Source: Spizellomyces punctatus DAOM BR117
Lineage: Eukaryota
NCBI GenBank assembly: GCA_000182565.2
Contig: KQ257451.1
Length of the DNA: 64,000 bases
Direction: 5' to 3' (one strand)
The position numbers and the translations under genes were made by a program. This document shows, in pieces, positions 1-64,000 of the stretch (within the stretch, counting starts at the first letter, position 1; every line of letters starts with the position of its first letter). The notes under the pieces were generated by a model. The model did no database searches. It had not been told where the DNA came from and was given only the letters and a program-made list of their open reading frames with translations.

Positions 1-527
1 GAAACATTCTCGGGCGGCTGGTAGCCATGTGGGGACTGATTGGAACCCAATTCAGCAAGAAGGCAAGATTGCAAGCTAGTGTAAGTATGGTTATTTTAGC
101 GCAGCAATTGACGGGTCACGGCCGAAAGCGGAAACGGGATGATGATGGGGAGATAACCGGGGACCGTCCTATATCAGCAATGGAGCAACTTGCAGGTAAC
201 GGCCGCACCTGGTATATACGACACCCAACTTGGTACATAATTGTGAATTGTTTGTTTACAGACAAGTACGTCCCGCGGTTCGCTCCTGATCTCCCGCGAA
301 CACCGTTTTCGCGAAAGCTCTTGTATGAAGTGGTGCCCATCTTGCTTGGGAAGATCCCTAAACCAGATCAGCTACTGAAGTCCAATGAGGTGGGCAATGT
401 GGTAGACATTCTCCAGGCTACCATAAGGCGTATTTGGGGTGGTGACGATTGTGATGGTATCAGCCGGGAGGAACGTATATGGACCAAAGCGTTATCGGAA
501 ATAACGGGCAAAAGTCAATCTTTGTAA
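1..527 (+). CDS. 3' part of an unknown protein (open from the window edge; possibly mobile-element derived)
   Basis: The frame is open from base 3 to TAA 527, with a possible in-frame GT..AG intron at ~196-261 and a basic RKRKR patch. No family recognised. Confidence 0.4.
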   Translation, partial: NILGRLVAMWGLIGTQFSKKARLQASVSMVILAQQLTGHGRKRKRDDDGEITGDRPISAMEQLAGNGRTWYIRHPTWYIIVNCLFTDKYVPRFAPDLPRTPFSRKLLYEVVPILLGKIPKPDQLLKSNEVGNVVDILQATIRRIWGGDDCDGISREERIWTKALSEITGKSQSL

Positions 528-1465
528 GTATATTATATGGGTTTCATTGTATCATAGCGTAGCAAATAGTTTTTAGCTAGACTTATTTAAAATATCTTAT
601 TGAGGTGATTGAAAATGGCACTAGGACCCATTATTATCCGGACTAATCCGGTTAATCATATCGCATAATCAGAACCCCCATCTATCGCTCAGATTGGTGT
701 GGCATGCATGTAATGTTTTTTTTTAAATTGCGGTGAGGTACATGCAGAAGGTCTATAAAAGGGGGGCCTTCACTGTCTCTTCCCTCTTTCCTCTTTACCC
801 ATCCTCGACTCAAAGCATCTGCCCAACAAGTCTCAGTCCATCATCATGAGAATGCCGCTCTGGTGCCGAGGACCTCGCCCTCCCGACAAAAACAACATAA
901 TGCCTTGCAAATGCTGCTACGATCGCAGGTATGTATTATCTTTGTATTTTCCCACGCCCGTATTCCGAGTCTAATTCTGATCCACCTTACTATCTGAAAC
1001 ATCCTCCGACTAAGAATTTCAGAATCAAGGGCTTAGTAGGATTTCTCTTGTGTGGTGGGCTTAGTTACCCGGTTAGAACAACCGTAATGTATTGCATGTG
1101 TCATTGGGCCTAACCACCCTATTAGCGATTCATGTGTAAGGTAAATGTACTTGTGCATAGTGTGCAGGTGGTAGAAAATGTCACTAGGGACAAATTCTCC
1201 CTCCAACCCACTACAGCCGGTTCTAATTTACAATTAGCCAGCCTGTCCAACCCTTCATAACCTATCCTGCAAACGAGTCCCACCCCTATCCTAACTCGCT
1301 ACAGGTTCCAGCCTGGGTTGAACTGGGGTATGTGAAAAGCTAACTACCACTAGGCCAGCGTAATTTGCCTTTTTGGGAGCTGCCTTTGGTGTTGGCTCCG
1401 CGATCCCGAATCGCTTGCAAATCTGTCCCACGCCATTGGCTGCTTCTAGTTTGAGTACACAAAGC

Positions 1466-4045
1466 ATGTGGCAGCCACCGCCATCGGATGAAGAGCTATT
1501 CGGGTCTGACGTCGATGCCGAAGGGTCAGAAGATGGAGAGTATGAGGTCGAGGATGATGACCAGGCGGATGGACAGGAGCCACCTCTTAGCGCTTCAGTA
1601 GAGGAGTCAATGGAAGTAGAGGAAGAAGGTACAGTGAGGAGTTAGATGCTCAGCCGTTTCCTGCTGATAGAGTTGCGAAGTATTGTGTTCTCAGTATTAG
1701 TCAACGGCGAGTATGACAGTGGTGAGATCAATGTGCAGGAACACGTTGGGGAATGTGCTGGATATGAAATAGACCCGTTTGTAAGCGACCCAGCTTTGAT
1801 CACATTCATCATATTGGATTTCAAGTTCTGATCAGATTGTGTTGTGATATGTGAATAGGCGTCGCTCGTTCACCCGGCGAGCGTGAATTGTATGGCGGCG
1901 ACACGGAACATGGTACAGACAGTTTTTCAGTGTAATTTCGGTCTGCATCGATGTTTAACTCATATGCCTTGAATAATTTATAGCGCTGGCTATTCACGGG
2001 AGGGGATGATGGATTCATTCGCAAGTTTGACTTTGCTGCAACGGTCCGGGGAGAGCAGTTGTTGACGCAGACGCAACGACATGGACTTGTGGATTCTATC
2101 GAGAAGGTTGGTCCATGCTTCGTTAGATGGCAAGGGGAGAAGTTAGCGAAATGGATTGGGTCACCGAATACTGACGTTGACCGGTGCGTACAGGCAGGTG
2201 TTCTGGTTTCAGCCTGGGAGAACGAGGAATTCCCGTCAACATGTGAGTGATCACGTTGTACCTGTAGTTGAAATAACGTGCACCTGTTAACCATGCCGTA
2301 CAATAGACACAGCAGACGGGCTACCTGCCCTGGACCCCGATAATCCACCTCCTCTAGCAGCGGATTGGTCACCGGTATACAGCATAGATGTTCACTCGGA
2401 AGCTCATTGGTGCTTGACCGGGTGTAAGGTTCGACCTTATCCTTATGCGTAGTCTATCTGTGGGGATTGTTGCTCATCACCTCGCTTATTGACATATAGA
2501 GTGGGAATATAAATCTGTGGTCCATACGACACGACGAAGGGCACGTAGGTACTTTTTCGTAACGAATAAGCCTTTGCGGCTTTATTACTGACCATACCGT
2601 TCTTCACTGCATTTCTTCAACAGTGTCAGCACATTCTGCGCGGTCACAATAATGCTGTGTCTGTGCTTCGTATTACACCGGGGGAGCGGGGAGTAATTAG
2701 CGGGTCATGGGACAGGACACTGCTGGTATGCGTGTTTTTCAGGGAGGGCAAAAAGGCATCATATGTGATTCCGCTCTTTCACACAGCGATGGGATCTGAA
2801 CACCGGAGAAATAATTCGGTCTTTTCAAGGTGTAACGTCCCAAGTAACGTCCGTAAGCTTTAGTCCTTCCCCCGCATCATGCTATCCAGATTTGATAAAT
2901 ACGGAGGTTGTGAACGGCATGGATGCTTTAATGGCCCCATCAGCTGCTGAGGATTCCTTGTTGATGGCGACCAGCTACGATGGAGCTGTGCTCTTGTTTG
3001 ACCAGCGGCATCCAAGTGGGATTGGCAGAAAGCTCGTGGCATCGATGAGTGGCGCCCCTCCATGGACTGTTTCGGTACGTGGTCCTGTACAAATGGCGCT
3101 GCACATCGTTGAGCGATCTAACACAATTCTACGCCAGGCTACATGGAGTGCCGATGGCCGTCGAATATATTGCGGACGAAGGAACGCTACAGGTGTGTAT
3201 GCCTCGACCCAGTGATTCTTTTCGGAAGTATGAGCTGACAGGGTTTGCGTGATGTTTAGTCGATGAATTTGATGTAGCCGAAGGTCGTCTGATACGAACG
3301 ATCCGCTTGCCAAGAGATTCAGGCCCTGTATCCTATGTTAGCGCCATGCCGAACAACAGACATTTATTATGGTATCTTATTTCATGTGGGTGGGCAGTTT
3401 CCTACAACAGTATTGCTTACTGACATCCAATTGAAGTGCATCGCAGGACATTATACGTTTATGGGACCTTGATCTGACCACAGACTCACAAACCCAACGG
3501 GATTTACCGGCGCCCGTCCAATCTGTGACAGACGGGCCTGAGACAGGTCAATCATCGACCTCTAGCTCGCCGCCAGCCAGCGCGATTAGCACGCCTAAAC
3601 TCCCCACCGCCGGTCTTACTCTGTTCCTTGATGAGGAAATGGGCACTGACTCGGTACTGGGCGCATCATTGTCGGGTGGAATGGACTCGGATACGGCGCT
3701 AGCTCCCGCCACTGGTGGGATGCTTGGAATGTCAGAAGAACCTGAAAAGGCTGAGGTGAACGGAAAAGGCGGCTTCCAAGAAGAAGATTTTGATACAGCA
3801 CCCGTTGTGCCATTTACCATCGTGCCGGGGCATAATAGTGGAGTTGTATCAAGCATATGTGAGTAAGAGGTCCCCAAGCTCACATCGCGGATTCTGATCA
3901 TTGACGTCGTCACCTGCCCTGACTAGTGATCGATCCTGCCAAGCGCTATATGATCAGCGCATCGGGAACTCGCGGATGGGATGGTGTCGCATCTAACTTG
4001 TGCTTAGTGTATTATGTGAAACCGACTTTGCGGGCAGAGGAATGA
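1466..4045 (+). CDS. SPT8: SAGA complex WD40 subunit Spt8 (multi-exon)
   Basis: Acidic N-terminus, followed by spliced segments TGGDDGFIRKFDF, LTQTQRHGLVDSIEK, GVLVSAWENEE, INLWSIRHDEG, ISGSWDRT, PPWTVS, IVPGHNSGVVS and YMISASGTRGWDG, which match the Spt8 pattern. Many short GT-AG introns. Confidence 0.85.
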
Positions 4046-4284
4046 AAGGGCTACGAGCTTTGTAAATTCTAATTTAAGGGAGGGTTGCGCGAAGTCCTAT
4101 GTGATAGACTATAAAATCTCCGTGAGGCAGTTTGTTTTTGGTCAATTGTATATATGGGGTATGAATACTAATGAGTATAATAGTATGGGTTGGACATGGT
4201 GAGCATATGGCATGCCCATCCATTACGAAGAATTTGAAAACTTAGAATTCAGTTAGCCGCGTGACGCCCGCGCGAGAGGTATAT

Positions 4285-5803
4285 TCATATCGTCATGACG
4301 TGTCGCAAACTCCTAAATATGGGATCTCTTTCTGGTTTTTTTCGAGGCGGCTCGCTCCCCTCCTCGCTCTGAGTGCTATCACTGCGTCCAAATAGTCCTC
4401 GGATATCGGCACTTTTAGTCTGACGATCTTCGTCATCTCCAGGCCTAAAGTGTCTGGTGTTATTAAATTGCAGCCAGCCGAAATGCAGAGGTTTACCCAC
4501 CATCGTACGCAGACTCCCTTATCTTCCAGCAGTTTGGCACATGTTGACCAGCTAAATCGGATGACTCTCGGGTAACCGAAAACGCGGTCGATGTGCTCAT
4601 TCAGCCACTTAATAGTGTTTGGATCTATATGCTCAGATATCAGTAATGGTACAGTTGCAATAAGCGGAACGTGGACAAGCACCAGAAGGATAACCCGATC
4701 CAAATTCCCGAGAGAAAACGTCGTCCAGTCCCGTTTCGGCAAACACCCACCCACGAAGGATGGCATCTCGAGTCACCTGCATTTCAAGTTAACCAGAGTT
4801 TTCATTGTTCCCTGTTATCTGGCACCTACCAACCTTTGCACATATACTAGCAGCACTCACGCATGGAAATAACGAATCTGCTTTCTTTGTGACGGTGAAG
4901 TCGATCCGCGGAAAATGCGCCTCTAGTTTCTTTTTGTAGGAATCTGGCGGTCCAACTGTGTCGACAAAGACCTAAACATGTCTAAGTCGCATGCCCAGCA
5001 GTGACGGGAAGTTGTATTTACCTCTGTCACCTGCACCCCATTCTTCAATACGCGCGCAATGAGATCTATCGTCGTGTCATGAGCGAGCTCATTGAGATTA
5101 TGTTTAGCTCTGTATAATGCGTACCTTCAGTACATGATATTCCCATACGTTAGAACTGTATATCGGAAAGATTACCGTCGCAACATGCATTCAGAGATGT
5201 CCTGAGGACTGCAAACATGGACAGCCCAGCCAATCCAATCGGGATGCTTCGAAAGTGTTTGGAAGAGTTGATCCCGCTGCTCTTCTTTTAGCTGTTTGGA
5301 ATCTAGGGGAGATCGGCGTCGTTAGACATCTAGGAATCCAAACTTGGACGCCAAAGGGCATAGCATACCTGCAAATCCGACTTGCGCCAAATCGTCCTTC
5401 CTAGTGACAGGGACATAGCTTACTGCATATACCATTGGTCCTACCAAGACGCAAAGTCAGCTAGATACATTTTCGACTTCCTCCGCCTGATCGCCGAGGT
5501 TCTTCCAGATAATGCTTGCCTACCTAACACGGGTCCACGACCAGCCTCGTCCACTCCCAGACAAACCGCCTCCGTCTCCGCGCACTCCTTAGGAACAGTG
5601 GAATAATAGGACCAGGATGTTGTGCATGGGCCGTCCGGAATGTGGTCCAACTTAACAAAGGCCTCGGATGTCGAAGTAGTTGGGTCAGAAACTGGTGTTG
5701 GAGGAGGTGAGGGCGAGGGAGACAGGGAAGTCATGGAGGTTGTTGACACGGTAGATATTGAAGACGACGTCCGCTTCAGGGAACGTCGTGTTTTTGGTGG
5801 CAT
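4285..5803 (-). CDS. RNH201: Ribonuclease H2 catalytic subunit A (multi-exon)
   Basis: [14 protein letters not shown] (RNase HII DEAG motif), followed by FVDTVGPP and [20 protein letters not shown] at 5803; the 3' end is taken from the last open exon. Confidence 0.92.
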
Positions 5804-6102
5804 TGTAAGTGAACTAATCTGGTTGTCTCTTTTTGCAATGAACAGAGGCTGGTCGTTCGAAAACCAGCGACAAACCATGTCGCCTTGTTCCAATTGCTGA
5901 TCGGTATGTCCGAAGGCACGGACACTATTCACGTGACTTACATTAATTCGCCAGATCGAATGCCCAAAGATCTGATTGTCGCTATGGCGAAGGTGGCACA
6001 GCTGATCCCCGAAACGTGGACTGTGGGCGATCTTCGCCAGAGACCATCCCAATTAGCCATTGAATCGCGGCCCTTTGCCTTGGATAAGCGCTCGTCCTAA
6101 CC

Positions 6103-11126
<5,024 letters not shown>

Positions 11127-11591
11127 ATCTGACGCTGCGGGATAAAAGTACATTGGGCATATTGTGTATTTAGTTTGAGAGTTCAAAAGTACAATAGGAT
11201 CAACTTTTCTTTACATATAATTACTTGCTTGTTGAGATGCGAGGTCCGTCCTCATTATAGAAACAATCATCATGGGAAATTACTTTAATCCTCGCTTCCA
11301 TGGGGGACATACGGGTCGCAGTGCCCTTCGGCTATCGGACATATCCGAACTGACTAGAATAGCACTGGTCGAGTGGCACAGTCATATTGCCCGGTTAAGA
11401 TCAAACGTAAGCATTGTGACATCCGTGCTCTCTCATCAGGGCTCTCCCGAACAACTGACACAAAAGGCCTAACTCATTGCGGAGTAATTTCATTCCAAAT
11501 ATTCACTGAATGTGGTTTCATTCACAAAAGCAAGCCCACTGGTTGCAAGAATTGTAAATCCAAATCCTTTCTTCCTTTAATAGTAAAATTA

Positions 11592-11757
11592 CAGGAGCGG
11601 ACCGCGCGAACGCAATCCCTCCCACCACCAAAAAATGTCCACTCACGCTGACTCCGAAGAGCCAGGTGACCCCGGGCCTTCGAACTGTTGTGCAATGTCG
11701 AGAACCCGAGATAGCCACCGCCTTGTTGATCACGGTAAGCTCGTAGCAGGTAAGTAT
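11592..11757 (-). ncRNA. U1: U1 spliceosomal snRNA
   Basis: The minus strand begins ATACTTACCTG and carries the SL1 loop GATCAACAAG (U1-70K-like site), SL2 loop CATTGCAC (U1A site), Sm site ATTTTTTG and a 3' hairpin GATTGCG-TTCG-CGCGGTC. Length ~166 nt. Confidence 0.95.
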
Positions 11758-11790
11758 GCAAGAACAGGGAGGGGCGTGGGGACGCGCTGC

Positions 11791-11797
11791 TTTTATA
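11791..11797 (-). promoter_or_regulatory. TATA box of the U1 snRNA gene
   Basis: TATAAAA on the minus strand, ~34-40 bp upstream of the U1 5' end. Confidence 0.7.
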
Positions 11798-12513
11798 GAC
11801 GAGAGGAACTGCGCCACGACTGCGCTGAAAAAATGAAAAAACGCGTTGATTGGCCAGATGAATTGAATGATTCCCATTGGTTGAATTCACATGTGAGAAT
11901 CACATGCTCAAGACAGGTGCGTTACTGAATAAAGGCAGTCAAGATATAAGTGCCCCAGATCATTGTCTCGTTCATGTTTTGAGTAAACTCGGATTGCTCA
12001 GTATAACTATTGCTCATTATGCGATCCAGGTTCATTTCTAGCATACAGTGCTGAGCGCACACGACACATGACAATGGATCGCCTGTCCAGGACGGATTTC
12101 TGCGTGATGTGACCATGTCAGCCAACCGAAAGATCCGGACACTCACAAGCTCTGAATCTGTAATGTGTTTCGAGAGTTGAGCTGCCGCACATATGGCACT
12201 GCGTAGGGGCAACCCAGAGGCTTTCTATCCCGGATTACATAATACAGATCACATGATTTTAGCATTAAACCTCACTTTGGCAAGTTCGATCGGCGTTGGA
12301 TTTGCCTGCCTGGCCTTTGAGAACTGTGCGAGCCTCGCCGAACTGGCAAACCAAAACAGCAAAGGATTCTAGCTAGCGCAACGATTCGCTTCAGAGATTT
12401 TACTTGTCCAACCGGTTTCTGACATCTCCTGGGCTTTAAGGATATTTCCAAACCATTTCCTCCAATTTTTTTTAATCGGTGCTGCTCTGGTCAGTCGTTT
12501 TGCCAACTGTCCC

Positions 12514-15500
12514 ATGAACCAATCGGGACAGAAGTCCAAACACTTTGATACAGAAGTGGAAGACATTCTGGACTCGGAGGACGAGGGAAAAAGTGGAATA
12601 GTAGGTGGATTTCTGTGTGAAGAGCGACATTGTTCGAAAGGCATTGATAAACTTTGCTGTGACTAGAATGGGACGCAGCGTCGCATGCAAAATATTAGTG
12701 GGAAGACAAGTCAAGGGACAAAACGGTAAATAAAATTGAAAAAGCACGGGATCGAGTTTATATGGGAGTCCACTGAAATTTCTCTATAGGACGGGCATCC
12801 CTATAGTCGTCCCAAGCAATGAAGTGAGTTCGTAGGGATTATTTTTGCTACTGATCAACGTCCATTGATGAGCGAGGCACTCTAGAAGCGAAGAAAAAAC
12901 GCGGGTGACATAACCGACTCCTCATCTAGGCCCAAGTCGTCCAACTTCTTTGGCAGTTATTTTTCTTACGCTTCGTCACCAGTGTCGTCACCAGCACCGC
13001 ACTCTCCCTGTATGCATGTCTTTGTTCAATGACCTTCTTAGCGAATGACCCTTACTTAGTGTCACCTTTGTTTCATCCTAGTCCCATTGTTAGAACGGTT
13101 AGTGACAAGCAGAGATACAAAAGATAAAAAAGATACAAAGAACAGATTAAACGTCAACCACATCCGTGGGGTGAGATAGTTGCGATTCATTTTTTTCATC
13201 TCAATGATTAACCGAACTTTTGGTCATCAGTCTCAGAATCTTGGTGCCCGAAAGCGCATCACTTCATCGGAAAACGCTCCGCGATTACTTTTCCACAATC
13301 GCCCTACGTCTGAACGTGAAACAGAGACCGAGTTTGTTGATGTAGATGACAGCGGCGTCGCCCTAGTCGAAGAGGATCTTGTTCAATGTGCGTTGAATGG
13401 TCATTACAAGTCTACCAGGTTCCGAATGTAGTACTGATATAACATTCCACAGCCCTGTTCGACCGCTCGTTTGAGACTATCAAACCTACAATCACTCCTC
13501 ACAAAGAGCAGGCTGTCGCAAAACAAGAGCGTCCTAAAACCTCCCGTGGCCGACCATCACCAGCAACTTTAGTTCCTCCTGCAGATTCTACGTTTGAGGA
13601 GTCACCGCAAAAGCCTGTCCGAACTCCAAAGATCACAGAACGAATGAAACCACATGTAAGTCAATTTAGGTCGTCGAGTCAAGTACCAATAGCTAATCGC
13701 ATTCTAGGCTATTGTGAGAGTTCCAAGTAATTTATCACAGCGAATTGGCGACTTCCCCCGCCTTCCGTTGGAATATGTAATTCAAGATGGAAATCTCGTG
13801 GCGAGTAATGAGACGGAGCCAGTCCTAAAAGTTCACACCGATGTGAAGATTCGCTGGGCATCACAGACTCAAATCGACATTAAGGGGAGTTCAGTTCGAC
13901 GGTTTGGGGTGCGTATGCCTCGTTCGGTTGCAAGTAGCTATAAACAGTAACTAACCCAAATGTTGTTTAGTACGTACAGGGCGTCGAGATATCTGGAGTG
14001 CTGATCGATTCAACGGAACATGAACGCATCTACTGCTTTGCGCGCAAGGAAGATCTGGATACGTTTCTTCCCTTGTTCTCGCGATGCCCTATGGGCGGAG
14101 TTGCCCGGCAATTGAGGTACGCTTCATGCACTATCGGGATCGAATTACGGTAGCTCATTACATGGGCTCTAGTGGTCGTGACGTAATTCAAATGGTCGAC
14201 TTTTACAACAATGCAATGGCATTGGCGAATCCGCGAAAGAAGAGGCGTATGGAGGCCGCTATATCTGACAATGCTAAAGCAGATGGCCCGATGGCAACTC
14301 GCCGAAGCACCCGGACGCGATCGCAGACATCGTGGAACGAAGAGTAAGGGGTTTGAAACATTGAATCTATTCTTTTTGCATCAATATGAAGTATGTATGA
14401 TTACAGGCTTTTCCGGTATCCACCACAAGGCAAAAATTCGGTATCTGTACGGCAGGAAGATTATGATCGCCTCGATGACGGGGAGTTTCTAAATGATGTG
14501 GTAATAGAATTCTATCTCAAGTGAGTATAGTCTATCCTTAGATGTCGCCCTTGGGACATGCATCAACTAACTTATCCCGCTTTAAGACACTTGATGGCAA
14601 GCTTGGGCGATGAGGTACTAAGAGATCAAGTGCATATTTTCAATTCCTTTTTTTACGAGCAATTGGCGCACAAGGATGAGGCGTCAAAGTAAGTTGATGC
14701 ATTTGTACTTCTTTGGGCCTTTGATGCTAAGTCATTCCACGACCAGAAAAGGGGGCGGCGACCGGTCTGGATACGATCGAGTAAAGAAATGGACCTCAAA
14801 AATTGACATCTTCAAGAAGCGTTACATCTTCATACCTATTAATGAAAAGTAAGTGGACGAACCCTGGGGCTATGAAGGGTGGGGGCTGTGCGATTGTACT
14901 GGGCCTGACTCCATGCGGTTCGATCTAGTATGCATTGGTATCTTGCCTTGATCTACAACCCTGGCGCACTGTTGCAGCCTCAGTTAGTAGATGAGGAACT
15001 AGACGACATTATTAGACCATCCCCTGGCACCCTATCTCCTGAGGACTCGGACGTGTTTGCTCCGGACCTACCAGCAGAGGCCGACGTAGAGCTCGATGGG
15101 AACCCAGATTCGACCATAGAGGTACTCAGTAGCGGTCCAGCAAGCGACGAAATACCTGAGGAGAATGAAGTCGTTGTGGTTCATAGCCAAGACCCTCAAG
15201 AACACAAATTGGTTGTGCTCAAAGACTCGCACGAGCCTGTGCATGTCATATCAAGTGGGGAGTCGCCCAAGCGCAAACCAAAACGAACATATAAAGGCAA
15301 AAAGGCGTTGTCGGAGAACGAGTTGCGTGAGAAGGAACAGCGGGACATCGAAAAGAGGAAGCTTCGGACGACTGCAAGTTTGAGGCAGTAAGAATCGTTG
15401 CCTGGGTGGTGCATGTGTAATTCTTGGGACTAAACCAACTTGGCACAGATGTAATGTCATCATTTTGGATTCCCTACATGGCAAGCACCCTGCCGCCATA

Positions 15501-16092
15501 AGTCGACTAAAAGGGTACGAATGAAACACAGTTTAGTCCATTGGGGGACTACCTGAATTAACAAACATTCACAGATACCTTGCAAAAGAGGCCGAAGCAA
15601 AGCTGAACGTACAGATCGATCCGAAAGCTGCGCAAGGAATTCATGCAAAGGTGCGTGTATGTCCGAAGATTGTCCCACTGGTTAGTGACCTTACAAGGCC
15701 TTCGCGCATTGCAGGTCCCGTTACAAACCAACCACTGTGACTGTGGCATATATCTCCTGTACTATGTGGAAGTGTTCCTGCGCGATCCAAGAAAATACCT
15801 CCATCTCATTTTTGTAAGTACCTCAGTCCATTAACTGAACTTCCTGTATTCAATGGGCACCCTGCTCATTGGTTCCGCATAGAACCGGGTAGCAAACGAA
15901 GACGCCTGGTTTGCACTCCGTGACGTTAAACAAAAACGCTCGGAGATCAAGAAGGTCATGGATGCGCTGAGACATGAGTTTCACCTTTCAAAAACCCAAG
16001 AATGTATACCCGAAAAATCTTCTACGTCAGCGAATGCGTCGAGCAGAAGTTCTTCTTCTTCAGGTGGATCAGCGAAAGGGTCATCACGTTAG
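12514..16092 (+). CDS. C48-family SUMO protease, Ulp2/SENP6-7-like (multi-exon)
   Basis: LDDGEFLNDVVIEFYLK, HIFNSFFYEQL, YDRVKKWTSKIDIFKKRYIFIPINE, HWYLALIYNP, IILDSL and VPLQTNHCDCGIYLL supply the His/Asp/Cys triad. A long acidic insert lies between His and Asp. The start was inferred by walking short exons upstream. Confidence 0.88.
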
Positions 16093-16462
16093 TGAATCGC
16101 TGGTGCCTTCCTCGTCGAGCTGGGAATGAATCTAATCTTGTCAGAACATGCGATGGGAGCCTGGAGTGTGTTGGGTTGGAAATTTAGGGCATTGTACATA
16201 TAAGCAATTTAGGTGGGCACTTGAAAGTTGGTCGCCTGGGGGGCGCCGTTATACAATATTGTAATAGATTATGGGTTTAGGATGACGGGACAACAGCAAT
16301 TGAGCATGTTTCCTGCTGGTATGGCAGTGACCATGCCACGACACGATGTATATCAGGAGAGATGCTCAAGAGGCGTCTGCAATCCAAGACTGTCGTCGGC
16401 AATACGTGGTGTCGATCATATCTGCACGCTTCCATGACGGCTGGGTCTTGGAAACCACCACT

Positions 16463-17421
16463 TCATTTACAAAACTACGTAGCATTTCGATATCAGTACA
16501 CAGAGTGCCAACAGGTTCAAAGTCAGTTCCCTTACCTTATCACTCTTTAGTTTTGACCGGCGGTCCAACAGTGTTTCGTTCAAATTTCCTTCCTTTTTCG
16601 CCTTCCTCAATACTGTTGTGTCCTCTTGTGATAGGACCAACCGCCCGCCGCCCCAACTGTGGAATTTTTTACTGGTAACCAAGATCGGATGTGAGGAATG
16701 ATAGCCTGGATGATGCATCTATGAAGCAGAACTCACATGTGATCCACTTCCAACTCCTCAGCATTAATGCTAACATCGACCTTCTTTTTCTTCGCCCGCG
16801 CCTTGTTGGCAGCCTGACAACGCATTTGGAACACTTCTTTGAATCCAACATTTTCTGAGTCCGCCCTGGCCCGACCATCAGCATCACATTTGAGGAATTT
16901 CTCGAAACTACTCTGCAAAGCCAGGCCATCCTCTCTCAGCACAACCTCCCATTCTTCTGATGGTCCCATTGCCTCCCGTTCGCACTGTACTACCCCGAAT
17001 TTATCGGAACCAAGGTACCGATCATATGCAGACCGAAAGCAAAGCTTGGAAGAATCTGGAAGACGTTTTGCGACAAATACTTGCGATACTGTTGTGGGTT
17101 CGTAGGATGCGAGTGGGGTAGCGGGATCAATGGGTGTGAATTGAACTTTGGAGGAGGAATCAGAGCAGTTGAGAACGGATGCTGGGTCTGTTGAGGTTGT
17201 GAGAAGTAAAATAGGACCCTTAATATCATCAATATGGTCTACAGCGACCCAGCCATCTTCCGGTAACGTTTCTTCAGCTTCCGTTTCCGCCTTTCGCTTC
17301 TTTTTCTTTTTCCTACATGTGAAAGCCACTCAGTAAATCAACCATAACCACATGACAAAAAGGCGTAAACTGACTTTTCAATTGTGTTATCGCCCTTGAA
17401 GCTCAGTTTTGTCTTCCTCAT
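16463..17421 (-). CDS. FRG1: FRG1-like protein (fascin-like beta-trefoil, splicing-associated)
   Basis: KLSFKG..KKKKRK start, RSAYDRYLGSDKFGVV..EREAMGPSEEW, and the C-terminus KKEGNLNETLLDRRSKLKSDKFCK* after splicing. Confidence 0.9.
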
Positions 17422-17624
17422 CTTTGGTGATCTTGACTGATCAGCAGGGTTGCAAAAGAATTGTCCAAAAGGGTTGATCAGAACTGAACGTTGTTGCGTG
17501 ACTCATCGATTACGTCATCCATGGCGCCAGCAGTGGTAGCAGCCATGCAAGGACCGGCTTTCGCACTCTGCCATGTTGAAATAATCTACTAAATTCATTT
17601 GTATATTATAGTCTGTCCTTTAGA

Positions 17625-19460
17625 ATGTCACTTGACAGACGACATATTCTGTCTCTTCCTTCGGAATTGGCTGCTAGAATAGTGAGCACCCTCACTCTCG
17701 ACCATTTCTTTCCATTTGCTTGCACTTGCAAAACGCTCTACGGCTTTGTGATGGAGGAAGCGCAGCTCGCTATCTTATATATGGAGAGATTCGGAAAAGA
17801 TAAAGTGTTGGAAGCAATGCTTGCTTTTGATGAGGAGGAGGATGAGCTAGTCGTACCGGAATCTTGGCGAGTGCCACGCATTGCTAAAGGTAAGGCGTCG
17901 ACATAGCAGTGCCAGGAACTCGTATCCCTGGTTTATAGGTATTTTTACAAGCGCTCATTGATCGTGTATACTGTAGTTCTCCTCATCAATCGACCATCAC
18001 TTTTGAAGCGGCTGCTTTTGACATCCAATCACAGCTTGGCGCTGGTGCGGTTCGCTCTTGACCGTCTTCTTACAACGTGCATGGACTACCCAAAGACTTC
18101 ACGCAAAGTACCATTCGCGCTCAGCATGATAATCGATTCACCACGTAGTCAAGAGTTGGCAGAAACGGACAACTTGTTGGACATTGACGAAGGAGAATGT
18201 TTGGAGGAGGAACCAGAGCTTTTCATTTTCTGTTTTGATACTTATCTGAGTTCTGGACCGAGCGCCAGAATTCTGGAGAAAGACCCAAGTGATCGCATTT
18301 TGATGGGTTTTATGGAGATGGAGTGGAATGTTGCGAATGGCTGGGACAAGTATGCGCGGTTACTAGAGCTGCTTAAACAACGCGAAGATCGAATATCCCC
18401 CAAGTGGCTACGGTCATGTCTCTCACAGCATGCGTCGAAATTCAAGTTTGCTGGCAGATCCGAGGGAATATCCGTAATTCAAGAAGCGTTCACAGATTGC
18501 CGAGGGGAAGAGTTCGCGCTGGACGCACTCGTGTATGCTTCGCGCTTCCTTCGCGAAAACCGAAATTTATCATATCTCCGACAATGCATTGAAGAGGGAA
18601 AGCTTACCCTCGACTACCTATTGCAACCAAATCCTCCCTTTGCTATTCCATACGGTCAGCAGGCCAGTGTATTCCTTTGGGATTTGTTGACAGTGAACGA
18701 TATGACGATGAATCTAGGAGAAACAAGTGCTGAACAGGAAGAGAATATTAAGTTCTGGCTGATATCAGTGTACCCAGTGCTTCTTCCTCTCCTGTCTGAG
18801 CCGCTTCCCCAAAGTGCTTTCGGTCAATATGGGCGTACAACGTTGCGCCGCACACAGAACGCCAGCAAATTCAATTTGGATAATCTACTCCGCGAACTCG
18901 TCCACCCCTTGCGACCAGCCAACCGTTCCGAACGTGTTGCCAATATTCTGAAGGAAATCATACGTGACAACCGTGATATCACCGGTGCTAAAGGCAAAAA
19001 CATATACAGAATCACACCCACTTTTATGACATGGCTAGTTAAGAACGCGGGCAGCCCTAGCTCCCACGATCTGTTGAAGACCTGGTTTGAGGTGTACCAA
19101 GATCCAAGTGGCAACAATGGTACCGTCACTCAGGGAATTCACAAGTCTCTCGCGGCTCGAGCTGGTCTATATGAATTTGTACAGAGCTGCATCCTTTCTC
19201 CTTCGCCAGCCATGGGAACGCGCTCTGCTCGCAAGGGCAAAGGCAAAGAAGTTGTGCACATGGAAGCCTCAGACGACGAAGATGATATCAACGATGAGAG
19301 CCTACCCGAATACCCAATACCAAGCGAAGGTCCTAGCGGGACCGGCCGACGTCGAAGTAAACGATTGCTGGCGCAAGTGGAACACGAGGAAGGCGACCCG
19401 TATGAAGGGGGATCATCATCGACCAGGAGAACGCGGAAGAGGTTTAGCTCTGGCGCGTAA
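17625..19460 (+). CDS. Hypothetical protein with an N-terminal F-box-like motif
   Basis: HILSLPSELAARIVSTL..FACTCKTLY matches the F-box consensus. One intron (~17890-17976), a long helical body, and a basic/acidic NLS-like tail. Confidence 0.7.
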
Positions 19461-20012
19461 CACGGTGAACAGGTACAAATATATTGATGTTTGTAGGGTT
19501 GCACGTAGTGGTGGTTACATATTTTGTACATAACATAAGGACATGCAAATGATTGCTTTTTTCTGGGACAATCGTATATGGCTGTTTTGGAGTAAGTAGA
19601 GATAATCCAAGCGCAGACATTTCCAGAAAGGTTGTACTGTACTGCGCGGATACGCGTGTCCGCCTGAGGATCGCAAAGGATCTCATCCGTTTCCAATACC
19701 GGATGAGGGTGGTGGTCGATCCAAACCGCGGTATTTTTGTACGCGGCGGAGGGTCTTTTTCAGGGGACTCTCGGAGCAATCCCGAATTGGCGGGAAAAAG
19801 AAGCTTAAAGTTCAAAGCGCAGCGACACATGTGAATTCGAACACTACGCCCGTGGCTTAAAAACTCCGACGCGCGTTTTCAGTCTGGGATTATAATCGAC
19901 TGGAGCCTTTTGGACGGGATCTCAGCGACACCTCATAACATGAGCCTGGAGAGTCAACACTGCCAGCGGGAGACTTCCTGCAAATACTCACCTCTTCATC
20001 AAAGTTGCAACA

Positions 20013-21850
20013 ATGCTCCATCCGGCGGCGCACCGCTCAAATACCATTGGGCGCCTTCTTCTCACCATTCTCTCACTATCAAGCGTCGCTTTGGTCGTCA
20101 TCATCTGGCAAATAGCTGACGTGCGGGATTTAGGAAGAAGTGCGACAGAACGACTGCGAAGTACCGGTTTCCGGTGGATTTGGAGCAATGCTGTTGAGCA
20201 GATAGGGGATGCGAGAATCCCGCTCTGTTTGGTGGCTACGTGGGGTGGAGGTGATTTACCAGAGTATAGTCAGCTATTTTTGGATTCGGTGGTAAGTCTG
20301 GTAGAATTCTCAGAATACTACCACTTGCTGATATCGTTCATCTCCTAGGTACGAAATCAACCCTATGCGCATTTATCACTATTCTACCATAATGCGTCTG
20401 CCGCTCCCATGCGGCCGCTCCTCCACTCCCACCAAAACATTGAATTCATTGATATTTCTACCATCAATAAGAAATACGGGGAGCAAGGATGGCCGGGTTT
20501 TGCTGCCGATGCATTATGTCGCATTTATGAGGCAGAACCTGTCCCACCTGGGGACGATGCGTTTTTCAATAGCAGCAGTTGGACGCGGGAGTCGGCGCGC
20601 CCTTTGAATTGTCAGCAGCTACTGCAGGGTTTTGAACCGCATGGTCCTGGAGTCATGATGCAGGTACGTGCATTGTAATTGGCCATATATATGTCAATTA
20701 TTAGGCGTCTAAATTGGTCCTTGGCTTGAAAATCCAGCTAAGAGGAGCATACGGGCAGATGTTTCAAGAATGGATTGCACCAACCCGGTGCAAAGCATGG
20801 GCTTACACAGACCTGGACACAGTGCTGGGTGATCTCTCGCATTTTCTCGCCTCCCAAACCACCTCTCTACCATGGCAGACCGATGTGTTCACGTTTTCTG
20901 CAGGAGATTTATGGAGGCATTACGTCCATGGACAATTTACTGCGCATGTTCAAAACCTGGACGCACCTTCTCGAGCGTTTGCTGTCAATCGACTATGGCG
21001 TCGATGCCCTCTCTTCCGCACGATGGAAGACATGGATCGCGAGTTTCGACGACAAGGATATCGGGCCCTGGATGAAGGATGCTATGCTCATGCTGTGTTG
21101 ACTATGCCAGGGATACGGTCGTTGGTTCTGCCCTGGCAGTTTGCCAGCTGGGGCCATATGTATATGGGTTCGTCAAATTCGATGTTGGTGCTCGGGAAAG
21201 CAACGATTGTGTGCACATTCCAGAATCAGGAGGAGTGTTGGAAGGGACCTCAAGGGTTTTATTCCTTGGTCAGAGCACTGTGGGAGCGGGGCGTGGAAGA
21301 TGGACACAGGTTCGATGATACCCTGGCAAAGGACCAAGACAGCGCGGGTTTCCCCGAAACAGCCGACTTTACAATGTCATCGATGCGATCACACCAGAAA
21401 CTTGCAATCAATGCAACTATAGGACAATGCGGATTGTGGACCCCACCAGAAGAAACCCTTTGCTTGGGTCACTCGTGGGAGTCTCTCAATATCAGCAATG
21501 ATAAACCATCAAACTCAATTCTTGCCGTTCATAGCACGGGACCGAACGACGTTGAGCTAAGGTTATACGATCCGCCAAGCGTAAGCCCGAGCGTTCAGGC
21601 CGCTATGGGTGGGATGGGGAAGAATGGGGGCAATATCAAGGCGCTATTAAGGCCCGACTCGACGGGGGGACTCATTGAGGTTGCACAGCTTCATTTTCAG
21701 AGCTGGAAGGAAGATTTGGCACGGCAGTGCCGGTCATGGCAAGATGTGTTTGGGAGTGACCTGGCTGTTCCAGAAGGTGCAAACACGATGCTGGGAATAG
21801 TCATGTACGGAGACAAAGTCCTTGACGGAACTCAATGGTGTCAACCATAA
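20013..21850 (+). CDS. Type II membrane protein with a DxD motif; DUF6625-like putative glycosyltransferase
   Basis: N-terminal signal anchor (LLLTILSLSSVALVVIIW), followed by LPEYSQLFLDSV, LRGAYGQMFQEW, WAYTDLDTVLGDL, HGQFT and LDEG. Two GT-AG introns. Confidence 0.6.
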
Positions 21851-22033
21851 GGCAATGTTGAAAAAGAAACAAAGAATAACCTTGTATATAAAATGTCTTT
21901 TAAGTGACACTTTTGATTATCCAATCTCGCACGGTCTGTGACTCATCGTGTACACAGCACCAACACAAACCAGGAGATCGGCGTCCTTCAAGACGACCTT
22001 CCAGCATCTCATACTTCCAGCATACTATCCGAC

Positions 22034-24980
<2,947 letters not shown>

Positions 24981-25082
24981 TGGTAATCCATGATGCATAG
25001 CCTATATTTACTCCTTTTGTACAATGCCCCCCTTTCTCCCCAAAAATAAAAAATTACAATTTACTACAGTATAGAAATTCTG

Positions 25083-25583
25083 TTATCCATTCCGACACGC
25101 TTCGACCCCTTTAACGACCGTCTCCACGCCTTGTATGTTGGTTTCCAGGGATCGGACCCATGGTTCTAGGTCTTTTATACAGGTTTGAGCGGTTTCGAAA
25201 GCGGAGTGGAGTGTTTTCTTGTTTTTTGGGTGGGATTCGAGGGAGTTTAAGAGGGCTCCCATGAGGGATTTGAGTTCTCTGGTGTGAGATGCATGTGAGG
25301 GTTGGAATGGACATTTTTTCTATTTCGTGTCAGTATTGTAAAAGAGAGCTTACCCATGCACCCGATAATCCACCTCGACACCCTCTCCACCTAATTCCTT
25401 TTCAGCAACCTGCCGCAACAGAGTCCAATTCCCAAGAACGGATTCCACATGCTGCTGCATGTCTTGCAAGGACGTCAGGTCGGGGTTGGGATGGGGTGGG
25501 GGTGGAGGGGGTTGAGCGAGACGGGCTTTTTGGAGGGTTGTGAGGTGGGATAGGGTTTTGATTATAGGGGGTGGGCTGGACAT
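25083..25583 (-). CDS. 141-aa helical protein, possibly a divergent BLOC1S1/GCN5L1 homologue
   Basis: Two exons (25583-25354 and 25278-25083) joined in frame by a 75-nt GT-AG intron. The C-terminal AFETAQTCIKDLEPWVRSLETNIQGV resembles the BLOC1S1 core. Confidence 0.5.
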
Positions 25584-25956
25584 TTGGGTGGGTGGGTTGC
25601 AGTAAATTCTAGATGGGAGTGATGGTTGGCATACGGGCAAGGTGATTGGCAAGTGTGAACACGTAATTGTCCGAAAGAGTGGACATGGAACCAATAGGTG
25701 AGGCAAACAATGACACAATCGTGGGATATGTATGAAAAAATGGGAGAAAACACAAGACAAAAAACAAAAATAACAAAAAGAAAAAAAAATGCCTACACAA
25801 GAAAATAAACAACATGAAAAAAAGGTAGTAAGATATACCTTCTTTGTCATCCCAAACCACCAACTCTTCTACATCTTCCCTTCTTCAGAACCAAATACCC
25901 ACACCACACAGGCTATCTGCCCGCTCATTCACACCATGGTCCACACACCCCAAACC

Positions 25957-28900
25957 TCAATTAGCCCCCACAACAACAGCCACGTTCGGCAACGACATCC
26001 AAGCTGGTACAAACCGCTCAATCGTCTCGACAACCCGCGGGGAAGGCTTGGCAAAATCGGGTGATTGTTCCAGATCCAGTAGCAAGACGTCGGATTTTTC
26101 ATTGAGGACCGCCCGGGAGGCAACGATTTTGAGGAGTTCGGGTGATAACTGATACAAAAACAAAATCCAAATAAGCAACCCATTGATAAACGAGAGCCCA
26201 TAAAAAAGACTTACCGGTGAATCAAAATCCGCTGCATAATATAGGGACAAAAGTTTCTTGATTTGCGTAGGATTCAGTAAGAAACAGACATCAAAAATGG
26301 TTTCAATGTCTTGCGGTGAGGTCTTGTTGAGGGTCAAGAGTTTGGCGGCTTGCAAGAGTTGTTGGAGATGTAATGTCGCTACAAAGAACGCGCAAGCAAA
26401 GAAAAACAAACGTAAGCTACACAGTACCCCCCAAAAAAGATACCCGTACTGCATCTGGGGGGAACACCTACCTTCTGCAATCCCATGACTTGTACACCAC
26501 TCCTCTAACCGGCTAACATTATATTGAATCTGCACTCCCCGCTTCCACGTGCAAAAGTTCTTCCTCATCAACAAATGATTAAAGGCAGAAACACCAATAA
26601 CCCTCAACAACTCTGTCAAGATTTGTCTCGTCATAGAGTCCTCCATGTAATAGCACCGCATCGTTTTAGACAACTTGCTCAAAAAGTTGAGTAATTGCTC
26701 AATGGTGAATTGGGAAGAGGAAGACGATTTGCCCCATTTTCCCCAGAGTCCACCAGATTGTTTGCAAATGTATCCAGGGAGCGACTGGTTCTCAATCACG
26801 GCGGGGACAATCATGTTTGCAAGGCGCTTTTTCAGTTCCTTGATCCAACCGTGATAGATTTCAATAAGCAGGTAGTCGAGGTCATTGCGAACTTTTTCGA
26901 GAGAACGTTCAGCCTCGCCCGCGTCAGGCCCACCCGTTCGACGTGCAGCACGTTCCTTCTCCTGAGTGGTGCGAACAACACAGAGAAGCTCGTAGCAATT
27001 GGACAACCAAAACGCTGACACGTAATCGTCTTCAAACTTCATTGTCAGACTCTGAATGGCTTTCATGACGTTGGTCATCAGGCCTAGCATGCGTCCAGCC
27101 AGATCGTGCCGGAGCAATTGCACCATGGTAGACCCGATGAGATGCGCAGGGAAAAAGATTTCTTTGCGGGTTGCGACGGTTTGAGTACTTGGAAGTGGTA
27201 TGCGGAGATTGGTGACGAGGGCGTCAATGATTTCCTCTTCGAGAGCCTTGTCCTCCAACACACGGACAGAACGCTCAGTCTGCAGCACCAGACCAGCTCC
27301 GGCAGAGGGAGGTCCAGCAATGCCGTTGGCACCCAGAGAGGTATCAATCATGATACTGGTACGGTTCTTGCGAGCAGCGACAGGTGCCGCCCGTTCAGCC
27401 CCGGGCGACGTCGGTGGAGGCGCCCCTTCCACAAAGCTATGCCGTCTGGGTCTTGCTTTGGCAGCAGCAGCGGCCATGTCCATTTCAATCTGAGCGGTAA
27501 CGGATGTTCGGCTTGTCTCCGTTGAGAGTGCAAAGGGTGGAGAAATAGCACCATTGACTCTGGGTGTTGGATGATCAGAGGTAGGGGATGTCACAGACGC
27601 CAACATGGCATCCGCAACGCGATCAGCACGATACTTGCCAGCCAACAACCTTGCCATCTGATCCCTCAATGTCGCAACCTCCTTCTTCAAAGCACTAACA
27701 ACCTCAGGGTCCTCATGCTTGGCTGCGTTCCGAGCCCCTTCTTTCAACTTGTTTACTTCTTCCTTGTGCGCAGAAAGTGACTCCTCCAACTTTGCAATCT
27801 GATCATCTCGCTTCTTCAACATGCCAGTCAATTTTTCATTCTCTTTTGACACGCCCTGATTTTCTTGTTTAAGCGCCTGCAGCTCCTGTTTCAACTCGGC
27901 GGATCCTTCGTTCAGTTGAGCAGCCGCCGATTTGCCCGTTGTCTCAGCCTTCTCGTATTTCTCCCTCCAACTCTTGACTTGCTCCTCCAATGACGCAATC
28001 TTTTCCAATATCCGAGCATTTTCCTCATTCTTGGCTGCCAAAGCCTGCGATAGCTCTACAACCTTGCCTTCCAACTTGTAATTGGTCTCCTTGAGCTTGC
28101 CAACCGACCGCGCCTCGGCTTTGAGCACCTTGAGCTCTTTGATCGCCTGGCGTCGGCGCACACACGCCTGTACAAGGACCAGTCGCTTCTTGGTTTGCTT
28201 GTACCACTTGCGGGTACGGTACCCGCGGTAAGTCTTTTGTATCTTGATGGCGGCATTCAATCTACGCAGCGCCTGCGCCTGAGCCTTTGCAACCGCCATA
28301 CGGTATGTACTCTGTATCTTGACAACAGCATCCCGGAGACGCTGGTAGCGTTTGCGAGACAGCCAGGTGCGGACATTGCGTTGGATGATGATCGCGGCAT
28401 GGGTTTCGCGAAGGCCTTTGTAGAGTTTTCGTGCGAGCCACCCGCGAACGGCGGTTTGAATGGTGATGGCGGCCGCACGCATGCGGAGGTAACGTCGCCG
28501 ATAGACCGCTCTTCGGACATTCTTTTGGATGAGAATGACACAGGCACGTTGTCGTTCTGATCTGAGCTTTTCCAGATAGGCAAGCTGACCAGCACGGAAA
28601 AAGACTTTGGTGAGACCCATCTGGTACTTGTCTTCCTCAGAAATGACCTTGTTGACAATGGATACAGTCAAGTTCTTGGGGTCAGGAACCCACGATTTGG
28701 ATGGAACGAGGAGATAGTACCGATCCGCAAAGTCTGCAAAGGTAGCTCGACTTGGATATCCAGCACAACTGATTCGAATTGTCTCCAAAACACCACAAGC
28801 CCTCAACTGCTGCAAAACCATTTGCGGTTCAAACTGGAAGGCTGCTTTAGCCATATTGGGCTTGATACAACGGATATAGTGAACTTCGGTTTGACGAATC

Positions 28901-31377
28901 GTGTCCATAAGTTTGACCAAAGACGCTTTGAAGATGGTTCCAAGGGTAGGCTTCTTGAGAGATGATCCTCCAGCACGACCCGGCCGTGGCTAATCATTTC
29001 ATAATTTACAAAAAAAACTATTAGCGAGACTTGATTGTATGATATTGAGCAGGATCACTACCACTCACCGGCGACGTAACTTCAAGTTTGGGTTCCTCCT
29101 CAATCTTGATCACTTCCTTCAAAAATTCAAATTCACTAGCATTCAACACAGCCATCTGCTCATCCGAGACTGTATCCTTATTCTTCTCAATGAAACCATC
29201 GATATCGTACGTTACATCCGTAGCGTAGTGCTTGATGGTGAACGCACTCTGACCAAACCGTGGCTTTTCGAAAAACTTTTGCTGAGCAGTGCCAAAGCGT
29301 TGGTAGAGTTTGGTGATGAGGGATGCATCGGCTCCGGATGGAAGACGCGATTCTTCATCCAACAGGTCCAAGATACCCAGTTTGCCTTCAATGAGGTCAA
29401 TACAAGGTTGATTGTCGTTAAAGTCGATAAATGACCAGTTGATCTTTTCCGCAATGTACTCTTCTTGCTCCAACTTGAAGACGTGGGCATTGAACTCTTG
29501 CTGCAATTTCTCGTTGGCATAGTTCTACGGAATCGGCAAGATTAGAATCAAGACATTGTCCAATAAAGCCATCAATACCCAAAAAGCACTCACAATACAA
29601 AACTGTTCAAACGAATTCTTCTTGAAATGCTCAAACCCATAAATATCGAGCACACCAATGAACCTCTGCGTTGCCAAGACTTCCTCTCTCGACAAATTGG
29701 TGTTGATGACTTTAACCAACCAATCAAACAGCATGCTGTATATGAATTTAGCAACAGAGTCACGACCGATGGTGGCTTGGTATTGGTTGAGGTTAGTGAC
29801 AATCTTTTCCGAGCGGGTGGTGATTTGCTTTTTGGTAATCCATTTTTTGAATTCCTTTTCATCTACACCGAGGAGTTGGGTAGCCATGGCAAAGGCTGCG
29901 TCATTGTCTGGTATTTGAGCCTCGTCGCGCTTGGCTTCAATCTTGATGTTACCAATGTGGAGAAGGGCCGCACAAATTTTGAAAATGGACCTAACAATCA
30001 AAATTCCCACGGTCAGTTACCCATACAAGACGGAAAATAAGAAACCTTTGTCGGCAGAACCTTACCATTGTGTCTGCAAGGAGATCCCCACATCGGACAG
30101 CGCCTTTGATGTCTCGACAAAATCGGCGGCATCGTCTACACCGGGAATCGTACCAGTTCCTCCCTGGTTGAGGTAAAAGAAGCTGTCCCACGATCCCAGA
30201 CCAAGGTCTTTTCGCTCGGCAGCGGGTGCACCAGCACAGAGTTGGTAAAAGATGTGGTAATTTCGCTCTACACAACAAAAGATCAGATGAACATGCGTTC
30301 GTCACCAATCGTATGCCGATAGTATTCTCGTACCTGTAGCGGGCTGGAAGATCAAACGTGATCGCTCCAACAGGTATGTCCGGATTTTGGCACCAGTGAT
30401 ACGAACGGAGGGGTTCTGTGGGGTAGGAGTCGAGAATAGAATTTCCATGTACTTTCCGAAACGTGAACTGTTGTCGTTTCGGGTTGTCTTGGAATTACCA
30501 AAAGCCTAAACCGCAGTAATGATCAGATCCAAGACAAGTACAAAGTACAAAAAGTCAAAAAACGGCGTTTACCTCCATGATCGGGTTGGTTGCCAAAACA
30601 GCCTGTTCAACCTCACTAACACCCGCCGTAGTCGCATTCCCGCTCTCGACAGTCGCAAAATACCGCATGATATATCTCGCACTCTGCGTCTTTCCAGCAC
30701 CACTCTCTCCACTAACAATAATGGATTGATTCTTTTTATCCTCAATCATACTCCGATAGGCTTCCTCGGCGACCGCAAACAAGTGCGGTTCGAGCTCGTC
30801 CCGTCGTTTACCAGAGTACTCTCGCATAATGTCTGATCCGTAGATAGGGACCTTTGCGAACGGGTTCATGGCAATGAGGACGATACCAGAGTATGTGTAA
30901 ATGTTTTCTTGAGCGTATCGGAGTCGGATGTTGTGTAGTACAGCAGGCCTGCATACAAAAATCCAGTATAAGAGTAAGTCGCATATGGAAATTAGAAAAA
31001 AAAAAAGGGAATACGTTACTCGTGAAGGTAGGAAAGCATGGCCAAATCATCAATCCCATCCAATGCCGGCGGATTTTGGAGTGGAGGCAGATCAGCAAAC
31101 TTGTTTGCAGCCAGTTTCGGTAACGTTGATTCATACGTGACATCCTAATATACACATACCCAAAAAACAAACATTCAACAAAAAAGTCCTTGTTGACAAG
31201 GGAAAACCCCACAACAACATTTTATACCTTTCCATTGGCATCAATATGAAAGCTCATTTTGACATTATCCCCTTCAACGCTTTTGGACACCAGCTTCCCC
31301 ATAATCCACCCTTCCTGCTCATCAGGAAACCATGCCTCCGTTCCCCGCGTATACACCTCCAACGCCTTCTCCGCCAT
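25957..31377 (-). CDS. MYO2: Class V myosin heavy chain (multi-exon)
   Basis: P-loop [25 protein letters not shown] and [13 protein letters not shown], then about six IQ repeats, a coiled coil and a DIL cargo domain ([19 protein letters not shown]). Confidence 0.96.
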
Positions 31378-31944
31378 TTGTTTATTCCTATACCAAAAAG
31401 TTTAGCATGAGAATAAACCTATATAAGCTGGTACGCCTACTTACTATATTATCTAGTGACAAAACCCAGTCTAACAGTTGATTCCCCTTTTCTCAAACCA
31501 ATGTACGTGCAGGTGAAAATAATTATAAAAAAAAGAAAAAGATAACCCGTCGAGAATCAAAAAACCCGCCGCCTGTAGGGAAAGCTCGCGAGTCCAAAAG
31601 CACCCACCAAGCTGCGGCCTTGAGCTCATGTGACTTTCGAGCTTTCATTGCCTTTGGAGGCGACTGCAACCCTCTCTCGATTAGGCAAACAGCCCTGCGG
31701 TTTCAATGAGTCATTCTTTCCTTTTTCGTCTTTTGCGGTAAATCACATGAAATCACATGCGTTACTGCGCATTGCTGCGCATTGGAGTGCATTCCAGTCC
31801 AGTCTTTAAAGGTTGGGTAGTGTTGTGTATTGTTTATTTATTTACATACAGTGTATAAATTACATATATAAAAGATGTAGCATGAATTGCAGTGTGCCGT
31901 CCTTTAGCGTGTACTTTGCAGCAGGTCAAATCAAGACCCATACG

Positions 31945-31970
31945 CACACACACACACACACACACACACA
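31945..31970. repeat. (CA)13 microsatellite
   Basis: Perfect CA run, seen directly in the sequence. Confidence 0.95.
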
Positions 31971-32008
31971 CGCAAAAAAAACCAGTCTAATAAACAAAAC
32001 GGGAACGA

Positions 32009-33811
32009 TCAGGGTATCACTTTAGGCTCTTGAACCCTCCACTCACGATCCCCCACCTCCACCACCCACGCATCCCCAACAAAACTCACAAAAACACCAA
32101 AAGGTCTCACCCCCTTGGCAAGTTCCTCTCTCCACACTCCACGCTCAATCATTTCCCTCACAATGACACCCACCATCTCTGGATCCTTTTTGGCGTCCTG
32201 GAGAAGGATGCGCCACATGTGGGGTGTGGGTGTGAGGTGGTAGGTTTCTTGCATTTCTTTTAAGATGCGTTGTAGGGAGAGTGTGTCGCGGCGGATGGAA
32301 AAGGCGCGGGCGAGGGAGGTAAAGAGGAGGTGGTCAGGGCGGATACGAGTGGATTTGAACATGTCGTAGAGGTGCAAAAGTGCGGGATGGGCATGGGAAC
32401 GGTGTTGAATGTACATTTGAATCAACATGGTCAGCGTTTCAACGGTGGGAGGTATCCCTTGTTCCAGCATGGAAATGTAAACTCGGATCCCGCTTTCCAC
32501 TAATCCAAATCGGGCATGGCCCGACAAGAGTGTATTGTAGGCTACGGCATCAGGCTCGATGCCACGTTGGACCATTTCCTCAAATAGGGTATGGGCAATG
32601 GGAACCGTCTCAAAGGTTTGGCAATAACCACCCATGAGAACAGTATACGCGATACGATCCGGTTGAGGAAGACAAGACGACGCTGTGAGCGTTCGAAAGA
32701 GCGCGACGGCACGCTCCAACCCATCCGGCCCCATTTTGACCAGCGCATTCAGCACGACTGTATACGCAGCAATATCCGCACCCTCCCACCGCCGCAATAC
32801 CTCTAACGCAGCCTCAACGGACTCGTATCGAACCATTCCTGTTACATATACATTCATGGTCACGGTGTTGGGTCTCACATTCTTGTTCACCATCTCTTGT
32901 ATGACCATTCGTGCCGCATTCATGTCCTTGATCACATGCACGTACATCCACACAAGGACTGTGTAGACATGCACATCCGGTACGGACCCCTCAACATGCA
33001 TGTCTTTCAAGATCTGCTCAACACGTCCCGTATCTCCCCGCTTGGCATACGTATCCATCAACAAGGACGATAACACAATGCTCTTGATTCCTCGCTCTCG
33101 CATCACCGTCAAAACCTCGTCAGCTTCCTCTAGTCGTCCCATCTTGATCAACCCACTCAAAACTTTGCCAAAAACATGCACATGGGTCTCACCCCTCAAC
33201 ACCTCTTTAGCTCCTTCAAAATCTCCATCCGCCATCAAAGCCTCCACAACAACACTCTTCATAACCGCATCAGGAACAACCCCCCACTCCACCACTTTTT
33301 GAAACACACTCAACGCAGCCCGTGGATCCCCCGCACGTACACACCCCTTGATCACCCCCGTCAAGATCTTGATATCCATATCCGGATGCAACATATTCAC
33401 AACCCATTCCAGTCCCTCCATGTCCCCAGCCGAGGCGTACATGTCCACCAATACATTGACGACAACACCATCTGGTTTGATCTTGTTTGCAAGCATGCGG
33501 TGGTACCACCCCCATGCTCCACGTAAGTCACCGACCCGTCCATGCAGCGCCATGAGCGTAGTATACATTTTGAGATCCATTGACAGCCCTTTGGATCGCA
33601 TCGTTTCCACCACCCTCTGGGCATCCGACACGAGATTGTGTTTGGCAGCGACATTTAATTGGGATGCATACAAGGCGATATGCTCCCGTGAGGAATCTGC
33701 TCTGAGGGTGCGTGGATCGCGACACCATTTCGTTCGTGGGGGGACGGTTGAGGGGATGCGTACATGTTTGACCACCCTTGGAATGTGGGCACATGGTATG
33801 GGCGTCAGCAT
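32009..33811 (-). CDS. Pentatricopeptide repeat (PPR) protein, probably mitochondrial
   Basis: Intronless 600-aa ORF with repeated ~35-aa units (e.g. PDAVAYNTLLSGHARFG, PDRIAYTVLMGGY, PDVHVYTVLV) and a basic N-terminus. Confidence 0.9.
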   Translation of the reverse strand: MLTPIPCAHIPRVVKHVRIPSTVPPRTKWCRDPRTLRADSSREHIALYASQLNVAAKHNLVSDAQRVVETMRSKGLSMDLKMYTTLMALHGRVGDLRGAWGWYHRMLANKIKPDGVVVNVLVDMYASAGDMEGLEWVVNMLHPDMDIKILTGVIKGCVRAGDPRAALSVFQKVVEWGVVPDAVMKSVVVEALMADGDFEGAKEVLRGETHVHVFGKVLSGLIKMGRLEEADEVLTVMRERGIKSIVLSSLLMDTYAKRGDTGRVEQILKDMHVEGSVPDVHVYTVLVWMYVHVIKDMNAARMVIQEMVNKNVRPNTVTMNVYVTGMVRYESVEAALEVLRRWEGADIAAYTVVLNALVKMGPDGLERAVALFRTLTASSCLPQPDRIAYTVLMGGYCQTFETVPIAHTLFEEMVQRGIEPDAVAYNTLLSGHARFGLVESGIRVYISMLEQGIPPTVETLTMLIQMYIQHRSHAHPALLHLYDMFKSTRIRPDHLLFTSLARAFSIRRDTLSLQRILKEMQETYHLTPTPHMWRILLQDAKKDPEMVGVIVREMIERGVWREELAKGVRPFGVFVSFVGDAWVVEVGDREWRVQEPKVIP

Positions 33812-34302
33812 TGGCCGACGGGTCTGTGATTGTTTTGTGAATGTTGCATGGAGTTGCTATCGTTGCGGCATAAAATGGGATCGTTTGAGAGATTTGGAAT
33901 ATCGGGCCCCCCACACGTTTCCGTTTTCGTTTTCCCCTTGAAGCCCGTCAAATGCCCCGTTATTCCTACAGAGATCTCTAAAAAGCCCAAACTTGTCACC
34001 ACAGTAAACAATTGGAAAGTCGACTGTGCCGCTGAACTTTGTTGCCATGACAATAGCATCCCTCACACCTCTCGACCTGTTCGATGTGCTTTCAACAATA
34101 CATGCAACAAGGTACACAGCATCGTTCTCGTCGCCGTCACAACCATTTACAACCGCCCAAGAACAACAGCAACCCAACAGCACATCAACGAACACGCTCA
34201 AGGCATGCAACATTGCCTAATACCTCGAGGGATTTTGGCAAGCACACCGATTACACACGTGACACTAAACCCAAAACAACGCTCTTGGTGTCATCAACAG
34301 TG

Positions 34303-34428
34303 NNNNNNNNNNNNNNNNNNNNNNNNNNNNNNNNNNNNNNNNNNNNNNNNNNNNNNNNNNNNNNNNNNNNNNNNNNNNNNNNNNNNNNNNNNNNNNNNNN
34401 NNNNNNNNNNNNNNNNNNNNNNNNNNNN
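34303..34428. other. Assembly gap (126 N)
   Basis: Run of N. Confidence 1.
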
Positions 34429-34500
34429 CAAATCCCACTTCCCACCCACACTCTCCAGCTTACATCCTGCAAACCAATAATCACCGCCTCAGAAACACTC

Positions 34501-34986
34501 ATGAAAATCAAAACAGGGCAAACGAGATCAGAATGTATTTTCTGTCGAATAGCGGATAATGTGGCGTCATCTCGGCGTGTGTATGAGGATGATGCGTACA
34601 TTGCTTTTCATGATATTAGTCCGAGTGCGATTGTGCATTTACTTGTTATACCCAAAATCCATGTGGGGACTGTTCGGAATTTGAGTGTAGAGGATCGGGG
34701 GATGGTGACTCGAATGAAAGAGATTGGGCACAACTTAATGGATGAGCGAGGGTTTGGAATGGGGGATCGGAGATTGGGGTTCCATGTCCCACCCTTCACG
34801 TCTGTAGGCCATTTACATTTACATGTGATTGGGTTACCCTTTCGGAATTGGTTTAGGAGTTTAAAGTATCCGTTGTGGGGGTGGGCTAGGTGGTATGTTG
34901 GTGTGGATCAGGTGGAAGCGAGTTTGGAGAGGGCTCAAGTAAGAGGTGAGATGGGGACGTGGAATTGGAGTTGGTTAAAGCGATGA
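34501..34986 (+). CDS. HINT3: HIT-family hydrolase, HINT3-like (true start may lie in or before the gap)
   Basis: CIFCRI..VYEDDAYIAFHDISPSAIVHLLVIPKIH, LGFHVPPFTSVGHLHLHVI (histidine triad) and SLKYP. Confidence 0.85.
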   Translation: MKIKTGQTRSECIFCRIADNVASSRRVYEDDAYIAFHDISPSAIVHLLVIPKIHVGTVRNLSVEDRGMVTRMKEIGHNLMDERGFGMGDRRLGFHVPPFTSVGHLHLHVIGLPFRNWFRSLKYPLWGWARWYVGVDQVEASLERAQVRGEMGTWNWSWLKR

Positions 34987-35058
34987 TATTTAAAAGAATG
35001 TTATAGAAACAGAATGATTTAGAATATGGTATAATACAAAGGATATGGGAGGGAAATG

Positions 35059-36056
35059 TTATGGAATTGTAGGTAATGCTGCCCCTATATTCGCCAACCG
35101 ATCTGCTTGTTCATTGCCAAGAATCCCAGCATGCCCACGAACATATTTCTACCAAGTAAAAAAAAAAACACATGAGCACCCCAAGATCAAAAGACAATCA
35201 AAAAACCAAACTTACCAACGTAACCCTCCCCGGATATCCCTCCCGAACCTCCTCCAACCTCACCCACAAATCCTTATTCAACACATCGGTCCCCTTGAAC
35301 GTCTTCCACCCCCTCTTTTTCCACCCACTCATCCAGTCTTCAATCCCCTGCTTCATATACATACTATCAGAATGCACCACAAGATGCATACCAGGAGGCG
35401 CAATCTCAATCGCACGGATAACGGCCAAGAGTTCTGCCCGGTTATTGGTTTGAATGGGACCTGGGAGGCGGGCAGAGGTGTTGAGGGGGTGTGAGGGGCC
35501 AAAGTAGATTCCGTAGCCGGCTCGTGCGCGGTTTTGGCCGTTGGAAAGGCAGGAGCCGTCTGTGTAGATGGGTAACATGGGGAGTGTATCGGGTGTATTA
35601 CCGTCTCGAGTATGTTTGTGGCCGTCTGGGTAGATGGGTGACATGGGGAGTGTGTCGAGTGTATTGGAACTTGATTGAGAGGGTCTCCCTCCATCAATAT
35701 CGAATGGTATTGTGGCAGTCGGTAATGTTCCAGTCCGTGCAGTAGATTCCCGCCGCGACTTGCGTCCATCTTGACCATCCAACCTTGCCTGAACCGCTTT
35801 GCAAGCACCATCCGTACTCGCCCCAATATGAACAATACCAACACCCAAAAACGCCTCCGCCTCCTGCCTAGTCTTGAACCCCTTGAATCGAGATTTAGGA
35901 AACCCATCAACCTGGGATCTACATTCCTCCCTATCAAAGTTTTGAGCAAACGATATAGGCGGAGGAGTACATTGAGACTTTTTACCATGTGGTGTATATA
36001 CCGGGTACACGCCCGGATCGGACGGCATAAAAGCTTTTGCGAGCGGTTTTGGGCAT
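35059..36056 (-). CDS. RNH1: Ribonuclease H1 (hybrid-binding domain plus RNase H domain)
   Basis: FYAVRSGRVPGIYTTW..ECRSQVDGFPKSRFKGF (hybrid-binding domain), IYTDGSC, QTNNRAELLA, HSDSMY and VRGHAGILGNEQADRLA. Two introns; an upstream extension is possible (see findings). Confidence 0.93.
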
Positions 36057-36819
36057 GCGTTTTAATTGGAATCTGATGCGCATGCAACAAAAATGTGTGG
36101 ATATGAATGTCAAAAACTTCTGAACGAACGAACTGACATTTGATGGACATGGCACACTGTGGATGGCACAGTCATATTCACGTTACGAAAGCATGCCTTT
36201 GAATAAACATGTAAGGCATTGGCGAAATAGTTCTTTGTATATGACAAACCAATAAACTTGATCCACCAACACTGCATATAAATATCTTTCAAAATCCAAA
36301 ACGTATTGGAACACAATTCTACATGAATGGCATCATGTAAGACAACTTTACACATTCCCGTCACCCAAATCTTGAAAATCTGTGCAGAGGTATAAACACT
36401 CCCAATACACATATTTGCAACACTGGACCGCATCGGAAACCGAAAAAGTCCATTCTGTTTATAAACAAAGATTATGCTCAAGAAAAAGGATGGGCAATTC
36501 GTATCTGTACAATGACGGCAAAAGATACTCATCATATACAAATGGGAGGGGATTTCAAACTGTTTACCATAGACACAGCTTTGACAAGACTATACGTAAA
36601 GCGAGTGCAGTGAACAGAATTGAACGAGTGATTTTTCGTGCACGAGCTTTAACGAGATAGTAAACACAAACAAAAAAAAAGTGGATGTGCATACAGGTTT
36701 TGCAGTAAAATGGTTGGATGGGGGTTTAACGCAACAGTACCCATTCGTCATGTAAACGACTTGTACGGGTAATGAGTTCGATTGGCAGATGCGGGAAACC
36801 CAAAAATCCATTCCAAAAC

Positions 36820-36820
<1 letters not shown>

Positions 36821-36853
<33 letters not shown>
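36821..36853. repeat. Poly(A) 33-mer
   Basis: Homopolymer run just downstream of the minus-strand stop at 36861. Confidence 0.9.
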
Positions 36854-36854
<1 letters not shown>

Positions 36855-36860
36855 ACAATA

Positions 36861-37773
36861 TTATTCCACACCCTCTTTCGGTTCCACCCCTTCCCCACCA
36901 TCACCACCACCATCACCACCACCAGCGGACGCCTCCTCATGCACAACATGAGACCGATGAAAATGCTCATGTGGCATCCCCATCGAAAGTGGATTCGACA
37001 ATGTTTCATCAATATCCTAAAAAAAAACCCACACGCAAAAAAATCAATAAACAGTGATATATACAACTTTGCTTTTAAAAGGGACTTGCCATGGCAGTAA
37101 CACCCAAACTCCCCGGTCCAAGCATCTCAATATCCTCATTCACAATCGCACGTGTACTAGAAGCTTGTTCCGCCTCATCTTGATCTTCATCATCATCATC
37201 TTCTTCTTCGTCTTCTTCATCTTCTTCATCTTCACCCTCCCCTTCTGCATCGGCGTCGGCATCTGCGTCGGCTTCTTCGTGTACTTGTTCTGGGACGTGG
37301 TGATCGTCTGTTTCGTTTTCGCCGGGTTGGTCAGTGTCATCGGCTATGGAAGCTGCTAGGGATGTGTGTTCATCTTTTGGGAATGAAGATCGTTTCTTTA
37401 CTACATAAACAAAGAATTACGTTACAGTTTGTTTGAGCTGTTGCGGCTTTGTTTTTGGGTAGTTTTTCTTTTTTTTTTTTTACCTTTAACATATTTAACG
37501 ATTTGGATATCGTGTACGGGTGGTTTGGGGAGTACGCCTGGACGTGGACCGAGTGTTGCGAGCATTGGACCCCATTTGGGTGTGACCCGTTGTTTTTCCC
37601 TAGAAAGACCAAGTTGAATCACGTAGTTTTGCCATTTGCAAATGTGAATTTGGGCTTTACCATTTGTGTACGGGGGCCCACCATGGGGTTTGTTCTTCGG
37701 ATTTGAGGGGACGGGGTGTGAGGGTGGGTGTGTTTGTGAGGGGTGTGCCGGTTCGGCTTTGGCGGGTGGACAT
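36861..37773 (-). CDS. 231-aa acidic protein with a BCL7-like N-terminal motif (4 exons, last intron GC-AG)
   Basis: Exons 37773-37661, 37599-37484, 37400-37090 and 37016-36861 join in frame. They give PVHKWEKQRVT..IQIVKYVK followed by a D/E-rich tail. Confidence 0.65.
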
Positions 37774-38513
37774 GGCGATGAGAGGTTTTAGCTTTTTTGA
37801 TAACGCACCGAAGCGCGCACGCACACACAGGTGTTGGGAAGGGTGGTTGGGATATGAATTTGCCAGCCACTCACGCGACATGTTCTGAACACTCTTTGGC
37901 ACAACTTGAAAACGCTAGTCTGCTGGTTGCGGACATGTTTTCAAGACCTGCTATACTTTTCCCAATACATTGCTTTTGGCGACAGTTCATCACATCGCAC
38001 ATCCCACCTCCTTTTGCAGACAATTAAGCACAGCTCGCACATCCCGCCTTGACATTGTTGTTGACAAATACACCACTAGAGACTGAGGCCACCACATCTT
38101 TTTTTCCAAAATCTTGCCCCATTTAACAATGCAGCTGAATCAATCGACTATTCACCATACTTTCCAAACCCTTCCTCGATACACAACACTCTAATACACA
38201 TACAGCATGAGGTTTTACAGTATGAGGTTTTTCAGCGCTCAAAAAAGGAGCGAGAGTGGGTATAAACCAAACAAACACACACTAAAACCCATTATCCAAA
38301 GCTAGAAGATAACATGTACAATCATGTCCTACTACAACATGTCCTACAACAACAATTAAAAGTCCCAACCCCCAATACCTAAATCGGACAATTCCATGAG
38401 GGACATGCCATCATCTTTGCTATACATCGGGAATGGGAGGAAGTGGAACACCCGGCGGAGGCATCAAAGGCGGTAACACCCGATCGCCTTGATCCAACGG
38501 CTGCACGCGGGTA

Positions 38514-40097
38514 TCATCCGTATTCCAATATGAATGGGGTTCTTGATAGGGCCGAGCGGGGGCGGGGCGGGAGGTAGAGCGTGGGGGGGTGGTTGTTGTT
38601 GTGTGCGGGTCGGCCGCGAGAGGGATCCCGACGTTGTCGGTGTTCATGGCGGTCAACAGAGCGCTCACGGGAGCGTTCAACAGAGCGGGAGGGTCGTTCC
38701 ACACTCTGCTCAGCGTGATAATCAGCGTAACGCTCTGGATGCCCAACATTCCTCAACGCCTCCAACCACTTGACCATATCCTCCCGACCACTCAACATGA
38801 CCCTCCACACCCGCTCCACTTTGGTCACTGGAACAAACACGCCATCTCCCAACGTCACTCGGCCCGAGACGTCTAATACCCAGACGCCCTTTTCGGATAC
38901 CCTTGTTCCACCCGGCGTAACGTCCAAGACAATCGAGGGAAGTTCTGATGAGTGGGGGGTTTTAAAGAGGTAGAGTTTGGGAGGGACGAGGACGGCGTAG
39001 CGGGATTTCCAGGGTTTAAAGAGCGAAGACGATTGTTTTTGGACGGGGCCGTGATGGGCGTTGGGAAACGTGGAGAGCGTGCCGAGGGTTTTAGGGGGCG
39101 AAAAGGGCGAGGATGAGACGGTGCTGCTGTGGACACTGGAGCGAGAAGAAGAGTGAGCGGCTGACGAGGACGGGCGGGAGGAGGAAGACAGGGAGATGGA
39201 GGCCCGGGACGCGGAGCGGGGGGGACGGCTCAAATCAAAGGATTTGGAGAGGCGGGACGTGCGAGAAGAAGAGGAGGAGGAAGAGTGGGTTTGGTGAGAG
39301 GCTCTGACTGTGTCAAACGAGGGTGTGCGCATGTGTGTCCAGCCCGCATTGCTGACGCGAACGAGGGCATCCCGGGAGGATCGACGAGCGTGGGCGTCCT
39401 GTCCCGTCGAGTCTCTTGAAACAGAGTCTCTCGACACCGAGTCTCTTGCTGACCTGGGCTCGCCATTGTTCGAGTAGGCCGCTCTCCCATTACCCTCCTT
39501 TTCATCCTTGTCATCGTCACGGAGCTCGTCCATGCAATCTTCGAGCTCATTCAAGAGACGATCGACGGTCCTCAGGAGGGTAGAGTGCTTGCCCTTTTGC
39601 GGATACCCATCGACAAAACCCGAATCGGAGCGAGCATAGGCCTGTTGTTGTTGTTCAACAAGCGTATTGTCTTGTGCATGGTCACCCATTGTCAAGGGCA
39701 TTCTTGTGTGTATGGCAGGACGATCAGGGCCGTGCGAATCAATGGCAAGCGTTGATGATGATGATGATGATGGGCGGGAGTAGCGGGCCTGTGATTTGCG
39801 GTATGGACGAGGATGATGGTGAGGCAGAGATCCTGTCAAGTGATAAAGATGAGGAGGATCGTGTGAGGAGGGTGTCGGGGATGGCAAGGTCCCTGTTGCG
39901 CTTGTGGTGGTGGTGGTGGGTGGGTGAGCCAAAGTCGTGGAGTGATAATAATGAGGATGAGGAGGAGGATAATGAGGGTGCAAGTGATGAGAATGCCAAG
40001 CAGTAGGAAGAGTGCGAGTGGACTCTGTGGGAGGGGGAGATGTTGTTGTTGGTAAATGTCCCGTTCTAGCAAACGAGCCTTGAAGTGTGTGAGACAT
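38514..40097 (-). CDS. Intronless PH-domain protein (paralogue A)
   Basis: His/Ser low-complexity regions flank the PH motif HGPVQKQ..KPWKSRYAVL..KLYLFK..EDMVKWLEALR. Start placed at MSHTLQ. Confidence 0.75.
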   Translation of the reverse strand: MSHTLQGSFARTGHLPTTTSPPPTESTRTLPTAWHSHHLHPHYPPPHPHYYHSTTLAHPPTTTTTSATGTLPSPTPSSHDPPHLYHLTGSLPHHHPRPYRKSQARYSRPSSSSSSTLAIDSHGPDRPAIHTRMPLTMGDHAQDNTLVEQQQQAYARSDSGFVDGYPQKGKHSTLLRTVDRLLNELEDCMDELRDDDKDEKEGNGRAAYSNNGEPRSARDSVSRDSVSRDSTGQDAHARRSSRDALVRVSNAGWTHMRTPSFDTVRASHQTHSSSSSSSRTSRLSKSFDLSRPPRSASRASISLSSSSRPSSSAAHSSSRSSVHSSTVSSSPFSPPKTLGTLSTFPNAHHGPVQKQSSSLFKPWKSRYAVLVPPKLYLFKTPHSSELPSIVLDVTPGGTRVSEKGVWVLDVSGRVTLGDGVFVPVTKVERVWRVMLSGREDMVKWLEALRNVGHPERYADYHAEQSVERPSRSVERSRERSVDRHEHRQRRDPSRGRPAHNNNHPPTLYLPPRPRSALSRTPFILEYG

Positions 40098-40271
40098 TTG
40101 CCTGTGTGTGTGTGTAGTGCTGTGCAAAAAACTATATAAAAAAACCAAGAAAACCAAAAAGGTATACTTGCCAAGCAGCAAAGCCCAACAACAAACAACA
40201 CGGAGGGAGGGAAGGGAGGCGGGAGGAGAGGAGGAGAGGGAGGAGGAATGGCAAGAAACACGGCAGAAACA

Positions 40272-40725
40272 ACACACACACACACACACACACACACGAG
40301 TCCAAAAGCATTAAAGTAGAAAAGTGTGAAATTTTCCATAAACAAAAAGACTACTAGTTGGTAAGACAACCTAAAGAGAAAACAAAAGAGAATGGGCGCG
40401 AGAACAAACCGCGCGATGAAAATTCAAAACTAGAAATTCTCACTTTTCTCCCAATGGGGATCTCAATGGGAATGATAATAAAAAACATTGTTGTTGAGAA
40501 TAAAAGGCATGGGAAAGAGTAAGAGAGAGAGATTCAAACATGAACTCGATCACTCTCATTCAAACACAAGAGAGAGTAGAGAGAGAGAGAGAGATTACAT
40601 ACAAGTGAGAGAGAAATAAAACAAGAGAGAAATTCACATAGAGATATCACATGATCTATATATACACTCTTGTAAGAGAAAGAGCATTTCATTCTCACAC
40701 ACACACACACACACACACTTGGCCA

Positions 40726-40757
<32 letters not shown>
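40272..40757. repeat. Cluster of (AC)n, (GA)n and (TC)n microsatellites between the two PH genes
   Basis: AC run 40272-40297, GA run ~40578-40592, CA run 40696-40718, TC run 40732-40757. Confidence 0.9.
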
Positions 40758-40763
<6 letters not shown>

Positions 40764-41106
40764 TACAAGCGATTGTCCCCAATAGTCAACACTCTCCCAC
40801 ACTCACTATATCTAATATAACCTAAATGGGATAAATAAAAGCCTCTCTTAATTCGCTTCATGATCATTTCATTTACTATATTAGGCAAGTTATATTTCAC
40901 ACTTGAACAAGAGAGAGATAGAGATGAGAGAGGCACACACTGATCACACACTTGTTACTGTACTCGCATTGCACACTTGCTGGAAGGAGAGGAGAGGAGG
41001 CGTTTCTCTCTCTGCGCTTTTTCTTTTTTTTCTTCTTCTTGTTTCTTATCTCTCGTGATTGCCGCGATATCGATTTTACATTATTTATTTCTTTTTTTTT
41101 ATATTC

Positions 41107-42582
41107 ATGTCTTTGTCTTTAGTAGAGGGATCGTCGTCTTTAGAACGCACATTGTCCTCCTCATCACCGTTGGCACGCACACGATCGCAATCGCATCCTA
41201 CTACTATGCCTAGTACAATGTATCAACAGTATCCACACAACGACGACGACAATGATGACCTCGTAGACGACTATCAGGAGGACGATCCCGACGCCCACTT
41301 TGCGTATCTAAAGGATGTACTCGCTGGAACGATTGATCCCCCCGTCGATACGCACTGGATGGAAAAGAGCCATGCCATGCACTCGGTCGATGTCCTCTTG
41401 GAACAGATTGATTCTGCTATTCGCGATTTGAATACAGCCATGGACGATGGAGAGGAACAACAGGAAGATGACGACGACGAGTTGGAGAGGAGATTGACGG
41501 CCACTTCCACGCGCTCCGCTCCTCGCCCTTTTCCGCATCAGCGCTCTCGGCACGTTTCCGGAGAGGCCGCTGTGGAAGGAGCTGAGCGCACGGGATCCGT
41601 AACGATTTGGGACCACAAACGAGCTCACTCGGCCCCCGCTCCTGCTCCCGCTCCTCGTCTCGTCGCCGCCGAGCCAAACACTGTCGATTCCATTGCATCA
41701 ACAACATCACCATTATCGTCCTTGTCGTCATTATCATCATCTGCCGATCCTCTCATCTTGCATGCAGGCTACCTCCGAAAACTCACCCACTCCCGGCCGC
41801 TAGGCTCAAAAACATACCGCCCCCGCTTCCTCGTCCTCACATCCTCCCATCTCTACCTCTTTCGCTCCTCCAACCCCCAAGAAGCCTCCATCACCGCTCT
41901 CCCCATCACTCCCACAACAGCCGCCTACGTCTCGGAATCGGGACTCTGGGTCCTCCATGTCCAGTCGCAGGGCATGGACGAGTCTGGGGCATTCGTTACC
42001 CGAAATTGGTCCTTGCAATGTGCAGACAAGGAGGAAATGGTTGGGTGGTTGGCAGCATTGCGGACGGCCATTGAACGGCGGCGCATGTCGCTCAAGGGCC
42101 GTAGTGACAAGCTACCGGGACTAAATGTCTTGTCGCAGCATGGCCGTGGCATCCTCTTGCAAGAATTGTCGCATCATACGTCGTCCTCGACGCGGCCCGT
42201 GGCTGCGTTTGGACAACCTGCCACCTTGTTTGGATCCGGGTACGGACAAACCGGGTACGGGGGACCGCCGACCACGCCCGGATCCAACCCAGACCTCTCT
42301 CCCGCCCTCGCCATCCTCGAGGGCCTCGAACGTCTCCACTCGCCCACCTCCCCAACCACCACCAACAGCACCGAACCACGCGACTACTTTACCATCCCCA
42401 TCACCACCCAACCCTCCACATCCTCATCGCGCGACGATGCTTCCATCAACTCGAGCGACACACCCACCGAAACGAAAAAGGAGAGAAAGGCCCGAGAAAA
42501 GATGGAAAAGAAGGAAAAGCTCAAGCTCAAGAAAAAGGATCAAGGGCTATCCTTTGGTGCGGCCATGAGTATGGTGATTTGA
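41107..42582 (+). CDS. Intronless PH-domain protein (paralogue B)
   Basis: HAGYLRKL..KTYRPRFLVLTSSHLYLFRS..EEMVGWLAALR, with a basic C-terminus. The start could be at a downstream Met. Confidence 0.8.
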   Translation: MSLSLVEGSSSLERTLSSSSPLARTRSQSHPTTMPSTMYQQYPHNDDDNDDLVDDYQEDDPDAHFAYLKDVLAGTIDPPVDTHWMEKSHAMHSVDVLLEQIDSAIRDLNTAMDDGEEQQEDDDDELERRLTATSTRSAPRPFPHQRSRHVSGEAAVEGAERTGSVTIWDHKRAHSAPAPAPAPRLVAAEPNTVDSIASTTSPLSSLSSLSSSADPLILHAGYLRKLTHSRPLGSKTYRPRFLVLTSSHLYLFRSSNPQEASITALPITPTTAAYVSESGLWVLHVQSQGMDESGAFVTRNWSLQCADKEEMVGWLAALRTAIERRRMSLKGRSDKLPGLNVLSQHGRGILLQELSHHTSSSTRPVAAFGQPATLFGSGYGQTGYGGPPTTPGSNPDLSPALAILEGLERLHSPTSPTTTNSTEPRDYFTIPITTQPSTSSSRDDASINSSDTPTETKKERKAREKMEKKEKLKLKKKDQGLSFGAAMSMVI

Positions 42583-42599
42583 GTGGTACCCTTGTTGCA

Positions 42600-42952
42600 T
42601 GCCTGCCTGCCTGCCTGGATGCAATCAAAACCAACGTCTCCCTCCACGCCACACTGCCGACGCACACTGCACAAACCCCACGCACGCACGCACGCACGCA
42701 CGCAAAACACACACACACACACACATACACATACATACATGCCACCCCTCGGTCCCCCTGTGCAGCGTGGACGGTCCGTACCGCCCAATACCGCACCGTA
42801 CACACTCCCACCAAAATCACTCGTCCACACCGTGTGCGAAACAGGTCAAGACGGGTGGAACAAAGAAAAAAGTGGGATATCGTTGTATGTGTGTGTCAAC
42901 TAGTTAGGACCTCGTAGAATATAAATGTAATGTCTATGATGGGTTTGTGCAC

Positions 42953-42985
<33 letters not shown>
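42600..42985. repeat. Compound microsatellites (GCCT, GCAC, AC, ACAT) and poly(A) 29-mer
   Basis: Short tandem repeats at 42600-42740 and an A run at 42957-42985. Confidence 0.85.
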
Positions 42986-43327
42986 CACATGCGTGTGTGT
43001 GTGTGCAAGCTATAGGATGGTGAAGAGGGGAAAACAATGTACAGTATGCAATGTATGTGTTTTGAATGGGTTTTATAGATTTTTTTTTTTTAATGTTGAT
43101 CATTATTTGAATTGTAATTGTCGTTTTTTATTTGATGTTTCAATGTTTTTATAGAGTGTGTGTCGTCCAGTACATAGGCACACCAAAGAAAAAGAGAGAC
43201 GATAGAATGACTAAAAGATGTTTATGAATGGACAAACGGATATATGGCACTACTAAATGCTAACATGTAAAAACAAAACCCCAATACAAGACGCTATATA
43301 CATCTCCTCCCTATATCACACAAACAT

Positions 43328-46300
43328 TCACTCTTTGGACGACGCCATAAAATGCTTCAAAAGCTCTTTCCCATACAACCTCCCAACCTCCCCAGCCGTC
43401 CTAGGACACTCTACAAACCCCTCCCCAAGCACCCTCCTAGAATTCTCCCCCAAAAACCTCGGCAAAACCACCCTCGTCTGTCTCACATGCCTCACATAGT
43501 GGGCAAGAGGCACCATTGGATTCCGGACATTGTTCTGAACTTGGCGCTCAAATTCCTTTTGCCATTCTTCCAAAGGTATGATTTTGCAAGGGGGTACACC
43601 GTCTGGGATCATGGATGGGAGATCCGCCCATGTGAACCTGTTCATGAAAGCTCAAGACAACGACACCCATAATGACAAATAAACAAGAACAAAAAAAAAA
43701 AAACTCACATTTCGGGATTCGTAATGTGAAAAACGGGGACATGCCATGCTTGTTGACAAGCCCCCAATGCAACAATCAATCCTGCACACCAATCCACGGG
43801 TGTCACCGAGAAATGAAAGGGGACATTGGGTGCCATGCCCATTTCGCAAACAGCCAAGACAAACCGCCAGACAAAACTATCCAAAGAAAGAACTAATAAC
43901 CAAAATCAATACCACAAATAAAAGCCATTTCAACGGAATATGTTAAAACGTTTACCTCCAGTTTGACTACTCCCACCCAACGTCGCAGGTCGAATCACCA
44001 TGACGGGTACACCCCTCCCCCTCGCCCTCTCACAAAGCACTTCGGCAATCCATTTGGATTGAGCGTACCCCGTAAATGTGCTTTGATCGAGGTCATGGAT
44101 GTTGTGGGATTCCGAAATGGTTTCCAGGCCCGAAAAGGCAAAGAGCTAATAGTTATTAGTGTTTAGTTTAAAAAGTGTTTTTTTTTTTTATTGTGTTTTG
44201 AGAAGAGTGAGAGACAACGTACGTTTGTGGATGAAATGTATTGAACGGCTTTAAGGCGATATGTCGTCGCAAGACACAAAATTTCTTTGGTGCTGGTACT
44301 GTTGACAGAGAGACTTGCATACGGTTTCAAATGATCCGCCTGTTAAAACACAAAATGAATCAATGATTGTTATTTTCTCGGCAATTACGCATTTTCCAAA
44401 GAAACTTACCACACCCGCAGCATGCACGATCCATTCCACACTCTGAACAGCCCATTCCCAATCCTCAAAACTCATTCCAAGCCGTTCACGACAACACTCT
44501 CCCAAAATAATCTTTATCCGATCCTTCCACTCGGGTTTCCACACCAGAGCTTGTTCACAAGCGTTTTGGATTCGGTCTAGACCTTGTTGGGGTGTCGATG
44601 CACGAACGAGACATGCGATCGTGGCTTTTGGGAATCGATCAAAGAGGGCAGAGAGGATGGAACGACCCAGGAAGCCTGTTGCGCCTGTTAGGAAAATGGT
44701 GGGTTCCGTCGTGTGTATCCCCTTATAAATGAGATCTCCTGCGGAAATGGATGTATCGTCCAAAGCGTCGACTTGAGAAATGCAATTAAAGGTCGTATCA
44801 GTTATCAAAGCAAGTTTCCGTTCATCAGATCGTTGCGAATCGACACCGTTCAATGTGGTCGCTTTCTTGGCCGCAGCAACATTGGCTAAATCCCTCAACG
44901 CCCGAACCGATACCGGTCCCAATAACTGAAGCTGCGATACATGAACGCCCAACTCTGATTCCAAAACCCCACTCAACCGACTCGCAGATAAAGAATCCAA
45001 CCCAAGTGAACTGAGATGAACCGTATCCTCCACAGTCGATACATCCACATTCAGGATTTTTGTAATGAGCTTTCCAACCGGATCCTCGGTTGTAGATTCT
45101 TTATCATGGTCCTTGTCATCTACATGCGTCACGAGATGTGCGATACTCGTTTGATTCGCTTGTGATATCCCATAACTAATCTTCCAATTCAACTCGGGGA
45201 TCACATACGGGACATGTTGTGAACGTCCCGTTAGCGTTCTTGCCACTGCTTCCTCAATTTGTTGGCACAGTTCACTCGATGTACACGCCAACGCGTCCAG
45301 GACTTGAAGTGCCGCACTGTTTTTCGAGGCACGTAATGCGGCAAAGACGCCAATATCGGATATGGCGGGTACGGCAAAGGAAATGACGTTAGAGTAATCA
45401 CGAGCGTATCGGTCAAAAAAGCTTTGAGCAGCGTTATAATTCGATTGACCGGGATTAAAAAACAAGGCAGCCGTTGACGAAAACAGGAATAGGAAATCCA
45501 ATTGGTGGATTGGCACGACGTTTTCGAGCGTTGCGAGTGCCCCGATTTTGGATTTGTTGACTGTTTCGAACTTTTCCGGTGTCATGTTTACAAAGAGGTC
45601 GTCGGCCAATACCACCGACATGAGAAAAATCCCACCAAGAGGTCCCACTGCATTCGCGGCTTCCACGACTTTTTTCATGGCGTGTTCGTCGCATGCATCC
45701 GCAGCCATGAATCGAACGTTAGCACCCCTATAGTGCTCATCCCCAATAAAACTCTCAATCGTCAACCGATCGACTCGATCAACTACACCCCTCCGCCCCG
45801 TTAAAATCACATTCCGCGCCCCATTCGCAAACAGACTGACAGCAAGTCGCGGCCCAAGACCTCCACATCCACCCACCAGTATATACGATTTCCGAGGATC
45901 GAATAACGGACGTGGTCGATACATCCTCATCACACCTGGTTGCCCACTCAAATCCACGACAATTTTCCCGATATGTTTCCCGGATTCCATGAGTCGGTAT
46001 GCCTCTTTCAACCCCTCAACCCCACTAAACCCGTGACAATAGAGCAATTTAAATGGCGTACGATTGTGTTGGGATAGAACGGTATCGAGAAGCTGACTCA
46101 TGGATTCGGGTTGGAATTTACTAAGAGACCCGAGTTCAACCGCAATGTAGGATGTGGCTTTTGCGAAATGGGACATGGAGATGGGTGTACCGGATAATGC
46201 GTCGCGTTTGGAAATGTCAATAAAGCGGCCGAGAGGGGCGAGCATGGCTTTTTTTGAAAGAGGTTGAGGAGAGGTCAAGAAACGACTAAGCGAAACTGAT

Positions 46301-49300
46301 GGAAAAAAACTTACCACACCCGGCTTGTAAAGCCGTCCCTTGCAACGAATTCAGCACAACATCAAACCCCATTCGCCCTCGTTTCGCCAACCACGCTTGC
46401 CCCTCCCTCACCCACGTCTCTGTAGACCTCGACGTACTCATGGCCTCAAACTCGACTCCCAACTCGTCATGAAGAAACTCTCGTTTCTCTTTTGACCCGA
46501 CCGTACAAAACACTTGACAACCCACTCGCCTCGCTACTTGAATAGCAGATACCCCAACACCCCCCGCCGCCGAATGAATTAAAATCGTTTCACCGGGTCG
46601 TATACGAGCTTTTTCCATTAGGCAATACCAAACCGTTCCATACGCAATCGGGACCGCCGAAGCTTCCATCATGGTCATCGTATCTGGTATTTTCGAGACC
46701 AACCACTCTAAAGTAACGGCTACGGATCCTTCTCGGGATAGCCCCGTGGTACCCATGACACGATCCCCAACAACGACTCGCGAAACACTCGACCCAACAC
46801 TGCTCACCACCCCCGCGAATTCGGATAACCGGTCGGTATCAGGTAACAACCCCGAAGCCGATAACACGTTTTTGAAATTCAATGCAACGGCTTGAACACG
46901 GATTTGAACGTCATGTTCATGTAAGGGTGGTGGGAAATACCGATGAGGAACCAACGCATTGATCCCCATTTCACCCGATTTTAAATCCAGTACCCACTCT
47001 CCACTCGTTTTTTCGTTCGTTAATGACGGAACACGCACAATTCTACGTGAATACACGTTTGATCCGCGTATATACGTAAAAGGCTCCACTCCACCCCGTT
47101 TCTCAACATCCATTAAACAGTCCAACCAGTCTTGCTTTATATTCGCAGGTGTGTTGGGTTCGAATATGATTGCGTAGCAAGTGAGGTTTGGGTACTCGTT
47201 TGTTAGTGTTGCTGAGAGGGCTGTTCCCATGGCTCCTGTCGGTGTATCCTCTGTTAGGATCCAGAGCGTGCCGGTTGGGTTTTGGCCGAGGTCTTTTATA
47301 GCGTGCACTAGGTCCATTTCGGTTCCGGGTGTATAGTGGTATACGAGTGTTGTTGGGGTGAGTAAATAGAGGGGTGGGTGTGGAGTTTCAATGTGTGGAC
47401 GCTTTCTGGGTGCCATCCACAATTGTGCGTTTTCGTTTTCTTTTGATGTTGGCGTTCCGTTCATCTTTGTCAAGTCTCCTTGGCCGAAACCACCAAGCTC
47501 ATGTCCTTTATCATCCAGAGTTGACCCGTTCGTTCCATTCATCTTGAACCCTTCCACAACACCATTCTCATGTGAAGACCCATCCGAAGAAAGTGTCTCA
47601 AAATCACTCCCATCCGACTCGGATTCCACATTGGGTACCTCTCTATACCCAAAACAAGAACTCGTCGGATCCCGTTGTGCGGAAACAAAGAGGTGTGGAC
47701 CGACGGATTCGAGAATGTGGGGATGGATAAAGGGGGTTGTTGTGAGGGTTGTTTTGTAGTGGGTTGGAGTGTGGAGAGGGGTTGGTGTGTTGATGAACAT
47801 TTCGGCTTAAGAAAGAAAGAGAGATTTAGGGGGTGAAATGTGATTAAAAGATATGAAAGAAGGAGAAACGGTACCGAGTAAGGGAAACCGAGTCTTGAGC
47901 GTCGTGGGATTCAAATCGGACGTAAAGATGTATCCACCGGGTACCTTTCCAAAATATTCAAGAAAACAGTTAGGAAAACAAGCACGAATATGAATTGAAC
48001 AATAAACTTACCAATAACCCAAGAACAACACCAAACCCCTCACCATCCAAAAACTTTAACACATCCACCCCAACCACCACATCAAAACTCGCCACCCGAC
48101 ACCTCGACTCACCCTCCACACCCGCCCTCACATCAATCCTATCCATCCCATTGGACCGTCCGAGATTCACACCAACGATATCAAAATGCATGTGTGGATG
48201 CGCGGTGATCATGTCGGACCAGTTTAGACGGCGTTTATGGATGTAGAGGTCCAAAATGCGCAAAACGCGGCGGTTGTGGGTTTTTGAAATGAGGTTGTGA
48301 AGGGTTTTTTTGTAGTGGGTTTCGAGGGGGGTGATGAATACTGGGATTTGATCTTGAGAAAAGAAAATGTAAAGTATGTGAGTTAAGAATACGCCAGAAA
48401 AATAAAAGTAAAAAAAAAAAAAAAAAAAACTTACATATCCGATCCAAAAGCTTCTCCTTGCCCAACCCCTCCTTTTTAACTCTCTCCAAAACCTCCCTAA
48501 CGGCCTCCTCCCCCTCTCTTCCATGTCCACGCACATCCATCCTCTTATCATCCCACGAACCATCCACTTTAGCACTCAAAAACCGTGGCTCCCACACAGC
48601 CGTATAAGCATCCTGAACTTTTCTTGCTTTACGAACCATATGCGAGATCTTGCCTTCAACGACCACAAGCATTTCCAAAGTATCCGCGTCGAATAGGTAG
48701 ATATTTTGGATGGAGATCCGGTTCGTGTTACTGATATCCTTTGAGTGGATCAATATGCGTTTTGCGGATCGGATTTGGTCGTTGGTGGATGTTAGGGATA
48801 TATAGTTGATTTCGGAGGGCATGTAGGTGTCGACGAGGGTTCGGGTGCCGGTAAATGGGAGCTACCATCATAAACAGGTGGAGTTGTCAGTTGCAAAACC
48901 CAAATATTTTGGACGTGGAAAAAGGAAACGTACCGACATGCCCCATCCCGTTTGACACGCACAATCAAGTATCGCCGGATGAAGTACCATCCCCTTTGCA
49001 TGCGTATTCCAAAGCTCATCCGACACCTCCACAAAAGCAATAAAATCCTTCTCCCGGGTAGAGGACCCCCGAATCTCGGTAATCATGGCAAAAACTCCCG
49101 AATACTCTGCACCCGTCCCAGCAATAATGGAATAAAACCTCTGCCCATCCATAACGAGATCAAAATCGGTCATGAAATCTTGTCCGAGATGTTCGAGCGC
49201 GGTTTGAGGTGTATGCACTGATTCCATGACAAACTGTCCTGTTGCATGGACGGTATCCAACACCACACCCGAATCATTCACGACATTTTTGGACGAACTG

Positions 49301-52300
49301 CAGAATTCCCATTCGTTGTTGATACCCGTTTCACGGAACCCGACGTATTTGGGGGGATCATGCTCGGAAAGCATCAACGCGCGTTGAATACGGACGTTAC
49401 GGAGTGTTCGGGCGCCGTGTTCGAGAGCGGCTTCAATGTACCCCGTCCCAGGGAAAATAACGGCTTTTGAAATGGTGTGGCCTGTTACCCATGGGTGGGT
49501 TTGGGGGCTCATGCGAAAGAGGGGGGCGCAGAGGGGTTTGGGAGGGGGTCGAGTGCGTCTGTAGGTGCTTATAGGACATTCTTTATGTTCGACAATCTTT
49601 AATGGATGAGTGTTTTGAGTGACTTTTAGAGTGTATGCGTTTTTTGGTTTACTTACTGTTTTTTGGAATGGGTAGCTGACGGGTTTCTTTAATAGCATGT
49701 CGTGGCCCATTGGGACGTCGTATCCAGCGAGTCCAGTCAGTACACGCAAATTAATATTGCGCACACCGGCGACGAGGAGTTTCCCAACTATTGTATGTGT
49801 GCATATATTCAATCAGAAAAAATAAAATCAACTCTTGGTTCGCAAAAACTTGAACTCACCTGTGTCCAAAAACTGCGTATCCTCCACAGGATCATTCACA
49901 CCTTGTCCAGTTTTCGGATTCGGCCTCCGAGCACACGCAGCCACCACCGCAGGTTGCACGTTCACGGACGCAGCAATTTCCCCAATATACCCTTGCAAAA
50001 CGGGATGCGGCGCCATTTCAATCACACACAATGATGAAGCGTTACCTTCCTCTTTGTGCTCTTCAAACAGGGCTTTGATCGCATTAGCAAATAAAACGGG
50101 TTTACGGATATTATCCCAGCAGTAGGCCGTGTCGAGGGGTTGGTTCTTTGGATGGAGCCTGCCGTGAACGGTGGAAATGAAACGTGTTGTAGGGACATTG
50201 CGTGAGCTGTTGAGGACCGGTAAGACGGCTTTTTGGAAGGCTGCAGAGCAAATGTCGACTAGCGGGGAGTGGTAGGCACCACCCACTCGGAGTTGTCGTG
50301 CGAAAATGCCTTGGGATTCGGCTTGTTGGACGAGCTGAGGTGGAGTAATAGACAATAACAAGATATGAGTGGGTTTTGGATACAAGGCATACGAAAAGCA
50401 AATAGATTCACTTGTTTTTGTTTATCTCTTACCTTGACAATCAAATCCTCATTCCCCGATACTGAAACAGCCTTGACAGAGTTCACAGCACTAATCCACA
50501 ACCCTCGAACACCACCTCCATCCCGGTCCCCACTCAAAATTTTTTCAATCATCTCATTGGCTTGAACTTCATCACATCCCAAAGCCGCCATACCGCCTTG
50601 TGAATTCTCCACCATTTTCAACGCCTTGGCACGCGCTACTGCTAAATGCACCGCTTTGTGACGATTGATTGCACCGGACGCATACATGGCCGCGATTTCG
50701 CCGACACTGTGTCCCAATACCACGGAGGCTGCGACATTTAAGCTTTTCCAGAGGTCGTAGAGGGCGATTTGGAAGATGACGATCGAGAGAACTACGGCTT
50801 CAACAGGCCACGATGCGTCAGGCCCAGTGGGGAGGGTACACTCGTACGAATCAAACATGCCGTATTTTTTGATAAAGGAGCCAAAACCTATTGACTGCAG
50901 TACACCATCGGAAGCAAGAACCGAATCACGAAATGCTTTGAACCGGTAAAGGAATCTGCGGCCCATTTGGGGGTACTGAGGACCTTGCCCGGAGAACACA
51001 AACGCAATGAACGGGTCGCTCGTAAATAACGGTGCGGCGGGTTTTGAGAATGCTTGTTCAAGTTGACTAGTACCGGATGCAGGGATGACGGCGTACGAAA
51101 GGAACGGGTGCCCACGAGCTCGGTCTCCGAATACCCTAGAAATCACCACTCGCTCACGCGGGTCCGTTGCTTCCTCCAGAAACTCGCAAACATTTTCCAC
51201 AACTCTTCCCACCGACCGCGCAGAAAGTGCACCCACTGCAATCAGGATAGAATCCTTATCATCGATATCCATAATCGGAAACCGATCACCACCATGCGGC
51301 ATACGCTCCAAAACAGCATGCGCATTCGCACCACCAAACCCAAACGAACTAACACTCGCAACATACATCCCATCTTGAGTTGTTTTCCATTTCGGAATCG
51401 GCTCTGGGTCAGTTTGAACCCGGATGCGAAAATCGGACCAGTGGATCTGGGGATTCGGTGTGCTGAAATGGATCCCCGGGAGAATCACGCCCGAGTCGAG
51501 GATCAGTGCGGCTTTGATGAGACCTACGAGTCCTGAGGCGGTTTCCAAATGACCCACGTTGGTTTTTACAGAGCCGATACTGCGAGACTTGATCAACACA
51601 TTGCGAACTTGGGGATATGTAGAAAAGGAAACTCACCTTAGGATATCCTCTTTGGGTCGATTTTGTGAAAACACTTGTCCGAGTGTGTTGACTTCAATCG
51701 GGTCACCAACGGGGGTACCCGTTCCATGGCACTCTACGAAAAAGGCATCGGTAGGATCACGGCCTGCATCCTTGTACCTATATCCATATCAAAAATAACT
51801 CGTATCAGATCAAAGAAACCAAACTCATCATGAATAAAAGTGCATTACATACGCTTGAAGTGTCGCATCCATCTGCATCTTGGCATCCGGCATCGTCAAA
51901 CTCAATCCCCTCCCATTAGCATTAACAGCACTCCCAGTAAGAACCGCATAAACATGATCACCCTCCTTCATCGCCGCATCCAGTCGTTTGAGAATAACCA
52001 CCACACAACCCTCACCACGTACATAACCATCCGCAGCTGCATCGAACGCATGACAACATCCAGTTGGGGAGAGGGTCCCGAGTTTACTGAATCCTTGCGA
52101 TGCCTGTGGGGTGAGCATGATGCTGATACCGGCTACTACGGCTTGGTCACAGTCTCCAGCGAAAATGGCGTTCCGTGCAGTATGCATCGCTGAGAGACCA
52201 CCTGAACACGCAGTGTCGACAAAGATGGAGGGTCCACGGAGGTCAAAGATGAAGGAAACGCGGTTCGGTTGCATAGACAGGGCGGTGCCGGTTGCTTTGT

Positions 52301-52952
52301 TCATAAAACGAAAAGAAGTGAGCAAGATAGTTTCGCCAGAGTACGAAAAAAAAGAATACATGTACTTACAAGTATAATGAGACAAATCATACTCGTCCGA
52401 CTGGATACTACGCCCCTCAAAAGATCCAGCAACAAACACGCCAGTCTTTGTACCCCTGTACTTGACACCAGCGTCTTCAAATGCCTGAAGCGTCGTCTGA
52501 AGCAGCATATACTGTAGGAAACGTGAGAAAAGGAAGAATGGATTGTAAGCGGGTGACGAAGGCTTTTTGGAATTTCGCAATGGTTTGTATTGCACCTGGT
52601 GGACATCGAGTTCCCTGGCTTCGTTGGGCGAGACTCCAAAATCTAAAGCTGTGTAGCAACAGGGAAGAAAAAGTATTAGATTCCAAATACATAGTGTACA
52701 TAAAAAGAGGAATTAGGATTCCGTACCATCAAATTCCCGATACTCATCAAGAAAGCCAGCCAAATCCGTGACAATCTTTGCCGGTTCTTTACCAGGACCA
52801 GTATACGTCTCCGCATTCCATCTATCAGCAGGCACACGCGAGATCCCAGACCGCTTCGAATGAAGGAGGTTGTAGAATTCCTGTTTGTTGTTGGCGCCGG
52901 GAAGACGGAGGCCGATGCCGATGATGGCGAGGTGTCGGTCGTTGGACGACAT
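43328..52952 (-). CDS. Iterative highly reducing type I PKS: KS-AT-DH-(pseudo-MT)-ER-KR-ACP-R (multi-exon)
   Basis: [140 protein letters not shown]. Confidence 0.95.
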
Positions 52953-54612
52953 GTTTTGGGCGTTACTTTTGTTTGGATTTAAATGTGGAATAAGGTGTTG
53001 GAATTGTATATAGGTAGACTTGATGGGCTAGTGTAGACTTGATAGAAAAGCACTGAGCCAGAAGAGGACCTACCCAATAATGGAGGGGGGAAATGACCTA
53101 CCTACGACCGACTTTAAATAAACCAGTCCATCAAGACTTGCTCTACAGAATGTCAGCAGACAAACTCTGTCAAGTCCTCCACATGGGCTGCAGAGCACAC
53201 ACCAGCACGCAAACTACCCTTTACCTATTAGGTTCATAATTCTCTATTTGCAGTAAATCGCGCATATCGTTCGTAGGGTAAACCGAGGCTTTTCCCGCAC
53301 CTTAAACGTTTTCTATCAGCGGCTTGTCCCGTTCGCGCCAGCTCCCAAGATCGGGATACAGGCAAGGCGGTTATCGTTTCCTTTTCGCAGCCTGTCCTTT
53401 GCAGCGTGGGTGGCATGTTAGGACCGCTGAAGGGAATAATAATGGTCACTACAATGGAAACGTGCGCGACCACCAACTACAAGAGTGACGCATACATTGC
53501 TCTTGCGCAAAAGAGAGCTGTCTCTCGTCCAGGTTTTACGACTGGCCAGAGTTTTTTGGTGAATCGGCGATACGCGCAAAGCCCGGCACGAGGGAAGGGA
53601 GTACACGACTGTCAACCTGGGACTGTCAAGCATGGCTCCAACGGGAAGATAACCGCCATGAACAACCTCCGTTTCACATGAATCCTCCATTCTACTGAAA
53701 ATCCCATGTTTGAAAAAAGAAAAAGAAAAAAAGATGGAAAATCAAAGGACACTGCGGTTGAAGTCTACCCCTCAACATGGAATGACAGCACCCCACGCGT
53801 CTCTCGTCCACCTGCGCGGATGCGCGGAGGGAAACGGCAGCCGAATGTGGGGGAAATGCACCAAGGTACCGTTTATGCGGGCGACATCGAATAAGGGACA
53901 TGACCGAATAGCAGTCAAAAGTCTAAAATGTATTTTTCTACGTGTCAAGTTTTTGACCAGATATCAAGATACAGGAGAATATGAACGCATTTCTCACACA
54001 AAGTTCAAGAAATACGGGAACCAGATTGTTGTTTAACCCAGTCCTTTGATACAACTTGCTGTCGTCGCTTGTACGGATCTGCTATTAGGACATGCAACCG
54101 CAGATCATTTACGTAATCAGTCCAACGCGCGTCTGACAGCACATGGTTGCCCCAACCGTATGTCCCTCAACCGCGCATTGTCCATTCCATCCGCCAATCT
54201 GGCAGTGAAAGATTAGGGGCTTATGGTGCTTGTGGATCCTTTTTTGGTCCTTGTGTTTTTTTGTTTTTTTTTTGCTGATTGGTATCTAGGTGCTCAAGAG
54301 AACGGGGCCCTGACAAACAGAAAGAAATAAAGTGCAGGATAGATACAAGCCCCAGTTATCGATATGTCAATGTCTTTTTACATTTGTTATATGTGTGATG
54401 TGACATGAACTGTTGGTGTGGTCATTGAAGCTATTAGTTTCCCAAACACACTTTGTATTCAATTATCAAGGCAAATGTGTAGACTTGGAATACCAAGATC
54501 TGCACTCTAGATGTTGCTAATGCTAACATATGGCTGCTTGTGATCTTTCGCAAAGCATATGCGCAAGATCTTGCAATCAATACGACGCATGTCACTGTCT
54601 ATTTGCAGTACG

Positions 54613-54768
54613 ATATCTTTATGTTGGCGATGGCTTGCGGAAGGGTCGATTGGGATCCCGCAAATGCAGTACTCGCAAACCCCTAATATTCAACATATCC
54701 TCACGTTGGGAATGGCTTGCGTAAGGCCCAATTGGGATCTCGCAATATGCACTGCTCGCAAGCCCCTA
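54613..54768. repeat. Diverged two-copy tandem repeat, period 82 bp
   Basis: ATATC..GTTGG..ATGGCTTGCG.AAGG..ATTGGGATC.CGCAA..TGCA..CTCGCAA.CCCCTA starts at both 54613 and 54695. Confidence 0.85.
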
Positions 54769-54868
54769 CTATAGCCACCTACAAGGATCATGCCAAATGC
54801 CAATGTCAAAGATGGCAAAACACTTTTTTGATTTACGGGATGGGGTATTCCTATTATGCACGATTATT

Positions 54869-57216
54869 TTACTCAATTTCATCCTGTACATATTTTACAA
54901 TTTTTTCTACATCGCTCGCAAAGGCTTGTCGAGTTTGTGCAAGGAGGTTGTAAAGTGCGTTTGTTTCTTGGGTGTGTTGTGTACGTGTCGACTCGAGGGT
55001 TGCTGTGGTTTATAGAAGTTTCAGTTTAGAAGATGACTAAAGAGACGTCGTTTACGTACTCTTAAGTCCCTCGTTTTCATCACGAAGAAGATCGAGCTTG
55101 GAAGCCAAACGATCCATCTGGTAATGAGTGTGAGCAAACAAACCCGGACTGCGTGCTTTTTTCAATATACGTACGTCCGTCTCCTCAGTCTTTTTTTGTT
55201 CGCCATTCTTGCGGTTCGCTCGTTTCAATTGTGCTTCTAAATAACCCATTATTACCATCCACAAAGTCAACTCCATATATCGTCACGTACCCATTCGACA
55301 CATTTTCTCTTCCACATGCGCCAATCGGGCCTTTGTATCCTCTTGTAAGGTTTTTAATTGTTTATTTTCAGCAGAGAGGTTTTTGAGGGTTGCTTGGAGG
55401 CTTGTGATGGTGATATCGTGGACTGCGTGTATATGTCAGTCCGCATTTCTCGCGGTTATGGGGCATATATACCTACCGACTGGGGATGCCGCGCTGTGTT
55501 GGGATGTTGGTATGGGGGTGGTGAGAATGGCAGATGAAGCGTCCCGTAGGTTATTGATCTGTTCAGCTTGTTCTCGAATGCGTTTGTCCTATTCTACGCG
55601 TAAATAGAGGAATTTAGGCTGATTGCAATGGGACTAGAGCCACCTTGGCTTCAATAACAGATAAAAGTTCTTGATCTGGCTGTTGGTCTCGTTTGGCCTA
55701 AGTGCGTTCAAAGCGATTGAGTAAAAGCGGAAAAGTGATTAAAACCAACCAACGTACCTGGAGACTCGCTACTTTGGTTTGAAGCACTGAGACGAGTTTG
55801 GAGGATGATGATGTTTTCTGTAGGAGGGTGGATAGCGTAGTCTTGAGGGTTTGGTTTGCTTTTTCGAGTGTTCTACAAGGTACTTCATATTGAATACGCC
55901 TTCTTCCAAAATACTTTTGAAAAAAAAACACAAACCGGTTCCTAGCTAGTAATGCCTCCACTTTTTTGACAAGGCTCGCATGCTCTCCTCGGAGGGTTTC
56001 CAATTCCTTTTGAACTTTGTCCTGGGCTGCACGGCGGGATGTTTCGAGTTTGCGAATGTTGTTGGTAGTGGGTTGGGGTGGCGGTGTTGTATGGGATGTT
56101 TCCGAAAGTTTGGCCTAGGAGTTTTTGTATTGCTCCGTCATTTTGCATGTTACTGTGCGGGTGTAAATAAGTTTTTCGCGTACCTTCAGAACCAGAATCT
56201 GCTGTGCACGTCCCTTCCATCCACTCCCCTCCTCAAGAACCTAATGTACGCCAAAGTCTCAGCTCATCGGGTCATTGCAATCGTACAGAAATGCTTTGCT
56301 TGTATACCTTGTTCAACGGCACACTGTCGCCAACCTCCTGCTTCAATGCCTTGGTGAGCAGACGATTCTCAGATCGGAGGTTTTGATTTTGGGTTCGTTC
56401 TTCTTCGAGCTTACGGGTTGTCTACCAAAAAAAGTGGTAAGGTCATGTAGCGATATGTTCCTTAAAGGCACTAACGGCTCACCTGTGACAATTTATCTTT
56501 CAATGCCTTGATTTGCATATTTGACCTCTCTGTGTCGTCGTTTACTGGTTTGACAACGTTCGGCGTGGCATCTTCTTCTAGTTGCTGTTATGATCTTAGC
56601 TCTTGGATACAGTTGCAAGTGTGAGAATAAACGTACCTTGATTCTAGCATTGAGAGCAGAAGTGCGGGAACGTTCCCTTTCGAGTGCAAGGTTCAATCCC
56701 CGTACCTTATGGCATAATTGAGCATGAAGATCCTTTAACCAATCTAATCTGGCCAACCTACTTTTTTGGCCAGGGCAATGATCCGTGTTTCACGGGTTGT
56801 GGATCGAGCTGTATCGAGGAGTGTGTCGTCGTGATCTAGTTTAAGAGGGGTTGGTTTGTCTGTTGTGATATCTATGACAGGAACAGCGTACCCTACCGAC
56901 ACTTTCACCAAGCACTTTGACTCTCTCGCTTGCAGAGTCATTGTGCATAAAATGGTGGAGGTTGAGGATCTGATATGTTCATGTGGGTAAGCGTTCGGGT
57001 TCACGATGACCGTGATGGAACTCACATCGTGATGTGCTTTAGGAGGACAAACGCTGCGTGCAAGATGTCGCTCTAAGAATCCTTATGCATTAAACCATAG
57101 ACCAAAAATAATTGTACCTCCTGCCACCTCGTGTTGGCTTCAGTCACATCCAAAAACCCGAGAATCAGCACCTCATGATTCGTTGTTGGTTTAACGATAG
57201 CACCTCACCTTGCCAT
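54869..57216 (-). CDS. CCDC13: CCDC13-like coiled-coil centriolar/ciliary protein (multi-exon; start uncertain)
   Basis: Spliced RIIALAKK|VRGLNLALERERSR, KALKQEVGDSVPLNK|VLEEGSGWKGRAQQILVLK, and the C-terminus ENEGLK..LYNLLAQTRQAF. These parallel remembered CCDC13 motifs (KIVELSKK; REVGED..WRGRAQQILVL). Confidence 0.75.
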
Positions 57217-58913
57217 TCTTGAAGGATGCTAACTGGGAAGAAACTACCTACACGCATAATCACTTCACCAGTCAGTATTCCAGTCACAAATCCAATGAAG
57301 TCACAGAAATACTCTTACCCATCGTTCATCCACATCTTCACCCGCCTATCTCAAACAATCAGCCTATATCCACAGTGTAAGAAACCCAAAGCACACAACC
57401 TCAATGCCCTCAGCAGCTACCGCAAATCCCTCTACATCGGTATCAGTGTCGGAAGATACGGCAGATGGAATAGACGATGGGAGGTGGGAAACAGAGCGTT
57501 GGGCAATCATGGTGAGTAAAATATCGCAGCAGCATCAGAGCTGCTTAACGCGTCTGATCGTGATTACGTAATATGGATATGCGGGGTAGATTCCATTATC
57601 GAATATTTACTTCTTGCCCTTTTATGCTATTTCGAAGTCGGCATCCGTGTCGCGCTGTTACCCAAGTATGTAGGACGTCAAATGTATGGAGCTACACAGC
57701 ATCTCAAACAGAATTTGTACGGTGGCTGGCAGAGAATATTGAAAATGCGTCGGTCGTGCGCTACATGCAAAAATAATTCAATCGTTCAGTAATAGGTATT
57801 TGTCCACTATATCACTGATAGCTTTCGTCACATTCGAGAGAGTCTCAAAATGTAGTTATATTTCAAGAAGGCTTAGCTGAACGAATAATGAAAACTAAAT
57901 CTGCTATTTTAGGTTGATATCGAAAATTCAGGGAAGAACAAAACAAGTTAGCGATAAGAGCAGCGACAGAATGACAGCTCGCACACGAGTAATATCTCTA
58001 TATCCTCATTTCAGCAAATATGGAATCGAAATTTGTGAGTTCAACTGAAGGATGGCGAAACTCTTATTAGTCGGTCACTCTCCGCGTCGCGGAGATCGCT
58101 TGGGTAAGCCAGTTTGATCACTTGTCCACCCCATAATTCTTGGTGAGCGAGATCGTGCTCAACGTACAAATAGTTCCCCCAACTTAAGATTGTTTGCAGG
58201 CATGGGACACAATCACGGGCAAAAAACGAGCTTCCTCTCTACCAATTTTGCAGACCCCCACTTGGATTCAGCGGCCGTATTGCTTGGACTGAAAATCGCC
58301 AAATTTTTGAAGCGTACTTGGAAAGCTTTGAGTGGTCATAGTGACAATCGACTCAGATTTTGGTCTTGGATAACGGACAACCGGTTCACCAGCCGGATAC
58401 CCCAATAATCACGCAGGTCAGAATCAAAACGCAACAAGCATTAACCGATATTGCAGCACGAGGTAGGTCATTTTGATCGTGGCCGTCCGGACTCTGTAGT
58501 GTTATCTATATTCTATAGACTTGAGCGACATTGACTCACGTATTCTCCATACCCTACTAATTTGTACATCAGGATCGCATTTCCTATCCTATATCAATGC
58601 CTGCACATAACAAATAATAAAGATTCACATCGCTCGCATATCTATTATCCTACAACCTGTTCATCTTGATAAACATATTATTAATAGCGTTTGTTCATTC
58701 CCTGGTGTAGTAGCTAGTGCCAGTTTCTGTCACCTCTACACTATTATTAATATCGTTTGAGAAACTCTCCCCAGATGTAAATCTTTAGATGAACGCGTGC
58801 AAAAATTAAAAGATGACTAATTAGAAATTTTGAACTATCCTCACTATTCAAAAAGCCCAAGGACACTCGAACATCCATAGTGCAGGCCGCGTTGTTTCAT
58901 TGCAGCTGTTGAC

Positions 58914-61900
58914 ATGTCCAACGCATCGTGGTGCGATCCTGAATATGGCTGGCCTGCGGATGGGTTGGAGAGGTTACCCCCCTGCCAGGAAGAAACGTAT
59001 GTGTATCCCGACGAGTCACTATTGGTATTTTGTTTTACTCAATCTGCGAATAGTCTTCGACAGATTCCTTGGGCATTATTGTTTTTATTTGGAGTTCCGA
59101 GACTTGTCACGCTTTTGAGAGGTCCGTCTCCAGCTGTTCCACGCGGGACATTGTATTGGGGGAAATTGGTATGAAGAAAACCGCTGAGACTCTTGCAAGA
59201 AGGCCTTGCTCAAAAAAGAACGTTATTTAGACCCTGGCGTTCGTGCTACTAGTACTCCACGTTGGAGAATACCTCAACGCATACCTACAGGGATCGCTCT
59301 GCGATGGTCCGGAATATCTGTGCGCCCGCGTATCGTTTTGGTTGGGTGCTGCGGCTTTGTTGTTTGCAATTGTCTTGCACCATGAAGAACATTTGCGGTC
59401 GAGAGTGCCTTCGACAGTTTTGCTATTTTTCTGGCTCTTTACGTGAGGATTCGGTGTTCATTGTAGTGGCCGTGGATGCAGTTGCGGTAGACTTATTACT
59501 CTTACAGCGTCGTGGCAGGGATCGTCAAATTGAGAACCTTGGTGTTGGTTGGAGCATACGCACGAGATCAGGTCGGATTTGCCCTCTATGTGAGCTTTCT
59601 GGGATTAGCGATCTTTCTGTTTGGATTGGAGAACGTGCCCAAACCGGGGACGTATTATAGCAGTCTTGATGAGGACGTGGTATGCCTGTACATTTCCTGC
59701 TCATGAGGCGCTTTCAACTATTAACGTTTTTAAAGTCTGCCAGTCCGGAAGAAACCGCCAATATCTTTTCGCGGTTGACGTTCTTCTGGATGGATCCCCT
59801 GATGAAGCTTGGGTACCGAAAGAATCTGGACATGAATGATCTTTGGTCTGTTTCTCTTGAGCACGAACAACATTCTCCTTCATCGCTCATGTATATTGCA
59901 GGAATCTGAAGCGAAGTGATCGTTCAGCCGTCACCGGTGGCATGTTTCAAGCAGCCTGGGAGGAAGAATTGATGAAAAAGAGGTATGCGGCGCACATTGT
60001 GAAGAAGGGTCAACCGTTTGCTGATGTTCGTTTCAGGCCGTCTTTACTGAGAGCGTGCGTCAAGACATATGGACTTCCATTTGGATCCGCCGCGATTTTC
60101 AAAGCTGCACAGGACATCATGGCGTTTATTCAGCCGGTAGGGTTTATCTGTTGAGGTTTCTTTAAATGCGTAATGATCCTGATGGACGTCCGATGTACAG
60201 ATTTTTTTAAAGCAGCTGGTATGGACAAGATTGTTCGATGTGTTGTTGCTGGCGTCACTGACTGTGCGGAATAGATGGATTTTGCTAGGAGTTGGTCCGA
60301 TGGCGATTCTACCCAGGAACGACAACCAATCAACCGTGGTTTCATGATTGCCGGTAGGCCCGTTGCACACGCTTCGAACGCACGAGTACGGTGCTAATGC
60401 ACTCTCCGTTAGGATTGATGCTTCTGACGGCTGTTACGCAAACCATTATGCTGCACCAGTATTTTCACATTTGTTTAGTGACTGGGATGCGAGTGCGTTG
60501 CGCTGGCTTGTGCTTTGCTGGACATACAATTGAGGCTCATGTTTTTTTCGTAGATGCGCTCAGCCATGGTTACCGCCGTTTACCGCAAATCCCTTGTTCT
60601 GTCAAGTGTTGCAAGACAAAGTTCCACCGTGGGTGAGATTGTGAATCTGCAGAGTGTTGATGCGTCTGTGAGTCTTCGGTTGTGCACTTTAAAATGTTCT
60701 GGGCACCAACTCACTTCGGGATATGATTTGATTTGTCGGTTAGCGCTTGAGCGATCTTTGGTAGGTTACTGACCGAATGCAGCTTTATGAGTGCTATTTT
60801 GGCTGATTCCGGGGTTGATTGTGGAAGCTCGTATTTGCACATCATGGTTGGTACCAGTTGCGTTCATTCTTGTGTCGTGTAGCTGCGTTTGCTGACTTCC
60901 TCCTGTTTCCTTGCCTCTCAGTGGTCAGGTAACGAATTTGTTCACTATACCGTGCCAAAGATGAGGCGGACTCATCGTGCTTGTAGGTCCTTTCCAAATT
61001 GCCATGGCGATCTTTTTCCTGTACCAGACACTCGGGCCATCTATCTTCGCCGGGGTAGCTGTGATGGTACGTCGTGTTACCGTCGTTTACATGGCTTGTG
61101 TGGTGTTGCTCAGTTACGTCTTTGCAGATTCTCATGGTCCCCGTTAACGCCTACTTGGCCACGAGATCGCGCACGTTAAACAAAGCTCAAATGGCGAACA
61201 AAGACACGAGGACAAAAATGATGGTAGGGCACGGTATATCGTCTCTATCCGAGTGACGCCTTCTCATGTTGATTTTCAGGATGAGTTACTCAATGGAATC
61301 AAAGTGATAAAACTTTACGCATGGGAGCGCCCCTTTCTGAAAAAAATCTACAAAGCGCGTGAAGCAGAGTTGGATACGTTGAAGAAGCTGGGATATCTAT
61401 CTGCATTCCAGAGGTTCGCACCGCACCCAGTACCCTGATTCTTCAACTTTAAAACTGATTGTATTCATATAGTTTCACATGGGCGTGCACACCCTTCCTC
61501 GTCTCCTTTGTTTCCTTCGCGGTCTATACGTTAATATCCGATGAACCCCTGACATCGGGCAAAGTATTTGTATGCATTTCACTCTTCAATCTTCTCCAGT
61601 TCCCTTTGGCCGTTTTCCCGAGTGTCATATCAGCTGTGATTGAGGCTTCAGTGTCATTCAACAGGCTGTACAAGTTTTTGAGGAATGAGGTGAGATTGTG
61701 ATCGGCTTCGTCTGCTGGATATGGACATTGGAGTCACACAGTTTTCTTTTGATAGGAGCTCGACAGGAACGCAGTAATTTACGAAACAGTGGTTTTTCAG
61801 CCCACATCTGGAAAGGCACAGCGGGTGGTGGTAGAGAATGCTACATTCCAGTGGAGTAAACAGGGAACACCTGTTCTCGAAGACATCTCATTCCGGGTTA

Positions 61901-64000
61901 GCGATGGACAATTGTTTGCTATCGTGGGCAGCGTTGGTGCAGGAAAGTCAAGTGTTATTGCGGCACTCCTCGGTGAGATGTATAAAATTAAAGGCGACGT
62001 CCGGCTGCGTGGGTCGGTCGCCTATGTGCCGCAGAATGCGTGGATCATGAATGCGACTTTGAAGGAAAACATCCTCTTTGGACGGCCTTTTGATGCTCAC
62101 TTCTATGATGAGGTCATCAAAGCTTGTGGCCTTAAGGCGGATTTGGAGATTCTACCTGGAGGGGACGAAGTTGAGATTGGAGAACGGGGCATCAACTTAT
62201 CAGGTGGACAGAAGCAGCGGGTGTCATTGGCTCGTGCGGTATATTCTCGGGCAGATATCTACTTGTTTGATGATCCACTCTCCGCAGTTGACGCGCATGT
62301 TGGGCGCCACATTTTCAACAATGTCGTTGGACCCAACGGATTGCTACAAACCAAGGCGCGAATTTTTGTCACGCACGGTATACATTTCCTTCCAGAAACC
62401 AACGAAGTCATGATGCTTCAAGAAGGTCGAATTTGCGAACTTGGTGCGTTTACTGATGTAATGGCTCGTGAAGGACCCTTGTACACCTTGATGAAGGAGT
62501 ATGGCAAGCGTCGTGATGAAGATGAAGGTGTCGAGGACGACGAAGCGGACGATGTTGTCCCTCCCGTCGGGTCCGTTGGAAGTCTGGCGGAGAAACCTCG
62601 TTCCCGGCGCACCTCGAACGTGAAAGGCTCTCACACGCAACTGGATAATGCTGCCGCGTTGAAAAAGTTACCGACACCCATAAATTCTCTCATGACCAAA
62701 GAAGAAAGCGCAGTCGGCTCCGTTTCATGGGACGTTTACTCAGCCTACGCAAAAGCGTGTTCAGTCCGCATGGTTGTCGCCTACCTCATCATTGCAGTTC
62801 TTTCGCAAGTTCTAAGTGTTGCACAAAATGTATATCTGGCGGATTGGGCCGCGGAAAACGATAGAATGGAATCGCACGTTTTAGGAGGAGCTCGGAATGA
62901 CCATGTCTTGAAGAGATTGGCTGTGTATGGTGGTCTAGGATTCACGTACTCTTTTACAATTATTGGGCAAGTCATTTTTGTGTGGGTTGCTTGTGGAATT
63001 CGGTATGTATCTTGATGTGTCGGCTGGTTTACGCCATTGAAGCTAATTTATTTGATAGATCTGCTCGATTACTCCACACGCAAATGCTGGAGAACATTGT
63101 TCGGTATGCACTTCAAATAACGTATTGCCGCTGAGATACGCACTGCTTACATGTATACCTTGTAGACTGCCCCAATCCTTTTATGACACAACCCCTCTTG
63201 GACGCGTCATGAACCGATTCTCAAAAGACCAGTACACGGTGGACGAAGTTCTCCCGAGAGTCTTTCAAGGATATTTCAGAACCCTATTTGCAGTGCTCTC
63301 GGTTATTGCTGTGAATCTGATGGGATCTCCCATGTTCTTGCTGTTTGCGATACCGCTAAGTGAGTCGCCACATACCCTTGGCGTGTTGCAATTGGCGGCC
63401 GGATGTTGATCTTTCTGTTCTTTCTAGGTATCTTGTATGCGTACTTCCAACGGTTTTACCTCTCCACCTCTCGGGAACTGAAGCGGCTTGTATGTGGAAA
63501 ATTGTTAACGCCTTCCTTGCAATGGGTACTCATAAAGTCTTGTATAGGACTCAACGTCTCGATCCCCTATATACGCCCACTTTTCGGAAACTCTAGGCGG
63601 CGTATCCACTATCCGTGCTTATAAGCAGGAACCACGCTTTATGCACACTAACGAATCGAAAGTGGATGACAATATGAGGGCTTATTATCCTAGTATTGGC
63701 TCTAATCGCTGGTGTGTATCGCGTTTACTCGCGGCTTGTGGATGGGATTGGACGCCTGATCTCGTTGTTGCGTGCTTGTTGTTGTACAGGTTGGCGGTCC
63801 GACTCGAGTTTATTGGATCGTTGATTGTCTTTGGATCGGCGCTGTTTAGTGTGCTTACTATTATGATTCAGGGACACATTTCGGCTAGGTAAGAGTTGGT
63901 CGTCCTTTGGGCTTGTTGTGGGTCAGTGGCTAATGTCCAATATATTTTAGTATTGTCGGGCTGATGATTACCTACTCGCTAAAGTGAGTGAACGTGGAGT
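58914..64000 (+). CDS. ABCC/MRP-family ABC transporter, Ycf1-like (truncated at the window end)
   Basis: TMD0, SPEETANIFSRLTFFWMDPLMKLGY, ELLNGIKVIKLYAWE, Walker A GSVGAGKSS, LSGGQKQRVSLARA, DDPLSAVDAHVGRHIF and FYDTTPLGRVMNRFSKD. Many short introns. Confidence 0.95.

Follow-up and report, generated by a model that had tools for sequence, protein, structure and literature searches.

A 64,000-nt stretch of contig KQ257451.1 of Spizellomyces punctatus DAOM BR117 (assembly GCA_000182565.2), referred to here as the window, raises the question of what a large reducing polyketide synthase (PKS) with a terminal reductase makes in a chytrid and to which enzymes it is related. A sequence-only reading had claimed a probable chytrid host, which our analysis supports, and had framed the gene as a chytrid rarity; the trees instead give a small clade with PKSs of Malassezia and Exobasidium. 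This chytrid kinship of the Malassezia-type PKS is the main new point. In our preferred reading, to which we assign a probability of roughly 0.65, the gene encodes an intact, iterative, fully reducing type I PKS of the Malassezia/Exobasidium clade, resembling animal fatty acid synthase (FAS) with reductive release and making a specialized lipid.

Gene structure and the truncated public model

The PKS gene occupies positions 43328..52952 on the minus strand and consists of 18 exons separated by 17 GT-AG introns, in agreement with its earlier description as heavily intronized. The exons (52952-52727, 52648-52596, 52511-52370, 52294-51853, 51777-51637, 51579-50433, 50334-49860, 49787-49657, 49596-48934, 48861-48435, 48352-48012, 47944-47875, 47805-46315, 46247-44410, 44339-44223, 44145-43956, 43892-43709, and 43637-43328) were set by splice ends, phases, and exon-by-exon match to four relatives (P0004, P0010, P0028, and P0029). 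All 18 are stop-free in the phase set by arithmetic, and the 8,388-nt coding length (2,795 aa) has its sole stop at the close of exon 18, at 43328. The 17 introns are 57 to 98 nt long (median, 72) with a GC content of 0.22 to 0.44 versus 0.43 to 0.54 in exons. Read-through is blocked by a stop or frameshift in 14 of them, while introns 2, 3, and 8 can be read through and are called by alignment to relatives. The 2,799-aa protein of Spizellomyces sp. 'palustris' (P0004) matches all 18 exons in order (68 to 97%), and all 18 also align with the Malassezia sympodialis PKS.

The public protein (P0190; 1,181 aa, 100% identical over exon 6) ends after the dehydratase (DH) because the model runs into intron 9 (48862..48933, minus strand; GTACGT...TAG, 72 nt, two in-frame stops), so that the reducing and release half is hidden. 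Taken at face value, P0190 would mean that the locus is split or decayed, with a short KS-AT-DH protein and a downstream half that is separate or silent. The available text of PMC7466969 likewise gives its chytrid reducing PKS as KS, AT, and DH without PP, and no spliced joints were found at the PKS in the approximately 6% of one RNA run that was searched. However, at its end P0190 reads into a stretch bounded by canonical splice sites, the protein of the sister species and the intronless open reading frames (ORFs) of Malassezia cross that point without an insert, and 1,650 downstream codons follow without a stop and with all motifs present, which makes a split locus very hard to credit. The corrected model turns a public KS-AT-DH fragment into a complete synthase with a release domain and alters the account of chytrid PKSs.

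In the same portion of the raw RNA run, depth was 0 to 1.3 over the PKS coding bins and 7 in the 3' bin on the PKS strand, where six molecules end at 43133. These ends, with an A-rich tract close by, weakly suggest a 3' untranslated region at 43133..43327 (minus strand). Two contig sets contain the PKS introns and are thus DNA-like, and a third gave no match.

Domain architecture and catalytic residues

Pfam matches follow one another on the minus strand in the order KS, KS-C, AT, DH, ER, KR, PP-binding, and NAD_binding_4, and the architecture is KS-AT-DH-pseudoMT-ER-KR-ACP-R with catalytic motifs present, a kind of PKS already known. The domains that the sequence-only reading had listed as intact are all present and their residues could be located, but it had left out a decayed C-methyltransferase between DH and ER. 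The ketosynthase (KS) with its C-terminal extension (51087..52952) carries Cys170 (DTACS, 52217), His305 (51734), and His345 (51554), a triad unchanged in 11 of 11 family rows. The acyltransferase (AT; 49936..51002) has Ser626 (GHSVG, 50714) and His739 (AYHS, 50277), a motif that we take to be malonyl-type, and the dehydratase (48700..49515, lower limit approximate) has His959 (49488) and Asp1130 (48969). The cis enoyl reductase (ER; 45955..46918) bears the NADPH motif HSAAGGVG (46576) and, at 57 to 63% identity when P0004 is compared with Malassezia and Exobasidium-group rows, is among the best-kept domains of the clade. In the ketoreductase (KR; 45397..45888), with GGCGGLG (45873), LADD (45612), and the catalytic Tyr2187, YxxxQ replaces the usual YxxxN, as in all 11 family rows; this Gln was counted against our preferred reading. 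The acyl carrier protein (ACP; 44896..45072) carries Ser2335 in GLDSL (45003). The single-frame module KS-AT-DH-(MT)-ER-KR-ACP with its catalytic residues is that of an iterative highly reducing PKS (HR-PKS), and iterative synthesis is predicted.

In the pseudo-C-methyltransferase (47875..48600, approximate limits; minus strand, like all domains here), LDLYIHKRR (48254) stands in place of the glycine-rich SAM motif, and the DVLHAT motif has lost its His and reads DVLK (48065). The methyltransferase (MT) family profile finds the MT of Rhizoclosmatium P0347, which is intact, at an i-E of 5e-13. Judged by these motifs, the window domain is decayed and evidently dead; an active C-methyltransferase is common but not universal in ascomycete HR-PKSs.

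The thioester reductase (R; 43328..44700) contains a Rossmann motif (44688) and a Ser2566-Tyr2595-Lys2599 triad, and both motifs cited earlier were found (TGATGFLG, 44688-44665; YAQSK, 44067-44053). The three triad residues are unchanged in 11 of 11 family rows, the GxxGxxG motif is retained, and the R domain of P0004 exceeds the TIGR01746 cutoff (257.7 versus 213.35 bits). With GxxGxxG and the triad located after a carrier domain, the domain has the marks of a thioester reductase with putative reductive activity. Alternatively, R may be nonreducing, with the chain cyclized, handed to a partner, or released as an acid, and the enzyme would then be a second, specialized FAS. Two Malassezia pachydermatis members are indeed labeled "fatty acid synthase" at the source, R domains with cyclizing release exist, and the triad Ser contrasts with the Thr reported for bacterial and fungal thioester reductases in the available text of the TgPKS2 paper. 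Yet the same text defines the triad as Ser/Thr-Tyr-Lys, the motifs are invariant in the family, and Malassezia still requires external fatty acids despite its PKS, which therefore is no supplier of bulk acid. We consider a nonreducing R quite improbable.

Genomic context and the host fatty acid synthase

The earlier description of a stand-alone gene held: no tailoring gene occurs among the neighbors scanned (PH-domain genes, an ABC-C transporter, RNase H, HIT, PPR, myosin, FRG1, and AROM), and none of the 24 P450 matches in the genome lies on the PKS contig. The ABC-C transporter gene starts about 6 kb upstream of the PKS, with a coiled-coil-like gene in between. This lone transporter aside, the tailoring, regulator, and transporter neighbors of a biosynthetic cluster were not found. 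Nine of the 23 neighboring ORFs had no Pfam hit, and a small unrecognized partner is possible; the 20 kb past the window edge hold housekeeping-type ORFs, as read by eye. Exon GC (0.49 to 0.51) and GC3 (0.48 to 0.52) of the PKS lie within or slightly under the range of four neighbors (0.48 to 0.63), and this ordinary composition, together with the 17 introns, leaves no mark of recent arrival.

The host FAS lies on another contig (C12), where a Fas1 helical domain scores 502 bits and matches to KS and ACPS follow downstream in the same orientation. PF08354 has a single match in the genome, on a contig other than that of the PKS, and the genome's other clear KS locus reads as a mitochondrial FabF. 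The PKS lacks the Fas1/Fas2 domain set and bulk role of a fungal type I FAS, and as the host retains a normal fungal FAS, replacement of the latter by the PKS was ruled out.

Predicted mechanism and product

A stand-alone PPTase would prime Ser2335 of the ACP, and Sfp-like PPTase genes are present elsewhere in the genome. The AT would supply malonyl units with which the KS, likewise recognized by its motifs, would elongate an acyl starter repeatedly, iteration being expected of a single module. KR, DH, and the cis ER, whose motifs were also seen, would take each round to the methylene, presumably with full use of all three every time. Loss of the MT motifs would leave no C-methyl branches, and an unbranched chain is predicted because the MT is dead. 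Finally, R, recognized by its triad, would use NAD(P)H to release an aldehyde, which it probably would carry onward to the primary alcohol. A long unbranched fatty alcohol or aldehyde is thus probably the product, with alcohol over aldehyde estimated at about 60:40. As the host retains its own FAS, this would be a specialized lipid rather than a bulk fatty acid, and the structural or signaling function raised by the sequence-only reading would be one possibility for it.

The R core of P0004 shares 39% identity with the R domain of the host Lys2-type enzyme (L017; best model, TIGR03443), and the R tree unites Lys2-type R and the PKS family against 19 bacterial R rows (100/96); in this unrooted tree, a single row each of Lys2 and of a Neocallimastix NRPS stands for fungal R domains. 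The window R domain thus appears to group with fungal Lys2-type reductases (alpha-aminoadipate reductase), which are A-T-R enzymes of lysine synthesis, while the best solved-structure match of its N terminus is the R domain of myxobacterial MxaA. Lys2 stops at the aldehyde, and the grouping is in this respect counter to an alcohol product. A Physocladia member, in turn, has a sulfotransferase domain fused behind R, which would fit an alcohol.

In fungal HR-PKSs, programmed omission of reduction steps is frequent and is regarded as the rule. DH or ER might therefore be idle in some rounds, so that a partly reduced aldehyde or alcohol (polyol, enal, or short polyene) would result, a secondary metabolite for which the ABC-C transporter might be the exporter; the sister Agaricomycete PKSs, moreover, are without ER hits. 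However, the ER is strongly conserved in the clade with its NADPH motif intact, tailoring genes are lacking here and at two Malassezia-type loci, the coiled-coil-like gene separates PKS from transporter, and no comparable transporter lies within 8 kb of the Malassezia-type loci. Programmed skipping is accordingly an unlikely, though not negligible, reading.

Relatives among fungal and other synthases

In a protein search with 1,015 matches, the best 27 scored 509 to 1,133 bits and the 28th scored 164 bits; organism names within these 27 were Spizellomyces (1), Malassezia (7), Exobasidium (1), and Cladochytrium (2). Over the whole protein, P0004 is 45 to 47% identical to seven Ustilaginomycotina-type rows and 41 to 43% identical to three other chytrid rows, a small gap. 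Judged by sequence comparison, the nearest relatives outside Spizellomyces are uncharacterized Malassezia and Exobasidium PKSs, and other chytrid PKSs are more distant. The protein might have been an orthologue of an already characterized PKS-R, as the sequence-only reading had allowed, but none turned up. Among the best 150 matches of an exhaustive search, an identity of at least 45% over exon 6 was reached by only five representatives, every one of them from a chytrid or from Ustilaginomycotina. Word-based searches miss members (one retrieved only seven Malassezia-type proteins), among 78 metagenome loci, 76 encoded only distantly related PKSs (29 to 41% identity), and the ESM Atlas gave generic KR/ACP clusters only. 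Family matches lie far above bacterial scores in every domain, and a bacterial origin of the gene was rejected.

The PKSs of M. sympodialis (CCU99902.1), M. pachydermatis, M. vespertilionis, and Exobasidium rhododendri (UZJ53113.1) resemble the window PKS in domain order and length (2,680 to 2,820 aa), share its decayed MT, YxxxQ KR, and R motifs, and form one clade with it in every tree. This common architecture and the supported clade in independent domains mark it as Malassezia-type. Unlike the 17-intron chytrid gene, two Malassezia-type loci (L025 and L026) are single intronless stand-alone ORFs with different neighbors (NRAMP-like and Nup98-like, by eye); neither neighborhood nor intron positions are shared, and none would be expected to be at such a distance. 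Other chytrid members, from Cladochytrium replicatum (KAI8803849.1 and KAI8803284.1), Physocladia obscura (KAJ3125018.1 and KAJ3140413.1), and Rhizoclosmatium globosum (ORY49087.1), have the same PKS core (41 to 43% identity in those bearing R) on a separate branch; their tails consist of R by itself, R followed by a sulfotransferase, a pair of NRPS modules with TE, or a condensation domain accompanied by an intact MT.

The next branch out in the KS and KS-AT trees holds Agaricomycete PKSs with an R or TE tail (Sparassis, Obba, Suillus, Marasmius, and Mycena), which differ in having no ER hit in those scanned, approximately 30% identity, and R domains placed elsewhere in the R tree. Characterized basidiomycete polyene synthases may belong to this branch. 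The clade is also apart from the sampled animal FAS, bacterial, and ascomycete HR-PKS rows, the last a small sample of three (Botrytis, Elaphomyces, and Annulohypoxylon). Betaenone synthase Bet1 is an ascomycete HR-PKS with a terminal R that has an active MT and requires a trans ER. Animal FAS has the same KS-AT-DH-pseudoMT-ER-KR-ACP order with a cis ER and provides the best-scoring solved structures for the whole protein, but it carries TE where the window PKS has R. The protist PKS-R of Toxoplasma (TgPKS2) is likewise a reducing PKS ending in an SDR-type thioester reductase, and Dictyostelium and Cryptosporidium PKSs are further protist examples. According to the available text of the TgPKS2 paper, TgTR converts octanoyl-CoA to octanol. 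In the texts available, reductive release is called unusual among fungal HR-PKSs (PMC6158276), and a chytrid KS is placed in a "Fungal (R) clade" (PMC7466969).

Phylogeny and gene history

KS and R phylogenies, as proposed by the sequence-only reading, were run, with ascomycete HR-PKS, animal FAS, and bacterial rows beside the family in the KS and KS-AT trees and bacterial R rows in the R tree; the rows leave out the Dictyostelium and apicomplexan sequences that it had also named. The window protein is represented by P0004 and P0190. The trees come mostly from quick searches with few taxa, and the long Rhizoclosmatium branch is unsure; Marasmius was left out of the KS tree, frog FAS and P0061 out of the AU set for their long branches, and six R-less rows out of the R tree. 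In the KS, KS-AT, ER-KR, and R trees, the Ustilaginomycotina enzymes are nested among chytrid sequences as sisters to Spizellomyces, with SH-aLRT values of 98 (KS), 98 and 97 (KS-AT), 98 (ER-KR), and 97 and 99 (R), and 100/98 in another R tree. AU tests on KS-AT under LG+F+G4 firmly rejected chytrid monophyly (p=0.0007 with six rows and 0.0002 with seven) and basidiomycete monophyly (p=6e-5). The corresponding values under LG+C20, with a guide tree that favored the rival, were 0.045, 0.009, and 0.004, so that this mixture model rejects chytrid monophyly narrowly. ER-KR gave p=0.042, R alone did not reject chytrid monophyly (p=0.26), and p-KH gave no rejection in the two borderline cases (0.042 and 0.045).

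The kinship with the Malassezia and Exobasidium PKSs hints at an old transfer between distant fungi, and the putative recipient is nested in the putative donor clade in all trees. Transfer from a Spizellomyces-side chytrid to an early member of the Ustilaginomycotina is the likeliest history, at about even odds, and transfer in the opposite direction is improbable. Somewhat short of even odds is an ancient fungal paralogue, inherited vertically in a few chytrids and in Ustilaginomycotina and lost elsewhere, with the Cladochytrium and Physocladia genes as a second paralogue. The starred branch in the KS and KS-AT trees, which unites chytrid, Ustilaginomycotina, and Agaricomycete PKSs against the remaining rows, points to an old age of the wider family within fungi. 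Paralogues do exist (two each in M. pachydermatis and Cladochytrium; a M. japonica gene groups with Exobasidium), the chytrid gene bears no recent mark, and the AU results are partly borderline. This history, however, requires losses across most fungal lineages; among the best 150 matches, close relatives are the five representatives noted above, in a patchy range drawn from partly sampled fungi and incomplete word-based searches, and both paralogues occur together in no genome seen, the window genome having one such KS. An old chytrid-to-Ustilaginomycotina transfer remains our first choice by a narrow margin.

Significance for Malassezia and chytrid lipid biology

Malassezia, the dominant skin fungus of humans, has no FAS but retains a PKS that available text describes as unique, less than 32% identical to other fungi (PMC5603697), and open in role (PMC4611691, PMC5603697, and PMC12722467). 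A literature search covering few subscription journals and no supplements found neither a product of the Malassezia PKS nor a chytrid-Malassezia PKS link. We tentatively suggest, as a possibility well short of even odds, that the single conserved PKS of Malassezia goes back to a gene handed by a Spizellomyces-side chytrid to early Ustilaginomycotina and that this animal-FAS-like synthase, having recruited a Lys2-type reductase for release, makes very-long-chain fatty alcohols or aldehydes for surface or wall lipid, a de novo acyl route persisting in a yeast whose FAS was lost. Fatty alcohol production could also profit from a naturally occurring FAS-like synthase that frees its chain by reduction. 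Should the nesting hold, a large biosynthetic gene moved between fungal phyla, and such transfers would escape screens for bacterial donors (PMC4634964, from the text available). Whereas Malassezia has no FAS, Spizellomyces has its own, and a full-length orthologue in this free-living chytrid separates the PKS from lipid dependency and offers a second handle on its product.

Gene structure and reading frame

Read on the minus strand, the PKS gene begins with an ATG at 52952 and ends with a stop at 43328. It had been described as heavily intronised in the sequence-only reading, and indeed contains 17 introns (GT-AG, 57-98 nt, GC-poor) and 18 exons, all 18 without stops in phase, which encode a product of 2795 aa. 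Read-through is blocked in 14 of the 17 introns; introns 2, 3 and 8 can be read through. All 18 exons aligned in order to the Spizellomyces sp. 'palustris' protein P0004 (2799 aa; 68-97%) and, likewise in order, to the M. sympodialis PKS, while the Exobasidium protein matched 17 of 18 and a Cladochytrium protein 15 of 18. At two Malassezia-type loci the gene is a single ORF; thus, the support from the relatives' alignment does not depend on splice prediction alone.

Pfam scans of the gene's open frames detected KS, KS-C, AT, DH, ER, KR, PP-binding and NAD_binding_4 domains, in that order. The catalytic motifs of KS, AT, DH, ER, KR, ACP and R, previously called intact, are all present in the window's exons and show no or almost no variation in an 11-row family alignment. 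In one RNA run, no splice joints and near-zero coding depth were detected over the gene, together with a weak 3'-end signal on its own strand. A split or decayed locus might be reconciled with this low coverage, and is very improbable beside the open frames and conserved motifs. The gene is real, intact and stand-alone, and its KS-AT-DH-pseudoMT-ER-KR-ACP-R architecture is of a kind already known.

The public S. punctatus model (P0190; SPPG_08922) matches exon 6 at 100% identity, yet is just 1181 aa long. Its sequence retains intron 8, then enters intron 9 and meets a stop. In the relevant passages of PMC7466969, S. punctatus is the sole chytrid sampled and the chytrid reducing PKS is given as KS, AT and DH without a PP domain, a description that fits the truncated model.

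Host genome and gene neighborhood

The host genome contains one KS of this PKS type. The KS match on contig C12 reads as a fungal FAS, with a Fas1 helical domain (502 bits) followed by KS and ACPS farther along the same strand; these matches fall within ~10 kb (G000:C12:655011-665320) and probably belong to one fused FAS gene. The KS match on C19 reads as mitochondrial FabF, and that on C7 is marginal. Stand-alone PPTase-like genes are present on C1 and C5.

None of the genome's 24 P450 matches lies on the PKS contig and no tailoring gene was found among the recognised neighbors, which bears out the earlier description of a stand-alone gene without P450. The neighbors comprise PH-domain genes, an ABC-C transporter, RNase H, HIT, PPR, myosin, FRG1 and AROM; 9 of the 23 neighboring ORFs scanned had no Pfam match. 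Two divergent PH-domain genes with long low-complexity parts (38514-42582) adjoin the PKS downstream. A coiled-coil-like gene of no clear Pfam family (~55000-57100, minus strand) separates it from the intron-rich ABC-C type transporter, which lies ~6 kb upstream on the plus strand (~58900-64000 and locus L103). Farther away are the pentafunctional AROM gene (6088-11126), frames on the plus strand that match DUF6625 weakly (19944-21850; E 6e-5) and a run of 126 N (34303-34428) just ahead of the HIT/DcpS-like frame. Judged by eye, the 20 kb past the window is housekeeping-like.

Methyltransferase, ketoreductase and predicted product

A decayed C-methyltransferase, overlooked in the sequence-only reading, lies between DH and ER. 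A profile built from this stretch matches the intact MT of the Rhizoclosmatium PKS (i-E 5e-13), whose LEVGAGTGG and DVLHAT motifs correspond to LDLYIHKRR and DVLK in the window. As the MT motifs have decayed, the chain should be unbranched. The KR catalytic helix, for which YxxxN is the usual form, ends in YxxxQ. As this is common to all 11 family rows, it seems a trait of the whole family rather than a sign of decay.

The enzyme would be primed by a PPTase, loaded with malonyl units and taken through repeated rounds of extension, each with full reduction and no methylation. NAD(P)H-dependent release would then yield a long unbranched aldehyde or alcohol for use as a specialised lipid. We consider this reading probable (roughly 65%). 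What the sequence shows is the open frame with its domains and motifs, the dead MT, a FAS in the host and the lack of a cluster; that the synthase works iteratively, how far it reduces the chain, how long the chain becomes, its oxidation level and its role are predictions. Programmed partial reduction by the same PKS is a less likely outcome.

Release domain

The R domain of P0004 clears the TIGR01746 cut-off, and the best solved match to the N-terminal part of R is MxaA. Non-reductive release of the chain seems unlikely. Among chytrids, the PKS core is followed by varied tails: R alone, R with a sulfotransferase, NRPS-NRPS-TE, or C. Physocladia P0273 (4674 aa) combines the core with two NRPS modules and a TE, and Rhizoclosmatium P0347 combines it with an intact MT and a terminal condensation domain. 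In P0337 (Physocladia obscura KAJ3125018.1), a sulfotransferase is fused behind R (residues 2780-3047; PF13469, E 2.7e-26), and this protein could yield an alkyl sulfate. If its gene model is right, the fusion points to an alcohol product, at least for this one protein. Lys2 reduction ends at the aldehyde. Other reducing PKSs that end in a reductase of this type are Bet1 and the Dictyostelium and Cryptosporidium PKS-R; the basidiomycete polyene synthases may belong with the Agaricomycete PKSs.

The R triad is Ser-Tyr-Lys, within the Ser/Thr-Tyr-Lys norm cited in the TgPKS2 preprint, parts of which also describe a 4-electron reduction by TgPKS2 with formation of octanol. Reductive release is described as unusual in fungal HR-PKS in part of PMC6158276.

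The search for R relatives covered proteins >1539 aa, so Lys2 was left out. Once added, the host's Lys2-type R was placed, together with one Neocallimastix NRPS R, next to the family, and 19 bacterial rows were separated from them (100/96). With this thin sampling of fungal R domains, the grouping suggests recruitment of R from a fungal Lys2-type gene. A second host gene ending in R is present at L019 (G000:C24:1-1881), where a minus-strand frame running to the contig end encodes two apparent carrier domains, then a reductase.

Relatives and evolutionary history

With exon 14 as the query, 27 of 1015 matches scored 509-1133 bits and the next 164 bits. These 27 include Spizellomyces (1), Malassezia (7), Exobasidium (1), Cladochytrium (2) and 16 others; a second search added two Physocladia proteins and one Rhizoclosmatium protein. 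In an exhaustive exon 6 search, blind to members within 50% clusters or below 255 bits, just 5 among the best 150 of 45,116 reached at least 45% identity, and each of these comes from a chytrid or from Ustilaginomycotina. Identity to P0004 is 45-47% for seven Ustilaginomycotina-type rows, against 41-43% for three further rows from chytrids. A Malassezia japonica PKS (P0026 cluster) groups with Exobasidium and with P0021, P0024 and P0025, apart from other Malassezia PKSs, which indicates two lineages of the gene in Malassezia.

Trees were built for KS (63 rows, quick), KS-AT (25 and 23), ER-KR (24) and R (27, 32 and 29). A clade of Spizellomyces, Malassezia and the Exobasidium group was recovered in all of them (SH-aLRT 97-99), followed outward by Cladochytrium plus Physocladia, Rhizoclosmatium and Agaricomycete PKSs. 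The KS and R phylogenies proposed in the sequence-only reading thus place Malassezia and the Exobasidium group nearest, with the HR-PKS of ascomycetes, the FAS of animals and the bacterial rows farther out. In AU tests on KS-AT (LG+F+G4, fast searches), a single chytrid clade was rejected (p=0.0007 with 6 rows; p=0.0002 with 7), as was a single basidiomycete clade (p=6e-5). With LG+C20, for which the rival tree supplied the site profiles, the corresponding values were 0.045, 0.009 and 0.004. ER-KR gave p=0.042, and R alone rejected neither constraint (p=0.26 and 0.17). Together with the nesting, these results put the gene tree at odds with the species tree, a conflict that transfer and hidden paralogy could each explain. 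As the core is diverse in its tails among chytrids and the Ustilaginomycotina rows are nested inside, a chytrid-to-Ustilaginomycotina direction is preferred. Given 17 introns and ordinary GC, any transfer would be old; an old transfer between fungal phyla has a fair chance.

M. pachydermatis has a PKS in place of FAS (PMC4611691). In parts of the Malassezia literature, the PKS is common to Malassezia species, <32% identical to other fungi and of open role (PMC5603697), is suggested to take part in lipid versatility (PMC12722467), and is represented by one KS counted in M. globosa (PMC9582728). A term search found no mention of it in the main texts of PMC4634964 and PMC3560662; the similarity screen described in part of the former was aimed at bacterial donors. 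The sections consulted of PMC13010171, PMC13448219, PMC8106346 and the fungal BGC atlas preprint contain nothing on a Spizellomyces-Malassezia PKS clade. Searches of openly accessible main texts showed neither a product for the Malassezia PKS nor a link to chytrids; supplementary trees of PMC7466969 may bear on this. The value of the finding lies in a corrected gene model and a tie to the unexplained PKS of Malassezia.
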